Made by a program: the position numbers and the translations under genes
Part shown: positions 1 through 64,000 of the stretch, one piece after another
How positions within the stretch are numbered: the stretch's first letter is position 1
Layout of the letters: each line of letters starts with the position of its first letter
From: Candidatus Poribacteria bacterium
Lineage (GTDB): Bacteria > Poribacteria > WGA-4E > WGA-3G
Assembly (NCBI GenBank): GCA_965205025.1
Contig: CBDBFU010000012.1
Coordinates: 128,001 to 192,000, forward strand
Direction of reading: 5' to 3'
DNA length: 64,000 nucleotides
The notes under the pieces: model-generated
Told to the model about the DNA's origin: nothing
Databases searched by the model: none
What the model saw: only the letters and a program-made list of their open reading frames with translations

Positions 1-232
1 TTTCCATCCCTTCGCCGAAATAAAGTGACATATAATTTTCGGTCTTGTTTTGCCAATCAAAACCGTGTTTTTTGAGCGTTTGTGTAATACCACCTGCGTC
101 TGAAATTAATTTCATAAGTTGGAGCAGAATACTCTTTCCACTTGCTTGTTCACCGACAAATACCGTCAAATCTCCAAGCGTGATATCGGCTTCACGAATT
201 TGTCCTAACGAAGTCACCGTAAGACGTTTCAT
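1..232 (-). CDS. AAA/ABC-type ATPase (AAA_15/AAA_21-like), N-terminal part, runs off window edge
   Basis: Not in the ORF track. Manual translation gives MKRLTVTSLGQIREADITLGDLTVFVGEQASGKSILLQLMK, with Walker A GEQASGKS; AAGGAG RBS at ~243-248 on the minus strand. Confidence 0.8.
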   Translation of the reverse strand, partial: MKRLTVTSLGQIREADITLGDLTVFVGEQASGKSILLQLMKLISDAGGITQTLKKHGFDWQNKTENYMSLYFGEGME

Positions 233-396
233 AATTTGTCTACTCCTTTAATGCTTACAAACAATTACCCAAAAAACTAATTCTAATTTGTACTTCTATT
301 CTACCCGACGTAATTTATCTATTCACTGATAGATTATACCATTTCTGGTATTTAAAGTCTCATTTATAGAATCTCTTTAATGTAGCACAAACTTCC

Positions 397-508
397 TGAA
401 GATTAAGTAAATATTTCGGTAATTCTATTCTTCCCAAACCCGGTAGGTGCGGTTTCCTAACCGCACTGGATCTTTCTACAAATTGCCGAATTTAAAAATT
501 AATCTTCA
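397..508. mobile_element. MITE with IS630-type ends enclosing a GTAG REP-like hairpin
   Basis: Ends TGAAGATTAA..TTCGGTAA / TTGCCGAA..TTAATCTTCA resemble the IS630 IRs at 30823/32063. Flanked by TCC..TCC; an empty-site homolog lies at ~52680-52760. Confidence 0.7.
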
Positions 509-884
509 TCCAGTTTGTGTAGTATTTCAAGACATCAATATCACCTAATCATGGGAGAATTATTTATAGAAATAGTATTACATCTGCCAACATCCAGGAT
601 CCGACATTCACTCACCACCGATAGCAAATTGCGAAATACCACTGTTATCTTCTTGTAATGGATAGCACGTATAATAGAAAACTGACGAGAGGACAAGCGA
701 AATAGTTTGTTATTACCTTCGTGGAATTCCCATACAGGTTCAACTATCCTATACCAATGTTTCTTATATATTTCGCTATTGGTTACTATAGTTTGGACAA
801 TTCTTATTTATATGAAAGTTGAGCTTCTAATGATAAGTCTATTTTTTGTTAGTTTTCTTTATCTGTGGAATCCTACAAAATACC

Positions 885-990
885 GCACTCCAGCGGAGTG
901 CAATGTCTATAGAAAACATGATCGATAAATTCTTGCACTCCAGCGGAGTGCAATGTTTCGATACACTACATACCGCTCTGCTGGAGCAAT
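885..990. repeat. Palindromic repeat GCACTCCAGCGGAGTGCAATGT (two copies plus a degenerate inverted copy)
   Basis: Copies at ~885 and ~934; another copy at ~25014. Confidence 0.7.
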
Positions 991-1100
991 GGGTTTCATT
1001 CTTGTATTGTGTCAGAATTTAGAACAGAAGAAGTAAACCGATTTTTTATATCAAGTTCACGCATGAAAAATGTCCAAACTATAGTATTGGCTAATAGAAA

Positions 1101-1136
1101 ACACAATATTGTTGACCAGAGTCAATAATATTGTGT
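1101..1136 (-). terminator. Hairpin downstream of GH32 gene
   Basis: ACACAATATTGTTGAC-caga-GTCAATAATATTGTGT followed by a T-run on the minus strand. Confidence 0.6.
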
Positions 1137-1150
1137 AATATAATGGATAT

Positions 1151-2707
1151 TTACTCGTAGATATTCTTCATCTGCCATGCGTCAAGAGATATAAGCTCAG
1201 AAGCTTGACCTTGGGATCGTAAAGACACCCCGACACTATCCCCTCTATCAGGATATACACGCATTGCTACACATTGTCGACCATTTGCGAACACCTCAAC
1301 AACACTTTTGTCAACAAAAACCCGTAGCTTGAGTGTTTCGTCTCCTAAGATAGATAAACCACCCGTTTCAGGTGCCCGGGAACGTACATCTGGGGCAATT
1401 GACGAATACGAGGAATCAATGGTAAGTAGGCTCTCACGTACATTTCTATCTGAATTGTGGTTATTCATACCACGTTCTCTGAAGAATGCGATCCTGGTGA
1501 ATTCCTCTTTGTTGGGAGAACGCAGAACATTAAGCTCAACCATAGGTGCACCCTTTACATCAATTTCAAGATCAAGTTCCATCGCATTACCGTTTATACC
1601 ATCAAGAACAACTTCTTCATTTGCAGGTAGTGTAGTTGCATCTACATGCAGATGATCATAACGCAACGACTCAATATCACCTGCTGGTTCTACACCTAAA
1701 TCATCTCTTGAGAGTAGTGTTAAACGACGGGGTAAGGTCATAATTTGGTTCCAACCCTTAGTTGGTTTTGCGGGATTCATGTTGTATATAACAATGACAC
1801 CACCGTTACCATCAGGTGTAGCAGAAGGAGCATGTACACCGGCAGGGGAAGCAGCACCGAAATTATTTTTTGCCCCTCCTGTAACGACAAACTTGTCACG
1901 GGCTTTGTCGTAATCACCAAGTAGATATTGTCCACCACTCATATGACTAAAGAAGAGTAGAATGTGACGATCACCGATTGGCCAGAAATATGGACATGCA
2001 CCGTCATCACCTACCAATGTGAATTGATCATCTTCAACGAAGGGATGCAGATACACCCAGTTGGCTAAGTCTGCTGAACGGAGTAGGAAATTAGCACGAA
2101 CAGGCTTCCCACCCGGACCGTGCGGTAGTGTACCACCTGATAGAGAATAATACATGTCATCCTTTTTCCAAATACATGGATCGAAAACACGATAAACAGG
2201 TGTTGTTCCATCCGCGTGTCTTGATGGGATGACTGCTTTACCAGATACCTTTTCCCAATTGAGTAGAAGCGGATCACTTGATACAGCTACCATGTTCCCA
2301 ACAACAGTGCCATGATACATCGCTATTACACGGTCTTCTTCAACATAGGTCGAACCAGAGAAACAGCAACGTTCAGGGTTAGGATAGATTGCATAAGGTA
2401 AATCATGCCAGTGGATTAAGTCTTCACTAATTGCGTGTCCCCAATGTTGCCGAGTATCCTCGGGCGGATATGCTTGATAGAATAGATGCCACCGCCCCTG
2501 CCAGAAACACAGACCATTTGGATCATTGAGCATGGCTTCTGGGTTGATATAGTGGTAGATCGGACGATGTGGATCACCTTCAAATGCTTTCCGTGCATCG
2601 TTCATTCGTTGTAATAGAGGGTTTGATTCTAATTCTTTTTCCTGTTCTTCAAGCGTTTCTGAATATGTATAATGTGGAACTTTAGAGGTAAAATCTTCGT
2701 TTGCCAT
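1151..2707 (-). CDS. Glycoside hydrolase family 32 protein (atypical catalytic motifs)
   Basis: MLNDPNG, WHLFYQ, WGHAIS, FSGS motifs; C-terminal beta-sandwich with D.SVVEVFAN. Confidence 0.9.
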   Translation of the reverse strand: MANEDFTSKVPHYTYSETLEEQEKELESNPLLQRMNDARKAFEGDPHRPIYHYINPEAMLNDPNGLCFWQGRWHLFYQAYPPEDTRQHWGHAISEDLIHWHDLPYAIYPNPERCCFSGSTYVEEDRVIAMYHGTVVGNMVAVSSDPLLLNWEKVSGKAVIPSRHADGTTPVYRVFDPCIWKKDDMYYSLSGGTLPHGPGGKPVRANFLLRSADLANWVYLHPFVEDDQFTLVGDDGACPYFWPIGDRHILLFFSHMSGGQYLLGDYDKARDKFVVTGGAKNNFGAASPAGVHAPSATPDGNGGVIVIYNMNPAKPTKGWNQIMTLPRRLTLLSRDDLGVEPAGDIESLRYDHLHVDATTLPANEEVVLDGINGNAMELDLEIDVKGAPMVELNVLRSPNKEEFTRIAFFRERGMNNHNSDRNVRESLLTIDSSYSSIAPDVRSRAPETGGLSILGDETLKLRVFVDKSVVEVFANGRQCVAMRVYPDRGDSVGVSLRSQGQASELISLDAWQMKNIYE

Positions 2708-3002
2708 AGTTTCTCCTCTGTATAAAGAGAATATAAGATTTTATGTTTAACATATCATAGCAATCGTCATCTGTCCAGAATTTTTAATATCTAACATCTA
2801 TGTAAATTATTGGATAACCGGTGTGTTGGGAGGGTTGATGAGAGATAGGAAGATAGATTGATAAGAATCATTCTGCTTAACCAATCGTGTTTGAAATTTC
2901 ATTTAGAGATAGATGAAAGAATCTGATATACTGAGAAAGGTATTAAGTGGAAAGGCGGGTAATTGAGAAGGATCTAATAAACTTATTAAAGATTATGAAG
3001 CA

Positions 3003-3857
3003 CTACCAGATGAATTGAATTTTATGACTTCCTCCCAGCAGATATTGTGATGGAGTAATGTTATCCTTAGCCACTTGGTAATACTCTGGTAAGATTTCTA
3101 TGCCAGCAGAATTTCTATGTAAGTCATGAGCGACTCGGCAGGTAGTCCCGGAACCTGCAAACGGATCTAATACCCAGTCATTCTCTTTCGTAAACAGTTT
3201 AATGAACCATTCAGGTAAGGTCTTTGGAAAGACAGCACTATGATTACGATTGCCAGTTTCTGTTGCTAAATGCAATACATTCGTGGGATATGCCATTTTA
3301 CGGTCTAACCAATTTGAAACATTTTTACCAAATCCACTCCCTACCTTTGAGGTGTCCCTGGTTTGGTCAGTCTTACTTAGTTTTTTTAGTCTTCTCTCAG
3401 CCCAATCTCCCATAGGTACCATAACCTCATCTTGGTACATATTGAAGTTTTTCTCTTTATTAAATTGGATACACCTTTCCCAAGCATCTCTGAAACGATT
3501 AGGCCATTTCCCTGGGTAACTATTTTTCTTATGCCAAACGAATTCCTCTGTCCATAGCCAACCTTGCCTTTTCATCTCAAGTATAAGCTCAATTACATAG
3601 GTGTGTCGTTCTCCATTAACTGCCTTCTCTTTTATATTCAGGATGAATGTTCCACAAGGTTTAAGGACTCTCAGGAATTGTTCAGCTCGCGGCATAAACC
3701 AATTAACATATTCCTCAGGTTTTATACCTCCATAGGTCTTAGATCGTCTATCTGCATACGGTGGAGAGGTCACAATAAGATCAATGGAATCCGCATCAAA
3801 GTCCTGAAGGATATCTAAGCAGTCACCAAGATATAGGTCTGTTTTTATTTCTCTCAT
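3003..3857 (-). CDS. Site-specific DNA methyltransferase (N4-C/N6-A, beta class)
   Basis: TSPPY catalytic motif precedes the DPFAGSGTT SAM-binding motif. Confidence 0.92.
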   Translation of the reverse strand: MREIKTDLYLGDCLDILQDFDADSIDLIVTSPPYADRRSKTYGGIKPEEYVNWFMPRAEQFLRVLKPCGTFILNIKEKAVNGERHTYVIELILEMKRQGWLWTEEFVWHKKNSYPGKWPNRFRDAWERCIQFNKEKNFNMYQDEVMVPMGDWAERRLKKLSKTDQTRDTSKVGSGFGKNVSNWLDRKMAYPTNVLHLATETGNRNHSAVFPKTLPEWFIKLFTKENDWVLDPFAGSGTTCRVAHDLHRNSAGIEILPEYYQVAKDNITPSQYLLGGSHKIQFIW

Positions 3858-4191
3858 ATTATGTAGGTAGTTAGTTAAATTGGATGGAAAAAGGCATACT
3901 TCTTGGTTCTTTTTTTGGTTCTTTTTATTACTTGTAGATCATTTAAATTCAACAAAGATTGCAACATTATTAACAGAGTTACTTCCTTCAATATATGTCA
4001 AATTATAGCATATAAAATAGTTGTAAACAATTGAATACTATTAATTGCTTTCATCTTCTGTAGACGGGATTCCGATCTCCGACTTCTCTTCTGTAGGAGG
4101 GGATTCCGAACACAACGTTATTTGTACAAGATACCTCTTCTCCGCGTAATCCGTGATTCAGAAAAAACACCTCTTTGTACCACAAACTTTA

Positions 4192-4304
4192 TGAGGATTA
4201 AATAAATAGTTCTGTAATCCTAATTTTCCCAAACCCGGTAGGTGCGGTTTCCTAACCGCACTGAATATTTCTCCAAAACTACCGAATTAAATAATTAATC
4301 TTTA
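4192..4304. mobile_element. Second copy of the IS630-ended MITE containing a REP hairpin
   Basis: TGAGGATTAA...CCCAAACCCGGTAGGTGCGGTTTCCTAACCGCACTG...ACCGAATTAAATAATTAATCTTTA, inside CACAAACT..AGTTTGTG. Confidence 0.65.
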
Positions 4305-4394
4305 TTTAGTTTGTGATCTTACTCCTTCCCCTCTCAAAACCCTCTTCTCCGTGTAATCCGCGATTCAGACAACCCAAACGGATCAGACATTCTT

Positions 4395-4555
4395 ATATAA
4401 TATTCAAAAAAAATTGAAGAAAACACCCATCTCTGACAACTAACATACATATATCACAAAAACAGAAAAACATATTAATAATATTTGTCAAAATGAAAAT
4501 AAAATTCGGGGTTATGGAAAAAAGATTATAGGTTAGAACACAAACTAAAAAACAG
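4395..4555. repeat. AT-rich dispersed repeat; inverted copy at ~34030-34160
   Basis: Shared sequence visible in both shadow translations (INMFFCFCDICMLVVRDGCFLQF vs IKMYLCFCDICMLVAIDGCFLHF). Confidence 0.7.
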
Positions 4556-5244
4556 TATCCAAAAACGAATAATTCCAGTCTACATATTCGTAGGAAAATA
4601 AACATGACTATCTATAAAAAAGATCCTAATTACAAAGTTTTATATACCTCAAAAAAGCATACATTTTTAACCGGCAGGAATGTAAAATCAGAAAGGACAA
4701 CAAAAACACAAAATCACACATTTTTGAATTTCTTATAAAGTTAATTCAAACTGGAGTAAAGCCAGTCTATGACAGGGATTACAGGGGTAATTTACGCCAA
4801 TTTCAATGTCACACTGTGTGACAAAAAGTGTAACTTTTTTCAGCTTTTCGATGCATAGAGTGAGACAACGACATCACGATCTACTGTCTGAGTATTTAGG
4901 ATTAAAAGACTATTTTTATACCTTATTTTCTGGCTATATATTAGGATTAAATATCTGTTTTATGACTTCTTTACCATGAGAAAATATTAGTTATTGAAGA
5001 ATATTCTCAAGACCAATATATGACATTATATACAAATACAAAGTACAACAAAAGATTGGGATAAATATAGGCATACAGATCTAATAGCAGCGTATTATTT
5101 AGTGAAAAACTCTACAAAACCCTATTAATGGTATCGGAGAACGTTCAGGATTTGACCAGATCTTCAATGAATGATAGAATGCAAATAAACAGTTTGAATT
5201 ACCAAGGATGTATTTCGTACTCATCAAAAATTAGGAGAAGACCA

Positions 5245-6243
5245 GTGAATACTAACGATAAACAATCCATAAAGAAAGCAGATATGCATGTCGGTGTTCA
5301 AGGTATTGGAACTTCAAAGAAAGAATTAGAATTTCTGGTGCGGCACGGGGTTACACATATGGATGCATCAGTCAGAGGAACTGAACCAGAAACACTGATA
5401 GAACACAAGGCTGAAGCAGAGGCAGCAGGTGTCAGTCTTGAGATGATTCACATTGGATTGCCAAGAAGCATTACACTCGCACAAGATCCACAGCGAGACA
5501 AGGACCTTGATGGAGTATGCACCACTATAGAAAATGCTGCAAAAGCAGGTTTACGAGGTTTAAACTATAATTTCTGTATCCTAAATCATCAACGAACCGA
5601 GAGTACAATAGGACGGGGTGGTTCCAGTTATAGTACATTTGACCTGTCAAAATACGATAACGATACTTTATCCGAGGCTGGCGAAGTAAGCCGTGCGGAA
5701 GCATTTGACAGGATAGGTTATTTTCTTGAAAGAGTAATACCTGTTGCTGAAGAAAACAATATCCAAATGGCATGTCATCCTAATGATCCACCTGCACCAG
5801 TATTACGCGGTGTGGAAAGATGGAATTACCCCATATTTGACGGATTAAAACGGTACAGTGAGATAGTGGATAGTCCTTATAACGGTTTTAACTTCTGCTG
5901 TGGTGTTGTTTCGGAAGGATTAGACGATCCCGGTACAGAATTGTATGAAATCATAGAGTATTTCGGTAAACGTAAAAGGATATTCAATATCCATTTTCGG
6001 AATATTAAGGGAGGATTACATAATTTCCAGGAGGTATGGCCAGATGAGGGAGATGTTGATATGTTTCGAGTTGCAAAGACCTTGCATGATGTAGAATATC
6101 CTTACATGTTGATGCCTGACCATGCTCCATCACATCCAGATGATAAATCACCTGAAGGTGTTTCTGGTCGTGTTCGTCAAGCATGGGCATACCAATTTGG
6201 ATATATAATTGCATTGATTCAAGCAGTTAATTCCATGAATTGA
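5245..6243 (+). CDS. Mannonate dehydratase (UxuA)-like sugar-acid dehydratase
   Basis: HPNDPP, IHFRN, FQEVWPDEGDVDM, MPDHAP motifs. GTG start chosen from AGGAG RBS at 5233. Confidence 0.85.
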   Translation: MNTNDKQSIKKADMHVGVQGIGTSKKELEFLVRHGVTHMDASVRGTEPETLIEHKAEAEAAGVSLEMIHIGLPRSITLAQDPQRDKDLDGVCTTIENAAKAGLRGLNYNFCILNHQRTESTIGRGGSSYSTFDLSKYDNDTLSEAGEVSRAEAFDRIGYFLERVIPVAEENNIQMACHPNDPPAPVLRGVERWNYPIFDGLKRYSEIVDSPYNGFNFCCGVVSEGLDDPGTELYEIIEYFGKRKRIFNIHFRNIKGGLHNFQEVWPDEGDVDMFRVAKTLHDVEYPYMLMPDHAPSHPDDKSPEGVSGRVRQAWAYQFGYIIALIQAVNSMN

Positions 6244-6371
6244 TTTTCTGATGCATCTGAACTTCAGATCTCTCCGATTGGTGTACCGATGGGTGCACCC
6301 GCTGTATGGTGTGAAATTGTAGATTGAGAAGTCCTTAGATATACTCAATAAAACTAAACAAGGAGATAAAT

Positions 6372-7652
6372 ATGGCAAAGTCACCAAACATTGTTTTTAT
6401 TCTTGCTGACGATCACGGTTATGGTGATATCTCAGCACATAATGGACCCTCAATTCAAACACCACATATTGATAGGATCGCAGAAGACGGTATACGACTT
6501 ACCCAATTCTATGCAAACTCCTCTGTCTGTTCACCAAGTCGTGCATCGCTCATGACGGGTCGCTATCCGGATAGAGTTGGTGTTCCAGGTGTTATACGCA
6601 CACATCCAGAAAACAATTGGGGATATTTTCGACAGGATGCTATCACACTCCCATCTATATTAAAAGAGAAAGATTACAAGACATCCCTAATTGGTAAGTG
6701 GCATCTCGGACTTGAAGATGAAAATCACCCATGTAAAAGAGGATTTGATTATTTTCACGGCTTTCTCGGTGATATGATGGATGACTATTACACGCATCTT
6801 CGCCATCAGAATAACTATATGCGTCGTGATTTTGAAACAATTGACCCAAGAGGACACGCTACCGATCTATTCTCGGATTGGAGTGTTGAGTTTATCCAAG
6901 AACAATCACAATCCACACAACCCTTCTTTCTATATCTTGCTTATAATGCACCGCACACCCCGATCCAACCACCGAATGATTGGGTTGATAGAGTGAAGGA
7001 TCGTGAACCAGATATTTCAGAACAACGGGCAAAATATATAGCACTTGTTGAGCACATGGATGCTGGTATTGGACGGGTTCTTGATTCACTTGAAAAAACC
7101 AATCAACTCTCCAATACTCTTGTCATATATACTTCTGACAACGGAGGTCAAATGGGGGTTGGGGCACATAACGGTCCACTTCGAGGTCAGAAGGGTGAAA
7201 TGTATGAAGGCGGTATACGTGTACCTACCTGTGTCATGTGGGAAGGACATATTCCTGAAGGTTATGTATCAAATCAAGTGGGTATGATAATGGATTTTTA
7301 TCCTACACTCTGTGAAATTACGGGTATACCTATAAACCATGAAATTGAGGGACAGTCAATTTTGAAAACATTGCAAGGCGAAAAACAGGATTTATCCGAA
7401 CGTCTACTCTACTGGATACGAAGAGAGGGAGGACAACAGTTCTTAGGAGATTGCCAACATGCTGTTAGACAGGGGGACATAAAACTGCTACATAACAGAC
7501 CTTTTGAATCCCTTGAACTTTATGACTTATCAAACGATCCGATGGAAGCTACCGATACTGCCAAAACGAATACTGATCTTTTTAAAGAGATGGGGAATCT
7601 TTTCCAGCAAGAGACACAGAAATCAGGGGGCATTCCTTGGCAAAAAGCATAA
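6372..7652 (+). CDS. Arylsulfatase-family (Cys-type) sulfatase
   Basis: PNIVFILADDHG, CSPSRASLMTGRY, GKWHLG, SDNGG. Confidence 0.93.
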   Translation: MAKSPNIVFILADDHGYGDISAHNGPSIQTPHIDRIAEDGIRLTQFYANSSVCSPSRASLMTGRYPDRVGVPGVIRTHPENNWGYFRQDAITLPSILKEKDYKTSLIGKWHLGLEDENHPCKRGFDYFHGFLGDMMDDYYTHLRHQNNYMRRDFETIDPRGHATDLFSDWSVEFIQEQSQSTQPFFLYLAYNAPHTPIQPPNDWVDRVKDREPDISEQRAKYIALVEHMDAGIGRVLDSLEKTNQLSNTLVIYTSDNGGQMGVGAHNGPLRGQKGEMYEGGIRVPTCVMWEGHIPEGYVSNQVGMIMDFYPTLCEITGIPINHEIEGQSILKTLQGEKQDLSERLLYWIRREGGQQFLGDCQHAVRQGDIKLLHNRPFESLELYDLSNDPMEATDTAKTNTDLFKEMGNLFQQETQKSGGIPWQKA

Positions 7653-7845
7653 TTAATTTCTCAATTTAAAGGTTTTAAATGTGAGCCTATTTCAAATATT
7701 TATTCTCGTTCCAGGTTAAATGAGGTAGAATAAAAAGGATGCATCTCTCATCAGAAATCTATCCTTAGAAATTACTATCTTTTGGATATAAAATGACTCT
7801 TTAATGGTGGTGTATACAATGTATACATTCGTTATTTCGTTAACA

Positions 7846-7874
7846 TTGACATGCCGTAAAATCCGTTGTATAAT
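7846..7874 (+). promoter_or_regulatory. Sigma70-type promoter of the grpE/hsp70/J-adaptor locus
   Basis: TTGACA (7846-7851), 17 bp spacer, TATAAT (7869-7874). Confidence 0.75.
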
Positions 7875-7938
7875 CAAACAAAAACAACTTGAATGTATAA
7901 TAGTCATTCCTACATCATAGGTATGAGAGAATTCAGTT

Positions 7939-8655
7939 TTGAGCAGTGAAATGAATAACGATCTTGATGCAAAATTAAAAAAAATCTTGGATAGTGAAAC
8001 AAACTTAGATACGGATAAACCTGATGACACAGTAGATACTGTTGGAGATACCCCAATGGAGGACATGGAATTACATCAGATAAATACACTTACTGAGATT
8101 AACCAGTCTTTGACGGTATTACTCGAATTATTTGAAAAACACATATCTGGAAATCAGAATCAAGTCCAGATGTTTGATAAAATGTATGCCGAAATGAAGG
8201 ACTATAAAGAGAGTTTTCTACTTGAAGTACTTCATAAACCGGTTATCCATAACTTAATTCAACTCTACGATAGTTTTGTATCACTTGAATCTCAGCTTAC
8301 TAACCTTATTGATGAGAATAATGATAACACACTATTAAATGAGTTGGGGCAATATAGTAGTAATTTACAGAATTTTCGTTTTGAACTTGAAGAAGTTTTA
8401 TACCGCATGGATGTAACACCCTATAAGGATTCACCAGATACATTGGATAGGCAGTTACACAAGACACGGAAAGTCATATCTACTGACGATCCAAATTTGG
8501 ATCAGAAAGTAGCAGAAGTGCATAAAATTGGATTCTATTGGCGTGAGAAAGTATTTCGTCCGGAAGATGTAACCATTTATCGTTATACGGCCTCCACAGA
8601 AAAATCTGAACATCGTAATACTAAACATTCTTCAGATCAGCAAAGGGGAGATTAA
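7939..8655 (+). CDS. GrpE-like nucleotide exchange factor
   Basis: Coiled-coil N-half. C-terminal LDRQLHK...VAEVHKIGFYWREKVFRPEDVTI resembles GrpE FDP..H...V.EV.Q.GY....RVLRPA.V; abuts the Hsp70 gene. Confidence 0.85.
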   Translation: MSSEMNNDLDAKLKKILDSETNLDTDKPDDTVDTVGDTPMEDMELHQINTLTEINQSLTVLLELFEKHISGNQNQVQMFDKMYAEMKDYKESFLLEVLHKPVIHNLIQLYDSFVSLESQLTNLIDENNDNTLLNELGQYSSNLQNFRFELEEVLYRMDVTPYKDSPDTLDRQLHKTRKVISTDDPNLDQKVAEVHKIGFYWREKVFRPEDVTIYRYTASTEKSEHRNTKHSSDQQRGD

Positions 8656-10251
8656 ATGGGTAAAGTTGTCGGAATAGATTTAGGTACGACATTTTCTGTG
8701 ATAGCACATATAAATGAGCATGGACAACCTGAAATTATCCCCAATTTGGAAAGTGACCGAATCACACCATCGGTCGTAATGTTTGAAGACAATCTTGTAA
8801 CTGTTGGGAAAATAGCTAAGCAGAATGCCAGAGCTGTTCCTGAACAGATTGTTGAGTTTATCAAAAGGGAGATGGGTAAATCAAGAACGAATTTCTTCCG
8901 TACATTCGATGAAAAAGACTATTCCCCTGAAGAACTATCTGCGCTCATTTTGACGAAACTGAAACAGGATGCAGAAATCTATCTGAATGAAGAGGTAACT
9001 GATGCTGTAATCACTGTACCCGCGTATTTTCACGACGCAGAAAGGGAAGCCACCCGAAATGCAGGTAAAATTGCAGGTTTTAATGTGCTTCAAGTCTTGA
9101 ACGAACCGACCGCAGCTGCACTCGCTTATGGAATCGATCAACTGGGTAATAACCAAAATGTATTTGTATTCGACCTTGGTGGTGGTACATTTGATGTGAC
9201 AATTATGCAGGTCTCAGAAGCTGAAATACAAATGTTAGCAACAAATGGTGACCATAGGTTAGGAGGTAAAGATTGGGACGACAAAATCATTACTTATGTT
9301 GCTGAGATGTTTGAGATAGAACATGGAGAGAATCCTCTGGATGATCTACATACATATCAAGACCTTCAACTGGATGCAATTGGAGCCAAAGAATCCTTAT
9401 CTCAACGACAAAGAGCATTAATTGTATGTGGATATAATGGGAAAACAACTCGTGTCGAATTAATGCGCGAGAAATTTGAAGAACTTACGGCAGATCTACT
9501 TGAGAGATGTCGAACTTTGTGTGAATTAGTATTATCAGAGGCAGAAATGGCTTGGACTGATATTGATAAGATTTTATTGGTTGGCGGGTCGACACGGATG
9601 CCTATGGTACAAGAAATGATACGGACAATTAGCGATAAAGAGATTAATCCACATGAAGTTAATCCTGATGAAGTCGTCGCATTAGGCGCGGCTATCCAAG
9701 GAACTCTACGTCAAATCACTGATGATACTGTTGAAACACCGGAAATGCCTGAAGCTGTTATTGAACGGTTTATTGGACCGGATGGTGTGCCAAAAGTCAC
9801 TGTAACTGACGGTGCTACACATAATCTCGGTCTTGTTGTCCTCAATTCACAACGCGATTATATTATCCATGTTATGATACCAAAAATGACTGCTGTACCG
9901 TGTGAAATTGCTGATCAATTCTTGACTGTAGATGAGAACCAACCAACTGTACTAATTGAGGTGGTGCAAGGACTTGAACAGGATCAGATTAAAAACCAAA
10001 TCCCATTTTTTGATGAATATAAGTTGGGAGAATGCACGCTTGAGTTACCTAACGGATTGCCACAAGGATCTCCAATTGAGGTAAATTATAAATATAATTT
10101 AGACCAAAATCTTGAGGTAACAGCAAAATCATTGACAGATGACGGTCCTACTGCAGTTTTTGATATCTTTTCAATAATTGATAGACCAACACTTAATGAA
10201 GAAGAAGTTTCCCAAGCACAAACAGATCTGCAAGAACTTACAGTTGAATAA
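8656..10251 (+). CDS. Atypical Hsp70/DnaK-family chaperone (no C-terminal lid)
   Basis: GIDLGTT, TVPAYF, EPTAAA, DLGGGTFD, LVGGSTRMP motifs; only 531 aa. Confidence 0.93.
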   Translation: MGKVVGIDLGTTFSVIAHINEHGQPEIIPNLESDRITPSVVMFEDNLVTVGKIAKQNARAVPEQIVEFIKREMGKSRTNFFRTFDEKDYSPEELSALILTKLKQDAEIYLNEEVTDAVITVPAYFHDAEREATRNAGKIAGFNVLQVLNEPTAAALAYGIDQLGNNQNVFVFDLGGGTFDVTIMQVSEAEIQMLATNGDHRLGGKDWDDKIITYVAEMFEIEHGENPLDDLHTYQDLQLDAIGAKESLSQRQRALIVCGYNGKTTRVELMREKFEELTADLLERCRTLCELVLSEAEMAWTDIDKILLVGGSTRMPMVQEMIRTISDKEINPHEVNPDEVVALGAAIQGTLRQITDDTVETPEMPEAVIERFIGPDGVPKVTVTDGATHNLGLVVLNSQRDYIIHVMIPKMTAVPCEIADQFLTVDENQPTVLIEVVQGLEQDQIKNQIPFFDEYKLGECTLELPNGLPQGSPIEVNYKYNLDQNLEVTAKSLTDDGPTAVFDIFSIIDRPTLNEEEVSQAQTDLQELTVE

Positions 10252-10327
10252 ATTCCTTCACCAAATTACATTTTCTTAGATAATATCATTAGTATATCTT
10301 ACCTTAGTTAACCACAGGAAATTACGA

Positions 10328-11704
10328 ATGTCTGATCGAGATGAATTTATAGCCTTTGTAACAGATTTTAAAGTTGTCTCACTTACTATTTCGGACGAAC
10401 AACGTAAAGGTCTTTTACGTAGAGCAGTACATCAACACGGTCTTACTGTAGAAGAAGCATACAGAATATTAGATAAATCGGGACTTGTAATTGGAGAACA
10501 ACAGGTAGATTTTTTTCAAGTATTAGGTATACCCTTTGAAGAGATTAAAACTAAAACCGAATCGGAGATTACAGGATGTGTTGAGTCAACCCACAAGAGA
10601 CTATATAGAGAATCCCTGAATTCGGGTGGTCGTCCACGGCCAGATGGTAGGTCAGAAGAACAGTGGCGAAGATTATTAAATCAAGCACGTGATGTCCTTA
10701 TTGATCCCATTAAGAGGCAAGGACATATTGATGAACTAAATACTTATGATGATGAAGAGTTTAATGAGGATATATCAATTAAGCCAACCACTTCTATAAG
10801 CAATTCATCATTTAATGTTGAGGAAAGGGTTATACCAGCACACAAAAAACTTGTATATTCTGTTGTATTTTCACCTGATGGCACATGTGTTGCCAGTGGG
10901 AGTGCTGACAAATCAATATGTATCTGGGATATTCAGGCTGAAAAGCAGAAACATATTCTTAACGGTCATCATGATACAGTAACATCTGTTAGGTATTCCC
11001 CAGACGGTAAAACCATAGCAAGCGGGAGTTTTGACGGAACAGTATGTTTATGGAATGCTAAATCTGGAGAGTTGAAAAAACGTTTAACAGAACAAAAAGA
11101 TAAAATTAGTTCCCTTGCTTATTCACCTGATGGAAAAACAATTGCAAGTGGGAGTTATAATGGAACTATTCAATTATACAATGCTGAGACAGGAGAACCT
11201 AAAATCCTCCTCAAAGGACATAAGAATTGGGTTAGTTCAGTTGTGTATTCACCTGATGGAAAAACAGTTGCATGTGCAAGTTATGATGGGAATGTATATT
11301 TATGGAATACTGAATCAGGCGTAAATATGCATGTCCTAACAGGTCATAAATTTAGTGTTATCGCAGTAACTTATTCACCTAATTCTGATACAATCATTAG
11401 TATTGATCTACAAGGAACAATTCTGGCATGGAATGCTATTTCTGGAAAACAAAAGAAACTCTCAACGGGGTTCATGTCCTGGGTTAGTTCAGTAGTTTAT
11501 TCCCCAGATGCAACGAATCTAACATGTGGTAGTTTTCATGGATCAATCACTTTATGGAATACAGATACATGGGAGGAAGTAAGAACTATTACAGGGCATA
11601 CCTCAACTGTAAAAGCACTATCCTACTCTCCAGATGGAAGGATTCTGGCAAGCTGCGGTGGAGACGGTAATGTACGAATTTGGAGTTCATCATTATACGA
11701 ATAA
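10328..11704 (+). CDS. Helical N-domain + divergent J-domain + WD40 beta-propeller
   Basis: DFFQVLGI...GGRPRPDGRSEEQWRRLLNQARDVLIDPIKR; about seven SPDG/WD repeats. Confidence 0.85.
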   Translation: MSDRDEFIAFVTDFKVVSLTISDEQRKGLLRRAVHQHGLTVEEAYRILDKSGLVIGEQQVDFFQVLGIPFEEIKTKTESEITGCVESTHKRLYRESLNSGGRPRPDGRSEEQWRRLLNQARDVLIDPIKRQGHIDELNTYDDEEFNEDISIKPTTSISNSSFNVEERVIPAHKKLVYSVVFSPDGTCVASGSADKSICIWDIQAEKQKHILNGHHDTVTSVRYSPDGKTIASGSFDGTVCLWNAKSGELKKRLTEQKDKISSLAYSPDGKTIASGSYNGTIQLYNAETGEPKILLKGHKNWVSSVVYSPDGKTVACASYDGNVYLWNTESGVNMHVLTGHKFSVIAVTYSPNSDTIISIDLQGTILAWNAISGKQKKLSTGFMSWVSSVVYSPDATNLTCGSFHGSITLWNTDTWEEVRTITGHTSTVKALSYSPDGRILASCGGDGNVRIWSSSLYE

Positions 11705-11788
11705 TACCTATTCAAGCTGCCGATCATTAATGACAGAATACTACAACTGAATTATTCTTGTTCATAGAATTTCTAATAGGTTTAATTA

Positions 11789-13030
11789 ATGTCCCAACGC
11801 GATGAATTCTTTGCATTTATTAATACTCTCAAAGATGCATCACCTACGATTACTGATGAACAACGAAAAGGCTTTCTCAGACTTGCAGTTGAAAAATATG
11901 GTTTAACTGTTGATGAAGCAACATCTATATTTAATGCATCGGGTATAATAATTGGGGAAATAGTTGATCTACTTGAAATCTTTGGATTAACTATCACAGA
12001 GATTAAGAGATATAATCAATCTGAAATTGTCGATCGCGTTGAGTCAATCCACAGTAAACTATATAGTGAATCTTTAAAGTCCGGTGGTCGTCCGCGTCCA
12101 GATGGTAGGTCAGAAGAACAGTGGCGAAGATTATTAAATCAAGCACGAGACACACTAACTGACTCAAAGAAACGGCACGAATATCTTACCACACTCCAAA
12201 TTAAAGAACCCTCCTTTGATATAGCATCAGGAAGCACAAGTCTTGAGGATATGTCACTTATTCATAAAGGTGAATTTGAAATGGGTAGCAATGATGACGA
12301 GGCTTTTGATGATGAACATCCGGTTCATACCGTTTTTCTTGACGAATTCTATATTGACCAATATCCTGTAACCAATGCACAATACAAGGCATTCCTTGAT
12401 GCAAGACCACAGTGGAGTAGACATGAAATTCCAAAAGAGTATTGTGATGTTGACTATCTAAAGCATTGGCGTTGGGATAGTTTTCCGAAAGGAGAAGCAG
12501 ATTATCCTGTTGTCAATGTAAGTTGGTATGCTGCTATGGCTTATGCTCAATGGAGAGGCAAACGTCTTCCAACTGAAGCTGAATGGGAAAAAGCTGCACG
12601 AGGTGATCTAATTGGCAATAAATATCCATACGGTAATTCAGTAGATCCCACTCAAGCGAATTATGACTGGAATGAGGGAAATACCACACCCGTTGGCAAA
12701 TATCCTTCAAATGGATATGAACTCTATGACATGTGCGGTAATGTTTGGGAATGGTGCCTTGATAAATATGAGAAATATTATTATAGAAACTCACCGACTC
12801 GTAACCCTATTGCTGGTGAAGATACTATTCACCAGTTGAATAGCAACTACTTAGAGATTGAATCTAACCGAGTATTACGGGGTGGTTCATGGCGTATACC
12901 TGCCTTATTAGTAAGAACAGCAAAACGTAATGCTGAATCACCATGGTTTTCACTGAATGTAATTGGATTTCGATGTGTATATCAGGTCTTACTTAAGGAT
13001 ATGTCTCCTTTACCTCCTTCCGTTATATGA
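11789..13030 (+). CDS. Divergent J-domain + FGE-sulfatase (SUMF1/CLec-fold) domain protein
   Basis: RPD J-like motif; GEFEMG, PVTN, RLPTEAEWEKAARG, DMCGNVWEW, RGGSW, GFRC. Confidence 0.88.
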   Translation: MSQRDEFFAFINTLKDASPTITDEQRKGFLRLAVEKYGLTVDEATSIFNASGIIIGEIVDLLEIFGLTITEIKRYNQSEIVDRVESIHSKLYSESLKSGGRPRPDGRSEEQWRRLLNQARDTLTDSKKRHEYLTTLQIKEPSFDIASGSTSLEDMSLIHKGEFEMGSNDDEAFDDEHPVHTVFLDEFYIDQYPVTNAQYKAFLDARPQWSRHEIPKEYCDVDYLKHWRWDSFPKGEADYPVVNVSWYAAMAYAQWRGKRLPTEAEWEKAARGDLIGNKYPYGNSVDPTQANYDWNEGNTTPVGKYPSNGYELYDMCGNVWEWCLDKYEKYYYRNSPTRNPIAGEDTIHQLNSNYLEIESNRVLRGGSWRIPALLVRTAKRNAESPWFSLNVIGFRCVYQVLLKDMSPLPPSVI

Positions 13031-13061
13031 ACTATCTTAACTTCTATATCAAAATTAGACT

Positions 13062-14447
13062 ATGCTAAAACGTAATGAGTATATAGACTTTATTAATCAA
13101 TTTAGAACTGTATCTCCAACTATCACAGATGAACAAAGGATTGGTCTTCTGCGACGAGGTGTTCAACAACATGGTCTATCAATTTCTGAGGCAGAGAAAA
13201 TAATTCTATCATCAGGATTAATTATCGGTGAACAGATAAATTATTTCGATATATTCGGTTTATCCATAGAAGATTTACAGAATAAAAACGAGGAGTTAAT
13301 TACAGCAGAAGTTGATACGATACACAGAAATCTATATAACGCTTCCTTAAAAGCAGGAGGTCGTATACGATCAGATGGCAGGACAGAAGAACAGTGGCGG
13401 ATCATATTAAATGAAGCACGCGATACTCTCAAGAATGTTGAAAAACGAAAATCTCATATTGAAATGCTACAATCCGATGTTCTACCTCCGATTGAAATCC
13501 TATTTGAAGATTCTCCTCTACAAGAAACTGACACAACACAAGAAACAATTCAAACACAACCAACCGAACAGTCAAGTGTGTTGCCATCTGTAAAAGTACT
13601 TCCTGAAGATGAATCTATACAAGAAACTGACACCCTTGAAGAATCTAATTTAACACAACCCGTAATAGAAGATGGTATGGCACTCATTCCTGCCGGAGAA
13701 TTTCAAATGGGGAGTGATGACATTGAGGCATACAATGACGAAAAACCTGTACATACTGTATACATAGATACATTCTTTATTGATCAATATCCTGTCACGA
13801 ATGTAGAATATCAAGAGTTTATTGATACCAATCCTGAATGGCGTAAACCCAAAAAGTGGTATGATAATACTGAAATTATTGCCGGTATTCACAAGAAATA
13901 TCATGACGGTGATTACCTAAAGACTTGGAAAAGAAACAATTTTCCAAAAAATGAAGATCATCATCCTGTAACTTGGGTGAGTTGGTATGCAGCCATGGCT
14001 TACGCACAGTGGAAAGGTAAAAGACTACCAACGGAAGCTGAATGGGAAAAAGCTGCACGAGGTGGTTTGACAGGACAGAAATATCCATGGGGAAATACCA
14101 TAAGCCTCAATCATCTAAATTACGATCTATATATCAGTAATACTACAGAAGTAGGTCAATACCCTGAAAATGGTTATGGTATTTATGATATGGCGGGGAA
14201 CGTATTTGAATGGTGCATAGATTTATGGGATGAAAACTTCTATACTAATTCTCCATACAATAATCCTGTCGCTGATGGATATTTAGCAGATATATTAGCT
14301 GATTTCACAAGCGCAATTACACCGAGAGTTGTGCGGGGTGGATCTTCTGTAAGTACTCCGAGAAACACACGTGTTTCATATCGACATAGAAATACTCCTA
14401 AACTGACATGTTTTAGTATTGGATTCCGTTGTGTAAGATCTAAATAA
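13062..14447 (+). CDS. Divergent J-domain + FGE-sulfatase domain protein
   Basis: RSD J-like motif, acidic linker, FGE-fold motifs. Confidence 0.88.
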   Translation: MLKRNEYIDFINQFRTVSPTITDEQRIGLLRRGVQQHGLSISEAEKIILSSGLIIGEQINYFDIFGLSIEDLQNKNEELITAEVDTIHRNLYNASLKAGGRIRSDGRTEEQWRIILNEARDTLKNVEKRKSHIEMLQSDVLPPIEILFEDSPLQETDTTQETIQTQPTEQSSVLPSVKVLPEDESIQETDTLEESNLTQPVIEDGMALIPAGEFQMGSDDIEAYNDEKPVHTVYIDTFFIDQYPVTNVEYQEFIDTNPEWRKPKKWYDNTEIIAGIHKKYHDGDYLKTWKRNNFPKNEDHHPVTWVSWYAAMAYAQWKGKRLPTEAEWEKAARGGLTGQKYPWGNTISLNHLNYDLYISNTTEVGQYPENGYGIYDMAGNVFEWCIDLWDENFYTNSPYNNPVADGYLADILADFTSAITPRVVRGGSSVSTPRNTRVSYRHRNTPKLTCFSIGFRCVRSK

Positions 14448-14500
14448 ACTACATTTTTATCAAATTTTTACTAATTTTTCATATATAAATTATTCTATCT

Positions 14501-15721
14501 ATGGCTGAAAGCAAAGAATTCATAGCATTTGTTAATAGATTAAAGACACTGTCACCGACCATAACCGAAGAGCAGCGTATTGGTCTTCTACGTCAAGGTA
14601 TGCAGGAATATAACCTCACCTCAGATGAAGCGGAAAATATTCTGAAAACATCAGGATTAATTGTTGGTGAACAAGATAATTATTTTGATGTCTTAGGAAT
14701 CTCAATTGAAGAATTTGAAGAACTTAGTGAAGCAGATATTATTGCGTATGTAGAATCCATCCACGACAAACTTTACAGAGCATCTTTGAATGCAGGAGGT
14801 CGGCCAAGGTCTGATGGTAGGACAGAAGAAGAGTGGCGGACACTACTAAATCAAGCACGAGATACATTAATAGATCCTGATATACGACGATTACACAATT
14901 CAACATTACAACAAACAGAAAATTCCTTAGATGATGGAATAACACATCTAAGTTCTGAAAATATGGTGTTAATCCCTGAAGGAGAATTTCAGATGGGATG
15001 TGATGATTATCAATCTGATAAGAGTGAGAAACCTGTCCATACTGTTTATGTTGATGCATTCTATATAGACTCTTTTCCGGTAACGAATCTACAGTACAAA
15101 TTATTTCTGGATGCGAACCCTCAGTGGAAATCTCCTAAAATAATTGATATTTATAGGATGCGAAAATATCGAGATACAGACTATTTGATGACTTGGGATA
15201 GGAACAAAGTTCCAACAGGAAAGGAAGAACATCCTGTAACTTGGGTGAGTTGGTATGCAGCTATGGCTTATGCTCAATGGTTAGGTAAAAGATTGCCAAC
15301 AGAAGCAGAATGGGAAAAAGCAGCACGTGGTGGCTTAGAAGAGAAAAAATATCCATGGGGTAATTCGATTGATGATTCCTATGCAAATTTTGGTATAAAC
15401 ATCGGTGAGACAACCCCAATTGGTAATTATCCTGCTAACAATTATGAAGTATACGATATGGTAGGGAATGTATCTGAATGGTGTTTAGATAAGTGGGATG
15501 AAAAATTCTATAGTTATTCACCACATATTAACCCAATTGCAGGTGGAAGTACTGAAAGGATTATAGAGACACATTCAAAATTAAGAGAGGAACGTGTAAT
15601 CAGAGGGGGTTCATGGCATACTGACCTTGAAGACCTACGAATATCCTACAGAACAGGATTAGCACCTTCAAAAACAGAAAGTTTTATAGGATTTCGTTGT
15701 GTGAAACCTATTAACCAGTAA
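14501..15721 (+). CDS. Divergent J-domain + FGE-sulfatase domain protein
   Basis: RSD J-like motif; FGE-fold motifs. Confidence 0.88.
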   Translation: MAESKEFIAFVNRLKTLSPTITEEQRIGLLRQGMQEYNLTSDEAENILKTSGLIVGEQDNYFDVLGISIEEFEELSEADIIAYVESIHDKLYRASLNAGGRPRSDGRTEEEWRTLLNQARDTLIDPDIRRLHNSTLQQTENSLDDGITHLSSENMVLIPEGEFQMGCDDYQSDKSEKPVHTVYVDAFYIDSFPVTNLQYKLFLDANPQWKSPKIIDIYRMRKYRDTDYLMTWDRNKVPTGKEEHPVTWVSWYAAMAYAQWLGKRLPTEAEWEKAARGGLEEKKYPWGNSIDDSYANFGINIGETTPIGNYPANNYEVYDMVGNVSEWCLDKWDEKFYSYSPHINPIAGGSTERIIETHSKLREERVIRGGSWHTDLEDLRISYRTGLAPSKTESFIGFRCVKPINQ

Positions 15722-15763
15722 ACCAATTATTTCTCTTGTTAAAGACCTAATTGAGGATCAAGA

Positions 15764-17053
15764 ATGCGTGAATATGAAGAATTTATCTCTGTTATCAATA
15801 CACTCAAAGTACTATCACCAATAATAACTGAAGCGCAACGTATTGGTCTTCTGCGACAAGGTGTGCAGGAATATGGTCTCACTACAGATGAAGCGGAAAA
15901 TATTCTGAAAACATCAGGATTAATTGTTGGTGAACAAGATAATTATTTTGATGTTTTAGGAATCTCAATTGAAGAACTGGAAAATCTCAGTGAAGCAGAT
16001 GTCGACGCACATGTTGAATCTGTCCACGACAAACTTTACCGAACATCTTTGAATGCAGGAGGTCGTCCGCGGTCTGATGGTAGAACAGAAGTAGAGTGGC
16101 GAAACCTTTTAAATCAAGCAAAAGATACAATAACAGATCCCTTAAAAAGAAGTGAATATATTTACATTCTACAACAGGATAGAATAAAGGATATACCTAC
16201 TGAAACATCACAGGAATTGGAATCATCTGAGGCAAACACAATACCTCATGCATTAAGTAGTACATTTATACAGGATGGTATTGAGGTGCCTGATGATATG
16301 GTATATATACCAGCAGGAGAATTCCAAATGGGGAGTGAACATGCAGATGCAGAGGAGGATGAACAACCTATTCACACAGTTTTTGTTAATGCATTTCTTA
16401 TGGATAAATATCCTGTGACAAATAGGAAATTTAGAGAATTTCTGAATACTAATCCTGAGTGGCGGAAACCTGATGATATAATTAATCATATAAGATGGAA
16501 TTATCATGACGGTTCATATTTGAAGGATTGGCAGATGAATATGTATCCACCTGGGAAAGGTGATCATCCAGTGACACAGGTGAGTTGGTATGCTGCGATG
16601 GCGTATGCAGAATCTGTAGGTAAGCGTTTACCGACTGAAGCGGAATGGGAAAGAGCAGCACGCGGTGGCTTGGATGGTAAACACTATTCATGGGGTAATG
16701 TTGAAGATTTTGCTAATGCAGATGAGTATTTAAATGCTGAAGATAATTTGCCAATCGGCCTTACACCTGCCAATAATTATGGACTTTATGACATGTGTGG
16801 CAATGTATGGGAATGGTGTCTTGATGCATATAATGAGGATTTCTATAATGATACACCACAGAATAACCCATTTTATGGACCTAACAGCATAGAATGGGTA
16901 ATAGAACATTTTAGACGTATAACAATCGAACGTGTATTACGCGGAGGTCCTTGGGGTTTTGAAACTATAGGTGCACGAGTATCACAACGACTCAAAAGTG
17001 CCCCAACCGATACTTTACCTACTTACAGTTTTCGTTGTATAAAATATATTTGA
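15764..17053 (+). CDS. Divergent J-domain + FGE-sulfatase domain protein
   Basis: RSD J-like motif; FGE-fold motifs (ends YSFRC). Confidence 0.88.
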   Translation: MREYEEFISVINTLKVLSPIITEAQRIGLLRQGVQEYGLTTDEAENILKTSGLIVGEQDNYFDVLGISIEELENLSEADVDAHVESVHDKLYRTSLNAGGRPRSDGRTEVEWRNLLNQAKDTITDPLKRSEYIYILQQDRIKDIPTETSQELESSEANTIPHALSSTFIQDGIEVPDDMVYIPAGEFQMGSEHADAEEDEQPIHTVFVNAFLMDKYPVTNRKFREFLNTNPEWRKPDDIINHIRWNYHDGSYLKDWQMNMYPPGKGDHPVTQVSWYAAMAYAESVGKRLPTEAEWERAARGGLDGKHYSWGNVEDFANADEYLNAEDNLPIGLTPANNYGLYDMCGNVWEWCLDAYNEDFYNDTPQNNPFYGPNSIEWVIEHFRRITIERVLRGGPWGFETIGARVSQRLKSAPTDTLPTYSFRCIKYI

Positions 17054-17117
17054 TAGGTATGGTCTTTTTGATAGAATAATTTCATAGAATATTGAAATAT
17101 AAATAGACTTACTAAAC

Positions 17118-18407
17118 ATGGCAAAACGTGAAGAGTTCATTCAGCTTATCAACACTTTTAAAACGGTGTCAGACACAATAACAGACAATCAAAGACGTGG
17201 TCTGTTGCAACAGGCTGTACAGATCTACGATCTCTCTATTGAAGAAGGTATAGAGATATTGGATTCATTAGGAATAGTTGTCGGCGATGAGATAAATTAT
17301 TTTGAGATATTAGGACTATCCCTTGAGGACATACAAGACAAGGATGACCACTCGGTTACTGATATTGTTAAAATAGCACATGATGACTTGTATAAAGTCT
17401 CCTTAACTGCTGGAGGACGGGTCAGATCAGATGGAAGGACTGAAGAACAGTGGCGAATACTACTGAACCAAGCGCGGAATATTCTGGGTGATAAAGAAAA
17501 AAGAAACGAATACATATCAACCCTTCTTCAAGAAGAATCTGAAGAATTTACAACTCCGAATACACCTACTATTCCGGGTACCGAACCTAATTCTATACAG
17601 ACGAGTGAAATTGTATCTGAACTGACCTCTCATATAATAATAGATCCTGACGATATTGAAATCCCGACTGAAATGGTATTGATCCCTTCAGGAGAATTTA
17701 TGATGGGATCTCATAGTGAAGAAATAAATGGTAGTGATTTATCATTACATAGTGTGTATGTAAATGGATACCTAATTGATAAATATCCTGTAACTAATTC
17801 TGAATTCCGTATTTTTCTCACAGAGAACGAACAATGGCAGAAAAACAACATACCCAATGAATTTCACAATGGTAAATACCTTAGTTCTTGGAACGGGAAT
17901 ATCTATCCAAGAAATAAAGACAATGATCCGGTTGTCGACGTAAGTTGGTATGCTGCCATGGCTTATGCTCAATGGATAGAGAAACGACTTCCAACAGATA
18001 TTGAATGGGAAAAAGCTGCACGTGGAGGGTTAACTGAAAAAACGTATCCCTGGGGTGATGATATTACTAACGACCTGGCGAATTACGGAATGATTGTTGG
18101 GAATACAACCCCTGTTGGCACCTATCCTCCAAATGAGTATGGTGCGTATGATATGGTTGGCAATGTGTGGGAATGGTGCCTTAATCATTATGAACATATT
18201 GAAGCATTTAGTAAACCAAGTATATCTGTTGAACAGATTGGTGATATCTTAGATTCCTACTTAGAAGTCGAAAGCAATCGTGTGTTACGTGGAGGGTCTT
18301 GGGCAAGTAGTGAACGAGCTCTTAATGTTGCATATAGAGGTAGTGCTGCCCCTGATTATACATATTACAGCTACGGGTTTCGATGTGTTAAGGATATTCA
18401 TGGGTAA
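17118..18407 (+). CDS. Divergent J-domain + FGE-sulfatase domain protein
   Basis: NYFEILGLS...RSD...LNQARNILGDKEKRNEY; FGE-fold motifs. Confidence 0.88.
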   Translation: MAKREEFIQLINTFKTVSDTITDNQRRGLLQQAVQIYDLSIEEGIEILDSLGIVVGDEINYFEILGLSLEDIQDKDDHSVTDIVKIAHDDLYKVSLTAGGRVRSDGRTEEQWRILLNQARNILGDKEKRNEYISTLLQEESEEFTTPNTPTIPGTEPNSIQTSEIVSELTSHIIIDPDDIEIPTEMVLIPSGEFMMGSHSEEINGSDLSLHSVYVNGYLIDKYPVTNSEFRIFLTENEQWQKNNIPNEFHNGKYLSSWNGNIYPRNKDNDPVVDVSWYAAMAYAQWIEKRLPTDIEWEKAARGGLTEKTYPWGDDITNDLANYGMIVGNTTPVGTYPPNEYGAYDMVGNVWEWCLNHYEHIEAFSKPSISVEQIGDILDSYLEVESNRVLRGGSWASSERALNVAYRGSAAPDYTYYSYGFRCVKDIHG

Positions 18408-18467
18408 AATATCTTCAACTCTAATGTACATCTAATTTTCAGAGTTCATCTTTTTGGAACTGTATTA

Positions 18468-19845
18468 ATGGCAAAACGAGAAGAATTTATAGATGCAATC
18501 AATTTGTTTAGATCTGCCTCACAGTCCATTTCGGTAGAACAACGGATAGGACTTTTACAACAAGCTGTACAAGAGTATGGACTATCAATAGAAGAAGCAG
18601 AGGGGATAATCAAAGAAACAGGATTAAATGTCGGTGGTGCTATTAATTACTTTAGAGTCTTAGGTTTGTCAAATCACGAATTTGAAAATCTGAACGAAAC
18701 CACTATTACATCAATTATAGATGACGCACATAAACAACATTATACAGAATCATTAAGGGCAGGTGGCCTTCCTCGTCCTGATGGGAGAACCCAAGAACAG
18801 TGGAGAAATATCTTAAATCACGCACGCGATACTTTAATTGATCCACATAAACGCGAAGAATATCTATCACAATTATTGAGTGAAGAAGATTCATCTGATA
18901 GTCTCATTAATGATGTGTCCAACAATAATACCACTGATACGGAAATCTATAATCAGAATCATAACCAGACAGTCTCAATTGATAATAAAGCACAATTAAA
19001 TACATGCACCTTCGATTGTAAAAAATAAAAAAGTATTTACCCATCATGAATCACCTGCAAATATGGTACAAATCCCTGCTGGTGACTTCAGAATGGGTAG
19101 TAATAATGAAAAAGTTAGTAATAGAGAAAAACCTGCACATGTCGTGTATATTGACGAGTTTTTTATAGACACTAATTTAGTTACCAATGCAGAATATAAA
19201 GAGTTTGTAGATGCCAATCCACAATGGACAAAACCAACAAAATGGTTTCACTTAGAGAAAAAGATGAAATCTTATATACCTGAGAAATACCATGATGGTG
19301 ATTATCTAAAACATTGGAATGAGAATACATATCCTGATGAGAAAGCAGAACATCCTGTGACATGGGTGAGCTGGTATGCCGCAATGGCGTATGCTGAATG
19401 GGTGGCTAAACGTCTCCCAACAGAGGCAGAATGGGAAAAAGCTGCACGCGGTGGAATAACTGGACAGAATTATCCTTGGGGAGAATCAATTGATTATACT
19501 AAGGCTAATTATAATAGCTATATTGGTGAAACAACTTCTGTCGGTCAGTATCCTGCAAACGGATATGGAATTCATGATATGATAGGAAATGTCTGGGAAT
19601 GGTGTCTTGACGAGTATCAGGAAAATTACTATGCAAGTTCAGAACGCAAGAACCCAATTTGTGGTCCAAATACGGTTGAATCAATAGAATATAGTGATAT
19701 AGATAATAGACATGCACGGGTAATGCGAGGAGGTTCTTGGCTGGATGCCTCTCAATTCGTCCGTTCTGCATCCCGTTACAGGAACACACCTACACGTACA
19801 CTCGCAAGAATTGGGTTTCGTTGTGTCAAGTCTGCAACATCATAA
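18468..19845 (+). pseudogene. Divergent J-domain + FGE-sulfatase gene split by one frameshift (possibly a sequencing error)
   Basis: 18468-19028 carries the J-like part and 19063-19845 the FGE part. The second frame is open back to ~19003 (HAPSIVKNKKVFTHHESPANM). Confidence 0.8.
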
Positions 19846-19907
19846 TCCCGATAACTTCTTCATTGCAAATTTAGTTACACCTACATGTTTAATTACTGGT
19901 GGTACGT

Positions 19908-21299
19908 ATGTCAAATCGTGATGAGTTTATTGCTGTCGTAAATACACTCAAAACACTCTCTAATACAATTACAGATGAACAGAATAGAAGTCTATTACAG
20001 CAGGCAGTCCACGATCATGGTCTCTCAGTAGAAGACGCCTTGGAGATAATCGATTCATTAGGGATAATTGTTGGGGAAAAGATAAACTACTTAGAGATCT
20101 TAGGGTTTTCTATTGAAGATTTAAGTTCACAAGATGAATCTAACATTACTAAAATGCTTGAAATTGCCCATAAAAAATACTACTCTGAATCATTACAGTC
20201 GGGTGGGTTACCACGACAGGATGGGAGAACTCAAGAACAGTGGCGTACAATTCTAAATCAAGCCTATGATACATTGAAAGATCCAATAAAACGCAAGGAA
20301 CATATTGAAACCGTACAAACTGAGTCATCTCATGAGGAGAACACATCAACTATAGTAACCGAAATATCTGAACCTAAAGATACCTCATTACAAGTTGCAG
20401 TTCCAGAAGAAATGGTCTTAATTCCATCTGGGGATTTTCAGATGGGTAATAGTAATGAAAATGCAAATATACGCGAAACACCGGTACATATTGTCAATAC
20501 TGATGCATTTTATATTGACAAATATCCAATAACAAATGAACAATATAAAGCGTTTATAGATGCAAACCCATTATGGCGGAAACCATCTGAAGGATTGTGG
20601 TTATATCTTCAAAAATGGTATGAAAAAGGGAACGTTCGATTTCGATATAACTACATATATGATAAATATCATGATGGAGTGTATCTGAGACATTGGAGAC
20701 ATAATAGGTTCCCTCTTGAAACAGCTAATCATCCTGTTACCCATGTAAGTTGGTATGCTGCAATGGCGTATGCACAATGGGTTGGCAAACGTCTGCCAAC
20801 AGAAGCAGAATGGGAGAAAGCTGCACGGGGAGGGATAAATGGTCAGAAATATCCTTGGGGTGATTTAATGAATTCCAACATGGCAAATTGTAATGAGGAT
20901 GCAGATAAAACCACACCTATAGGAAAGTATCCTGCAAATAATTTCGGTGTTTTTGATATGGTTGGAAATATATGGGAGTGGTGCATTGATGAATATGTAA
21001 TGGATTTTTATACATCCTCTACATCTCTGAATCCTATCGCAGGCGTGGACTCAAAGGAGGACTTGGACAATTTCATTCTCAATTTTAGAGACGTAGATAG
21101 TGATCGTGTTTTGCGAGGTGGTACATCCTTTATTTCATCTGAACCTATCCATACTGCCGCACGTTGGGGTGGAACACCTATTCTTACTGAACATATTGCT
21201 TCCTATTCAACTAAGTATTTAGATACATTTTCAAGGCCAATCGCAGCAAACATTGGCTTCAGATGTGTATGGGATACAAACGTAAAAACGAATTCTTAA
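19908..21299 (+). CDS. Divergent J-domain + FGE-sulfatase domain protein
   Basis: RQD motif, LNQAYDTLKDPIKR; FGE-fold with insertions. Start MSNRDEF chosen by paralog alignment. Confidence 0.88.
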   Translation: MSNRDEFIAVVNTLKTLSNTITDEQNRSLLQQAVHDHGLSVEDALEIIDSLGIIVGEKINYLEILGFSIEDLSSQDESNITKMLEIAHKKYYSESLQSGGLPRQDGRTQEQWRTILNQAYDTLKDPIKRKEHIETVQTESSHEENTSTIVTEISEPKDTSLQVAVPEEMVLIPSGDFQMGNSNENANIRETPVHIVNTDAFYIDKYPITNEQYKAFIDANPLWRKPSEGLWLYLQKWYEKGNVRFRYNYIYDKYHDGVYLRHWRHNRFPLETANHPVTHVSWYAAMAYAQWVGKRLPTEAEWEKAARGGINGQKYPWGDLMNSNMANCNEDADKTTPIGKYPANNFGVFDMVGNIWEWCIDEYVMDFYTSSTSLNPIAGVDSKEDLDNFILNFRDVDSDRVLRGGTSFISSEPIHTAARWGGTPILTEHIASYSTKYLDTFSRPIAANIGFRCVWDTNVKTNS

Positions 21300-21326
21300 T
21301 TCTTGTTAAATCTAATTTATTAAACA

Positions 21327-23663
21327 ATGAATTCATATCCAAAAGAGAGATTGATTATGAAAAACAAAAATAGTTACATATTATGGTATAACAAACCAGC
21401 ACAAGAGTGGACAGATGCCCTACCCGTTGGGAATGGACGACTTGGGGCAATGGTGTTTGGGGGAGTAGAACAGGAACGGATCCAACTTAATGAAGAGAGT
21501 CTTTGGGAAGGATGTTTTCAGGATACAAATAATCCTAAGGCACTGCAAGCACTTCCAATTGTCCAACAATTGTTGTTTGAAGACAAAAATGATGAAGCCA
21601 CAACACTTGCTGGTGAAACGATGCTGGGTGTTCCACATCGGATAAAATCTTATCAGTCTTTAGGCGATATTATTATTGATTTTACTAATCATAGTGAAAT
21701 TACAGAATATCACCGGGAACTGGATTTAGATACAGGTATAGCAAAGACAACCTATCAAGTCGGTAATGATAATATCAATAGAGAAGTCTTCGCAACTGCT
21801 GTCGATGATATCATCGTTATCCGTATAGAATCCGATTCAGCCAATGCTGTTAGTTTTGATGTTACAATGACACGAGAACAGGATGCCTCGGTTGCATGCA
21901 TATCTGACAAAATCCTTAGACTTGATGGAGAATGTAGTGATGGTGGTCTACGTTTTTCTGCATATCTGAAGGCAAATGTTGATGATGGAAAAATAGAATC
22001 GAATGAAGATAAAATTTCTATTCGTTCTGCAAGTAGTGTAACATTGCTACTGTCTGGTGCAACGAGTTATATTAATCAGAAAGATGCAACGGGTAATCCA
22101 CATGAATTGTGTGAAGGTCATCTGTCATCAGTAGAAAACAAATCTTATGACAAATTACGTTCTGACCACATACAGGAACATCAATCTCTATTTCAAAGAG
22201 TAGACATAAACCTCGGTTCAAGCGATGCGGATAATCTACCTACAGATGAACGTCTAACAAAGGTAAAGGAAGGTGACTCTGACCCAGGGCTTGTTTCACT
22301 ATATTTTCAGTTTGGACGTTATCTTTTAATGGGGAGTTCAAGACCCGGATGTCTCCCAGCCAACCTGCAGGGGGTTTGGAACCATCACATGAAAGCCCCA
22401 TGGAACAGCGATTACCACACCAATATTAATCTACAAATGAATTACTGGGTTCCAGAAGTATGCAATCTCGCTGAATGTCATAAGCCGTTATTTGATTATA
22501 TGGATACACTCGTTGAACCTGGAAGTGAGACAGCAAAACGCCATTATGGTGCAGGGGGTTGGGTAGTTCATCACTTATCTGATATATGGGGATTTACAAC
22601 ACCAGCGGATGGTATTTGGGGGATATCACCTGTAGGTGCTGCATGGTTGAGCGAACATGTATGGGAACATTACCTGTTCGGTGGTGATGAGAAATTTCTT
22701 AGAGAACAAGGTTATCCACTCATGAAAGGTGCCGCACGTTTTATGCTTGATTTTCTAATTGAAGCACCAGAAGGTACACCTTTCGCTGGAAAACTTGTAA
22801 CGAATCCATCCCATTCACCTGAAAACAGTTTTCAAAAAGCTGATGGTACACGTTCACTATTCACTTATGCCGCAACAATTGACCTTGAGATTATACATGA
22901 ACTCTTCACAAATTGCATAGACTGTCTTGATGTACTCGGTATTGACGCGGATTTCCGAGAAGAATTAGTTTCATCTCTGGATCGGTTGGCACCACTACAG
23001 ATTAGTGAAAAAACAGGTAGACTGCAGGAGTGGATATATGACTATGATGAACCGGAACCAGGACATAGACATATGTCACATATGTATGGTCTACATCCAA
23101 GTTGTCAAATAACACTACGTGGCACTCCTGAGTTGGCAGAGGCAGCACGAAAATCTTTGGAATATCGATTGCAACATGGTGGCGGACAAACAGGATGGAG
23201 TCGGGCATGGTTGGTAAATTTCTTAGCACGACTTGAAGACGCAGAAGAAGCGTATAACCATTTACATGCACTCCTTGCAAGGTGTACCTTAACAAACCTG
23301 TTTGATACCCATCCACCATTCCAGATTGACGGAAACTTTGGGGGAACAGCAGGAATTGCTGAGATGCTTATACAAAGTCATGACGGAGAGATTAACCTAC
23401 TCCCCGCACTGCCAAAAGAATGGAATACCGGTTATGTTAAAGGGTTGCGTGCACGCAGTGGGTTTGAAGTGGATATGGAATGGGAAAATGGTACTCTTAC
23501 TAAGTCGATAATTTCTTCTCAACTTGGTAGGGAATGTACTGTTAGAACAACGGAAACTGTTTCGGTGTCGTGTGATAATGAAAAAATTGAATCAATTCAA
23601 TCTAATTCAGTGACAACATTCAGTACAGAGATTGGAAAAACCTACATAATATCTACTACATAG
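21327..23663 (+). CDS. Glycoside hydrolase family 95 (alpha-1,2-L-fucosidase-like)
   Basis: [50 protein letters not shown]. Confidence 0.93.
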
Positions 23664-23702
23664 TGTTCAAACAAATACATCGGGAGCCTATCCTATTAAA
23701 AG

Positions 23703-23741
23703 CAATAGACTCTATCAATGGAACATTGACGGAGTCTATTG
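23703..23741. terminator. Hairpin between convergent genes
   Basis: CAATAGACTC..TCAATG-gaa-CATTGA..GAGTCTATTG. Confidence 0.55.
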
Positions 23742-23780
23742 ATAATTCCAAGATTTATTTAGAAAATATTGTGATGACAA

Positions 23781-24572
23781 CTATTTTGTTTTTAAATTCC
23801 CCCAAGTTGTTGTCAACTTGCCACCTGCTTCAACAGCAGTAATCGCAGAAATTCCATCTTCCATCACAGATTTTACTTCATCATGAGTTAACCCACGTTT
23901 CCATACTTGCATGTCATCCATGAGTCCAGCAAAAGGACGGTTATTATCGATATTATAACCTACACGTGCCCCTTGACCCCAATCACCTGCGATAGGATCT
24001 GGCAATCGCGCTTTTTCCTCACCTACTTTTTCCCCATTAATATATAGATAAGCCATAGCTTCTTCACGACTAAATGTACCAGCGTAATGCACCCACTCTT
24101 TTGGCGTATTTTTACCTGCACGGATATCAAATAATGTTTTACCTGGATTATGTCCCCGATTGAGCCAGCGGAAATTACCACCTCCACGTGCTTCTGGATG
24201 TACTACCCAGGTACCATCTGTTGCACGTGCGTTGAAGAGTGCCATATCTGTAACTGCATCAACATTAATCCACGCGACAATACTCATACCTTGTGTCGGT
24301 ATATGGGCTGGATCAACGTTAGGACCATCCATATCAAGATAACTCCCCGATACAAAATGTCCAGCTTTACCAAATTTACCCGCATTCGCTTGGGTCACAT
24401 CTCCATTGATTGTCCCATCATAACCATGACCGGATTTATCAATAACTTTATTTCCAGAAAATTCTTCAAAATCAAAATAAAAAACTAAATCTTCATCTAA
24501 CACTTTTGCAGACAAACTGCTAATATGGGATGCAAACATCAAACATAGAACTACCAGTATGAAACGTTTCAT
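23781..24572 (-). CDS. Secreted LamG/concanavalin-A-like jellyroll protein with C-terminal GKLTTTWG motif
   Basis: Signal peptide; DKSGHGYDG, WVHYAGTF, LYINGE, FAGLMDD. Confidence 0.85.
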   Translation of the reverse strand: MKRFILVVLCLMFASHISSLSAKVLDEDLVFYFDFEEFSGNKVIDKSGHGYDGTINGDVTQANAGKFGKAGHFVSGSYLDMDGPNVDPAHIPTQGMSIVAWINVDAVTDMALFNARATDGTWVVHPEARGGGNFRWLNRGHNPGKTLFDIRAGKNTPKEWVHYAGTFSREEAMAYLYINGEKVGEEKARLPDPIAGDWGQGARVGYNIDNNRPFAGLMDDMQVWKRGLTHDEVKSVMEDGISAITAVEAGGKLTTTWGNLKTK

Positions 24573-24724
24573 ATAGATTACCCCTTTTACATTTGAATAG
24601 TATCAACCTTTAGATTGCTTATAGTAGATTAGTATAACAAAGTTAAGATTGTAAGGCAAACCAATTTCAATAACATCATTTAATTAATAAAATTGATTCT
24701 AAAAAAATAGGATTATTTTAATAT

Positions 24725-25060
24725 TACCCAAGTTGCTACTAAGGGATTCTGATCGTTTCAACACAGTTTTCAGACACTTTCCTCACCCCAGATGAAGTTA
24801 AAAAAATAAAATAGGTAATTTGGACCCAGAGCTGGTAGGTGTGGTTTCCTAACCGCACCATAGGCGTCAATTTAGGAGAAAAAATGTTGTATCCCAGGCC
24901 GGTAGGTGCGGTTTCCCAACCGCACTATTAGGCCTCAATTTTAGACTATGACTTTATTGGTTTTGAGTCCCGTAGGGACGGAATGTCTATAGAAAAAGGT
25001 ATATCAACATCCTGCACTCCAGCGGAGTGCTATGTAAGTAAATAGGTGGCAACTTGGGTT
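24725..25060. mobile_element. Composite MITE-like element containing REP hairpins and orphan IS ends
   Basis: Terminal inverted repeat ACCCAAGTTGC(T/C)AC / GTGGCAACTTGGGT; internal REPs at 24834 and 24901. Confidence 0.55.
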
Positions 25061-25193
25061 AATTACCATTAACCCAATCATGGTATTATTGGTAGAATTC
25101 AATTGAAAAAGCACACCCATCCTGCCAATTCTTTTAACTTGATTAATCAAAAATAATTATGTAAATTATGACAAGAAATTAGGAGAACCCAGA

Positions 25194-26975
25194 ATGAAAA
25201 TATCACCAATAGATTGGGCTATAATTATCGGCTATATCCTCTTTGCGTTAGGTCTGGGAATCTATTTCTCCAAACGTGCCGGTAAGAATATAAGTGAATT
25301 CTTCATCTCTGGTCGAAACCTACCTTGGTGGCTTGCTGGCACCTCAATGGTCGCAACTACCTTCGCATCAGACACACCCCTTGCGGTAACCGAAATCGTT
25401 GTAAAGGATGGTATATCCGGTAATTGGTTATGGTGGAATGCGGTCTTGAGCGGAATGTTAGCAACATTCCTTTTTTCTCGATTATGGCGTCGTTCTGAAA
25501 TCATCACCGATGTTGAATTCACAGAGTTACGCTATTCAGGACCATCAGCAAGTTTTCTACGGGGTTTCCGTGCATTATATATAGGACTGCCAATTAACTG
25601 CATTACAATGGGGTGGGTTATCCTTGCAATGCAGAAAATCGTTGTGATTACCTTTGACCTACCTGATACGACCTATACCAAAATCCTCGTCGTATTAGGA
25701 TGTCTCATAATTGCAGGAATCTATTGTGCTTTATCAGGATTTTGGGGTGTTGTTATGACCGACCTTGTCCAATTTGGAATGGCAATGATCGGTTCATTCT
25801 CTCTGGCAATTATCGCTATAACTAAAATTGGTGGTATAGGTGCATTAAAAGATAAACTGGTACAAAACTATGGAGTAGAACACAATATACTGAATTTCAA
25901 TCCCGACTTCAGCACCGGGAAAATGGCAATAATTACCTTTGGTGTATATCTCGGAATGCAATGGTGGGCATCAAATGGTGTGGATGGAAGTGGGTACATA
26001 GCACAGAGAATGTTTGCTGCGAAAAATGAACGACATACACTCCTCGCAACACTTTGGTTTAACATAGCACACTACACTCTTCGACCTTGGCCCTGGATCC
26101 TTGTGGCTTTGGTAGCAATGGTGGTCTATCCGGGTATAGGGAATCCTAATCATATTGATCCTTCATTACAGGATCCTGCCGCAGGATATGTTCTGTTAAT
26201 GCTTGATTATTTACCTGTCGGTCTACTGGGGTTAATGCTTACTGCATTCTTAGCTGCCTTTATGTCTACGATTGATACCCATCTGAATTGGGGAGCATCC
26301 TACCTTGTGAATGATTTTTATAAGAGGTTTATTACCCCCGATGAAACACCTGAACATTATGTTGCCATCTCCCGTTTATCTGTAATTCTGATAATGGTTT
26401 TCGCTGGTATAACAAGCCTTTTCATGGATTCAATTGCAGGTGCTTGGAAGTTTCTGATTGCTTTGAATGCTGGAATTGGACTTGTTCAAATATTAAGATG
26501 GTATTGGTGGCGAATAAATGCTTGGTCAGAAATATCTGCTATGGTCGCAGCTTTAATCGTTTCATTTTGTGTCTTTATTATTCCAGCAACCAAAGATCAA
26601 TTCGCACTTCAAATGCTGATTATTGTTCCAATCTCAACATTAGTTTGGTTAGTTGTTACATTTATCACACAACCCGTTTCCACGGCAACATTGATGAATT
26701 ATTACAAGAAAGTAAGACCGTCAAGATTAGGTTGGAATCGGATTATCAAAATAATAAATAGTGAAGATAAAACCACAACTATTGAACCTGATTCAAGTGG
26801 AATTCCTCCAATGATAAATTGGATAATTGGCGTGATTTTCATATATTCTCTTTTATTTGGTATAGGAAAGTTCATCTTAGGATTTACTGCTATAGGTATG
26901 TTATATCTATTTATTGCAATTATCTCAGGGTATATCATATATGTGAATTTACCTCGTGAAGAGAAAGACACTTGA
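25194..26975 (+). CDS. Sodium:solute symporter family (SSF) transporter
   Basis: Many TM helices; FFISGRNLPWW, TDLVQF, AAFMSTIDTHLNW. Confidence 0.92.
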   Translation: MKISPIDWAIIIGYILFALGLGIYFSKRAGKNISEFFISGRNLPWWLAGTSMVATTFASDTPLAVTEIVVKDGISGNWLWWNAVLSGMLATFLFSRLWRRSEIITDVEFTELRYSGPSASFLRGFRALYIGLPINCITMGWVILAMQKIVVITFDLPDTTYTKILVVLGCLIIAGIYCALSGFWGVVMTDLVQFGMAMIGSFSLAIIAITKIGGIGALKDKLVQNYGVEHNILNFNPDFSTGKMAIITFGVYLGMQWWASNGVDGSGYIAQRMFAAKNERHTLLATLWFNIAHYTLRPWPWILVALVAMVVYPGIGNPNHIDPSLQDPAAGYVLLMLDYLPVGLLGLMLTAFLAAFMSTIDTHLNWGASYLVNDFYKRFITPDETPEHYVAISRLSVILIMVFAGITSLFMDSIAGAWKFLIALNAGIGLVQILRWYWWRINAWSEISAMVAALIVSFCVFIIPATKDQFALQMLIIVPISTLVWLVVTFITQPVSTATLMNYYKKVRPSRLGWNRIIKIINSEDKTTTIEPDSSGIPPMINWIIGVIFIYSLLFGIGKFILGFTAIGMLYLFIAIISGYIIYVNLPREEKDT

Positions 26976-27727
26976 AAAGTATAGGTATCATTCCCGCACG
27001 ATATGCATCATCTCGGTTTGAGGGTAAACCTTTAGCTGATATATTTGGTAAACCGATGATACAACATGTATACGAGGGAGCATGTAGATCAAAGTTTCTT
27101 GATCAAGTGATCGTTGCTACCGATGATAAACGAATCTACGATGTCGTTAAGAATTTTAACGGAAATATTGTGATGACTTCTGAGTGTTCAACTGGAACGG
27201 AACGGGTTGCCGTCGTTGCTAAAGAGTTGAAATGTGATATCGTACTCAACATACAAGGTGATGAACCATTACTTGAACCTGAACATATTGATCTAATGCT
27301 TCAACCCTTCTTAACAACACCATCTATTCAAGTATGTACATTAAAGGAGAGAGTTCATTCTATTGAGGATTATCTGGACCCAAACGTCGTTAAAGTTGTT
27401 ACAAATCTTAACGGATATGCGTTGTATTTTTCAAGAAGTTCTCTGCCACATATTCCTGATAAAAATCAGAATGAGATAGACAAATTCAAGCATATATATA
27501 GGCATATCGGTTTATACGCCTATCGGAGAGAACAACTTCTTGAATTCATTACATGGGAATCTACCCCTAATGAAAAAGCCGAAGGCTTAGAACAGTTACG
27601 ATTTTTGGAACACGACGTAGATATACATGTCGTTGAAACGGATAAACCCCTTATTGGAGTTGATGTTCCTACAGACTTAGATCGGGTAAAACATTTCTTA
27701 GAAAAGAGAGGTATCGAAAGAAAATGA
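26972..27727 (+). CDS. kdsB: 3-deoxy-manno-octulosonate cytidylyltransferase
   Basis: IIPARYASSRFEGKPL, NIQGDEP, ALYFSRS, HIGLYAY, LEQLRFLE. Confidence 0.95.
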   Translation: MKSIGIIPARYASSRFEGKPLADIFGKPMIQHVYEGACRSKFLDQVIVATDDKRIYDVVKNFNGNIVMTSECSTGTERVAVVAKELKCDIVLNIQGDEPLLEPEHIDLMLQPFLTTPSIQVCTLKERVHSIEDYLDPNVVKVVTNLNGYALYFSRSSLPHIPDKNQNEIDKFKHIYRHIGLYAYRREQLLEFITWESTPNEKAEGLEQLRFLEHDVDIHVVETDKPLIGVDVPTDLDRVKHFLEKRGIERK

Positions 27728-29355
27728 CAAAATATATCTTTGTAACAGGTGGTGTGATCTCAGGTATTGGAAAGGGAATTACAACGGCTTCACTCGGAAG
27801 ATTACTAATAAATCGCGGTTTTAAAGTTAATGTCGTCAAAATTGATCCGTATCTTAATGTTGATGCTGGGGTAATGAATCCTTTTCAACACGGTGAAGTT
27901 TTTGTTACACATGATGGCGCGGAAACGGATTTAGATGTCGGAAATTATGAGCGATTCTTAGGCGTTGACCTAAATCAACAATCTAATTTCACTACGGGTT
28001 CAGTATATAATGAAGTAATTCAAAAAGAACGAAGAGGGGATTACCTCGGGCAAACCGTTCAATTAATACCTCATATTACGGATGAAATCAAAAAACGAAT
28101 ATATCAAATTGGTAAAGATAATCACGTCGATATCGTTATTACTGAAATCGGTGGTACCATAGGTGATTTTGAGATGCCTCCCTTTGTTGAAGCAATTAGA
28201 CAAATTGCTATGGAAGTGGGAAGAGAGAATACACTCTTCTTACACGTCTCATTGATATACACATTACCAAATGGTGAAAGTAAGAGTAAACCCACGCAAC
28301 ATAGCATCAGAAAACTTCAGGAATTTGGTATACAACCAGATCTATTATTGTGCCGTACCAGTCAACATCTTGAAGATAGTATCAGACGAAAAATATCGCT
28401 ACTATGTGGAATTAGTGAAGATTTTATCATAGAAGGATTAGATACGAACTGTGTCGATGAAATACCTCTGAATTTTGAGGAACAAGGTATGGGACATCTT
28501 GTAGCAAAGAAATTGGGTCTTGAAAGACGCGCAACATTAGATGCCGAATGGATTGCGATGGTAGAAAAATTAAAAAATCCTAAACACCACACTACCATCG
28601 CTATAGTTGGGAAATATACTACAGGGAGTGATGCTTATATTAGTGTTCAAGAAGCAATTAAACATGGGGGTATAGCAAACGAAGCTTCAGTTAATATCGA
28701 ATGGTTTGAAGCAGAAGCAGTAACAGAACTGTCCAATCTTGAAAAGTTGTTTGAAAATATAGATGGTATTTTAGTGCCAGGGGGATTTGGGGATCGCGGT
28801 ATTGAAGGCATGTTAACTACTGTCAAATATGCTCGTGAGAATCATATCCCTTACTTCGGATTATGTCTTGGTATGCAATGCCTCGTAATTGAATATGCAC
28901 GAAATGTAGCAAACTTAGAAGATGCTAATAGCACAGAAGTTGATGAAAATACACAATATCCTGTAATTGATTTGATGTTAGACCAACGTTCAATAGCAGA
29001 CTTGGGGGCAACCATGAGACTTGGACACTATCCTTGTGTACTTAAGGAAAATACGAAAAGTTACAATGCTTATCAACAACCTATAATTATTGAACGACAT
29101 CGACATAGATATGAATTGAATAACGACTTTCGTACTGAATTAGAAAACGCAGGTCTCTGTTTTAGTGGTGTTTCCCCAGATGAAAGTCTTGTCGAAATCG
29201 CTGAAGTGTCAGACCATCCGTGGATGGTTGGTTCTCAATTTCATCCTGAATTCCAGTCAAAACCTCTTGCCCCACACCCTTTATTCAGAGAATTCATTTC
29301 TGCAGTATTAAATCACCAGCAAGAGAGAATTAACACAGGAGATGATGATGAATAA
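27724..29355 (+). CDS. pyrG: CTP synthase
   Basis: TKYIFVTGGV, KIDPYLNVDAG, GLCLGMQ, ERHRHRYE, QFHPEF. Confidence 0.97.
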   Translation: MTKYIFVTGGVISGIGKGITTASLGRLLINRGFKVNVVKIDPYLNVDAGVMNPFQHGEVFVTHDGAETDLDVGNYERFLGVDLNQQSNFTTGSVYNEVIQKERRGDYLGQTVQLIPHITDEIKKRIYQIGKDNHVDIVITEIGGTIGDFEMPPFVEAIRQIAMEVGRENTLFLHVSLIYTLPNGESKSKPTQHSIRKLQEFGIQPDLLLCRTSQHLEDSIRRKISLLCGISEDFIIEGLDTNCVDEIPLNFEEQGMGHLVAKKLGLERRATLDAEWIAMVEKLKNPKHHTTIAIVGKYTTGSDAYISVQEAIKHGGIANEASVNIEWFEAEAVTELSNLEKLFENIDGILVPGGFGDRGIEGMLTTVKYARENHIPYFGLCLGMQCLVIEYARNVANLEDANSTEVDENTQYPVIDLMLDQRSIADLGATMRLGHYPCVLKENTKSYNAYQQPIIIERHRHRYELNNDFRTELENAGLCFSGVSPDESLVEIAEVSDHPWMVGSQFHPEFQSKPLAPHPLFREFISAVLNHQQERINTGDDDE

Positions 29356-30604
29356 TACTGCAACAGTATATACTGGTGCATGGTATGGAGATAACGAACT
29401 CCCACTCAACTTCCCTGATGGTTGGGAGGTCGAGATGCTTCATCAAAATGATGCTCCAGCACTTTCTGACGCTGAAATTGAAAAAGCATTTGCCGAACCA
29501 ATTGGAACAAAACGTATATCTGAAATAGCAAAAAATAAAAAAAGTGCTGCTATCATCGTAGATGACCTTAGTCGACCAACCCCTGCATATAAGGTTATAC
29601 CATTCTTACTTAAGGAGCTTTTTGCTGCAGGTGTACCAAAATCTGAGATTCGGTTCGTAGTCGGGGTAGGTGGACATCGTCCTATCTCAGAAGAAGAAAT
29701 GATTAAAAAAGTTGGGGCAGACATCTTCTCTGAATACGAAGTTACAAATCATGATTTTCTCAGTGGAGATCTTAGAGCGATAGGGAAACTTGATAACGGA
29801 ACGCCTGTATATATCAATCGAACAGTAGCAGATTCAGATTTCAAAATTTGCTTGGGCGGAATATATCCTCACAGTTCTGTCGGATTTAGCGGTGGAGCGA
29901 AACTAATTGTTCCCGGTACTGCTGGTTTTTCAACAATGTACTATTTCCATAAATTCCCACCGGGCAGGGGACCAGCAAATATTGAAGGAGACAGTGACGA
30001 ACCTGATCGAAGAGATACCATTGAAATGGCAGCTGGACTCCTGGGACTTAATGCAATAGCCAATGTCGTGCTAAATAGTCGCCGTGAAATCGCTGGTCTT
30101 TTTGTTGGTGATTTTGTAAAAGCACATCGTAAAGGTGCACATTTTGCTTTGAATACCTATACAACTGAAATTTCAGAAACGACTCGGACGCAAAGCGATC
30201 TTGTAGTAATAAATTGCTATCCTTTAGATGCAGATGGAATACAACTCGATAAAGCTTTAGCAGCATTTTCCTATTTTGAAAATGCATATACAATTGCACT
30301 ATATCCTGCTTCTGATGGATCATGTTTTCACGGATTATTTGATAGACTTGATTATCCGCGGTATCTCCAGCAGAAATTAGAACACATACCCTCTGCCCCT
30401 TCACCACCACCAAAACTTGGCACAAGAAATCAACTACATGTTTGGTCTGAAAGTTTTGATAGAGATGATTTCTACAAGGAATATCCATCCTCACTTCTTT
30501 TCCGAGACATAGATCAACTCATAGACCTATTCGCTGAAGAACTACCAGCGCAAGCAAAAGTATCAATATTACCAGTGGCAGGAATTCAGGTATTATCACC
30601 CTAA
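29342..30604 (+). CDS. LarA-family nickel-pincer racemase/epimerase
   Basis: IIVDDLSRPTP, G.HRP, PH..VGFSGGAKLIVPG. Confidence 0.8.
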   Translation: MMMNNTATVYTGAWYGDNELPLNFPDGWEVEMLHQNDAPALSDAEIEKAFAEPIGTKRISEIAKNKKSAAIIVDDLSRPTPAYKVIPFLLKELFAAGVPKSEIRFVVGVGGHRPISEEEMIKKVGADIFSEYEVTNHDFLSGDLRAIGKLDNGTPVYINRTVADSDFKICLGGIYPHSSVGFSGGAKLIVPGTAGFSTMYYFHKFPPGRGPANIEGDSDEPDRRDTIEMAAGLLGLNAIANVVLNSRREIAGLFVGDFVKAHRKGAHFALNTYTTEISETTRTQSDLVVINCYPLDADGIQLDKALAAFSYFENAYTIALYPASDGSCFHGLFDRLDYPRYLQQKLEHIPSAPSPPPKLGTRNQLHVWSESFDRDDFYKEYPSSLLFRDIDQLIDLFAEELPAQAKVSILPVAGIQVLSP

Positions 30605-30822
30605 TCCCGCCCTTGGTAGGTTCGGTTTCATGAGGATTAAGTTTTAAATTCGGCAATTCTCATTATTCCAAACCCTGTAGGTTCGGTTTCCTAACCGAAC
30701 CATAGGTGTCAATTTAATCATTAGGCTCTTCTGTAGGCGGGGAATGCCCGGGGAATGCCTAAATGGCATTCATACCGTTGATTTATGGCATTCATACCCG
30801 ACGAATGCCCGGGGAATGACTA

Positions 30823-32063
30823 ATGAAGATTAATTTTTTAATTCGGTAATAATCCGATCTGGCGTAGCAGCATCTGTGATCCTCCTATGAACTGCGACAT
30901 AAAACTAATCACCTTGTCTTTCACGATTTCCCAATCATCGCAATGACGATGGTTATGTAAAACCGATTGACGCACCCATCGCCATAACTTTTCAATCGGG
31001 TTCGTCCACGGCGCATAAGTCGGTAGTTGTATTATCTCAATCGGAAGTTTTTGTAGTGTTCCGATTTTCTCTGAGGGTTTACCTGTCCAATTCGGTGGCT
31101 TCGGTTTCACAAACGATGCTGTTTGCGGGAGAAGTGCTTCCAATAAGTTAGCTTGAAAGTGGGTTGACCAATTGTCTTGTATCAAATATATCCGTTGCTT
31201 GTTTGCGTAGCGTTGGCAAATCTCGGTGTAAAAAGAATGAAGTGCTTCAGCAGTGCAGCGTGAAACTTGCTGGTAAACAACATCTCCAGTATGTGGGTTC
31301 AGAGCCCCGATCCCATAGCACGTTTGGTTGTGTCTGTAGCTCTGACGGGCTAAAGGTGTTTTCGTGCCTGTTTGTGCCCAGTCTTTTGCTATGGTAGGGT
31401 TGCGATAAAACGAGAACTCATCTTGGTAAAGCGCAACACAGGTCTGTGGATGTTGACGGGTCTCTTCCAAAACTTGCTGGACCCTGTCTATTTTTTGGGC
31501 ATAGTCTGTATCCGGACTATGTATGTATAAGCGAGCGCGTTTATAGCTGAGACCGAGTCGACTAAGGATTTTGTGAATACCCGGCACAGACACATCACTG
31601 AGCCAAGGGACGATGTTTCCAAGGGATCGGAGTGTCCATCGTGTTTGATGCGGATTATGTTGTTCAGGTCCCTGTGCGATAGTATTATAGACCTCCGCCT
31701 CTGCTTCTTCGGGGGATTTAGGGGAATAAGCAGGTTTGCGACCACGACCGGGTGTATAGAATAAACCTTGAATACCGTTTTCATTGTATCGGTGAAGCCA
31801 CGAATAGACCGTATCAGGATCGCGTTCTTTCAAGAGCATTTTTCGGGCGACTTTGTGAGGGGAAAACCCCTCGCTTATTTTCAAAAGGGCAGCAGCGCGT
31901 TCTCGTAGATAAGCCGGTTCGCCTTTATCACGGAGTTCAACGAGTTTTTGTCGTTCAGTTTCACTGAGTTCAAGTTTATGATGTTTTGCCATGAATAAAT
32001 ACCTCCTTGAACAAGAGGATAGCACAAAAATAAAATTTACCGAATTAAAAAATTAATCTTCAT
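30823..32063 (-). mobile_element. IS630-family insertion sequence
   Basis: Perfect 27-bp IR ATGAAGATTAATTTTTTAATTCGGTAA at 30823-30849 and 32037-32063. Confidence 0.9.
30838..31992 (-). CDS. IS630-family transposase
   Basis: HTH; YQDE, IQDNWSTH, LPTYAPWTNPIEKLW; AGGAGGT RBS before MAKHH. Confidence 0.92.
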   Translation of the reverse strand: MAKHHKLELSETERQKLVELRDKGEPAYLRERAAALLKISEGFSPHKVARKMLLKERDPDTVYSWLHRYNENGIQGLFYTPGRGRKPAYSPKSPEEAEAEVYNTIAQGPEQHNPHQTRWTLRSLGNIVPWLSDVSVPGIHKILSRLGLSYKRARLYIHSPDTDYAQKIDRVQQVLEETRQHPQTCVALYQDEFSFYRNPTIAKDWAQTGTKTPLARQSYRHNQTCYGIGALNPHTGDVVYQQVSRCTAEALHSFYTEICQRYANKQRIYLIQDNWSTHFQANLLEALLPQTASFVKPKPPNWTGKPSEKIGTLQKLPIEIIQLPTYAPWTNPIEKLWRWVRQSVLHNHRHCDDWEIVKDKVISFMSQFIGGSQMLLRQIGLLPN

Positions 32064-32383
32064 ATGTCATTCATACCGTTGATTCCTTGATTCGAGGGGT
32101 GAAAGGTGTATCATTGGATAACATTGATATGACCAGTTCTGCTAATCAAGACCAACTTGAGAACTTTATAAACTGTCCAAACTATTATTATAATAGAATA
32201 TAGAATCAAATAAGAATTTATAATCAATTTTATGCTTATTGTATGTTAAATCTGCATAAATATTCCATGTAACCTACATTCCGCAGTTGTTTAATAGGTA
32301 TAGAAGTAAAAAATGTCTATTTTCCAGATTCATAACTGCGGAGTGTAGGATTAAATGTTTTGTTTATGATATATAATATAGAT

Positions 32384-32680
32384 ATGAACATTGAAAGAAA
32401 ACGAGTAAGCGTATCACTCCCGCCCTCTACACACAACAAAGTCGTAAGCCTCGCAGAGCACCTCGAATGTCTTTCGGAAAAAGAAATACCAAAGCCAACA
32501 GAAGCTGTCGCAAAGTCGATACGCTTTATACTCGGATTTTTTGATAATGATGAATTCAAAAAATGCTTGGAAATAGAAAGTGGGATTGATACACTCACAT
32601 ACATGCGGAAATGCGTCAATAATGGAATGAAAGAAAGTTTATCGGAATATGAACAGCAGAACAAAGGTAGGAAGAAATAA
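32384..32680 (+). CDS. Small hypothetical protein, possible ribbon-helix-helix DNA-binding N-terminus
   Basis: RKRVSVSLPPSTHNKVVSLAEHL pattern. Confidence 0.45.
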   Translation: MNIERKRVSVSLPPSTHNKVVSLAEHLECLSEKEIPKPTEAVAKSIRFILGFFDNDEFKKCLEIESGIDTLTYMRKCVNNGMKESLSEYEQQNKGRKK

Positions 32681-32734
32681 AAAAGGCAGATACCCAAAAT
32701 AGGACACCTGCCTTTAGTTCTGTTCGTAACACGG

Positions 32735-33712
32735 CTACTCACTGTTTTGTTGCTTCAGCTGTCCCCACATTATTTTTTTCTTGCCTTGTGGTGTTACAGA
32801 AAGCACATCATCACTTATCCAATCCGGTCCGTAATCATCTACAGCAGGCGTGTTTGTCAGGTTAACCATTTCACCTGTAAAAAGATGATACCGGTAAATG
32901 TCATGCGTATCAGCGTTCGGCGGCTTGGCTGAAATCAACAGATATTTTCTGCCCATAAAACACGCACTGTGGAGTATCCAGGTGTCAGGGGTATCTACGA
33001 CTTGCCGTTTGTTTACTTTTATATCATGAATGACAACTTTTGTTGAATGACCATTCCATTCTCTATACAGAACAGACTGACTATCAGCAGACCAACGCGG
33101 AGACCTATGAGTACTTCTCCCGTTACCCTTGACAAGTACATGCTGTCCGCTACCATCGGCACGCATCAGATGGATTGTGGTACGCCCGGTAATGCTGTCT
33201 TGATACGCAATATATTTACCATCAGGGGACCAAGCCACTGATGTTGTCAATGAAACGGTGCGTGTCAGTCGCTGTAACGCTTTTGTTTCGATATTTATCC
33301 GCCAGGCATCTTTTTGAGCAGTTCCCGGTTTGGCAAGCCGGTCGCTTGTGAATACGAGGTGTTTACCATCCGGCGACCACGACGCTATCCATTCGTCATC
33401 ATCTCCCTCGGTAGCCCGAAATTCACCTGTGCCATCGCTATTGATGATAAATACGGCAGCAGAAGGCAATTGCAATGGTGCATTAGGTATAACCGGTCGT
33501 TTTCGCAAAAAAGCGATCTGCTTCCCGTCCGGAGACCAAACAGGCCACAAGACACTCCTCCGGTCTACCCTTTTGACTAATATCTTGGCATTACACCCAT
33601 CATCGTCCATCACATAAATACCTAAGCCATAGGAATCGAAAACGATCTTTGCGTGCGTGAGTGTGGGCAACAAAAATAACAAGAAACATAAGGTGAGACG
33701 TAGCAATCGCAT
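32735..33712 (-). CDS. Secreted TolB-like (PD40) beta-propeller protein with C-terminal GKKKIMWG motif
   Basis: Signal peptide, repeated WSPDGK; GGAGG RBS. Confidence 0.85.
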   Translation of the reverse strand: MRLLRLTLCFLLFLLPTLTHAKIVFDSYGLGIYVMDDDGCNAKILVKRVDRRSVLWPVWSPDGKQIAFLRKRPVIPNAPLQLPSAAVFIINSDGTGEFRATEGDDDEWIASWSPDGKHLVFTSDRLAKPGTAQKDAWRINIETKALQRLTRTVSLTTSVAWSPDGKYIAYQDSITGRTTIHLMRADGSGQHVLVKGNGRSTHRSPRWSADSQSVLYREWNGHSTKVVIHDIKVNKRQVVDTPDTWILHSACFMGRKYLLISAKPPNADTHDIYRYHLFTGEMVNLTNTPAVDDYGPDWISDDVLSVTPQGKKKIMWGQLKQQNSE

Positions 33713-34222
33713 GAGTTCCCTCCATTTTTACGGTGTGTCGATAGGCACGGTTGTTACCCCGTGCCTATCGTTATTCTATATAATACCATTTCTATTTAAA
33801 CAGTTCACATTACGAGTACTCTTAGAAGTCCCCCTGATAAGGGGGATTTAGGGGGTTTCTTCAATCAGTAATGAGCAATCATCATTTAAAAATGGTAAGC
33901 AATATTAAATAATAATCTTGTGATTTTCGTAGGTGTTCAACCCGTAGGGGCGGGGTTTCCCCGCCCGTCATTGACGCACAATATGCATATTTAATATTGA
34001 AAATTGCTTAGTTTTTAGTTATTAATTTATAGTTTTTAGTTTGTGTTCTAACCCTAATTTTATTCTTATTTTGATAAATATTATTAAGATGTATTTGTGT
34101 TTTTGTGATATATGTATGTTAGTTGCTATAGATGGATGTTTTCTTCATTTTTTATATTTGATTGGTTTCATTTACTTCTTGTTAATGCCATATACTTTAC
34201 ACCCCCTAACAATACTAAATAC

Positions 34223-34251
34223 TTGACTTTATACTCTGTAGATGCTATAAT
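34223..34251 (+). promoter_or_regulatory. Sigma70-type promoter of groEL
   Basis: TTGACT, 17 bp spacer, TATAAT with extended -10 TG. Confidence 0.7.
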
Positions 34252-34311
34252 ACAACAACCTAAATCATACATTACTTAGTACTATTTTAATATATTTGAA
34301 GGAGGTTATTT

Positions 34312-35949
34312 ATGACCGCAAAACAAATAATCTTTGATGAAGCGGCGAGGGTTGCGTTAAAACGCGGAGCAGATATTCTGGCAAATGCTGTCAAAGTAAC
34401 CCTCGGACCACGTGGAAGAAACGTGGTAATACAGAAATCTTTCGGTGCCCCAGTGGTAACCAGTGATGGAGTTTCAGTTGCTAAGGAAATTGAACTTCCA
34501 GATCCCTATGAGAATATGGGAGCACAATTACTTGAATCTATCGCAACTAAAACAAATGATGTTGCCGGAGATGGAACAACAACTGCAACAGTCTTAGGTC
34601 AAGAAATTCTTCATGAAGGTCTTAAGAATGTAACAGCAGGGGCAGACCCAATGCAGTTAAAAATCGGCATTGATAAAGCAGTAAATGCAGCATTGTCTGT
34701 AATTTCGTCACAAAGCCGAGAAGTAAATACGCATGAGGAAATATTACAGGTAGCCTCAATTGCTGCAAACGATCCAGCTAATGATAGTAATATCGGCACA
34801 ATTATCGCTGAGGCAATTGAGAAAGTTGGAAACGATGGTGCAATTACTATTGAGGAAGGTAAAACATCAGAGATTGCAGTTGATATTGTTGAAGGAATGC
34901 AATTCGACCGGGGTTTCTTGTCCCCAAACTTTGTGACTGATCAAAAAGATCAAGTTGTTGAATTCGAGAATCCCTATATTCTTATTAATACAGAAAAAAT
35001 CTCTACAGTAGCAGACCTTGTACCAATTATGGAAAAGGTAATGCAGCTTAATCGACCTTTATTGATTATAGCTGAAGATGTTGAGAGTGAAGCATTATCC
35101 ACTTTGGTTGTTAATGCACTTCGTGGTAATCTACAAGTCGCTGCTGTAAAAGCTCCTGGATTCGGAGACCGACGTAAGGAGATGTTAGAGGATATAGCCG
35201 TATTAACCGGTGGACAAGTCATATCGGAAGACACGGGTATACGTTTAGAAAATATCGTTGTAGGAATGTTAGGAACAGCAAGTAGAATTAGAATTGATAA
35301 AGATAATACAACGATTGTTGGTGGTTTCGGAGTAAAAGAGAACATTGAAGGTCGAGTTACACAGATCCGTCGACAAATTGAAGACACAACTTCTGATTAT
35401 GACCGTGAAAAACTTGAAGAACGACTTGCAAAATTAGCTGGTGGTGTAGCGGTAGTCAATGTCGGTGCTGCTACAGAAATAGAAATGAAGGAAAAAAAAG
35501 CACGATGTGAAGATGCACTATCAGCAACACGTGCCGCTATTGAAGAAGGAATTGTTGCGGGTGGTGGAATTGCTTTACTACGGTCAATTTCTGGAATAGA
35601 CGATCTGGAATTACAAGGCGACCAGGATACTGGACTTAGTATCGTTAGAGAAGCACTACGTTCGCCAGTCCGAGCAATTGCTGAAAATGCTGGATTAGAA
35701 GGTTCGGTTATCCTTTCAAACGTAGAAAGTGGTGAAGGTAATTATGGATTCAATGCAGCATCAGAGGAATATGGAGATCTGATGGAAGATGGTGTAATTG
35801 ATCCAACCAAAGTCGTCCGATCTGCGCTCCAAAATGCTTCAAGTATTGCAGGGTTATTATTGACAACGGAAACTCTAATCACAGAAATTGAGGAACCACC
35901 TGAACTCCCAGAAATGGATCCTCATGCCGGCCATGGCCATATGGACTAA
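34312..35949 (+). CDS. groEL: Chaperonin GroEL (His-rich tail, no adjacent groES)
   Basis: [43 protein letters not shown]. Confidence 0.96.
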
Positions 35950-35963
35950 CTAATATACTCCTG

Positions 35964-35998
35964 TATGTAAGCACCTGATAATGTAAGGTGCTTACATA
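35964..35998 (+). terminator. Hairpin after groEL
   Basis: TATGTAAGCACCT-9nt-AGGTGCTTACATA. Confidence 0.65.
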
Positions 35999-36041
35999 TC
36001 ACAATGGAAAGTTATAAGGCAGGGAAATATACCCGAATTGT

Positions 36042-36224
36042 TTGAAGTTAATGCAGAAGTTTCAACACATAATCAATGACGAATTCGTAGTACTCACCGA
36101 CAAACTACCACGCGATAATCAAACAACTCTCACCAAACAATTTCAATTTTTACGAACCAATCCACTTCATCCATCGCTCAGATTCAAAAAAGTGTCAGGA
36201 CGATGGTCCCTCTGTGTCAATTAA
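36042..36224 (+). pseudogene. Truncated RelE/ParE-like toxin remnant
   Basis: LRTNPLHPSLRFKKVSGRWS matches the NP.HPSL.FKK...WS.R pattern, then stops. Confidence 0.5.
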
Positions 36225-36235
36225 AGCGTTCCTAT

Positions 36236-37597
36236 TCACTTATTAAGAATACGCAGTGTTTTCTCGGCGCGAGTTTTGGTAGTTACATCGCCTGCCTTTA
36301 TCGCAAGTTGTATAGCAGTGCGGAGATCTTGCTTTGCTTCCAGTTTCCGCCCTTGTAAAAGAGCCTTCGAAAGTCCCCGATTGAGGTATGCACTGGCATC
36401 ATCAGGATTTAGTCGGATAGCAATGTCAAGATCCGAAATCGCAGCAAAGTATTGTTCCAAATAAGTCTTCACAATTCCCCGATTGATATATGCCTTGGTA
36501 TCATTAGGTTTTAGTCGTATGGCGGTGTCGTAATCAGTGATAGCAGCAGAGTATTGTTTGAAGTAAACCTTCATATTTCCCCGATTGTAGTATGCCTTGG
36601 CATAATCAGGTTCAAGTTGGATAGCAATGTCAAAATCCGAAATCGCAGCAAAGTATTGTTCCAAGTAAACCTTCACATTTCCCCGATTGTAGTATGCCTT
36701 GGCATCATTAGGTTTTAGTCGTATGGCGGTGTCGTAATCAGTGATAGCAGCGAAGTATTGTTCTAACTTTGCCTTCGCAAGTCCCCTATTGTAGTATGTA
36801 CTGGCATAATCAGGTTCAAGTCGTATAGCCATTGTATAGTTTGCGATGGCACCCGCATAATCGCCTAAATCGTACTTTGCATTGCCCCATTGAAAGTAAG
36901 TATCAGCAGATATAGATTGTTCTCTTGGCAATAAGGGTTTTGCTATCTTTGGCTGTTCAAGCAGTTTATTAAGATATTTTGATGGAATAGCGAAATTGAG
37001 ATTCTGTGCATCCAAAGCACGATGAACCGCAACGGAAACTCCAATAACTTCACCCTTTTTGTTTAGCACAGGACCGCCACTGCTTCCTGGTGAAATCGGG
37101 GCAGTCATCTGCAGGCGTTCTTTTGTGTATTTATCGCGACGACTACTAATAATACCATCCGAGAACGTGCCTTCTAAACCTTTCGGGTTGCCGGCAACAT
37201 AAACCGTCGCACCAATTTTTACTATGTCACTGTTGCCGAGAGAAAGTGGCTTGATACCGTAAGAAGTGACCTTTAGAAGTGCGAGGTCATTTGTTTTGTC
37301 CGTTGCTGTAACACCTTCAATTTTGTATGTGGTGTATTTGCCAACTAACTTTGCTGTGCCTTTTGCAGCACCTTCAATGACGTGGTAGTTGGTAGCAATT
37401 AGATTCGGTTTTACAAAGAACCCGCTGCCGATGCCCAAGGTTTTGCCATTGTTATCCTTCATTTCCAAGTATACTGTTGCTGCTAATGCTTTTTCAGCAA
37501 TATCTTCAGCTGGTAGCGTTGTTTGGGTAGGGGCAGTGCTTATTGTGAAAAAGAGGAGTAAAGCTATAATAGCGGATAATTTATGTCTATATTTCAT
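36236..37597 (-). CDS. Secreted trypsin-like (S1C) serine protease with TPR repeats
   Basis: TNYHV, DLALL, SPGSSGGP catalytic triad; about six TPRs; signal peptide from MKYRHK. Confidence 0.9.
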   Translation of the reverse strand: MKYRHKLSAIIALLLFFTISTAPTQTTLPAEDIAEKALAATVYLEMKDNNGKTLGIGSGFFVKPNLIATNYHVIEGAAKGTAKLVGKYTTYKIEGVTATDKTNDLALLKVTSYGIKPLSLGNSDIVKIGATVYVAGNPKGLEGTFSDGIISSRRDKYTKERLQMTAPISPGSSGGPVLNKKGEVIGVSVAVHRALDAQNLNFAIPSKYLNKLLEQPKIAKPLLPREQSISADTYFQWGNAKYDLGDYAGAIANYTMAIRLEPDYASTYYNRGLAKAKLEQYFAAITDYDTAIRLKPNDAKAYYNRGNVKVYLEQYFAAISDFDIAIQLEPDYAKAYYNRGNMKVYFKQYSAAITDYDTAIRLKPNDTKAYINRGIVKTYLEQYFAAISDLDIAIRLNPDDASAYLNRGLSKALLQGRKLEAKQDLRTAIQLAIKAGDVTTKTRAEKTLRILNK

Positions 37598-37731
37598 AAG
37601 GTGTTCCTTGTGAGTGACACCTGATTTAAGAAGTTTGTCAAATCGGATTAGTAAGGATCTTTGCAAGGATGCACAGATCGGATTCTGTAGATAATGTTTA
37701 GAGTGAGACCTAAAAGTATGTACATACTCTC

Positions 37732-37900
37732 TGGTAGATGTGGTTTCCTAACCCCATCTATGGGACTTTGCAAAACAACGGTTCGGTTAGGAAACCGAAC
37801 CTACCATTCGGTGAATCAAGGAATCAACGGTATGAACGCCTTTTGGTGTTCCCCAGATATGAATGCCGATTAGGCATTCCCAAGGAAACCGAACCTACCA
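37732..37900. repeat. Cluster of REP-like hairpins and the AATCAAGGAATCAACGGTATGAA repeat
   Basis: GGTTCGGTTAGGAAACCGAACCTACC at 37780, partial copy at 37883; second family also at ~30750, ~32066, ~63620. Confidence 0.7.
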
Positions 37901-37953
37901 TAGTGTGTAAATAATAAAGACTTTTACTATAAATCCCATAATACTTATCTATC

Positions 37954-38418
37954 CTACCAACCACTATCCCAATCACAGTCTAAACAAAATATCTCAGATG
38001 GACCTAAACACTGAATTCTGTTACTACTACAGGATGGACATTCAGTTATATCATTCTTACCAGCATTTTCAGATTCACGAATGATATTGAGATGGTAGAC
38101 CTTCATCATACCTGAATAACGATGCCCTAAAGGACATCTTATAATGTTAGAACCCTCTTGTTCAAATCGTTCTATCATCTCTCTGAGAAATTTAAGCTGA
38201 TGGTGACAAATCGGACAGGGGTTAGGAACTAATTCTTTTACAACAACAATATCTGTGTCTTCAGAACGAACGGATAATGGCGGGAAGGCAAGTTGATTTT
38301 CAGCTTTGGAGCTATCCGGACTATTACCTTTAGGGGATTTTAGTATTTCGGCAACAACTTTTTCATAACTCTCGGGACTCAGAATTACCGATGTTGGAAC
38401 CATCGTTCCACCTTTCAA
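37954..38418 (-). CDS. Hypothetical zinc-ribbon protein
   Basis: CPICH...CPLGH and CPSC...CLDC; start uncertain. Confidence 0.55.
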   Translation of the reverse strand: MKGGTMVPTSVILSPESYEKVVAEILKSPKGNSPDSSKAENQLAFPPLSVRSEDTDIVVVKELVPNPCPICHHQLKFLREMIERFEQEGSNIIRCPLGHRYSGMMKVYHLNIIRESENAGKNDITECPSCSSNRIQCLGPSEIFCLDCDWDSGW

Positions 38419-38699
38419 ACTGGAAATAAGCTTATAAATGCGATTTAAAATGATTCACTCCTCCTATATTGCAGTGTATCTGTTCCAAATCGGTATTATA
38501 CCTAAGTATGGTTAAAATCTAAGTTGGCTATAACATTTGGATTGTGATAAAAATCAATGTTATCAGTTACTTACTTAAGTTAAACTGATAACTTACTTGC
38601 GTCATAGTAATAGAATGAATAATAAAAGGATAGAATCCAAGGACGTTGGATTCCCAGTCTACTCAACAAACTGTCCTATCTAAAACCACTAACAAAGTA

Positions 38700-39086
38700 C
38701 TATTGGCTCTGTATTTCTACCGGTTTTATAGCAGTTTCACTGGCTAATAATTCTTCACGAGAACGCGATAACGCGGATGGACTCCGTTGTTGTCGGTATG
38801 TATCCTCAGATTGGTGTTTATATAGCATGATGTCATCACCATCACGTTCTATATAATCTCCTGCCATAACAGTAGTCTCAGTTTTTCTCATACTTGTAAT
38901 GAAGTTTATTGATACTTTACCTGATTCAAGTAAATGTATCTGCCATCCATTCTCGGTTTTAACATGGTTAAAACTATGAGTAATATCTATTGACTGTACT
39001 TGTTGTACATTAAAGACAATACCACTCTTAGGGTTGTTATCACTGTTTTCTACTTGATTTTCATTCACTTCGTTTTCGTTAGCCAT
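38700..39086 (-). CDS. Hypothetical protein
   Basis: 128-aa ORF with AGGAGG RBS. Confidence 0.65.
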   Translation of the reverse strand: MANENEVNENQVENSDNNPKSGIVFNVQQVQSIDITHSFNHVKTENGWQIHLLESGKVSINFITSMRKTETTVMAGDYIERDGDDIMLYKHQSEDTYRQQRSPSALSRSREELLASETAIKPVEIQSQ

Positions 39087-39246
39087 TTCTTTCCTCCTAC
39101 CTATAATCGTATACCCAATTTTACCTAAACAAATAGATATTTGTCAAATCAATTTCTGTTTACACTATGTATCAATCTGCTTGTATTGTTCGGGTAATAT
39201 ATGCTATACTGTATACATCCTTGGAATAAAGAGAGGGAAAATATAG

Positions 39247-39927
39247 ATGACTTTTGCCTTTCAAAATATATTAGATTTATCATATATCGTAGATGAAAAC
39301 AGCCCAAGAGAACTACCTATTGACCCTGTCCATATCTATGATCAAGCAACATTAGAAAAAGACGGTTACTTTGAAAGCCGTGTTGATATGTCAGGACATT
39401 GTTCTACACATATTGACACACCTTGTTTAATGTATCCAGATGGTTTTACCGTCGCAGAAATTCCTGAAGAAAAACTATATGGATCTGCAATATTAATGGA
39501 TTTTTCAACAGTAAAAAAACCAAAGGATTCTGTAACCGCAGCGGATATTCAAGATTGGATAGCTGAAAACGGTGATATTCCTAAGGATAGTATCCTCTTT
39601 ATGCGGACAGGTATGGATAGATACGTTTATCAATATAACTTCAACCGAGAATGGATTGGTTTCAGTGAGGATGCAGCAGAATTACTCGTAGAGAAAGGTA
39701 TTAAGGTCATCGGTACAGATGCATGTAGTATTGATGCTGTTGCTGGTCATCCACCACTCCATGATGGTCTACCGCCGGCTCATCTCGTCTTTCTTGGGGC
39801 AGGAATTCCACATGTTGAAGACCTTTGCAACTTAAGCCAATTGCCCACTCATTTTCAGGTAGTGATTGCACCACTTAAACTTGCTCGTAGTTCGGGCGCG
39901 CCAACCAGAGTTTTTGCATTTCTATAA
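39247..39927 (+). CDS. Cyclase-family metal-dependent hydrolase (kynurenine formamidase-like)
   Basis: H.STHIDTP, IGTD, HVEDLCNL, PLKL...SGAPTRV. Confidence 0.88.
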   Translation: MTFAFQNILDLSYIVDENSPRELPIDPVHIYDQATLEKDGYFESRVDMSGHCSTHIDTPCLMYPDGFTVAEIPEEKLYGSAILMDFSTVKKPKDSVTAADIQDWIAENGDIPKDSILFMRTGMDRYVYQYNFNREWIGFSEDAAELLVEKGIKVIGTDACSIDAVAGHPPLHDGLPPAHLVFLGAGIPHVEDLCNLSQLPTHFQVVIAPLKLARSSGAPTRVFAFL

Positions 39928-39985
39928 TCTAATATAAAGCATATATTCCATGTGATAGCATCACTGCAACACCTATTCAGGTAAA

Positions 39986-41437
39986 ATGGAACTACATATC
40001 CCAGAACCACTCTTAACAACATTACATGAAATTGGGGATATTGCAGGTGAGAATGCTTATCTCGTGGGAGGGTCGGTACGTGATCTATTATTAAAAAGAG
40101 AAAACCTTGATATTGATATTGTTGTTGTAGGTGATGGAGTTCAATTAGCTACAGAGATGCATAGAGTTTGGAAAGGGAAAATACAGGTTCATCAACAATT
40201 CGGCACTGCATCTGTTACACCGGAAAACCCAGATAAACCTAAAGTTGATTTTGTCACAGCACGGTGCGAAACGTATAATAAATCTGGAACGTTACCTAAG
40301 GTAGTTCCTGGTTCAATTACAGATGATGTGCACAGGAGAGATTTTACCATCAACGCATTGGCAATGCAGATAGATACATCCAACTTTGGAACTATCATTG
40401 ACAAGGTTAGTGGTATTAATGATCTTAGAAGCAGGACAATACAAGTACTTCACGAAAAAAGTTATACTGATGATCCAACGCGTATTTTTCGAGCGTTTAG
40501 GTATGCAGGTAGATATAATTTTAACATTACAGAATCAGATCGTAATCTAATTAATGATGCTTTACCATATCTATCAGAAATCAGTGGTGAACGTATACGG
40601 AATGAAATAGATAGAGTTTTACTCGAACCTAACGCACCCCAAATACTAAATGAACTTGCCAAATCCGGTATTTTTAGTACAATATCACCACAATGGAAGA
40701 TCCCACCCTCTTTCCCAGAAGATTTTCAGATAGCACATAAGGCAATTTCTTGGTCATCACAATACATTAAAAAAGATAATATCTGTTCAAACATAATTCT
40801 TTGGATGACCTTATTTGGTATACAAGACAAAACAGGAATACCCACATATATTGTAGAATATCTATGTTTTAGATTGGTATTAGAACACAAACTTGGAAAA
40901 ATTAATGGAGATATAAGACACAAACCATCCACATTTTCAACTAAAGAACTCAATACAATAAATACATCGGAATTTGTGATTGATTTATCAGAAAATATAT
41001 CAAAGGAACATCACAATGGAAAATGGTGTATAATTGACAATGAAAAGAAGAAAACTTTAGTATATGAAGATGGAATTGCATATAAGATTATATCACCAAT
41101 TACTACGTTTCAGTGCTTGTATTCTGTATTAGATTCATTAGATGCAACCATCACATCAAGTGAAATATATCGAATATTAAAACCATATCCTCTTGAGGCA
41201 TTAGTTCTAAGTTTATCTGATCCTAATTTATCAAAAATTCAATACTATAATATAAAAGAGTATTTATTAACCTTGAGATTTGTTCAACCTTTAATTAATG
41301 GAAATGACTTAATACAGTGGGGAGAAAAACCAGGGAAAAACTTTGCTTCTATACTCAAAACCATATTCTCAGAACAATTGGATGGTAACATTAGATCAAA
41401 GTCAGAAGCATATACTTATTTTAAACAAAGCAGATAG
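39986..41437 (+). CDS. CCA-adding tRNA nucleotidyltransferase / poly(A) polymerase family
   Basis: YLVGGSVRDLLL, DIDI, RRDFTINA, DDPTRIFRA, SGERI. Confidence 0.9.
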   Translation: MELHIPEPLLTTLHEIGDIAGENAYLVGGSVRDLLLKRENLDIDIVVVGDGVQLATEMHRVWKGKIQVHQQFGTASVTPENPDKPKVDFVTARCETYNKSGTLPKVVPGSITDDVHRRDFTINALAMQIDTSNFGTIIDKVSGINDLRSRTIQVLHEKSYTDDPTRIFRAFRYAGRYNFNITESDRNLINDALPYLSEISGERIRNEIDRVLLEPNAPQILNELAKSGIFSTISPQWKIPPSFPEDFQIAHKAISWSSQYIKKDNICSNIILWMTLFGIQDKTGIPTYIVEYLCFRLVLEHKLGKINGDIRHKPSTFSTKELNTINTSEFVIDLSENISKEHHNGKWCIIDNEKKKTLVYEDGIAYKIISPITTFQCLYSVLDSLDATITSSEIYRILKPYPLEALVLSLSDPNLSKIQYYNIKEYLLTLRFVQPLINGNDLIQWGEKPGKNFASILKTIFSEQLDGNIRSKSEAYTYFKQSR

Positions 41438-41496
41438 AAGATAAACTATCTTTTATTACAAAAAACAATTTGGAATTGAATATACTATAATAATCT

Positions 41497-42179
41497 ATGC
41501 TATCAACAGCACAAATATACCAAGCGATCCTTATCGTCACACAATTCATCATACTCCTAACTTTCCATGAATGGGGACATGCGAAATCAGCATATATGTT
41601 GGGGGATTCAACCGCACGCGACAAGGACGGATGTCCCTTAATCCGGCAGTACATATAGATCCGATTGGCACACTGTTCCTACCACTAATTGGGTCATTAT
41701 TTGGTGGGTTCTTTTTTGGTTGGGCAAAACCTGTACCTGTTAATCCATATAATCTCAAAAATCCCAGATTCGATATCATGTTAATTGCTGCTGCAGGACC
41801 ATTGATGAATATTCTATTAACAATTGTATCTTCATCGTAATCAGAGTATTGGAATTAACCATTAACTTCACACCTTATTCATCAACAACACACAATGCTA
41901 TTTACCAATTCATGAAGACTTCTGCTTTGATAAGTGTGTTCCTTGCTGCCTTTAATATGCTACCGCTTTTTCCATTAGATGGATTTAGCGTTGTTAACGG
42001 TTTATTACCAGAACGCGCATCGCGGCAATTTTTCAAAACTTGCTCCTTATGGTATGCCAATTTTAATGCTTTTGTTGTTTGTTCCATATATTATACGTGT
42101 CTACAACCCTCTTCAAATCATTGCTGTAATCAGCTACGCCATCTATGACGGTCTTGGAAAAATTATCGGTGTTTTATAA
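41497..42179 (+). pseudogene. Site-2 (M50) zinc metalloprotease, frameshifted (likely assembly error)
   Basis: MLST...FHEWGH, AAAGPLMN and FNMLPLFPLDG fall in different frames. Confidence 0.8.
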
Positions 42180-42210
42180 AATAATTCCAAAATACGAATA
42201 ATCTACAAGA

Positions 42211-44978
<2,768 letters not shown>

Positions 44979-45176
44979 CTTGTCAATAAAATCGGGATTT
45001 CATACCATTCACTCCAGATACTTCATTCTCATCAATTCAATCATAGTCTAACTTAACTGTGTTAGTTTCTTGTTGTTATAGTAGAATTCCTTCGTCATAA
45101 CATAACTTAAATAGTTGCAATATTAGGTTGAATTATGTTATAATTTGGCAAAGAGAATTCATTTAGGAGATAATGC

Positions 45177-46349
45177 ATGTCAGATCAGTATCTGCCCAAA
45201 CCTGAACATAAATTTACTTTCGGGTTATGGACAGTTGGAAACCCCGGCAGAGATCCTTTCGGAGATATAGTCAGACCCACCTTAAAAACCTACCTACAGC
45301 GTTCAAAAGTTAAGTGAATTAGGGGCATACGGCGTTAACTTACACGATAACGACCTTGTTCCATTTGACGCCACTCCTACAGAACGCGACAAGATTGTTA
45401 ATGAATTCAAAAAGGCACTGAGTGACCATGGAATGAAAGTTCCAATTGGCTACTACCAACTTATTTTACCATCCTATTTTCAAAGATGGTGCCTTCACTT
45501 CTAACAATCCTAAGGTAAGAGCATTTGCAATACAGAAAAACGTTAAATGCGATAGATCTTGGGGTTGAACTCGGAGCAACAGTCTATGTGTTTTGGGGTG
45601 GTCGAGAAGGTGCTGAAGTTGATGCTGCTAAAGATGGTCCCGATACTGTTAAATGGAACCGTGAGGCGATGAACTATTTTACCCATTATGTGAAAGACCA
45701 AGGGTATGATCTGAAGTTCGCATTAGAAGCAAAACCTAACGAACCTCGTGGGGATATATATTTACCTACAACTGGTCATATGCTTCATTTCATTGAAACT
45801 CTTGATCATCCAGAAATGGTAGGTGTTAACCCCGAATTTGCACATGAAACAATGGCAGGTTTGAGTTTTTTACATGGGGTGGCACAAGCCTATGAATCAG
45901 GGAAACTCTTCCACATTGACCTAAATGATCAGAAAATGAGTCGTTTCGACCAAGATCTTCGGTTCGGTTCAGAAAATATAAAAGCTGCATTCTTTCTCGT
46001 AAAATTCCTTGAGGATGTCAACTGGGATGGAAATAGACATTTCGATGCACATGCCTACCGTACAGAAGATGAACAGGGGGTATGGGACTTCGCTGCGGGT
46101 TGTATGCGGAGTTATCTGATTTTAAAAGAAAAAGCACAACGTTTTAATGAAGACACTGAAATCCAAGGGATAATCTCTGATCTACGTTCACGTGATCCTG
46201 AATTGGAATCTCTTATGGCAAACTATAGTGCTGAGAATGCTGCCAAACTCAGAAACATTGACTTCCAACCAGATAGCATTGCTCAAATAGGTCTTGGCTA
46301 CGAAAAGTTAGATCAACTTACCTTTGAGGTATTAACTGGGGTCAGGTAA
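45177..46349 (+). pseudogene. xylA: Xylose isomerase, frameshifted (likely assembly error)
   Basis: [51 protein letters not shown]. Confidence 0.9.
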
Positions 46350-46397
46350 CTCTGTAATAGGTATCCACTATACGAAACTATAGTTGGAGTATCGCCT

Positions 46398-48305
46398 ATG
46401 AGTACACTTTTTATTGCTGTATTAAGTTTTTTCGGCTTTATTGTCGCCTATCATACCTATGGAAAGTGGCTTGCCAGAAAAATATTCGGTTTAGATCCTC
46501 AAGCAAAAGTTCCCAGCCAAGAATTAAAGGATGATGTAGATTATGTTCCTACAAAAAAGGAAATCATTTTCGGACATCATTTCACCAGTATTGCGGGAAC
46601 AGGTCCAATAGTTGGTCCGGCAATTGCTGTCTTTTGGGGATGGTTACCCGCACTCCTTTGGGTTGTAATTGGATCGGTATTTATTGGTGCTGTTCATGAT
46701 TTTGGTGCGCTCGTTGTTTCCCTCCGCAATCGAGGACAAAGTGTCGGTGAAGTAGCCGGCAGAATGATCGGTCCTCGTGCCAAGTTTCTATTTCCTCATC
46801 GTACTATTTATGGGTTTGACCATTGTTCTCGCTATCTTCGGGTTGGTCATTGCCCTCATTTTTTCATATTACCCTGAATCTGTTCTTTCTGTCTGGGTTG
46901 AGATTCCACTCGCTGTCATCATAGGGGTTTGGATCTATCGTAGGGGTGGGAAACATCCTTATTCCATCTATCATTGCTCTCGGTATAATGTATATTGCAA
47001 TGGCAGTTGGAGCATACATTCTTCCAGTTGACCTTGGTAATTGGTTCGGTATACCTCTACTCAGTCAATCTTACGTAAATGTTGTGGTGATATGGACTTT
47101 AGTACTATTTGTATATTGCTTTATTGCATCAGTATTACCTGTTTGGACACTCCTACAACCCCGAGATTTCATTAACAGTCATGAATTAGTCTTAGCATTA
47201 GTACTACTTGTACTCGGATTAGCAGTTGCAGGTTTGACAGGTAAAGCAGATTTATTCTCATCCGCACCTGCTGTAGCTTCAGACATACCTCCAGACGCCC
47301 CACCAATTTGGCCATTCCTTTTCATAACAATTGCCTGTGGTGCAGTCAGTGGATTCCACTGTATGGTTAGTTCCGGCACTTCAAGTAAACAGATTGCCTC
47401 CGAAGGAGATGCACAGTACGTGGGATACGGTGCAATGCTACTTGAGGGTGGTCTTGCAGTCGTGGTTATAATTGCTTGTTGTGCGGGTATCGGTATGGGA
47501 GTATTTAACCGTACTCCGGATCCAAATAGTGCTGCAGGATATACATTCCAACCCATCCTTAAGGAAGGGAGTACACAAGCCGTTATCCAACAAGATGCTT
47601 GGAGAACGCGGTACGCTACTACTTCTACTATTACAAAACAGGACGGAACAACAGAAGTTGTTGGTGGATGGGAAAGCCATAAACTTAGAGAGAAGGTGAG
47701 TGCATTTGTTGATGGGGGTGGGGAATTTTCTGGCATCTCTTGGGATACCTCTAAAAATGGGTATCGCAATTATGGCAGTACTTGTAGCGAGTTTCGCTGC
47801 AACAACACTTGATACCGCAACACGATTGCAACGGTATGTTATTCACGAACTGGCTCAAACTGCAAACATAAAACCATTGACAAACCGTTATATTGCCACT
47901 GGATTCGCATTACTTTTTGCTGCTGCTGTGGCATTACTTCAAGGACCGAGTGGTCCCGGGAGTGGTGGATTGACACTTTGGCCGTTATTCGGGGCAACGA
48001 ATCAGTTATTGGCAGGATTAGCATTTATGGTTATTGTCTTTTATCTGATTCGACGGAATAAACCCTTATGGTTTGCCTTCCTACCGATGGTAGTAATGCT
48101 CCTTATGCCTGCTTGGGCAATGTTATACCAAATGTTTGTCCCAGAGACCGGATGGTTAGCAAAAGGAAATTATATATTATTTGGGTTCGGTATTATAGTG
48201 GAATCATTACAAGTGTGGATGGTTATTGAGGGTATCCTCGCATGGCGTAATGCAAGAGGAAATTACCCTGAATTACCTCAGTTACAAGCGGTAATTTCAA
48301 AGTAG
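46398..48305 (+). pseudogene. cstA: Carbon starvation protein A family transporter, frameshifted
   Basis: GHHFTSIAGTGPIVGP, LLQPRD, FITIACGAVSGFH, TTLDTATR, LWPLFGATNQL across four frames. Confidence 0.88.
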
Positions 48306-48439
48306 TATATAGAATCTCAGTTCCACTGCATAAAGTCGATATCCTTCCTATTCTTCTTCAATCCAACATACGTTATAGAGCACCCCTATATTCTTCATTT
48401 GAACCACACAGTTATATTCCTATATTACTGGTAGCTGTG

Positions 48440-49715
48440 TCATTCGGTGTGTAAAGCTTCAATAGGAGATAATAATGAGGCTTTTATTGCAGGGTACAAT
48501 CCAAAGACGACACCTATTGTAGATGAGAATAGAATGGATATTAATATCCATTCTATTGAAATAGTTGCTGGCCAGTAGGGAACAATCTTGACAATCCTAA
48601 CCGCAAGGTATGCTGCACCTTTACTAAATAGTAAACTCAAGAAAATTCCAAGAATTCCACCACTCATACACATCATAACTGCTTCTATTAGAAACTGCAT
48701 GAGTATATCTGTATGTTTGGCACCAACAGCCTTCCTTAATCCAATCTCACGAGTTCGTTCCGTAACAGAAACTAACATTATATTCATTATACCAATACCA
48801 CCAACAAGTAGGGAAAAACCGGCAATACTACCCAATGTAATTTTTAAAACTGTGCTAATCTTATCAAGTTGCCTCATCCCTGATTTCATATCCCAAAATT
48901 ACAAAAAAGTCATCTTTGTTCCGATGTCGTTTTCTAATTGATGTTTTTACCTCCTCCATTGCGGATGGTATATCTGAAACATCTTTTGTCTGTATGGACA
49001 ACATCTGAATCTTATCTGTCCCCGTGAATCTCATCTGAGTCGTTGTTATTGGGATGAAGATCTGTGCATCTAAACTAAATCCAAATCTAAGATATCTTTT
49101 ACGAGGCACCATTGATCCAATAACTGTTAGCCGTTCCTTCTTACGGTTATTACCTGCCCCTCTGGCAATCTTTATCTCCCTACCAATAGGAGATGTGCTG
49201 CCAAATAGATCCGAGGCAATCTCTGCACCAAGCACACAAACTCTCGCTGCATTTTCAATATCCTCCTCCGATAAAAACCGTCCTTCTTGAATATCCCAGT
49301 CCATTGCTTCTGAGTAAGTAGAATTCACACCATTATAACTTGTACGTACTTCTGCACCCCCAGAAACCTGTACAAGCACATTACCCCAGGCAGGAATCCG
49401 TGGAACTGTTAGTGTCACTGAAGGACATTCCGCCTCAATTGCCAATACATCCTCATACTTGAAATACTCATTGGTACGGTTTGTAACCCAAACATCACCT
49501 ACTTTCTTGATGTTAATACAATACATGGTGAATTGGTTTACACCCCCTTGTTTACGCGCTTCTTCAAGTACTATAGTCTTTGCTCCATTCCCAATCGCGA
49601 CCATAGCTAACACAGATGCCACACCAATGATAATACCCATTATTGTTAATAAGGAACGTAATTTGTTTGCAATGATTAATGAGAATGCAATAGAGATACA
49701 ATTAATAATCCGCAT
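48440..49715 (-). pseudogene. MacB/FtsX-like ABC transporter permease, one frameshift near 48890
   Basis: NKLRSLLT.GIIIGV; LLVGGIGIMNIMLVSVTERTREIGLRKAVGA. Confidence 0.88.
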
Positions 49716-49749
49716 GCTGAATTGTCATTATAGATTAAGATAACAGAAA

Positions 49750-52518
49750 TTATGATTCAGTGCGTTTGATGCGAAGCACGCCACTCCTTGCTGTTCCAAC
49801 GGAAAAAGCATCCCCCTCAACAACCAAGCAGGTTATAGTATCTGGAATTTCAGGTACAATCTGTTCCCATATACCAATCTCCTTCTGAAAATGAAAAATC
49901 CCTTTCTCATTCGCACCATACACTGTATCCTCTGTTGTATCTAAAGACTCAATTATTAAATTGGTACCGTCTTTATTAGTGAGTGCATGCCAAACAATAC
50001 CATCATCTGAATTAAAAACCCCTTTATCAGTAGCAACATAAACGGTTGACCCATTAAAAACAATCTGTTTATAGTGTAAACCCGATTGTGGTAAATTGTC
50101 TGTAATGTTGTTCCAACTATCACCACCATCAAGTGATTGTAGAAGATGTCCATCCCGTTTACCGACATATACAGTCTTACCTGATGTGCCAAGTTTGAAA
50201 CCCTGTGCCATGTTTTCTCTTGAGAGTTGGCATGTTTCTTCTACTTTTGTATCAAACCATTCTTCATCACCAGGTTTCCATCTGAAGAGTTTGTAATTGA
50301 ATTCCATGTAGTACGTTTCACCAGAAACAGCAAAGCCACCGTATAATCCTTCAAGTATCAATTCGTATGAAAGTTGATGATCTCCCTGAATTTGCTCCAA
50401 CTTTTTTAAGAAGCACTCAGCACCATATTCTGGATTCTCTTCTATCACCTTTGATGTTAAGGGTTTATGGTCAGTTTCAGGAGTTGAAGTGAAGGTGAGT
50501 AGAATGCCTTGGCCCGACAATCGATGACTATTGAATGGAAATGTTGCTTGACCAAAAACGTACCACATCAACTTAGACGAACTTAGAGCAGGCATCTCTT
50601 CAATAGGCACTAAAGCATCTTTCTCAGGAATTAAACGATAATATATGGTCTCACAATTTCGTCTTATTCCTTTAGCATACAAAACACCATCAACTGCTGA
50701 AATTTGTACAATCTGTGGCGTATCATCTGCATATTTCAATAAGAAACGTTGGGGGATTTCAATAGTATACTTATCCAATTCAATCTCAACAGTAGTCCAT
50801 GAACTACCACCATCTATTGATTTAACAACACTTCCCGCAACTATGGCATATAGTGAATCTGGAATTTGTGAATCTGCGTTGGGTTTAAAACTGACTAAGT
50901 TATCGACTCTACATTCAATTCTTGAATTGAATCTGTGCCAAGTTTTTCCTCCATCTAATGAACGGTGAATACCTGTTATACCACCTGTATAGAACGTGTT
51001 TTCATCTATTGCTACAGCAGAATTCACACTAAACTTCTTAGGTGTTATACCTGAAGATTTAACAGAATTCCAAGTGTTGCCATAGTCGACTGAACGAGCC
51101 ACCATACCTTCATCCCCGCAAACCAACAAGAGTGTTTTTCCATAGGTAAGCAGTTTTATATTAGGTAATGATCTCATAAAATTCGTAGTATCAGACGGTG
51201 TTATATCTTCCCATGAATCACCATTATCTGATGACCGCAAGACCCACCAAGAATCTTTAGTAAAATCATGATATTCTTCACTGTTGCTCCCCATTATTCC
51301 ATCTGTACCAAAAATATCTACTGAAACTGCAACATAGATATGGTTATCGGACACCTCCAAAGAACATACATGAACAGGAACATCTATGGGTAACAAGATC
51401 TGTTCCCATGTTCCTTCTATACAACGATAGATGTTAGAATAGGATGTTGCAAACAGAGTATCTTGACATATTCGGAACAATCTGATTTCAGAATTATCTG
51501 TCAAGTGTTTTTCTAAGCCTTTATTGAGATTTACCCACGAAGACCCACTGTCAACAGATTGAAAAACACCTTGATTGAGTGAAAGATAAAATGTATTCTC
51601 AGCGATTAACAACTCTCTTGCCAATCCATCTGGACAAGGACCGACAGAATCCCAAGTCTTACCTTGATCGGTAGATGCGAATAATTCATCAGATGGAATA
51701 ATATATAGAGTTCCGTTGTGTTCGGCAATAGGTATATCCCCGTGTGTCTCTTGTAGTAAATCTGTGTTAACAAGCTGCCACTCATTTTCAGTTGATGGTA
51801 ATTTATAAATATCCTTATACCCCATAACAGCATAAAGTGTTCTATCTGATGTGATAGCTAACGTACCTACTGAAGCTGCTACTCCCGGTTCATTCATCTG
51901 TATCCACTGCATAATATTCTCCGTAAGATTGTCGGGATGTTCAAAACCACCCAATGTTTTCCGTACCATCTCTTCCTCCTTTTTTAATCGCTTTCTCGCA
52001 CGGTGTAGTCTACTTTTGATCGTATTCAACGGCACCTCTAAAAAATCACTAATATCTTCACAACGCATTTCACCAAGATAGTGAAGCGTTATCACAGTCT
52101 GTTCATTTGCAGGTAATTTGTTAAGAAGGTGTTTCACAACCTTATGCCGTTTTTCTGTTGCCTTAACTTCCCTCTGTTCATCAAGATACCGTTTATAGTA
52201 CAATCTTTCTATTTCCCCTTCAGGTATAGTTTCAATAGATGTAATCGGAGGGTGTGTTTTTCTATAATAGGCATAACAACAATTCTCAACAATGGTTTGT
52301 AACCATGCAGCAAATCGGTTCGGTTCTCTAAGTGTATCAAGTTTTTTATATGCCTGAAGAAAAGTATCCTGTGTTATTTCCTCTGCGAGATGGAAATCCC
52401 CCATCATCCGCCAGGCAAAGGCATGAATCTGCTTTTGGTATCTTCTCACTAAATTCGTAAATGCCTCTTGGTTACCACTTAGAATTTCTTGAATGAGTTT
52501 AGCATCGTTATTTTTCAT
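49750..52518 (-). CDS. ECF sigma factor fused to a BNR/Asp-box beta-propeller domain
   Basis: AEEITQDTFL, TIKSRLHRARKRL; repeated S.D.G.TW Asp-boxes. Confidence 0.88.
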   Translation of the reverse strand: MKNNDAKLIQEILSGNQEAFTNLVRRYQKQIHAFAWRMMGDFHLAEEITQDTFLQAYKKLDTLREPNRFAAWLQTIVENCCYAYYRKTHPPITSIETIPEGEIERLYYKRYLDEQREVKATEKRHKVVKHLLNKLPANEQTVITLHYLGEMRCEDISDFLEVPLNTIKSRLHRARKRLKKEEEMVRKTLGGFEHPDNLTENIMQWIQMNEPGVAASVGTLAITSDRTLYAVMGYKDIYKLPSTENEWQLVNTDLLQETHGDIPIAEHNGTLYIIPSDELFASTDQGKTWDSVGPCPDGLARELLIAENTFYLSLNQGVFQSVDSGSSWVNLNKGLEKHLTDNSEIRLFRICQDTLFATSYSNIYRCIEGTWEQILLPIDVPVHVCSLEVSDNHIYVAVSVDIFGTDGIMGSNSEEYHDFTKDSWWVLRSSDNGDSWEDITPSDTTNFMRSLPNIKLLTYGKTLLLVCGDEGMVARSVDYGNTWNSVKSSGITPKKFSVNSAVAIDENTFYTGGITGIHRSLDGGKTWHRFNSRIECRVDNLVSFKPNADSQIPDSLYAIVAGSVVKSIDGGSSWTTVEIELDKYTIEIPQRFLLKYADDTPQIVQISAVDGVLYAKGIRRNCETIYYRLIPEKDALVPIEEMPALSSSKLMWYVFGQATFPFNSHRLSGQGILLTFTSTPETDHKPLTSKVIEENPEYGAECFLKKLEQIQGDHQLSYELILEGLYGGFAVSGETYYMEFNYKLFRWKPGDEEWFDTKVEETCQLSRENMAQGFKLGTSGKTVYVGKRDGHLLQSLDGGDSWNNITDNLPQSGLHYKQIVFNGSTVYVATDKGVFNSDDGIVWHALTNKDGTNLIIESLDTTEDTVYGANEKGIFHFQKEIGIWEQIVPEIPDTITCLVVEGDAFSVGTARSGVLRIKRTES

Positions 52519-52851
52519 ATTTATCTCCTACACGGAATCCTCTTATGATATACAGATACATTTAAATATGAAATGGTTGCATAAAATGCAATTATTGAAA
52601 GGAGAATGGCTTTTTTAATAGGAAGGTAGATAATAGAAGATTATACTAATACCATTTTTGATGATTGAAGGCTCTTTTTATGTAGCATAAACTTCCAGTT
52701 TGTGCAGTATTTCAAAGCATGAATATCAACCATTCATGGGATAGACATTTATGGAAATGGTCTAATAAGGAAAGATTAAATGTTGATCAGATACAATCTT
52801 GGAATTACGTATTGGTATTATGTGTTTTTTATTCTGCTTCGAAAATTGATT

Positions 52852-53514
52852 CTATCCAAGATTGATATTGCTATTTAAGATTTCTTTTGCTCTTATATAA
52901 TCTTCAGGGGTATTGATATTAACAAATGAAAGACCTTCAGGGTCATAAGGCTGCCATTCTTTAGGTGAAAGGTTCAGACTATTGATCCGTTCTCTGAGTG
53001 CATGAACTCTATAATCGGATTCATCAAACATCTCTTCAATAAACGGCAAACATCGCTTAGAATAGACCGCACATAGTGTTTGGTAGGTTATACCTGTATC
53101 CTTTTTCTGATTTTTCTTCTCAGGGTTAGGAATTTTCGTAGTATAAGGGATTACAGCATCATATTCTCCTAAAACTGATATTAGGTATTTTAATAGATCC
53201 GAATTGAGGAACGGACTATCACAACCAACACATAGAACGGTATCATTGGAAGCATAAGTTAACCCTGTGTGTATGCCTCCTAAGGCACCTGTATTTGGCA
53301 CAATATCGCTAAACATTTTTAGTTTTAAATGTGCATATTCAGCAGGATTGTTTGTTATTAATAAAAGCTCATCTGCTATAGGTTGTAGACAACCAATTAT
53401 ATGACCTATAAGGGTATTGTTTCCGAGTTGAAGTAACGCCTTATTCTCCCCCATCCTTTTGCTTTTTCCGCCTGCTAGAATTACAGCTGTTACCATCTGG
53501 TTATTCTTGTTCAT
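52852..53514 (-). CDS. mobA: Molybdenum cofactor guanylyltransferase
   Basis: ILAGGKSKRMGENKALL, GALGGI, CD.PF, NINTPEDY. Confidence 0.92.
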   Translation of the reverse strand: MNKNNQMVTAVILAGGKSKRMGENKALLQLGNNTLIGHIIGCLQPIADELLLITNNPAEYAHLKLKMFSDIVPNTGALGGIHTGLTYASNDTVLCVGCDSPFLNSDLLKYLISVLGEYDAVIPYTTKIPNPEKKNQKKDTGITYQTLCAVYSKRCLPFIEEMFDESDYRVHALRERINSLNLSPKEWQPYDPEGLSFVNINTPEDYIRAKEILNSNINLG

Positions 53515-53582
53515 AGGAAAGGTTAAACAAACGTGAGTTTAATAAAACAGATATTAATGCTCGGTGCGGTTAGGAAACCGCA

Positions 53583-55039
53583 CTATAGGCGTCAATTTTA
53601 GAAAAAGGATGTCTGATTTTTCAATAATAATTATTGTTAAGTGAAAACATCTCCTATATAATGTATAAAAATATTACCTTTTACTTTATACAAGAGGTGT
53701 TTCCAATGAATACATTATCACAGGTTCCTGAAAAAATGCAACAGATTCTAACAACCATTGCTGATGAAGCAGCCCTTGAAACAGGATTTTGCAAAAGAAA
53801 TCGAAAACTTGCGGGGAGTCATTTTGCTCAGACACTTATTTATAGTTGGTTAGAAAATCCTGATGCCACCTATACTCAACTTACACATACTGCTGCTTCT
53901 CTCGGTACTCCAATCTCACGACAAGCGATTGAACAACGATTTACTGCTGAAGCTGCACAAACCCTCAAAGCAATCCTTGACGCGGCTGCGTCCGAAGTGA
54001 TTTCTGCGGATCCACAAGTTCTCCCACTCCTTGAACAGTTCAACGGTATCTATATACAAGATAGTTCTTGGATAACACTCCCTGATACGCTTCACGATAT
54101 TTGGGAAGGTGCCAGTAAAAAGGATTATCCGAACAAATCCGAACTGAAACTCCATCTACGCTTCGATGTTGCTACAGGGACATTCGAACACTTTCAACTC
54201 ACCAACGGCATCACCGCTGATAGCACTGTAGAAAAACAGATTGACCGGCTCCCCCAAGGGAGTTTACGCCTTGCGGATCTCGGTTATTTTTCGCTACAAA
54301 CCCTTCAAGAACTTACGGACGAAGGGGTCTTTTGGATTTCACGGTATAAAGTTAGGTGTTCGGTTTTTGACAATACAGGAAAGCCTCTTTGTTTACATAA
54401 ATGGCTCAAGTTTCAGACCGAAAACATTATCGAAACAGATATTTTCATAGGTTCAAAAAAGCGGATGAAAGTAAGATTAGTAGCTCAGAGACTCTCCGAA
54501 GAAGAAACCGAAAAACGACGACGAGATATCAACTATCGTGCTAAACGAAAGCATACACAAGCATCACAGGCACGACTCCAACTCGCAGGTTGGAATATCT
54601 ACATTACAAATATTGGAACGGATCAACTCACCGCTGAACAGATATGTGTCATTGCGCGGATTCGATGGCAGATCGAGTTGATATTTAAGTGCTTTAAAAG
54701 CCTTGGAAAAGTAGACACATCACGAAGTAAAAAACCGTATCGTATTCTATGTGAAATATATGCTAAACTGATCGCTGCAATCATTCGGCATTGGGTGATG
54801 TTGGTCATAGGATGGCGATGTTTACGGCATAGTTTATCGAAAACAGTAGAGCTTATTACGTCCTACACACGCACAATCACAATAAGCTTTCGCAAGTCAA
54901 AGAGACATCTTAGAGAGACATTTGATGAGATAAAACAAGTATTCGAAAACGGGTGCTACATTGAAAGAAGAGCTAATAGAAAAACAACATTGGAATATCT
55001 TGAAAATGCTACAAAAAACCGCTAAATTGACGCCTATGG
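53583..55039 (+). mobile_element. IS4-family insertion sequence flanked by REP-like hairpins
   Basis: IR CTATAGGCGTCAATTT / AAATTGACGCCTATGG; GGTGCGGTTAGGAAACCGCAC on both sides. Confidence 0.85.
53706..55025 (+). CDS. IS4-family DDE transposase
   Basis: IQDSS, LADLGYF, RIRWQIELIFKCFKS; GAGGT RBS. Confidence 0.92.
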   Translation: MNTLSQVPEKMQQILTTIADEAALETGFCKRNRKLAGSHFAQTLIYSWLENPDATYTQLTHTAASLGTPISRQAIEQRFTAEAAQTLKAILDAAASEVISADPQVLPLLEQFNGIYIQDSSWITLPDTLHDIWEGASKKDYPNKSELKLHLRFDVATGTFEHFQLTNGITADSTVEKQIDRLPQGSLRLADLGYFSLQTLQELTDEGVFWISRYKVRCSVFDNTGKPLCLHKWLKFQTENIIETDIFIGSKKRMKVRLVAQRLSEEETEKRRRDINYRAKRKHTQASQARLQLAGWNIYITNIGTDQLTAEQICVIARIRWQIELIFKCFKSLGKVDTSRSKKPYRILCEIYAKLIAAIIRHWVMLVIGWRCLRHSLSKTVELITSYTRTITISFRKSKRHLRETFDEIKQVFENGCYIERRANRKTTLEYLENATKNR

Positions 55040-55134
55040 TGCGGTTAGGAAACCGCACCTACCGGGTCTATAGGAGTGATAATTTTGGATAAATGAAGAT
55101 TATTGCCTATTATCAAACTCACCTTAAACAGAGA

Positions 55135-56523
55135 CTATTGAGTATTTTTATTTACAAGGTTCGGTCCAAATCGACTTTCCATCCGGGTTCGTAAATCTCT
55201 AACTAAATGTTGTTCTGTATCAGCGATATTGTTCAATTCGTCTGGATCTTCATCAAGATTGTACAATTCAATGAACCCATCACTGTCTTCAATTAATTTA
55301 TAGGTATCCGTCCGAATACAACTGAATTTACGAAGTTTACCTACAGTTTCGCTACGGTGGTTTTCACTTTCACCACGGAGGACTGGGGCAATTGAGAGAC
55401 CGTCGATATTTTCCAAAACAGGCACGTCCGCGAAGTCACAGATTGTCGGGTTTAGATCAATTAGTTCAACTAAATCATCTGAAATCCCATTCCCTTCTAT
55501 TCCAGGTCCCGCTACGATTAATGGTACACGGAGAGATGCTTCATACGCTACACTCTTTGTATATAAACCGTGGTCACCAAGCATTTCACCATGATCACTT
55601 GAATAAATTATGTATGTGTTATCAAGGATGCCACGTTCTTCAAGTGCATTTAGCATCATACCTATCTGATCATCAATTAGTTCCGTTGCTGCACAATACT
55701 GACGTCGCGTAATAGCAATCTCTTCAGGCGTTAAATTGACAGTGCGTTTTCGCACCCATTCAGGTTTACCATTCATATCATCAATTATAGGATCCGGCAT
55801 ATCGGCGTCACGATACTTGTCTCCGTATTCTGTTGGGGGATCAAACGGGTCATGTGGACCGACGAAACTTACAAATAAGTGCCACGGAAAATCATCAGGT
55901 ATATTTTCAATAAAATCTGTCGCCCTTCTACCGATATAGGTATCCTCAAAATCTTCTGTTGAGAGGACAGAATCATAAGACCCTCCCTTAATCCATCCAT
56001 TCTTTGAACGATTTCGATAATCACGATAGAATGTTTCTAATAGACCTTTCTCCTCAAGATAGTGTGTATAGGGACCAATAGGTGTTGCTGATTTGCCAGC
56101 ATGCATTTTGCCTTCACACTCCTCTGGGTGTGTGAATCCCCAACTGTAGGTACGCGGACGATCGCCAAAACGACCATTGTAACCATCCGGTTTTGCAAGA
56201 TCCAATTTACCTACACAACCGACACGGTAGCCGTTGTCACGGAGTTGTTGATAATAGGTCGGTACGGTAGACGGAAGAAAACTGCCATTGTCAAGTGATC
56301 CTAACCGTGAAGGCTGTATCCCGGATGCCAATCCTATTCGTGATGGTGCACATACTGGAGCATTCGTCGTACAATTTGGAAAAGTTACCCCCATCTCAGT
56401 TAATCTACGTAGATTTGGGGTGTTAAGAGCTTCAGGGGCATTTTCATGTGTTTCTACATAGTCGTATCTATGTTGGTCAGACATTATAAAAAGTACGTTA
56501 GGTCTATCTGTTTTTCTACTCAT
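55135..56523 (-). CDS. Sulfatase (choline-sulfatase-like, Cys-type)
   Basis: PNVLFIMSDQHR, CAPSR, PHDPF, SSDHGEMLG. Confidence 0.92.
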   Translation of the reverse strand: MSRKTDRPNVLFIMSDQHRYDYVETHENAPEALNTPNLRRLTEMGVTFPNCTTNAPVCAPSRIGLASGIQPSRLGSLDNGSFLPSTVPTYYQQLRDNGYRVGCVGKLDLAKPDGYNGRFGDRPRTYSWGFTHPEECEGKMHAGKSATPIGPYTHYLEEKGLLETFYRDYRNRSKNGWIKGGSYDSVLSTEDFEDTYIGRRATDFIENIPDDFPWHLFVSFVGPHDPFDPPTEYGDKYRDADMPDPIIDDMNGKPEWVRKRTVNLTPEEIAITRRQYCAATELIDDQIGMMLNALEERGILDNTYIIYSSDHGEMLGDHGLYTKSVAYEASLRVPLIVAGPGIEGNGISDDLVELIDLNPTICDFADVPVLENIDGLSIAPVLRGESENHRSETVGKLRKFSCIRTDTYKLIEDSDGFIELYNLDEDPDELNNIADTEQHLVRDLRTRMESRFGPNLVNKNTQ

Positions 56524-56695
56524 ATATAATTACTCCAGTATGATTTTCATCATTGGTATAGTTTATTAAGTTTAGGATTGTAGTATTGAATATTATACAT
56601 GACATATATCTATGCTTCAAACATTATCGTCATGCGTGTGTAAAGTTTTTGGCACTAAACCTTACGCTGCTTATTTTCGCATCTCACACCTCTTC

Positions 56696-56739
56696 TGTAG
56701 GAGCGACCTCCTGGTCGCGACCGGGAGGTCGCTCCTACA
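56696..56739. repeat. GTAG-type REP doublet hairpin
   Basis: TGTAGGAGCGACCTCCTGGTCGCGACCGGGAGGTCGCTCCTACA, a near-perfect palindrome. Confidence 0.75.
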
Positions 56740-56773
56740 AGTAAAGTGTCAAATTAAATCTAAAATTTACTAT

Positions 56774-58232
56774 CAATACCTTCGCCAAAAACACTTGAAT
56801 AAAAAGGGTGTTTGTCCTAAAGTTTTAAAATATCATTTTAACTTAGAAAGGACACACACCCATGCCAGAAATTATAGCATTATTTACTGTATTTAATCTA
56901 TGTTTATCCACTACTATGATCCGCCAGTTATGTCAAGTTGTATTTGCCCTGCTTGCGATGACAGGTCAGGTCACAATGTTAAATATCTCCCGTTGGACAT
57001 CAAAAGGAGGGAGTTATCGTACGATACAACGCTTCTTTAGCACAGATCTCCCTTGGCCAAAGATGTGTTGGCTCTTTTTCAAAAAATATCTGTTTGATCC
57101 TAAAAGTTTGTATATCCTTGTAGCAGATGAAGTCACGGTGTCAAAAACTGGGAAAAAAACTTATGGTATAGATCGCTTCTTCTCCTCATTACATGGAAAA
57201 CCGATTTCCGGTTTGTCATTTTTAGCGGTGTCCTTAGTAAGCGTCAAAGACAGGTGTTCTTACCCAATGATGATGGAACAAATCGTGCGTAGCAACGCAT
57301 CAGCCAATATGGATGTGTCTGCAATCGAAGATCAGGAGAATACACAGAAAGCCATAACAAAACGAGGGCGTGGTCGCCCCAAAGGGAGCCTGAATCGAAA
57401 CAAAAAGGATGTTGTGTTCAGCAATACTTTGAAACAACTTCAAACTATGGTGAAATCATTTCTCAAACAGATGGGAGATTGTATCAAACTCCGTTATTTT
57501 GTGCTTGATGGATATTTCGGACACAATAATGCGCTACAAATGGTATCACAATGTGGTCTCCATCTCATTTCAAAACTTCGCACAGATGCTGCGCTCTATT
57601 ATCCACCAACGACACCGTATAAAGGTCGTGGACGCCGCGCCCTCTATGGGGATCGTTTCAATCCACAACAAATGGATAACAAATGGCGTGTCTCTGTTGA
57701 AACAACCGATAACATCAGAACCGAAGTGTATCAAGTACACTTGCGTCATAAGCAGTTTGCGGATCCTCTCAATATTGTTTGTCTTCTCAAGACGCATCTG
57801 CTGACAGGACAAAAATCACACGTGTTATTGTTTAGTTCTGACCTAAAACTGAGTGCTCTAAAGATGATTGATTATTACTCCCTTCGTTTTCAAATAGAGT
57901 TTAACTTCAGAGACGCAAAACAGTATTGGGGGTTGGAAGATTTTATGAATGTCAAAAAAACACCTGTGAACAATGCAGCAAACTTATCCTTGTTTATGGT
58001 AAATGTGAGTGCGAAAATGGCAAACACATTTCGGTCTAATAACACGGCGTGTAGCGTATTAGATTTGAAAGCAAAATACCGAGCTATGAAGTATTTAGAG
58101 GAAACATTAAAAATACTTCCGCAAAAACCTGAACCTATTGTTATTGAGCAAATCACACAGCACCTTAGTTCTATCGGTGCTATTCATCACACACAGTTAG
58201 AACTAAGCACAGGATAATTGGCGAAGGTATTG
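56774..58232 (+). mobile_element. IS701/IS4-like insertion sequence
   Basis: Perfect 15-bp IR CAATACCTTCGCCAA at 56774-56788 and 58218-58232. Confidence 0.88.
56862..58217 (+). CDS. DDE transposase (IS701/IS4-like)
   Basis: VADEVTVSK, VLDGYFG, YYSLRFQIEFNFRDAKQYWGL. Confidence 0.92.
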   Translation: MPEIIALFTVFNLCLSTTMIRQLCQVVFALLAMTGQVTMLNISRWTSKGGSYRTIQRFFSTDLPWPKMCWLFFKKYLFDPKSLYILVADEVTVSKTGKKTYGIDRFFSSLHGKPISGLSFLAVSLVSVKDRCSYPMMMEQIVRSNASANMDVSAIEDQENTQKAITKRGRGRPKGSLNRNKKDVVFSNTLKQLQTMVKSFLKQMGDCIKLRYFVLDGYFGHNNALQMVSQCGLHLISKLRTDAALYYPPTTPYKGRGRRALYGDRFNPQQMDNKWRVSVETTDNIRTEVYQVHLRHKQFADPLNIVCLLKTHLLTGQKSHVLLFSSDLKLSALKMIDYYSLRFQIEFNFRDAKQYWGLEDFMNVKKTPVNNAANLSLFMVNVSAKMANTFRSNNTACSVLDLKAKYRAMKYLEETLKILPQKPEPIVIEQITQHLSSIGAIHHTQLELSTG

Positions 58233-58301
58233 TTATATGATACACAATTAAATTTCCAGATAAGTTTATAGTTATATTCAAAGATCAATCAGTGGGGTTA
58301 T

Positions 58302-61238
58302 ATGATGACAGAGAATAGTGTCCTACTCATTCATAGGGTTTTGGATGGGGATGAAGAAGCATTTACCTCTTTGGTTCAAATGTACCAGAAGAGAATACAT
58401 GCACTTGCTTGGCGGAAAATAGGAGATTATCATATAGCTGAAGAAATAACACAAGACACTTTTCTTCAAGTATACAAAAACCTTTCTACCCTCAGTAATC
58501 CCAAACAATTTGATGGTTGGCTGTATGTAATTGCCAATCGTTTATGCATAAATTGGATACAACGACATAAGACACCAATGCAGTCCATAGATGCTACCCC
58601 GACTCATGAAGTTGAAAAGGTATATTCTCACAAGTATGAGTCGGAGCAACGAGAGAAGGAAACCCTTGAACGTTATAGTGATATTGTAAAAAATCTACTC
58701 GAGAAACTACCAGAAAGTGAACGCACCGTAATTACGCTCTATTATTTCGGAGAAATGACTGCGAAGGAGATAGGTAAGTTCTTAGGTGTATCGGTAAACA
58801 CAATTAAGAGTCGACTGCGAAGAGCACGAAACCGTTTGAAACAGGATGAACCGATGATACGTGAAGCCATCACGCATTTCCAAATATCTCCTACCCTATC
58901 AGAGAATGTCTTGCGTGAAGTTTCTCGACTTCAACCCAATTCACCTTCTGGTAGTAAACCGTTTATCCCATGGGTATTAGGTACAACGACTGCTGCATTA
59001 CTTTTACTATTGCTGGGAACTGGCAGTCAATACTTTACCCGTCATCAGTCACCCTATAGTTTGGATTCCCAATCTGAGATGTCAGTGGATATCGTAGATT
59101 CTGCAATAGTCAATGATAATGAATCCAAACTGGATCTTCGAAATCATGAAAAGGATGTATCCGATATTGTCGGCAAAGGAAATGAAGGAAGTAAGGAATT
59201 AGAACAAGTGTCAACCGATCAAGGCAACTTAATCACAGATCAACACATTCAAGATGCAGTCCGTGATGTTTTACCACAATGGGATTTACCAGTAGGTGTC
59301 AAAGCAAGACTTGGTAAAGGAAAACTTCGCGATATGGAGTATTCTCCTGATGGAACATTACTTGCTGTTGCAGGACCTGTGGGAATTTGGTTGTATGACG
59401 CAAAAACGCTTCAGGAACTTGATCTACTTGTTCATTCACATGATGTAATTGGTATTAGGAGTTATAGGATTGAAAGTATATCTTTTAGTCCTGATGGTAG
59501 AACCCTTGCAAGTTGTAACTCCGGTTTTATCGCATTGTGGGATATTGAATCAAGGAAACGGATCAGTACTCCTACAACAGAGTATATTGGATCTGATAGT
59601 ATTTTATTTAGTCCGGATGGGAAGACTCTTGCAGGGATAGATCATAAAGAGGTGCATTTATTTGATGCAAAAACTGGAAAACTTAAGAGAACTATTCCAG
59701 AACAACCAGATTATATAAATTGCATTGCATTTAGTGTGGATGGACAGACAATTGCTACCGTTGATCGTGATGGACAAATTCGATTCTGGGACACTAACAC
59801 TGGTAAGGTAAAAGACACACTTGGAACACACAAGAAAGCTGTAAAAAGTGTTAAGTTTAGTCCGGATGGTAAAACCATCGCTACCAGGAATATAGATGGC
59901 AAGGTGCGATTATGGAATGCTGATACTAAACGACTTGAGAATACACTCTCTATACATAAAAAGTCGATTTACGATGTAGCGTTTAGTCCAGATGGGAATA
60001 CCCTCATAACAGAAAGTTCAGACAAGACAATTCGTCTATGGAATACAAAAACAGGTAACAAGGTCAAGGTAGTTGATTTTGGTGATAATGTTGATCAGGT
60101 ATTGTTTAGTCCTGATGGTAATACGATTGCAACTGCCAGTAGACATCATTCTATACAACTGTGGGATGCAAAATCTGGGATACTTAATAAAAAACTTGAT
60201 GGACATGCTTACCCTGTAACAGGTCTCTGGTTTAGTCCAGATGGTGAAACTCTGGCGAGTACGACTACTGATAATACTATCCGGTTATGGAATGTAAAGA
60301 CACTCCAACTTAAGAGTGTTCTTACAAATCAATTCTTCTTAGATAAAAATCAGGAACAAAAAGCGTATGTTGAGAACGTAGCGTTTAGTCCAGATGGTAA
60401 AATTCTCGCAAGTGCTGCAGGTGAGAAGAATAATCCTTCAGATTTGCTTGAGGAAAATTACCAAAATTTGCGTGGAAGTAATAACATCCTGCTATGGGAT
60501 ACAGAAACTGGAAGACAGGTAAATACACTAAAGGGACATATAAGTTATGTTGAGTGTATTGCTTTTAGTCCAGATGGACAGACACTTGTGAGTGGTAGTC
60601 AGAAAGGTAATATGCATTTCTGGCATGTCAGAAACGGTAAACATAGGAAGACAATTGACTTACACAATGAAAGTATTACAAGCATTTCGTTTAGTCATAA
60701 TGGACAGGTAATTGCTTACGGGAGCCACAACGGAACCGTTTCCTTATTAGACGTAAACACTTATGAGAATATCAAAACCTTTACTGGTCATGTAAATGAA
60801 GTTAGGACACTCACTTTTAGTCCGGATGGTCAAACTCTTGCAAGTACGGGTGTGGATAGTACGCTTCGTTTATGGGATGTTTCCACAGGACAACAGAAGA
60901 TGGGACTAACAGGTTATTGGCTCAATGGGCGTATGGGAACATTTTGGAATGTATTTTTCCATCCGGATGGAAAAGTGGTAGCAAGTGAAAGTGGAAGTTC
61001 CCAATTGGGTAACCACCACCTGTGGGGTAAAATACATTTATGGGATGTTATCAGTGGACAGCATAAGCATGTAATCACGAGTGATATCTCTAAACCATTA
61101 AGTGCTGCTATCAGTCCGGATGGAAAAACAATAGCACAAGGTAACTATGAAGGTACGGTATTCTTGTGGAATATTCCATCTCTATCAGATAATGATAACT
61201 CTGAAAAATTAACACATAAGATTGAAAAGTCTAACTGA
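58302..61238 (+). CDS. ECF sigma factor + transmembrane helix + WD40 repeats
   Basis: Sigma regions 2/4, hydrophobic PWVLGTTTAALLLLLLG segment, many FSPDG WD repeats. Confidence 0.9.
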   Translation: MMTENSVLLIHRVLDGDEEAFTSLVQMYQKRIHALAWRKIGDYHIAEEITQDTFLQVYKNLSTLSNPKQFDGWLYVIANRLCINWIQRHKTPMQSIDATPTHEVEKVYSHKYESEQREKETLERYSDIVKNLLEKLPESERTVITLYYFGEMTAKEIGKFLGVSVNTIKSRLRRARNRLKQDEPMIREAITHFQISPTLSENVLREVSRLQPNSPSGSKPFIPWVLGTTTAALLLLLLGTGSQYFTRHQSPYSLDSQSEMSVDIVDSAIVNDNESKLDLRNHEKDVSDIVGKGNEGSKELEQVSTDQGNLITDQHIQDAVRDVLPQWDLPVGVKARLGKGKLRDMEYSPDGTLLAVAGPVGIWLYDAKTLQELDLLVHSHDVIGIRSYRIESISFSPDGRTLASCNSGFIALWDIESRKRISTPTTEYIGSDSILFSPDGKTLAGIDHKEVHLFDAKTGKLKRTIPEQPDYINCIAFSVDGQTIATVDRDGQIRFWDTNTGKVKDTLGTHKKAVKSVKFSPDGKTIATRNIDGKVRLWNADTKRLENTLSIHKKSIYDVAFSPDGNTLITESSDKTIRLWNTKTGNKVKVVDFGDNVDQVLFSPDGNTIATASRHHSIQLWDAKSGILNKKLDGHAYPVTGLWFSPDGETLASTTTDNTIRLWNVKTLQLKSVLTNQFFLDKNQEQKAYVENVAFSPDGKILASAAGEKNNPSDLLEENYQNLRGSNNILLWDTETGRQVNTLKGHISYVECIAFSPDGQTLVSGSQKGNMHFWHVRNGKHRKTIDLHNESITSISFSHNGQVIAYGSHNGTVSLLDVNTYENIKTFTGHVNEVRTLTFSPDGQTLASTGVDSTLRLWDVSTGQQKMGLTGYWLNGRMGTFWNVFFHPDGKVVASESGSSQLGNHHLWGKIHLWDVISGQHKHVITSDISKPLSAAISPDGKTIAQGNYEGTVFLWNIPSLSDNDNSEKLTHKIEKSN

Positions 61239-61249
61239 AGTCTACTTCT

Positions 61250-63418
61250 ATGATACGTAAAATAAGTATTTCTCTCTTGTTAATTACTGTTTTATCCATT
61301 TTGTTAATTTCCGTTATTGCAAAACGACAAGAGCGTGTGGTCATTGAAGATCTAATCATTGATTCGCCTCAACGATATTTACCGAATGATGATGTTATGG
61401 CACGGGTTGGCAAAGGTAGCATCAATAAAATAAAATATTCACCTGATGGTACAATCTTAGCGGTGGCAACAGGTATTGGGTTATGGCTCTATGATGCAAA
61501 TAATACTGATGAACTTGCTCTGTTGATGCCACATACATCAAATATAACCTGTATGTGTTTCAGTCCCGATGGAGAAACACTCGTTACTGGAAGCAAAGAT
61601 GAAATTGTTCGACTATGGGACGTTAAAACTCGAACACTCAAACAGATTTTTAGAGGACACACTATAGAAGTCTTTAATGTAGCGTTTAGTCTTGATGGTA
61701 AGACACTTGGAAGTGCATCAAGAGGGGAAATCAATATATGGGATATTCAGACAAGCACACATAAGAAAATTATCAAGAATCCATTCAATCCTTCCAATTG
61801 GTATAACAGTGGCTCACAACTATTCTATGTTGGAAATACACTAATTTTTGCTGAGGTTAGTAATAATGATAAGAAAGTTGAATTCATCAATATTAACAAA
61901 GTTGAAGGATTCTATATTAACAGAGAAAAGCAAGAGAGTACAATCTATGATTTGGAGGATTTTAGTAGAATATTTTTCAGTCCCAATGGCAGTTTACTCG
62001 CAACGGTATCATATAATACCATTCACCTTTTGGATGTTCACAACCAGAAAGACCAAATTATAAAAATAGACAATCGTGCTATTGCCGATGTATCTTTCAG
62101 TCCGGATGGTAAGACGCTTGCTGTTGTTAGTTTTGAATGGATAATTTATTTATGGGATATTGATACGGGGAAAGTAAAAGATACGATCAATCTACATACA
62201 GTTAAAATTTCTCGATTAACCTATAGTCCAGATGGATCAACCATTGTTAGTTGGGGAAACGATGGAATTATACGATTCTGGGATCTTACTACAAAAGAAC
62301 TGGTCAACACAATTACGGGACATATGGGTTGGTGGGATTTCTCATTGAGTCCTGATGGATATAATATAATAGGCTATGGAGGTAGTAAAACAATACATTT
62401 ATGGGATGCAAACATTGGTAAGCATCAGAAATCACTTACAGGACATAAGGAGACGATTTACAGTGTTGATATCAGTCCAGGCGGAACTACAATTGCAAGT
62501 AGCAGTAATGACAAGACTATACGTCTTTGGAATCTGAATACAGGGGAAGTAAGAAAAATTATGAGGGGATATAGGAATCCAGTAGATAAACTATTGTTTA
62601 ATCAAGATGGACATATACTTGCAACCGTAGATACGGAGCATAATATCCGATTATGGGATACGGCATCAGGTAAATATCTGATAACTCTAAATGGAATGAC
62701 AGACGCTGGTATTATAACGATGGCGTTTAGCAGTGATAGAAAGACTCTAACAAGTGTTGGATACGCTCACAAATTTTATGTAGGGAAACTTCATGTATGG
62801 AACATTAATACAGGAGAATTAAAACATGAAATAAGTATAAATCCTACAAATGGATATAGTGCTTCCTCATTTAGTAGTAAAGTACTATTTAGCCCTGATG
62901 GACAGACACTTGCCATAACGCTATCAAAAACTCCTTCTGACAACTCAAGAAGGGTTCATGCAATAGTTTTATGGGATGTCCGAACTGGAAAAATCAAACA
63001 CACTCTTACTGGACATAGAAACGATGTCTCGAGTATATCCTTTAGTTCTGATGGTAATACTTTGGCAAGTGGAGGGGATGATAAAACGATCCGAGTGTGG
63101 GATCTTGCCACTGGTGAGGAAAAACTGCTACTTTCGGATCCACAATGGCATCAAATTCTTTCAGGTGGTTTTGGTTTCGTTTCGCAACTGTCCTTTAGTC
63201 CAGATGGTCGTATTCTTGCAAGTGGAATTTCTGAAGGGGTAATCTACCTATGGGATATAGATACTGGAGAGCAGACAAAGATTCTCAAAGGACATACTGG
63301 ATATATGAGGAAGTTAACTTTTACTAAAGAGATGAAAACTCTTATGAGTCACAGTAGTGATGGAACTGTACTAATATGGGATATCTCATCGATAATGAAA
63401 ACTGCAGACGATAATTAA
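61250..63418 (+). CDS. Secreted/anchored WD40-repeat protein
   Basis: N-terminal signal/TM segment, ARVGKG motif, many SPDG repeats. Confidence 0.9.
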   Translation: MIRKISISLLLITVLSILLISVIAKRQERVVIEDLIIDSPQRYLPNDDVMARVGKGSINKIKYSPDGTILAVATGIGLWLYDANNTDELALLMPHTSNITCMCFSPDGETLVTGSKDEIVRLWDVKTRTLKQIFRGHTIEVFNVAFSLDGKTLGSASRGEINIWDIQTSTHKKIIKNPFNPSNWYNSGSQLFYVGNTLIFAEVSNNDKKVEFININKVEGFYINREKQESTIYDLEDFSRIFFSPNGSLLATVSYNTIHLLDVHNQKDQIIKIDNRAIADVSFSPDGKTLAVVSFEWIIYLWDIDTGKVKDTINLHTVKISRLTYSPDGSTIVSWGNDGIIRFWDLTTKELVNTITGHMGWWDFSLSPDGYNIIGYGGSKTIHLWDANIGKHQKSLTGHKETIYSVDISPGGTTIASSSNDKTIRLWNLNTGEVRKIMRGYRNPVDKLLFNQDGHILATVDTEHNIRLWDTASGKYLITLNGMTDAGIITMAFSSDRKTLTSVGYAHKFYVGKLHVWNINTGELKHEISINPTNGYSASSFSSKVLFSPDGQTLAITLSKTPSDNSRRVHAIVLWDVRTGKIKHTLTGHRNDVSSISFSSDGNTLASGGDDKTIRVWDLATGEEKLLLSDPQWHQILSGGFGFVSQLSFSPDGRILASGISEGVIYLWDIDTGEQTKILKGHTGYMRKLTFTKEMKTLMSHSSDGTVLIWDISSIMKTADDN

Positions 63419-63595
63419 TGTGTTAACTTAATGGTAGGAGAAACTCCGTTTTCAATCGAATCCCAATTTTCGTCATTTCTGTAAAAACTCAGAAACATCA
63501 ATACTCTTACTGCTAATAGAACTAAATGGTTAATATAACGACTTGTGTTTAGTTCACTAATTGTATTTTCTGTTTTCACGAAGTTTAAATTCTAT

Positions 63596-63715
63596 GCTAT
63601 AAACATTTCGTCCCTACCAAATCAAGGAATCAACGGTATGAATGCGCGTATGGCATTCCCCGGGACTCAAGAGATGTGTATAGTTTTTCTATAAACATTC
63701 CGTCCCTACGGGACT
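63596..63715. repeat. Cluster of dispersed palindromic repeats
   Basis: CTATAAACATTCCGTCCCTACGGGAC (inverse copy at ~24967) and AATCAAGGAATCAACGGTATGAATG..GGCATTCCCCGGG. Confidence 0.65.
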
Positions 63716-64000
63716 AAAAAACGGTTTAACTGACGAAAGATATTCTATAAACCTTTATTGTTGTGTAACGATTGGTTACAAAAAGTTATCTAGCACAACG
63801 CGTTAATATACATTATCTAAATACACAAGACAGGAAAGAAGAAATATGTAATAATAAAGGTTGAATGACTTATTCTAAAATACATACATACCATACATGA
63901 AATACTACATACATATAATACTCATTCTTCTCGTTTTATTTGCTTCTAATTCTATCAGTCAAGTTAAATCTCAAGTAACCGGACACTGGGAAGGAACGAT

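Follow-up and report, generated by a model that had tools for sequence, protein, structure and literature searches.

J-domains are conventionally defined by their HPD motif, which is regarded as indispensable. Specialised Hsp70 sets have been described from E. coli: as set out in the part of Mayer (2021) on which we draw, the short Hsp70s HscC and HscA are encoded next to their own J-type partners (DjlB and DjlC, and HscB, respectively), are insulated from DnaK, bear a deletion in lobe I of the nucleotide-binding domain (NBD), and are thought not to use GrpE. According to the part of Malinverni (2023) used here, DjlB and DjlC carry HPE, and a large census of J-domains dropped HPD-less sequences before analysis. 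A different setting is that of predicted conflict systems. Those of the GAP1-N2-type GTPase class include an HSP70-GrpE theme in which the DnaJ partner is fused to FNIII or TPR, and in MoxR-vWA ternary systems the FGS domains, which have the FGE fold and are always C-terminal, serve as non-enzymatic effector or sensor binders (Kaur, Burroughs, Iyer, & Aravind, eLife 2020); that paper makes no mention of Poribacteria or sponges. The preliminary description of the locus discussed below knew of no system with its architecture, and we found no description of it in the literature searched, although related Hsp70-GrpE-DnaJ themes have been published (Kaur et al., 2020).

The locus lies in contig CBDBFU010000012.1 of a Candidatus Poribacteria bacterium, within a window of 64,000 nt, the whole stretch of DNA analysed, to whose forward strand all coordinates refer. 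Related records give the source organism as a sponge symbiont. A GrpE-like gene, a lid-less Hsp70 gene and eight co-oriented paralogs follow one another on the + strand with inter-ORF gaps of 0-84 nt, much as the preliminary description had it in speaking of ten co-oriented genes, except that the seventh paralog is broken and occupies two ORFs. The promoter that it placed ahead of the operon is likewise found as a perfect sigma-70 consensus match, TTGACA-17 nt-TATAAT (7846-7874, +), that precedes the first ORF by 65 nt; this candidate is the single 12/12 match between 7500 and 24000, and promoter-like sites in total are no commoner than in shuffles (58 versus a mean of 64). The GrpE-like protein of 238 aa (7939-8655; TTG start at 7939, ATG at 7951) is directly abutted by the Hsp70 paralog of 531 aa (8656-10251). 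Adaptor 1 (10328-11704) joins the shared N-terminal module to a WD40 propeller head, whereas adaptors 2 (11789-13030), 3 (13062-14447, with a long acidic, Thr/Gln-rich linker), 4 (14501-15721, whose sequence served as reference in the structural, docking and entropy analyses), 5 (15764-17053) and 6 (17118-18407) join it to FGE-fold heads that are predicted to be non-catalytic. Adaptor 7 is divided by a +1 frame change into a first piece comprising module and linker (18468-19028), which matches no Pfam family and stops in an A-rich run, and a second piece with the FGE-fold head (19063-19845), whose frame is open from 19000, so that the two frames overlap at 19000-19028 within that run. The letters of this region are identical, with no indel, in contigs of two public runs, both from one study and one of them possibly the source of this DNA. 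Adaptor 8 (19899-21299; GTG at 19899 or ATG at 19908) carries an FGE-fold head whose C-terminal end is divergent and extended. The genes flanking the cassette encode a sulfatase, a UxuA-like protein, GH95 and LamG.

With 34.4 bits over residues 47-213 (E 2.2e-8), the GrpE-like protein exceeds the gathering score of 25.8 set for Pfam GrpE (PF01025); it has no NCBIfam match, and scores far more weakly than the canonical GrpE encoded elsewhere on the same contig (149.5 bits). The Hsp70 paralog matches PF00012 over profile positions 1-514 of 599 (E 2.7e-121) and, aligned with the genome's own DnaK, retains the ATPase motifs GIDLGTT, DLGGGTFD, NEPTAA and LVGGSTRMP; it is thus predicted to possess an actin-fold ATPase domain with its catalytic motifs and a beta-sandwich substrate-binding domain. 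It stops approximately 110 residues before that DnaK and lacks the alpha-helical lid (SBD-alpha), carries an insert of about 25 residues ahead of the interdomain linker, reads VTVTD in the linker where DnaK has ILLLD, and has Q146 in place of the Arg before NEPTAA, as do at least 90% of 20 paralog sequences. Because a normal DnaK (891 bits), the canonical GrpE and two Pfam-DnaJ genes, the only two found by a whole-genome search with PF00226, sit elsewhere in the genome, this Hsp70/GrpE-like set is private, in agreement with what had been proposed.

Across roughly 137 residues, the N-termini of the eight adaptors are 41-76% identical and share 27 invariant columns, and this module occurs in the genome in these 8 genes only; the earlier picture of one shared N-terminus fused to different C-terminal modules, one WD40 and seven FGE, therefore stands. 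The module is predicted to consist of a three-helix subdomain followed by a domain that models as a J-domain. In the AF2 model from adaptor 4 (pLDDT 83), the predicted structure displays the four-helix J fold with its helix II-loop-helix III hairpin. J-domains head the Foldseek results (probabilities as high as 1.00 and target TM-scores as high as 0.74), with E values of 0.1-1 that are weak, and VIA-align places residues 58-137 at Z 8.6-7 to J-domains and HscB, a Z of about 8 falling in the range of common helical arrangements. At the sequence level, none of the eight paralogs has the HPD motif, whose position is occupied by Y92-x-x in the alignment with HscB, within an invariant loop that reads Y-x-x-S-L-x-x-G-G-x-x-R-x-D-G-R...W-R, and none matches Pfam DnaJ (PF00226) at E <= 0.01; residues 107-158 of adaptor 8 give a weak, below-cut-off match to HscB (TIGR00714, E 2.5e-5). 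When 1.84 billion representatives are searched with the profile of the module, Pfam-DnaJ proteins are nevertheless among those recovered (P0110, E 3.4e-10; P0122, E 3.6e-6), which indirectly supports a sequence relationship with J-domains. The J-domain identity assigned in the preliminary description is thus upheld for the second half of the module as modelled and qualified by the loss of both HPD and a DnaJ match. Since the module lacks HPD and is unseen by Pfam DnaJ, canonical ATPase stimulation by it is doubtful. Its residues 91-120 are the least variable stretch of the whole adaptor family (entropy 0.6-0.95 bits, 141 members).

The C-terminal heads are of different kinds. Pfam assigns WD40 to one paralog and FGE-sulfatase (PF03781) to seven (E 1e-58 to 1e-63), the match in adaptor 8 spanning profile positions 3-195 of 255. 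The closest solved relatives of the FGE heads are FGEs themselves (E 1e-32); however, the catalytic cysteine pair (C-x4-C) that follows the RGGS motif is present in none of the seven, and the segment that would hold it is replaced and 3 residues shorter than in 6muj and 2q17. As 0/7 keep the pair, the heads are probably binders rather than enzymes. Among 71 scanned matches of at least 250 aa (132 matches in all), the head types comprise FGE (20), ankyrin (11), WD40 (2) and HEAT (2), and TPR heads too occupy the same position in relatives. The claimed absence of signal peptides holds as far as a reading of the sequences goes, and is consistent with an N-terminus that models as a folded helical domain.

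A model of the complex between the adaptor 4 module and the Hsp70 paralog scored 0.61, compared with 0.21 for the best of 3 controls, at a mark attained by 58/80 solved complexes and 2/110 mismatched pairs. Two of the three runs (0.61 and 0.65) succeeded and one failed (0.03); 24% or more of the contacts are shared between runs, and the pLDDT of the partner does not fall below 74. Since J-domain/Hsp70 complexes have already been solved, part of this pass could be memory. On the adaptor, the modelled interface comprises residues 93, 96-102, 104, 108 and 110, all within the least variable stretch, and its loop would contact Hsp70 residues 62-68, 80-83, 201-213 and 226-238. From the alignment and the DnaK subdomain limits, we place this surface on the IB/IIB side, which is distinct from the canonical J site; the modelling check envisaged for the N-domain and Hsp70 was passed relative to controls with a docking mode other than the canonical one. 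On the Hsp70, 11 of the 20 contact residues do not vary within the paralog clade and are unlike the genome's own DnaK, against a background of 46/350 NBD positions (hypergeometric P ~4e-6, a value that depends on the complex model). The two partners appear to have undergone a matching loss, HPD having become Y-x-x in the adaptor and the Arg before NEPTAA having become Q146 in Hsp70.

The two partners also travel together. Of 111 related Candidatus Poribacteria genomes of the family, 58 carry both the Hsp70 paralog and the J-like module, and none has just one of them. The Hsp70 gene adjoins the adaptor array in 28/37 type-1 loci and in 5/6 loci of a sister version, type 2. The predicted co-occurrence is therefore perfect for Hsp70 and incomplete for GrpE, which is present in 16/28 Hsp70-bearing type-1 loci and missing from the other 12 even by profile search. 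In silico, then, the J-like fold, the co-occurrence and the complex model all fell on the side of the preliminary description.

We consider it fairly probable that the locus encodes a second, self-sufficient Hsp70 system that is kept apart from the housekeeping DnaK/DnaJ/GrpE and equipped with a panel of eight adaptors. A lid-less, ATPase-competent Hsp70 would be reset by its own GrpE-like factor and served by the eight cytoplasmic adaptors. The C-terminal head of each would catch a specific target by means of a WD40 propeller or an FGE/C-type-lectin fold without catalytic function, or in relatives by ankyrin, HEAT or TPR heads. The adaptor would then dock on the nucleotide-binding domain through the invariant loop of its J-domain-derived module, which would replace HPD, whereupon the Hsp70 may hold, unfold or sequester the captured target, or switch the adaptor itself. 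Granted this mechanism, the leading role, at somewhat less than an even chance, would be the recognition of foreign proteins, from phages or other invaders, by a germline-encoded receptor panel. Proteostasis for particular clients, or the assembly of endogenous proteins, is possible and less probable, a sulfatase-related and a host-directed role are each improbable, and other roles take up the rest. In all three type-2 loci examined, a caspase-PEGA-FGE gene lies directly upstream of GrpE-Hsp70, and one type-2 locus additionally carries Hsp70-vWA and CARDB-caspase genes, an arrangement that hints at conflict or surveillance. Taken further, and tentatively enough that we would sooner doubt it than assert it, a germline panel of antibody-like heads, built on dead FGE/C-type-lectin folds, WD40, ankyrin or HEAT, may capture proteins of invaders in the cytoplasm, and the private lid-less Hsp70, through an HPD-free J-like/NBD interface, may neutralise these proteins by unfolding or sequestering them, with the sister version signalling to a caspase-like protease. 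If true, such innate recognition would present a chaperone as an immune effector together with a natural orthogonal Hsp70/J pair. When six proteins were compared with PADLOC-DB 2.0 (2023 library), the only matches were weak and partial (the Hsp70 to PDC-M61B, E 9e-4, 16 bits; the WD40 head to a HEAT-ARM model), and viral contigs yielded no relative.

It is also conceivable, though in our judgement unlikely, that the set is a housekeeping specialist with no conflict role, its adaptors supplying a dedicated Hsp70 with particular proteins or complexes of the cell itself, to be folded, assembled or taken apart, in the manner of HscB-IscU-HscA. Single-task Hsp70/J pairs are established, as covered in the part of Mayer (2021) cited above (HscA/HscB and HscC/DjlB/DjlC). 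The chromosomal position is fixed, between a sulfatase upstream (23/37 loci) and GH95 downstream (21/37), a site that is not a defence island, and the operon contains no effector gene. The paralogs form an old orthologous series, with orthologs of each in other species at 72-91% identity, and purifying selection prevails throughout: pairwise dN/dS is 0.17-0.35 in module and head alike and 0.04-0.05 in Hsp70, windows above 1 are scattered and noisy and come from 1-3 orthologs each, and no positive selection was found. These same features, the fixed site between metabolic genes, the selection regime and the lack of an effector in the operon, leave the defence or surveillance role raised in the preliminary description as conjectural as it was. 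A housekeeping task sits less easily with a cassette that is dispensable and patchy, being present in 33/39 genomes of the genus and 22/65 of the sister genus, with clean empty sites at one conserved location, where sulfatase adjoins GH95 in both cassette-less genomes examined. Nor would it readily account for adaptor copy numbers that range from 3 to 13 within the genus, broken copies included, for the swapping of head types, or for the caspase and vWA genes linked to the sister version.

In nature, the FGE fold binds the sulfatase motif in its unfolded state. One may therefore imagine an aid to sulfatase biogenesis, in which dead FGE heads bind the CxPxR of unfolded sulfatases and the private Hsp70 keeps these unfolded for a radical-SAM maturase or for export. 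The cassette does lie directly downstream of a Cys-type sulfatase gene with CSPSR and no evident signal peptide, in a genome with 43 sulfatase-like ORFs (32 with CxPxR), an anSME (524 bits), and no Cys pair in any of its 22 FGE-like ORFs. We hold this to be improbable, given that WD40, ankyrin, HEAT and TPR heads take the same position, that the flanking sulfatase is kept in both of the genomes examined among the six of the genus without a cassette, and that five of those six have kin-like numbers of sulfatase candidates (46-60; the sixth has 29), by rough first-look counts. Still less probable is a host-directed function in which the N-module is a tag that lets the private Hsp70 maintain effectors of the WD40, ankyrin and FGE-fold kinds in an export-competent state, destined for sponge cells: a symbiotic lifestyle, the ankyrin and WD40 repeats among the heads, and a constant N-module with variable C-termini, reminiscent of polymorphic effector families, would suit it, yet no signal peptides are apparent by sequence reading, no secretion genes lie in or beside the cassette, and the best-conserved part of the module is the modelled Hsp70-docking loop.

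Under the favoured reading of a private, adaptor-served Hsp70, an HPD-less, J-derived module has been conserved and always co-occurs with an Hsp70 paralog in which the residues that read the J-domain have changed as well. Should the pair prove functional, it would constitute a naturally occurring orthogonal circuit of Hsp70 and co-chaperone, in which ways of rewiring J signalling could be put to the test. In ecological terms, the system is a lineage-specific, dispensable module that takes up as many as 13 genes in a genome, in a single family of uncultivated sponge symbionts.

How, then, does the cassette compare with known systems? With the canonical DnaK-DnaJ-GrpE triad and its class C J-proteins it shares an Hsp70 with intact ATPase and beta-sandwich domains, a GrpE-family factor, and partners that combine a J fold with a targeting domain. 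It differs in lacking HPD and any Pfam DnaJ match, in its lid-less Hsp70 with Q for the Arg before NEPTAA and a VTVTD linker, in a docking modelled on another surface, and in tandem arrays of 3-13 partners that exist beside a normal triad in the same genome. Like the E. coli HscC and HscA sets, compared here by published description, it places a specialised, short Hsp70, presumably insulated from DnaK, beside its own J-type partners; unlike them, it encodes its own GrpE-like factor, has Y-x-x where DjlB and DjlC are described with HPE, and comes with arrays and with FGE and WD40 heads. As for the systems of Kaur et al. (2020), the likeness consists of an additional HSP70 that comes with a dedicated GrpE and with a DnaJ-type partner bearing a fused binding module, of C-terminal FGS domains as probable non-enzymatic binders, and of neighbourhoods with caspase, vWA and superstructure-forming repeats, as in the type-2 relatives. 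The partner there is an FNIII- or TPR-DnaJ and here a module devoid of HPD that bears FGS or WD40, and FGS diversity arises there from reverse-transcriptase elements and here from a paralog array, no reverse transcriptase (PF00078) being matched in this genome, which is 95.5% complete. Among the ORFs scanned in and beside the operon, none encodes a GAP1 GTPase, MoxR, tubulin or an effector-associated domain. The head repertoire and the caspase- and vWA-linked sister version nonetheless connect the cassette to predicted conflict systems of immunity, in which an Hsp70 would here stand where a STAND or MoxR NTPase usually does.

At window positions 7939-21299 lies a cassette for a conserved, private Hsp70 set, in which a panel of adaptors shares a module tied to this Hsp70. 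The cassette comprises eleven ORFs, all on the forward strand and separated by intergenic gaps of 0-84 nt. By Pfam, the first is a GrpE (34.4 bits against a cut-off of 25.8) and the second an HSP70 (E 2.7e-121) matching profile positions 1-514 of 599 only, followed by a WD40 propeller as ORF 3 and by seven more ORFs with FGE-sulfatase domains. The preliminary description counted ten co-oriented genes with short gaps; the shared strand, the gaps and the eight paralogs stand, but the count becomes eleven ORFs, the seventh paralog being split into two (18468-19028 and 19063-19845, both forward) at a +1 shift of frame within an A-rich run, with the frames overlapping at 19000-19028. Since these two ORFs are halves of one paralog, the paralogs number eight, one of them split. 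The letters at the split site are identical in the contigs of two public runs from one study, which disfavours an assembly error, albeit weakly because one of the runs may be the source of the window DNA. The consensus promoter described ahead of the operon is a perfect TTGACA-17-TATAAT at 7846-7874, the sole such match in 7500-24000; promoter-like matches in total are not more numerous than in shuffles. Elsewhere in the window lie a 922-aa ORF on the reverse strand (49750-52518) with ECF-type sigma-70 regions 2/4 joined to a lengthy C-terminal portion that gives Sortilin/BNR-like matches, a DDE transposase gene (PF01609; 53634-55025), and two adjacent genes for large WD40-propeller proteins of 978 and 722 aa (58302-61238 and 61250-63418) that lack the adaptors' N-terminal module.

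The eight adaptor N-termini are 41-76% identical over about 137 aligned residues, and an AlphaFold2 model of this N-module (pLDDT 83), built on an alignment of eight rows only, divides it in two: residues 1-56 form a subdomain of three helices, and residues 58-137 a helical domain. Foldseek places J-domains on top (probability up to 1.00, target-normalised TM-score up to 0.74, E just 0.1-1), and an independent all-against-all structural alignment joins residues 58-137 to J-domains and HscB at Z 8.6-7, a range that by the tool's own note may also stem from a common helical arrangement. One paralog has a below-threshold match to HscB (E 2.5e-5), HscB ranks first when the module profile is run against the PDB (E 0.37), and a search of 1.84 billion representative proteins with this profile retrieves bona fide Pfam-DnaJ proteins (P0110, E 3.4e-10; P0122, E 3.6e-6). 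The shared N-terminus thus agrees with the eight J-domain adaptors first proposed, and its second part models as a J-domain, but the His-Pro-Asp (HPD) motif is present in 0/8 adaptors, the HscB alignment putting Y92-x-x at its position, and the Pfam DnaJ model does not match the N-module in any of the eight. We therefore call the module J-like, that is, probably J-domain-derived, and do not class it as a J-domain. At the HPD place runs a longer loop, Y..SL..GG..R.DGR....WR..LN.A, invariant in all eight, and over the full protein no stretch varies less than this J-like loop (residues 91-120, 0.6-0.95 bits across 141 family members). One large J-protein census excluded sequences lacking a full HPD (Malinverni, 2023).

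The partner is a 531-aa Hsp70 paralog which, aligned with the genome's own DnaK, retains the ATPase motifs together with the beta-sandwich substrate domain, lacks the helical lid, and carries an insert of ~25 residues ahead of the interdomain linker, itself VTVTD as against ILLLD in DnaK. Q146 replaces a DnaK Arg located four positions ahead of the catalytic Glu in NEPTAA, and Q146 is retained in at least 90% of 20 Hsp70 paralog sequences; this Arg, R167 in E. coli, reportedly pairs with the Asp of HPD in the DnaK/J-domain structure 5NRO. The set had been described as private, and the rest of the genome bears this out, for it contains canonical DnaK (891 bits) and GrpE (149.5 bits) genes along with two Pfam-DnaJ genes, one of which adjoins the GrpE gene, while the J-like module is confined to the eight cassette genes.

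Complex folding of the Hsp70 (20-row alignment), ATP and the N-module (8 rows) gave scores of 0.61, 0.65 and 0.03 in three runs, a median of 0.61 against 0.21 for the best of three controls, which supports the proposed pairing despite the one failed run. The score mark is reached by 58/80 solved complexes and 2/110 mismatched pairs, figures that hold only roughly here because our own alignments were used and a ligand was included; the runs share at least 24% of contacts, with a partner pLDDT of at least 74. In the modelled interface the invariant adaptor loop (residues 93, 96-102, 104, 108, 110) faces Hsp70 residues 62-68, 80-83, 201-213 and 226-238, which the alignment and the DnaK subdomain limits assign to lobes IB and IIB, the side bound by exchange factors and not the canonical J site. 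Part of the pass may be due to memory of solved J/Hsp70 complexes; the non-canonical site speaks somewhat against this. Among the Hsp70 contact residues, 11/20 do not vary within the paralog clade but differ from the genome's DnaK, over a background of 46/350 ATPase-domain positions, an enrichment that itself depends on the docking model. Both the J-like fold and the docking of the adaptors are thus modelled features.

The module profile reaches just 132 proteins at E <= 0.001 among the representatives searched, and related records are named as Candidatus Poribacteria, sponge symbionts. Across the phylum the module occurs in 60/176 genomes, with 58/111 in the window's own family and 1/64 outside it. 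With a cut-off of E <= 1e-150 to keep DnaK out, the Hsp70 paralog is likewise found in 58/111 family genomes, and the lists are identical: both in 58, one alone in none, neither in 53. These genomes are related and thus not independent, although presence is patchy in both large genera (33/39 and 22/65). The Hsp70 gene lies directly upstream of the array in 28 of 37 loci of the window's kind (type-1); of the remaining nine, four extend beyond the locus start. Co-occurrence with a GrpE/Hsp70 pair, as first envisaged, holds for the Hsp70 but only in part for GrpE, which is present at only 16/28 Hsp70-bearing loci; a profile of 20 GrpE-like sequences found none in the remaining 12. At one related locus (L034:4415-5320), a 301-aa ORF, ankyrin-like by eye, stands upstream of the Hsp70 in place of the GrpE-like gene. 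No relatives of the module appeared outside Poribacteria in a metagenome scan with a J-only alignment, nor in a viral-contig scan; a plasmid tblastn matched the ankyrin part only. A few profile matches are GC-richer (P0080, P0099, P0109, P0112, P0125); when the J-like part of P0080 served as query in a word-indexed search, it returned P0080 alone.

A sister version (type-2) carries the J-like domain alone at the N-terminus, with the motif G-A-Y-A-N-V-P-R-x-D-G, joined to either ankyrin repeats or an extended unassigned region plus an FGE head. Its adaptors adjoin their own GrpE-like and lid-less Hsp70 genes in 5/6 loci, the sixth stopping at a contig end; the window's genome has type-1 only. 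A caspase (Peptidase_C14)-PEGA-FGE gene lies directly upstream of the type-2 GrpE in 3/3 loci examined, and one locus has an additional Hsp70-vWA fusion and a CARDB-caspase protein. Upstream of the sister cassette in other Poribacteria, ORFs at L073:6141-8222, L073:2780-5686 and L075:5299-7128 are Hsp70-vWA, CARDB-caspase or caspase-PEGA-FGE proteins. The type-2 adaptors of ~1040 aa have a middle part of ~700 residues (residues 85-780 in L075:9582-12710) without a Pfam family, for which, in one protein, the ESM Atlas gave no usable match.

Across two genera the cassette is flanked by one and the same pair of genes, a sulfatase upstream (23/37 loci) and a GH95 gene downstream (21/37 loci), and in both of the two cassette-less genomes of the genus examined these flanks are adjacent, 77 and 229 nt apart. 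Given constant flanks and empty sites, it is no mobile island but a dispensable unit that is gained or lost by insertion/deletion at one fixed place; aligning the empty site with the window gave no clear junction repeats. Arrays in the genus hold 3-13 copies, truncated or split ones included, and each window paralog has orthologs in other species at 72-91% identity. Pairwise dN/dS is 0.17-0.35 in module and head alike versus 0.04-0.05 in the Hsp70; the few windows above 1 each come from 1-3 orthologs, are not reliable and carry no weight as evidence.

Head type varies: among 71 scanned matches of at least 250 aa, 20 are FGE, 11 ankyrin, two WD40 and two HEAT, with four ordinary DnaJ proteins, and TPR and PEGA/PG-binding heads also occur. 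The nearest relatives of the FGE heads are true formylglycine-generating enzymes (E 1e-32), yet the catalytic cysteine pair is found in 0/7, its segment being replaced and shorter, and by sequence they are predicted to be binding modules, not enzymes. Over 141 members a rigid core carries separate loops that vary (reference residues 211-220, 291-300, 331-360 and 371-390), and the last of them corresponds to the former catalytic-cysteine segment.

We infer that the heads would bind specific targets and deliver them to the Hsp70; alternatively, the Hsp70 may gate the adaptors. A surveillance role would suit the sensor-type head repertoire, the syntax (FGS at the C-terminus), a dispensable cassette with copy number in flux, and the sister version's link to caspase/vWA. 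Against it, the operon has no effector and no defence genes as neighbours, PADLOC matches are weak only, the paralogs form old orthologous series under purifying selection, and the viral-contig scan found no relatives. Both the neighbouring gene and the FGE fold's ancestral ligand suggest a link to sulfatases, but non-FGE heads exist and cassette-less kin keep sulfatases, by rough first-look counts. That upstream sulfatase (6372-7652) is of the Cys type (CSPSR) and has no evident signal peptide, since its Pfam domain begins at residue 5. The genome has 43 sulfatase-like ORFs, of which 32 contain CxPxR, besides a single radical-SAM sulfatase maturase (anSME, 524 bits); a motif search found the Cys pair in 0/22 of its FGE-like ORFs, those outside the operon having mostly signal-peptide-like or lipoprotein-like N-termini. 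Sulfatase maturation by the heads as active FGE is ruled out by the missing Cys pair, and DGR-driven variation by the lack of any reverse-transcriptase gene found in the genome.

As the preliminary description anticipated, no paper on this architecture was found in the literature searched, a body without supplements or the Barriot et al. 2020 census, reportedly one of bacterial J-proteins, which could list J-like/FGE proteins. The nearest systems in print are only related: the HscA/HscB and HscC/DjlB/DjlC pairs (Mayer, 2021) and the systems of Kaur et al. (2020). It is the type-2 neighbourhood, with its caspase, vWA and FGE domains, that uses the same components as the predicted conflict systems of Kaur et al. 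(2020).

Follow-up and report, generated by a model that had tools for sequence, protein, structure and literature searches.

A lidless poribacterial Hsp70 with an altered J-docking surface, encoded with a GrpE-like protein and an array of adaptors with a predicted HPD-less J fold

The window, the whole 64,000-nucleotide stretch of Candidatus Poribacteria DNA analysed here, carries an Hsp70 gene between a gene for a GrpE-like protein and eight to nine adaptor paralogues (Table 1). The GrpE-like gene, the Hsp70 gene and nine downstream open reading frames (ORFs) lie on the same strand with gaps of 0-84 bp; the TAA stop of the GrpE-like gene directly abuts the Hsp70 ATG, which is preceded by AAAGGGGAGA. 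The upstream protein belongs to the GrpE family by its match to Pfam GrpE (PF01025; 2.2e-08, 34.4 bits against a gathering cut-off of 25.8), which spans profile positions 12-163 of 165. The genome has only one other GrpE profile hit, which is the canonical copy, encoded elsewhere and scoring 149.5 bits. Of 151 genomes sampled from the phylum, 55 have the Hsp70, with 31 of 37 in genus g1 and 21 of 57 in genus g2.

Table 1. Positions of the operon features and of the neighbouring sulfatase gene in the window
Feature	Position	Strand	Description or basis
Cys-type sulfatase	6372-7652		CSPSR motif; no obvious signal peptide
GrpE-like nucleotide exchange factor	7939..8655	+	238 aa, TTG start; Pfam GrpE match
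Lidless Hsp70	8656..10251	+	531 aa; PF00012 match, alignments, AlphaFold2 model
Codon CAA, Gln146 (DnaK R167 equivalent)	9091..9093	+	alignments to DnaK
Linker region: inserted stretch 355-377, then K380-VTVT-D385	9718..9810	+	alignment, AlphaFold2 model
Last 17 residues, with the sole helix after the beta-domain (~lid helix A)	10198..10248	+	alignment, AlphaFold2 model
Adaptor paralogue 1	10328..11704	+	N-terminal three-helix module, J-fold module (RPD), WD40 propeller
Adaptor paralogues 2-6, array	11789..18407	+	common N-terminal and J-fold module (RPD/RSD), FGE-sulfatase-like domain without catalytic Cys pair; profile matches, alignment, J-fold structure comparison
Adaptor paralogues 2-6, ORFs	11789-13030, 13062-14447, 14501-15721, 15764-17053, 17118-18407	+
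Adaptor paralogue 7, split in two ORFs	18468..19845	+
Paralogue 7, first ORF	18468-19028		N-terminal and J-fold module only
Paralogue 7, second ORF	19063-19845		FGE-like domain only
Adaptor paralogue 8	19899..21299	+	J-fold module (RQD), FGE-like domain with insertion

The Hsp70 matches PF00012 with 406.1 bits (cut-off 20.6) over profile positions 1-514 of 599, and this score, the catalytic residues D8, K70, E171, D194, T199 and D201 (DnaK numbering) and the fold place it in the Hsp70 superfamily. It consists of a nucleotide-binding domain (NBD, residues 1-~352), an extended linker (353-385), a substrate-binding beta-domain (SBD-beta, ~386-500) and a C-terminal helix. We aligned it to E. coli DnaK (NC_000913), to the canonical DnaK of the same genome and to a PDB DnaK chain, and the features described in the initial annotation are borne out. 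Gln146 is aligned to DnaK R167 (PDB DnaK chain NVLRIVNEPTAAA against NVLQVLNEPTAAA in the window), and the DnaK linker D388-VLLL-D393 reads K380-VTVT-D385 (nt 9793-9810). The insertion before the linker, residues 355-377 (TDDTVETPEMPEAVIERFIGPDG, nt 9718-9786), stands opposite a gap of ~22 columns in both DnaKs. The lid is absent: a single helix, 515-526, follows the last strand in the AlphaFold2 model, and the protein ends ~25 residues past the beta-domain, with no counterpart of lid helices B-E or of the tail. The ATP-binding motifs are intact as noted, with P143 and R151 kept beside the catalytic residues, and Q378, D393, P419 and D481 kept as well. In addition, the alignments bring out changes beyond those annotated, namely D477K, D479N, E206Q, E217Q and D388K, and a 21-column deletion corresponding to DnaK residues ~76-101.

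The AlphaFold2 model of the Hsp70 (pLDDT 92, pTM 0.91) superposes best on domain-docked, ATP-type structures of DnaK and BiP (TMq 0.85-0.88, rmsd 2.3-3.1 Å) and less well on structures of the undocked state (0.54-0.61). Its linker region forms a short helix (366-372, pLDDT 71-86) and a beta-strand (382-386), and the equivalents of the beta-domain pocket residues F426, V436 and I438 are conserved in the alignment. Since the catalytic and allosteric residues and the pocket are kept and a docked, ATP-like conformation is predicted, the protein is probably an active and allosterically coupled ATPase. It falls outside the named families, scoring below the DnaK equivalog cut-offs (NCBIfam TIGR02350 / NF001413; 410.3 against 822.55 and 425.4 against 648) and having neither R167 nor a hydrophobic VLLL linker nor an alpha-helical lid and C-terminal tail, the hallmarks of DnaK proper. 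The HscA equivalog TIGR01991 is likewise missed (328.4 against 708.55), and a search for isc genes near the Hsp70 found none. With PADLOC-DB 2.0, the system's proteins gave no clear match to a defence system; the Hsp70 had only a weak match to PDC-M61B (9e-4), and the WD40 and HEAT domains gave repeat-type matches.

Among the adaptors, all eight window paralogues have R-x-D-G-[RK] where J-domains carry HPD, in the loop that joins helices II and III. All 120 homologues of the module among the database matches listed share R-x-D-G, and the basic helix II is missing too. J-like domains of the Pam16 type are known to lack HPD. Against Pfam DnaJ (PF00226) none of the window paralogues gives a match at E ≤ 0.01, and the module of one relative (L045) reaches 1.2e-4 and 22.5 bits, below the cut-off of 27.8. 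A profile search against PDB sequences returned eight rows up to E 10, of which seven are J-proteins, with HscB at 0.0046. In the AlphaFold2 model of the module (pLDDT 86.5), residues ~57-140 superpose on J-domains with an rmsd of 1.7 Å over 70 residues and Z up to 10.6, within the range that helical bundles can reach through chance; J-domain proteins make up nearly all of the 50 rows of that comparison. Foldseek gave probabilities of 0.9-1.0, though with E-values of 0.18 or more. By its predicted structure, then, the partner module has the four-helix J fold.

The C-terminal domains that follow the J-fold module are FGE-like or WD40 in the window and ankyrin, HEAT, TPR or cyclophilin in relatives; the FGE-like domain of paralogue 8 matches profile positions 3-195 of 255. 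Catalytic FGE identity of the adaptor domains was rejected on account of the absent Cys pair: a paralogue aligned to the first-ranked PDB chain of a formylglycine-generating enzyme has gaps at that chain's Cys pair, and the pattern GGS..C....C occurs in none of the 22 FGE-domain matches of the genome. It would be conceivable that unfolded Cys-type sulfatases are retained on the Hsp70 by the J-FGE adaptors during conversion of the CxPxR cysteine to formylglycine. The absence of the canonical Cys pair throughout the genome's FGE-domain matches, its 46 sulfatase-domain matches and the Cys-type sulfatase gene directly upstream of the operon would fit such a role. However, every FGE-like domain of the array lacks both catalytic cysteines, the genome encodes a radical-SAM sulfatase maturase at another site (524 bits, cut-off 349), and other members of the adaptor family have WD40, ankyrin, HEAT, TPR or cyclophilin domains in place of the FGE-like one, which makes a role in sulfatase maturation very unlikely.

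The initial annotation had further proposed that the interface of this Hsp70 co-evolved with RxD J-domains and is insulated from housekeeping DnaK and DnaJ, and our data support this in part. J-docking surfaces are altered on both sides, by R167Q, D477K, E206Q, E217Q and a polar linker on the Hsp70 and by the loss of HPD and basic helix II on the adaptor; to this extent the proposal stands. Other points speak against its stated form. DnaK R167 contacts D35 of the HPD motif, as described in a part of Mayer 2021 (PMC8215388), and the R-x-D loop retains this Asp, the His being the changed residue. Since the Asp contacted by R167 is kept and only the His is changed, Gln146 and RxD are not a compensating pair. 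Nor does Gln146 depend on RxD, as it is retained in 3 of 21 Q-type loci without RxD in the J-like loop (L042, L045, L048). At some related loci, the same J-like adaptors also adjoin an Hsp70-vWA fusion in which R167 is retained. A pairing of residue and loop does appear in plasmid operons, where a Q167 Hsp70 of Nostoc adjoins an HPD-less J-protein and a lidless R167 Hsp70 of Rhodococcus adjoins a J-TPR protein that retains His-Pro, but these are two cases only: tblastn against plasmids, with the window Hsp70 and representatives of the D167 and K167 clades as queries, returned almost only canonical dnaK, and only two non-canonical operons were readable.

Among the best 120 database homologues (69-95% identity, all 492-547 aa long), position 146 is Gln in 118 and His in 2, and the linker reads [PA]KVTVT in 90. 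This conservation argues that Gln146 and the linker changes are not due to chance. Wider sampling, however, takes away their specificity for RxD partners. In the nearest 150 clusters at 50% identity, position 167 is R in 33, D in 23, Q in 17, K in 16, A in 14 and G in 12; four hydrophobic residues at 389-392 occur in only 3 clusters; and 94 are lidless, 15 of these having R at 167. According to these counts, the loss of R167, the long polar linker and the missing lid are common features of bacterial DnaK derivatives, a very large class, rather than specific to those with RxD partners. The comparison with DnaK, HscA and HscC called for by the initial annotation was made as a FastTree phylogeny, in which these three share one starred clade of 13 rows and the window protein lies elsewhere; HscC enters as a single sequence on a long branch, and its exact place is unsure. 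Within clades residue 167 is fixed, as in a starred clade of 22 rows with 21 D and 1 Q.

These patterns would be expected if R167, the hydrophobic linker and the lid had been lost early in DnaK derivatives, with Gln146 kept for intramolecular reasons, such as coupling of the NBD and SBD without a lid, and RxD evolving independently. The variation of residue 167 across the 150 clusters, its fixation within clades, the separation of the DnaK/HscA/HscC clade from the window protein and the persistence of Gln146 where RxD is lost are all consistent with inheritance of this kind. In addition, DnaK R167 forms intramolecular ion pairs with D393 and D481, according to a part of Tomiczek 2020 (PMC7289447), and both Asps are kept in the window Hsp70. 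Clade-specific fixation at a J-contact residue, however, is also the pattern expected from tuning to a partner, and neither the changes at other J-contact residues (D477K, E206Q, E217Q) nor the two plasmid pairs sit easily with pure inheritance. We regard it as a tentative explanation that is possible but not probable. Further scans gave little to separate the two. A metagenome scan with the closest R167 relative (P0121, 65% identical) yielded no confirmed locus. A second one, with a C-terminal alignment, yielded four loci, all with Q and with RxD in the three of three that have adaptors, hence no contrast between residue 167 and the loop motif. A scan of the genome collection with the J-like alignment A2 gave 37 loci, nearly all of Poribacteria, which were left out of any correlation as they had been found via the RxD pattern itself, and five Poribacteria genomes, searched for additional Hsp70 classes, contained too few for covariation. 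In the sequences compared, the Hsp70 substitutions are real and conserved, and that they were tailored to the helper proteins is a conjecture.

We modeled the Hsp70 with the J-module, ATP and Mg (ESMFold2), and the complex supports binding of the module to the Hsp70. The score is 0.79 against 0.00 for the best of three controls, a mark that 58 of 80 solved complexes attain, as do 2 of 110 mismatched pairs; these counts are only a rough guide since our alignments were our own and unpaired and ligands were included, unlike in the calibration. Part of the score may also be likeness, because a DnaK/J-domain complex has already been solved (5NRO); the predicted interface differs from that complex. 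Across three runs, at least 93% of contacts coincide, and the partner pLDDT is at least 80. The confident contacts comprise Hsp70 residues 63, 66-68 and 80-83 in lobe IB and 205-234 in the lobe IIB helix, and residues 93, 96-104 and 106 of the adaptor; they come from one program and one complex model, in which residues not named are uncertain, not excluded. The model thus puts the RxD loop on NBD lobes IB and IIB and not at Gln146 or the linker, where the initial annotation had implied that it would act. On the Hsp70, the contact stretches EVEF, FFRT and GGKDWDD... are strongly conserved in the subfamily, also where the adaptor lacks the loop, and there is therefore no covariation signal.

The mouth of the nucleotide cleft between lobes IB and IIB is the region used by exchange factors and Hip. 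The J-module might act there, away from the canonical J site, its R-P-R-S-D-G loop clamping the two lobes so that the nucleotide state is held or gated in competition with the GrpE-like protein; the loss of classical J-activation would then account for what changed at R167, in the linker and at D477. The agreement of the runs on confident contacts with these lobes, the conservation of the contact residues and the loss of canonical contacts on Hsp70 and J-module alike point in this direction, but the single model with unpaired alignments and ligands outside the calibration, and the conservation of the contact residues even beside loop-less adaptors, leave such clamping unlikely. More doubtful still is the stronger proposal from the model that the conserved R-x-D-G-R loop bridges the lobes in a mode not known from any J-domain, bypassing R167, the linker and SBD-beta. 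If it were true, the Hsp70 would have shed the classical J-activation surface, and the operon would be an array of receptors with FGE-like, WD40, ankyrin and HEAT heads gating a private Hsp70 by clamping its nucleotide state, possibly a sensing or conflict system, given the Hsp70-vWA fusion in related loci.

The explanation we favor, and consider somewhat probable, is that Poribacteria have a second, self-contained Hsp70 machine, with this Hsp70 as its ATPase core. This machine would have three parts: the GrpE-like exchange factor, the lidless DnaK-derived Hsp70 and the adaptor array. The N-terminal J-fold module of each adaptor, with its R-x-D-G-R loop in place of HPD, would bind the Hsp70, and the C-terminal non-enzymatic binding domain, an FGE-like lectin fold or WD40, would select the target. 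Without a lid, clients would be expected to bind and leave quickly. The housekeeping set is encoded elsewhere in the genome, with a canonical DnaK (891 bits over the full profile) and two PF00226 J-proteins that both have HPD and basic helix II, and together with the altered surfaces this makes a private, insulated Hsp70/J pair plausible. Cross-talk with housekeeping DnaK, DnaJ or GrpE seems unlikely, because the J-docking surface (R167, D477, E206/E217, linker) and the J-module have diverged.

A second machine of this kind still has to accommodate several observations. The loop-less adaptors beside a Gln Hsp70 at 3 of 21 loci mean that the RxD loop is dispensable or that these copies are degenerate, and at the loci with a vWA fusion the adaptor could serve either Hsp70. 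The modelled interface is not the canonical J site, position 167 varies class-wide, so that its change may predate the system and owe nothing to it, and the J fold of the window paralogues comes without a Pfam DnaJ match and with Z scores in the chance range of helical bundles. The canonical DnaK in the genome also allows the lidless protein to be a co-chaperone of housekeeping DnaK, an Hsp110-like partner or exchange factor working through NBD-NBD contact; a part of a recent article proposes such a role for 'NBD-containing DnaK paralogues' (FEBS J 2026, PMC13580251). The operon's own GrpE-like and J-like genes, the retained beta-domain with its conserved pocket and the modelled binding of the J-module make this the least likely of the explanations considered.

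HPD in the J-domain and R167 in Hsp70 are generally treated as near-universal parts of the trigger for ATP hydrolysis. The window offers what is, judged by its genes and their conservation, a natural and apparently functional pair that lacks both and is co-resident with a canonical set. It raises the questions of how far the J-signal depends on HPD and R167 and how orthogonal Hsp70/J pairs stay apart, and it gives one branch of bacterial DnaK derivatives a concrete operon context of exchange factor and adaptor array. The hosts are uncultured sponge symbionts; the parts are small enough for expression and assay. Our literature search found no paper on such an operon or on a lidless Hsp70 with HPD-less J partners. 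In the text of Kaur et al. 2020 (PMC7159879), HSP70, GrpE and DnaJ come together only in GAP1-N2 GTPase systems, and its supplements might list others; non-HPD sequences were removed from the J-domain data set described in a part of Malinverni et al. 2023 (PMC10410713).

Among known systems, the operon resembles the DnaK-DnaJ-GrpE triad in joining an Hsp70 ATPase to a GrpE-type factor and J-fold partners, and differs from it in that the partners lack HPD and basic helix II and come as eight to nine tandem paralogues. The Hsp70 shares with DnaK the catalytic and allosteric residues and the predicted ATP-type docked conformation, but has R167Q, D477K, a polar extended linker and no lid helices B-E or tail, and scores 410-425 bits where the equivalog cut-offs are 648-822. 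E. coli HscC, a non-essential Hsp70 with a specialised role, has dedicated J-proteins, DjlB and DjlC, encoded next to it and is said to work without GrpE (Mayer 2021, PMC8215388, in part). The window Hsp70 is like HscC in its dedicated adjacent J-type partners and in the deletion at DnaK 76-101. Unlike it, HscC has R167 and a lid that is reduced rather than lost (84 residues follow its beta-domain, compared with ~25-44 here), and it groups with DnaK and HscA on the tree, subject to its long branch and unsure place; by tree position, R167 and lid, judged against one HscC sequence, the window protein is not an HscC. The DnaK derivates of Myxococcus and Anaeromyxobacter, in which the lid is shortened or missing, the function is unknown and a canonical DnaK is always alongside (PMC13580251, in part), are of the same general class, and the nearest clusters of the window protein are of the same kind. 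The part of that review considered here describes no operon with a GrpE-like protein and HPD-less J-fold adaptors and does not treat residue 167; among atypical Hsp70s the review mentions Ssz1, HSPA14 and HSPA12. Ssz1/HSPA14-zuotin, HSPA12 and Pam16 are comparable to the present system in that Hsp70s that are atypical or have no lid, and J-folds lacking HPD, nevertheless function within Hsp70 systems, although their sequence kinship is only at the superfamily level. The eukaryotic proteins regulate a canonical Hsp70/J pair; in the present operon the two partners are both atypical and encoded together.

The most likely reading of the window Hsp70 is that it forms the centre of a private Hsp70 machine, in which the classical J-docking surface has diverged and the J-fold partners likewise. 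It lies within eleven tightly spaced ORFs (7939-21299, + strand, intergenic gaps of 0-84 bp), its ATG directly abutted by the stop codon of a GrpE-like gene, with a purine-rich stretch immediately 5'. Nine ORFs follow, eight of which share an N-terminal region of ~140 residues joined to a head that is either a WD40 propeller or an FGE-sulfatase-like domain. The ninth is a detached FGE-like half with its N-terminal partner in the preceding ORF; this split adaptor may reflect a disrupted copy, or its two halves may be separate by nature. Carbohydrate-use genes flank the operon on both sides.

Features of the Hsp70 operon and its flanks
Feature	Position	Strand	Evidence or remark
UxuA-like dehydratase	5128-6243	+	upstream of operon
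Cys-type sulfatase	6372-7652	+	CSPSR motif; no obvious signal peptide; directly upstream of operon
GrpE-like protein	7939-8655	+	Pfam GrpE 34.4 bits, cut-off 25.8
Hsp70, 531 aa	8656-10251	+	PF00012 406 bits, profile positions 1-514 of 599
Adaptor with WD40 propeller	10328-11704	+	shared N-terminal region and WD40
Three-helix module of one adaptor	14501-14665		example of adaptor residues 1-55
Split adaptor, N-terminal half (J-module)	18468-19028	+	34 bp before the other half
Split adaptor, FGE-like half (ninth ORF)	19063-19845	+
GH95 fucosidase-type hydrolase	21327-23663	+	27 bp downstream of operon

Alignment to E. coli DnaK (from NC_000913) and to the genome's own canonical DnaK confirms the Hsp70 changes described in the initial annotation, which are also conserved. 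R167 of DnaK is Gln146 in the window protein, a contrast repeated against a PDB DnaK chain. The linker reads K-VTVT-D instead of D-VLLL-D and is preceded by ~22 additional residues, close to the ~20 first described. The chain ends ~25 residues past the beta-domain, and the AlphaFold2 model (pLDDT 92, pTM 0.91) has a single helix, 515-526, after the last strand. The ATP-binding motifs are intact, as had been said (D8, K70, E171, D194, T199 and D201), and P143, R151, Q378, D393, P419 and D481 are also unchanged. The substitutions D477K, D479N, E206Q and E217Q and a deletion corresponding to DnaK ~76-101 were absent from that annotation. In the model, KVTVT forms a beta-strand, and the fold superposes best on domain-docked ATP-type DnaK/BiP (TMq 0.85-0.88) and worse on undocked structures (0.54-0.61). 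Close database homologues are named Candidatus Poribacteria. Among the 120 nearest homologues, the position of R167 is Gln in 118 and His in 2, and 90 carry a [PA]KVTVT linker, so the substitutions are not sporadic. In the DnaK/J-domain structure, as described in Mayer 2021 (PMC8215388), H33 bonds the L391 backbone, P34 touches P419, D35 bonds both R167 and Q378, and K48 pairs with D477. Of these contacts, R167 and D477 are changed in the window Hsp70 and Q378 and P419 are kept.

The region common to the adaptors holds an invariant R-x-D-G-R between two helices. Its profile against the PDB returned HscB (E 0.0046) and Jac1 (0.02), and J-proteins account for all but one of the 8 entries with E up to 10. 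In its AlphaFold2 model (pLDDT 86.5), the stretch ~57-140 superposes on J-domains (Z up to 10.6; rmsd 1.7 Å over 70 residues), and nearly all of the 50 structural matches listed are J-domain proteins. Because of these profile and structural matches, we read the module as a divergent J-fold without HPD. Pfam DnaJ at E 0.01 was reached by no window copy, and one relative scored 1.2e-4. Arg occupies the HPD His position and the Asp is retained; between them the window copies have P, S or Q, and the 120 database homologues compared, which all keep R-x-D-G, add A, T, V and L. Helix II is non-basic, in contrast to the ...KKAYRKLA.KYHPD sequence of the two canonical J-proteins in the genome. Ahead of the J-fold, residues 1-55 form a conserved three-helix module, missing from some relatives, with weak structural matches only (RecX and an integrase N-terminal domain, Z about 5). 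The FGE-like heads lack both catalytic cysteines, as do all 22 FGE-domain matches of the genome, which has 46 sulfatase-domain matches and, elsewhere, one radical-SAM sulfatase maturase above its cut-off.

The Hsp70 traits are much more general than this operon. A HMMER scan of 1.84 billion representatives gave 49,078 proteins at E <= 0.001; in the best 150 clusters, the 167 position is occupied by R (33), D (23), Q (17), K (16), A (14) or G (12), and by other residues in the rest. The beta-domain is followed by at most 60 residues in 94 of these clusters, only 15 of which have R at 167, and only 3 of the 150 have four hydrophobic residues at 389-392. In a FastTree of 148 rows, whose deep branches are weakly supported, DnaK, HscA and HscC (the last on a long branch) fall together in a starred 13-row clade. 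The window Hsp70 lies outside it, in a starred 4-row clade with the cluster representatives P0055 (Q), P0122 (Q) and P0121 (R). Clades mostly have a fixed residue 167, for example 21 D and 1 Q in a starred 22-row clade. From these counts and the tree, loss of R167, a polar extended linker and loss of the lid are hallmarks of a very large class. Such proteins are named 'DnaK derivates', and called unexplored, in a 2026 review (PMC13580251).

The subfamily occurs in 55 of 151 sampled genomes of the phylum. Of 20 loci fetched with long flanks, 19 carry it, giving 20 with the window; the remaining one, L052, encodes another Hsp70 class with Ala at 167. Residue 167 is Gln in 19 of the 20 and Lys in L053, an odd fused ORF. 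R-x-D-G is present in 15 of the 18 Gln loci with a visible adaptor, and the loop is shortened and lacks it in L042, L045 and L048. Metagenome loci have Gln in 4/4 and RxD in all 3 with a visible adaptor, so that the combined Gln loci number 18 with RxD and 3 without (of 21). For P0121, the only close Arg167 relative, no contig placement was obtained. The exact motif [SPQ]DGR[TS][EQ][EV][QE]W marks 37 confirmed loci in a collection of 185,579 species with one genome per species; almost every one of these records is titled Poribacteria, and the rest are 'uncultured bacterium' MAG records.

Adaptor heads in relatives are FGE-like (one to five copies), WD40, ankyrin, HEAT, TPR, cyclophilin or without a known domain, and some adaptors have a membrane segment past the J-module. 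In two adaptors of L048 (4142-5230 and 6445-11283), a J-module without HPD and RxD precedes a hydrophobic segment and then a cyclophilin or five FGE-like domains, a layout suggesting that these adaptors are anchored in the membrane and expose their heads outside the cytoplasm. Some related operons (L049:2500-4587, L097:3617-5698, L050, L051, L053) open with a ~695-aa Hsp70 with a C-terminal vWA fusion that keeps R167, followed by a GrpE-like gene, a lidless Q-type Hsp70 and J-like adaptors. In L053:4331-6313, an Hsp70 NBD with Lys at the 167 position is continuous with the adaptors' three-helix module, which could represent a fusion, or else an artefact of assembly or of a frameshift. Other Poribacteria encode Hsp70-NBD proteins of 800-900 aa (G070:C1:3000981-3004722, G092:C368, G140:C35), two of them in tandem.

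Modeling the Hsp70 and J-module alignments together with ATP and Mg gave a score of 0.79 versus 0.00 for the best of 3 controls. The score mark was met by 58/80 solved complexes and 2/110 mismatched pairs, counts that are only rough here because custom alignments and ligands were used. At least 93% of contacts were common to three runs, with partner pLDDT of at least 80. Binding of the J-module to the Hsp70 is thus supported by prediction, not proven. The predicted interface is in an unexpected place: the confident contacts join adaptor residues 93, 96-104 and 106, the LNAGGRPRSDG loop, to Hsp70 residues 63, 66-68 and 80-83 of lobe IB and the lobe IIB helix (205-234). Gln146, the linker and the beta-domain fall outside them, residues not named being uncertain and not excluded. 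The Hsp70 interface residues are conserved across the subfamily, including lineages with loop-less adaptors, and give no covariation signal either way.

Insulation of this machine from the housekeeping set, as first proposed, is a plausible hypothesis. A match between the Hsp70 changes and the RxD loop is not established, since the Asp that pairs with R167 is still there, three lineages keep Gln without RxD, the traits are class-wide and the modeled complex docks the loop elsewhere. A literature search found no description of this Hsp70/GrpE-like/J-fold adaptor system. Outside the phylum, two plasmid operons were readable; both point towards matched changes, though they are just two cases. The Nostoc Hsp70 combines Gln at 167 with a lid and a normal hydrophobic linker, and adjoins GrpE and a small J-protein reading FPA at the HPD site; the Rhodococcus Hsp70 is lidless with Arg at 167 and adjoins GrpE and a J-TPR protein reading HPNPD.

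Follow-up and report, generated by a model that had tools for sequence, protein, structure and literature searches.

The question raised by this locus is what a module of ~140 aa, common to the N termini of eight tandem plus-strand genes (10328-21299 in the list of open reading frames), has to do with the GrpE-like and Hsp70 genes in front of them. The window (the whole stretch of DNA that was analyzed, 64,000 nt) comes from a sponge-symbiont-type bacterium whose genome holds exactly eight copies of the array gene, all in this array. The modules of the other paralogs are 44-54% identical to that of paralog 1, and each contains a J-like domain at residues ~56-140. The features were as follows:

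7939-8655, + strand: GrpE-like gene, 238 aa (Pfam GrpE, E 2.2e-8, 34.4 bits, cut-off 25.8)
8656-10251, + strand: atypical Hsp70, 531 aa, with NBD, altered linker and SBD-beta and without the helical lid (PF00012, E 2.7e-121)
10328-11704, + strand: paralog 1, N-domain, J-like domain 10493-10750 (loop 10622-10654), WD40 propeller
11789-13030, + strand: paralog 2, N-domain, J-like domain 11954-12208 (loop 12080-12112), FGE-sulfatase-like (FGE-like) domain
13062-14447, + strand: paralog 3, N-domain, J-like domain 13227-13481 (loop 13353-13385), FGE-like domain
14501-15721, + strand: paralog 4, the modelled copy, N-domain (aa 1-55), J-like domain 14666-14920 (loop 14792-14824), FGE-like domain
15764-17053, + strand: paralog 5, N-domain, J-like domain 15929-16183 (loop 16055-16087), FGE-like domain
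17118-18407, + strand: paralog 6, N-domain, J-like domain 17283-17537 (loop 17409-17441), FGE-like domain
18468-19028, + strand: paralog 7, N-terminal part, N-domain, J-like domain 18633-18887 (loop 18759-18791), low-complexity tail, stop
19063-19845, + strand: paralog 7, C-terminal part, lone FGE-like domain (PF03781, E 1.2e-63)
19899 or 19908-21299, + strand: paralog 8, N-domain, J-like domain 20073-20327 (loop 20199-20231), FGE-like domain

Paralog 8 starts at a GTG (19899) or an ATG (19908), and paralog 7 is split, its FGE-like part lying in another frame than 18468-19028. Paralogs 4 and 5 are 83% identical over the first 300 nt. Pfam and NCBIfam domain searches found no canonical J-protein in the operon.

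Profile comparison confirmed that residues ~56-140 of the module are a divergent J-domain. PF00226 gave no score at E ≤ 1 for any of the eight J-like domains, and NCBIfam gave no J-domain match for the module. When 205 distinct family domains were aligned by hhalign with 22 canonical J-domains of the phylum, the match had a probability of 96.1% (E 3.7e-9) and covered 62 columns of helices I-IV, from helix I (NYFxVLG against DYYxVLG) through helix IV (DPxKR); the seven negative controls reached 0.3% (N-domain), 0.1-1.0% (five column shuffles), and 0.1% (reversed). An alignment of 119 family sequences against the same 22 domains gave 91% (E 1.1e-6). In a PDB profile search with the eight-sequence alignment, 18 of the 22 matches at E ≤ 10 were J-domain proteins, the best being HscB (4it5) at E 0.016, with no single match below that value. 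The eight-sequence profile also caught P0178, a canonical protein with six DnaJ repeats (summed E 1.2e-15; 1.2e-121 with PF00226), and a profile search of 1.84 billion proteins returned 104 cluster representatives at E ≤ 0.001. The ESM Atlas cosine score was 0.81, which the tool grades as a lead at best.

The AlphaFold (AF2) model of the paralog 4 module (pLDDT 85.2) has helices at 61-64, 69-73, 77-97, 109-124, and 126-144 and a loop at 98-108. Its best Foldseek matches were J-domains, with probabilities of up to 0.99 and none at E ≤ 0.001, and 35 of the top 40 VIA-align rows were named J-domain, DnaJ, Hsp40, or HscB, with Z up to 9.7, the tool warning that Z below about 8-13 is common among helical models. 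Against 5nro_B, 63 of 63 residues were aligned (Z 7.6, rmsd 2.8 Å). Thus, the profile and structure comparisons proposed in a preliminary description of this DNA agree with its suggestion of a cryptic J-domain that standard Pfam scans may miss. Helix II was likewise longer and less basic, as described there: it spans 21 residues (77-97) in the model, and its net charge is -3 to 0, against +2/+3 in the 22 canonical J-domains of the phylum.

HPD occurred in none of the 205 family domains and in none of the eight paralogs, while the pattern R-x-D-G was matched by 176 of the 205; R-x-D was wholly missing in about 17-24. Between helices II and III lies an 11-residue loop, [S/A]GG[R/L]xRxDGR[T/S], which reads SGGRPRPDGRS (twice), AGGRIRSDGRT, AGGRPRSDGRT (twice), AGGRVRSDGRT, AGGLPRPDGRT, and SGGLPRQDGRT in the eight paralogs, so the claim of R-[P/S/Q]-D without HPD in all eight was exact. 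The wider consensus drawn up in the preliminary description captured the overall pattern but not every position: paralogs 7 and 8 have HY or YY where it gives LY, paralog 4 has IR in place of its KR, and helix I of paralogs 1 and 2 carries DFF or DLL. The alignments also lend no support to the idea, as worded there, that R-x-D replaces HPD: both hhalign runs placed HPD opposite G-G-(R/L), four residues before R-x-D. The invariant columns include, in paralog 1 numbering, H89, Y93, S96, L97, G100, G101, R104, D106, G107, R108, W113, R114, L117, N118, A120, and R130. Mean pairwise identity among the paralogs was highest in the loop (0.77), followed by helices III-IV (0.57), the N-domain (0.52), the FGE-like domain (0.49), and helices I-II (0.42). 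This conservation, the eight copies in the genome, and the 104 cluster representatives show that the pattern is not accidental. Because the loop is the best-conserved segment and the module is tied to a cognate Hsp70, the data argue for altered function rather than decay, as had been proposed. The family can evidently do without the loop, since some members with the same operon organization have only a short one that lacks R-x-D.

The stop codon of the GrpE-like gene abuts the Hsp70 start (gap, 0 nt), and GrpE-like homologs also lie upstream of the atypical Hsp70 at loci L034, L035, L037-L039, L058, and L059. The PF00012 match of the Hsp70 spans profile positions 1-514 of 599. Identity with the genome's housekeeping DnaK is 38%, and the protein scores 328-425 bits with the NCBIfam HscA and DnaK models, whose cut-offs are 648-822. 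It retains the ATPase residues, and the residues touched by canonical J-domains are changed. K70, E171, D194, T199, and D201 are identical to those of DnaK; alignment with Escherichia coli DnaK (whose numbering is used) shows R167Q, E206Q, E217Q, D477K, and D479N, and the interdomain linker VLLLD has become VTVTD. R167 is given as the partner of D35 in the portion of PMC8215388 drawn on here. Among 120 homologs, all at least 69% identical and hence not independent events, R167Q occurred in 118, K or R at position 477 in 105 (K, 99; R, 6), D479N in 119, L390T in 116, L391V in 120, and L392T in 106; position 206 was K or R in 62, and position 217 was K in 33 and Q in 66. Q378, P419, N170, T173, K414, and D393 were retained.

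The module and the atypical Hsp70 occur together. Of 81 phylum genomes, which are close kin and do not yield independent events, 33 had the J-like domain, 33 had the atypical Hsp70, and 32 had both; among the matches listed, the Hsp70 gene lay no more than 3.2 kb upstream on the same strand in at least 29 of these 32. A scan of public genomes found the Hsp70 upstream at 17 of 27 loci, one of them from a Latescibacteria genome, the remaining 10 being mid-array. Arrays contain 3-13 tandem copies per genome with differing binding domains, and in the natural fusion P0200 an Hsp70 NBD is joined to the N-domain and J-like module.

Complex prediction for the paralog 4 module with the neighboring Hsp70 supports binding, with a score of 0.70 against 0.04 for the best of three controls. 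In a calibration set without ligands or user alignments, 58 of 80 solved complexes attained that mark, as did 2 of 110 mismatched pairs; because solved J-Hsp70 complexes exist, the pass may partly reflect family likeness. Contact agreement between runs was at least 89% and partner pLDDT at least 82, and one of the three runs scored 0.38. The confident module contacts were R93, L96-P102, S104, T108, and R113; R103 and D105 of R-x-D were not among them. The predicted contact is made through the segment SLxAGG(R/L)P. The predicted docking site is on NBD subdomains IB/IIB (DnaK-equivalent residues 63-68, 90-94, and 226-263) rather than the canonical J site, and we know of no precedent for a J-domain docking there. 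Of the 20 Hsp70 positions predicted to be in contact, 17 have a residue other than that of housekeeping DnaK, and the two Hsp70s with loop-less J-like partners deviate at positions 66, 67, 201, 209, and 234. The site would overlap Hsp70 helix 255-272, which GrpE contacts in a crystal structure described in the consulted part of PMC10825016.

The C-terminal domains comprise seven FGE-like domains (C-type-lectin fold) and one WD40 propeller. None of the seven FGE-like domains has the catalytic cysteine pair (aligning with LCHESYC of FGE 6s07), and their PDB matches include PorK and TvpA; they are variable, probably noncatalytic binding domains, as is the propeller. No signal peptide was evident at the adaptor N terminus, which is the helical N-domain.

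Together, these observations lead us to favor, with a probability of roughly 60%, a lineage-specific, strongly diverged, HPD-less J-domain that couples eight adaptor proteins to a dedicated Hsp70. Each adaptor, encoded directly behind the genes for the GrpE-like exchange factor and the lid-less Hsp70, would combine a small three-helix N-domain, the J-fold module, and a variable binding domain. The tip of the J-fold hairpin, the invariant SLxAGG(R/L)P-RxDGR loop that joins helices II and III, would dock the adaptor on its private Hsp70 and not on housekeeping DnaK, by the model on the IB/IIB face that exchange factors also use. One ATP-driven motor could thereby be aimed at targets of differing C-terminal domains, and the gene set suggests a private chaperone system whose many adaptors are interchangeable.

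Possible, though we consider it rather unlikely, is a working J-domain that sits at the canonical site (NBD IIA, linker, and SBD-beta) and stimulates the ATPase of its cognate Hsp70 through a co-evolved orthogonal interface, R-x-D or the GGxxRxDGR loop standing in for HPD. The canonical interface is altered on the J-domain side, in the charge of helix II, and on the Hsp70 side, at positions 167, 206, 217, and 477, in a manner resembling charge inversion more than random loss; four allosteric residues (Q378, P419, K414, and D393) persist, and the order GrpE, Hsp70, J-protein is that of classical chaperone operons. However, the predicted complex is consistently on IB/IIB, hhalign aligns HPD with GG(R/L) and not with R-x-D, positions 206 and 217 of the window's Hsp70 are Q and not basic, and the change from VLLLD to VTVTD in the linker contacted by HPD may imply a different allosteric regime.

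An improbable alternative is a relic J-fold without Hsp70 contact, a scaffold or oligomerization unit whose Hsp70 neighbor takes the adaptors as clients or is unrelated. The complete absence of HPD would suit it, since swapping H or D of HPD ended stimulation in every tested system covered by the portion of PMC8215388 used here, and HPD-less J-like proteins with non-Hsp70 partners are known, Pam16 pairing with Pam18 (excerpted from PMC3806816). It fits poorly with the tight co-occurrence and fixed order with the atypical Hsp70 and GrpE-like genes, the P0200 fusion, a tip loop more strongly conserved than the helices, the complex score relative to its controls, and an operon without a canonical J-protein. 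That the resemblance is convergent or due to chance, the module being an unrelated helical hairpin, is very hard to credit: Pfam and NCBIfam are silent, single-sequence-level E values are weak, and the ESM Atlas cosine is only 0.81, but the profile-profile match far exceeds all seven controls and runs from helix I to helix IV, J-domain proteins dominate both the PDB profile matches and the structural rows, and the eight-sequence profile retrieved P0178.

The preferred reading, an HPD-less coupling module of a dedicated Hsp70, can be compared with several known systems. With canonical J-domains (DnaJ/Hsp40, PF00226), the module shares the four-helix hairpin, the motifs of helix I, (N/D)Y(F/Y)xVLG, and helices III-IV, LNxA(R/Y)xxLxDPxKR, placement in multidomain proteins at the N terminus or close to it, and genetic linkage to Hsp70 and GrpE; it differs in lacking HPD, in its acidic or neutral helix II of ~21 residues, in a short additional helix that separates helices I and II, in the 11-residue loop, in falling below Pfam detection, and, in the window, in being preceded by a 55-aa N-domain. 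An HPD-less J-fold is retained by selection in eukaryotic J-like proteins such as Pam16/Tim16. These "type IV" proteins have the J-fold without HPD in common with the module (PMC3806816, in part). Pam16-type proteins are, however, single regulators paired with a true J-protein, whereas the operon here has none, its replacement loop is nearly invariant, and it belongs to a family of 3-13 tandem copies with differing binding domains. The J-proteins of the HscA-HscB and HscC-DjlB/DjlC systems keep HPD. Like the present locus, those systems have a second Hsp70 with a shortened lid and its own J-proteins (sections of PMC8215388 and PMC13580251); the window's Hsp70 differs in R167Q, its polar linker, and scores far below the HscA and DnaK model cut-offs.

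The GTPase-centric conflict systems of Kaur et al. (2020, eLife; PMC7159879) have, in the sections available, an extra HSP70 and GrpE, a J-domain fused to a variable protein, and FGS (FGE-like), WD40, TPR, and ankyrin domains as variable binding modules with N-terminal adaptor domains. Those sections present the J-domain as an ordinary DnaJ domain; in actinobacteria and firmicutes it occurs as a fusion with an FNIII-repeat protein and is linked to GAP1-N2 GTPases. In the window, no GTPase, vWA-MoxR, or DGR element was seen, nor was a DGR template/variable repeat pair found. Finally, noncatalytic FGE-like proteins (T6SS immunity proteins, DGR variable proteins, and PorK/GldK) also use the FGE-sulfatase fold as a binding module, according to the portion of bioRxiv 10.1101/2021.05.21.445229 consulted; here, the domain would be cytoplasmic, judging from its architecture, and is fused to a J-fold module.

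The plus strand between 7939 and 21299 carried eleven closely spaced ORFs with intergenic gaps of 0 to 84 nt, comprising a GrpE-like gene, a gene for an atypical Hsp70, and eight tandem paralogs (10328 to 21299) that share an N-terminal module of about 140 aa, made up of an N-domain (aa 1 to 55) and a J-like domain (about aa 56 to 140). The module was followed by a WD40 propeller in paralog 1 and by FGE-sulfatase-like domains in paralogs 2 to 6 and 8; the two parts of paralog 7 lay in separate ORFs.

7939-8655, plus strand: GrpE-like gene (Pfam GrpE, PF01025; 34.4 bits against a cut-off of 25.8, E 2.2e-8)
8656-10251, plus strand: atypical Hsp70, 531 aa (PF00012, E 2.7e-121, profile positions 1-514 of 599)
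18468-19028, plus strand: paralog 7, module-only ORF, in another frame than the FGE-only ORF
19063-19845, plus strand: paralog 7, FGE-only ORF, its frame open about 20 codons upstream of its ATG

The split of paralog 7 could represent a frameshifted pseudogene, an assembly indel in the low-complexity linker, or two real genes. The GrpE-like protein had no NCBIfam match, and a profile search recovered exactly eight copies of the J-like module in the organism's own genome; close homologues bear names that indicate Candidatus Poribacteria. The array is best read as a dedicated Hsp70 system in which a lid-less Hsp70, its J-interface rewired, would work with an exchange factor of GrpE type and a set of diversified adaptors; an HPD-less J-fold module would couple each adaptor to this private Hsp70. 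Genes for carbohydrate and sulfate utilization (GH32, UxuA-like, sulfatase, and GH95) surrounded the array at 1151-7652 and 21327-23663, the sulfatase gene (6372-7652) lying upstream of it and the GH95 gene beginning 27 nt past paralog 8; an N6/N4 DNA methylase gene was located at 3003-3857.

The N-terminal module was assigned to no family by Pfam (E <= 1), NCBIfam, or PADLOC. The J-domain model PF00226 matched none of the eight paralogs (E <= 1), as anticipated in the preliminary description, which had proposed a cryptic J-domain that Pfam scans could miss. Across the whole genome, PF00226 detected two canonical genes only, both outside the array, and a precomputed PF00226 domain was present in 0 of 120 homologues. 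Curated models were thus negative, but sensitive sequence comparison and fold matching bore out the proposed homology. A profile built from the eight J-like segments gave 22 matches to PDB sequences at E <= 10, 18 of them J-domain proteins, the best being HscB (4it5, E 0.016), with E. coli DnaJ chains at E 0.2 to 0.6. When 119 family sequences were aligned by hhalign with 22 canonical J-domains from genomes of the same phylum, the probability was 91%; with 205 family domains it reached 96.1% (E 3.7e-9, 62 columns, helix I through helix IV), and seven controls (one alignment of the N-domain, five with shuffled columns, and one reversed) gave 0.1 to 1.0%.

The AlphaFold2 model of paralog 4 (14501-15721), residues 1 to 145, had a mean pLDDT of 85.2 and contained N-domain helices at 2-17, 23-36, and 41-51, followed by helices at 61-64, 69-73, a long one at 77-97, 109-124, and 126-144. 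J-domains ranked best in a Foldseek search of the PDB with weak E-values (0.3 to 2); none reached E <= 0.001, so that the signal lay in the ranking and not in the E-value. VIA-align returned Z scores up to 9.7, and 35 of the 40 top rows were named J-domain, DnaJ, Hsp40, or HscB, the other 5 belonging to large complexes with entry titles that leave the matched chain unnamed; against 5nro_B, the DnaJ J-domain of a DnaK complex, 63 of 63 residues were aligned at 2.8 A (Z 7.6). Because middling Z scores are common for helical models, the J-domain call, with its four-helix fold and the hairpin of helices II and III, rests on the sequence and fold evidence combined. The nearest ESM Atlas clusters were named "DnaJ domain-containing" at a score of 0.81, which is a lead at best. 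The N-domain had no match in the PDB profile search and matched three-helix bundles weakly, namely RecX (Z 5.6) and the N-terminal domain of HIV integrase (Z 5.0 to 5.6).

The segment between helices II and III was the most conserved among the paralogs, with a mean pairwise identity of 0.77; the other segments had lower values, namely 0.57 (helix III-IV), 0.52 (N-domain), 0.49 (FGE-like domains), and 0.42 (helix I-II). Alignment and translated loops confirmed the pattern [S/A]GG[R/L][P/I/V]R[P/S/Q]DGR[T/S] in all eight paralogs and HPD in none. In a wider set of 205 distinct domains (70 aa or longer) taken from family proteins P0001-P0221, HPD was again absent (0 of 205); a pattern search found R-x-D-G in 176 and missed about six more with R-x-D, and about 17 to 24 had short or different loops. 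According to the available text of one source, 99% of wild-type J-domains have HPD (PMC13580251), and according to another, replacement of its H or D abolished stimulation in every system tested (PMC8215388). The preliminary description had equated RxD with HPD one to one. The exchange of the HPD loop for a new conserved loop stood, but the positional equivalence did not: both hhalign alignments set H-P-D opposite G99-G100-(R/L)101 (paralog 4 numbering), with R103-x-D105 four residues further on. When the module was aligned with HscB by HMMER, HPD fell even further forward, at Y-x-x, and the loop alignments are therefore soft. In the AlphaFold2 model, loop 98-108 holds both GG(R/L) and RxDGR. 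Helix II was longer and less basic, as had been noted, with 21 residues in the model and a net charge of -3 to 0 in the eight paralogs, compared with +2 or +3 in the 22 canonical J-domains.

The genome encodes two Hsp70s, a 643-aa DnaK located elsewhere and the 531-aa atypical protein, which are 38% identical. Alignment with E. coli DnaK showed that the atypical protein has the same catalytic residues (K70, E171, D194, T199, and D201), and both the actin-like NBD and the SBD-beta were present. Its C terminus corresponds to DnaK residue 525, so the helical lid is missing. An insertion of about 25 residues precedes the linker, which reads VTVTD in place of the hydrophobic VLLLD and may resemble the polar linker of Hsp110, described as non-canonical in the available text of PMC13580251. 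NCBIfam DnaK models scored 410 to 425 bits against cut-offs of 648 to 822. PADLOC-DB models of known anti-phage defense systems, run on 5 of the 11 proteins of the operon, gave only a marginal match for the Hsp70 (PDC-M61B, E 0.0009) and a repeat-type match for the WD40 protein.

Two profile searches, each covering the same 81 genomes of the phylum, detected the J-like domain in 33 genomes, mostly as tandem copies (1 to 13 each; 3 to 13 in all but four), and, through its diverged C-terminal half, the atypical Hsp70 in 33 genomes. Both were found in 32 genomes and neither in 47; one genome (G074) had weak J-like matches only, and in another (G009) the sole match was an Hsp70 fragment interrupted by a stop. 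Since all positive genomes fall in one family-level group, they are kin rather than independent observations. Among the matches listed, at least 29 of the 32 genomes had the Hsp70 gene and a J-like gene on one strand, the Hsp70 upstream by no more than 3.2 kb; for G005, G077, and G083 the relevant rows lay outside the listing. A scan of public contigs with a second subfamily, which has no N-domain ahead of its fully N-terminal J-like domain and has YAN(V/I)PRxDG(R/K/L)T as its loop, yielded 27 loci, 26 titled Poribacteria and 1 Latescibacteria. The atypical Hsp70 was upstream in 17 of these, the other 10 being mid-array, and a full GrpE-like gene stood just upstream of the Hsp70 in 7 of the 17 (L034, L035, L037-L039, L058, and L059). 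The C-terminal domains of this subfamily included FGE-like, ankyrin, TPR/PEGA, peptidoglycan-binding, and SH3 domains. Natural fusions were also found: P0200, which joins an Hsp70 NBD to an N-domain and a short-loop J-like domain, and L060:4331-6313, which joins an NBD to an N-domain and a GrpE-like C terminus.

The 55-aa N-domain was also seen as a mobile module of its own (L060:2428-11344; P0200; P0162, P0174, P0176, and P0217), standing after an Hsp70 NBD in both fusions and after rather than before the J-like domain in several proteins; it folds as a small bundle of three helices, for which no convincing relative emerged. Four loci (L037, L038, L059, and L060) carried a second Hsp70 paralog, 46 to 54% identical, upstream of the GrpE-like gene. 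The copy in L060 (2428-4518) kept R167 and had a C-terminal extension of about 200 residues that appeared vWA-like by eye.

A complex of the Hsp70 (54-sequence alignment) with the J-like segment of paralog 4 (8-sequence alignment), ATP, and Mg was predicted with a score of 0.70, compared with 0.04 for the best of 3 controls. Scores of this height were attained by 58 of 80 solved complexes and 2 of 110 mismatched pairs, counts that are only roughly valid as a calibration here. The runs gave 0.38, 0.70, and 0.73, with a contact agreement of at least 89% and a partner pLDDT of at least 82. The prediction supports binding between the atypical Hsp70 and the module; its pass could also reflect mere likeness, as solved J-Hsp70 complexes exist, but the predicted interface differs from theirs. 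The confident module contacts were R93, L96, N97, A98, G99, G100, R101, P102, S104, T108, and R113. On the Hsp70 side, the predicted contacts were 63, 66-68, 79-83, and 201-238, equivalent to DnaK 63-68, 90-94, and 226-263, which fall in subdomains IB and IIB. In the crystal structure 1DKG, GrpE touches the IIB helix 255-272 (available text of PMC10825016), so the predicted site would overlap the exchange-factor face.

Three sequence comparisons served as consistency checks on the predicted site. Seventeen of 20 contact positions were unlike the housekeeping DnaK of the same genome, and the contact positions did not vary between the Hsp70 partners of the two loop-bearing subfamilies. Where the J-like domain lacks the loop (P0200 and L060), the Hsp70 paired with it differed at 66, 67, 201, 209, and 234, with Y234 changed to N or R, a pattern that is based on two related sequences. 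The Latescibacteria partner kept SLAAGGKP with RxDGR absent, and its Hsp70 kept Y234.

The live alternative to docking on IB/IIB is an interaction at the canonical site with inverted charges. DnaJ touches DnaK at E206, D211, E217, D477, L391, P419, R167, and Q378 according to the accessible part of Mayer 2021 (PMC8215388). In 120 homologues of the atypical Hsp70, each at least 69% identical, position 477 was K in 99 and R in 6, position 206 was K in 51, E in 31, Q in 15, R in 11, and N in 9, and position 217 was Q in 66, K in 33, E in 20, and R in 1. Position 167, R in DnaK and Q in the window's protein, was Q in 118 and H in 2; position 479 was N in 119; and linker positions 390 to 392 were T in 116, V in 120, and T in 106. 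Several residues were retained among the same homologues, namely Q378, P419, N170, T173, K414, and D393. Against this alternative, the predicted contacts fell on IB/IIB and not on the site formed by NBD-IIA, the linker, and SBD-beta, a placement that comes from the model only.

The C-terminal heads included seven domains within 12200-21299 matching PF03781 (E 7e-58 to 1.2e-63), which matched solved FGEs in the PDB at E around 1e-32. The cysteine pair of the FGE active site is catalytic. LCHESYC of T. curvata FGE (6s07) was aligned to W--HTD-L of paralog 4, and two cysteines between RGGxW and GFRC were found in 0 of the 7 domains. A role as true FGE or sulfatase-maturation enzyme was rejected on this ground: with the pair missing in 7 of 7, the domains are unlikely to be formylglycine-generating enzymes, and where public annotation calls a homologue "formylglycine-generating enzyme family protein" or "SUMF1/EgtB/PvdO family nonheme iron enzyme", an enzymatic role is probably overstated. 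Binding of sulfatase clients is possible, a sulfatase gene being present upstream. The non-catalytic FGE folds PorK and TvpA were among the PDB matches, and T6SS immunity proteins are another non-catalytic use of the fold, as far as the available text goes (bioRxiv 10.1101/2021.05.21.445229). Diversification of these domains by a DGR was rejected as well: the window held no near-identical template/variable repeat pair, and no reverse transcriptase was found among the window ORFs scanned.

Elsewhere in the window, a DDE transposase gene (56862-58217) was followed by two large WD40-repeat genes, 58302-61238 (978 aa) and 61250-63418 (722 aa), whose repeats, of families D7 and D9, showed DNA similarity to the WD40 part of paralog 1. 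A trypsin-like peptidase fused to TPR repeats was encoded at 36236-37666, and four tandem copies of a 204-nt unit at 36364-36873, with 102-nt spacing, correspond to its TPR-coding repeats. The minus strand at 49750-52518 encoded a 922-aa protein with sigma-70 regions 2 and 4 at its N terminus; its long C-terminal extension gave matches of Sortilin/Vps10-like and DUF6242-like type. Short intergenic repeats occurred at 24833-24887, 30675-30729, and 53558-53612 and at 381-482, 4176-4277, and 30615-30716; with their internal palindrome-like core, GGTTTCCTAACCGCACC, these families may be REP-like elements.

A fuller version of the dedicated-system reading would have the J-fold repurposed: instead of triggering the ATPase at the canonical site, the invariant SLxAGG(R/L)P tip would attach each adaptor to a private Hsp70, lid-less and Hsp110-like, at its IB/IIB exchange-factor face, where the GrpE-like protein encoded alongside may compete. 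Such a system would amount to a modular recognition device driven by Hsp70, with as many as 13 interchangeable heads per genome (FGE-like, WD40, ankyrin, and TPR), and it might serve sponge symbionts in immunity or in interaction with the host. We regard this full version as tentative, with about one chance in four of being correct. Candidate roles of the system may include immunity, host interaction, or client-specific chaperoning, for example, of sulfatases. Docking on IB/IIB, should the prediction hold, would represent a mode of Hsp70 engagement not seen before for a J-fold. Because HPD is swapped family-wide and the Hsp70 contact residues have changed to match, the family offers a natural experiment in rewired J-Hsp70 specificity and signaling, and it could supply a ready-made orthogonal chaperone/co-chaperone pair. 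The findings also give a context to dozens of Poribacteria "formylglycine-generating enzyme family" annotations, which, without the catalytic cysteines, are probably not FGEs, and they show that Pfam-based censuses of bacterial J-proteins overlook this HPD-less family.

No description of the module or operon was found among the titles and abstract beginnings searched, a body of literature with few subscription journals. The closest arrangement in the literature consulted is the HSP70-GrpE-DnaJ theme of GTPase-centric conflict systems, which, in the available text of its description, has an ordinary DnaJ domain and different partners (PMC7159879). HPD-less J-like proteins and specialized Hsp70/J pairs are already known separately; what is new here is that a family invisible to curated models combines an almost invariant loop in place of HPD, corresponding changes in the Hsp70, and tandem expansion to as many as 13 copies.
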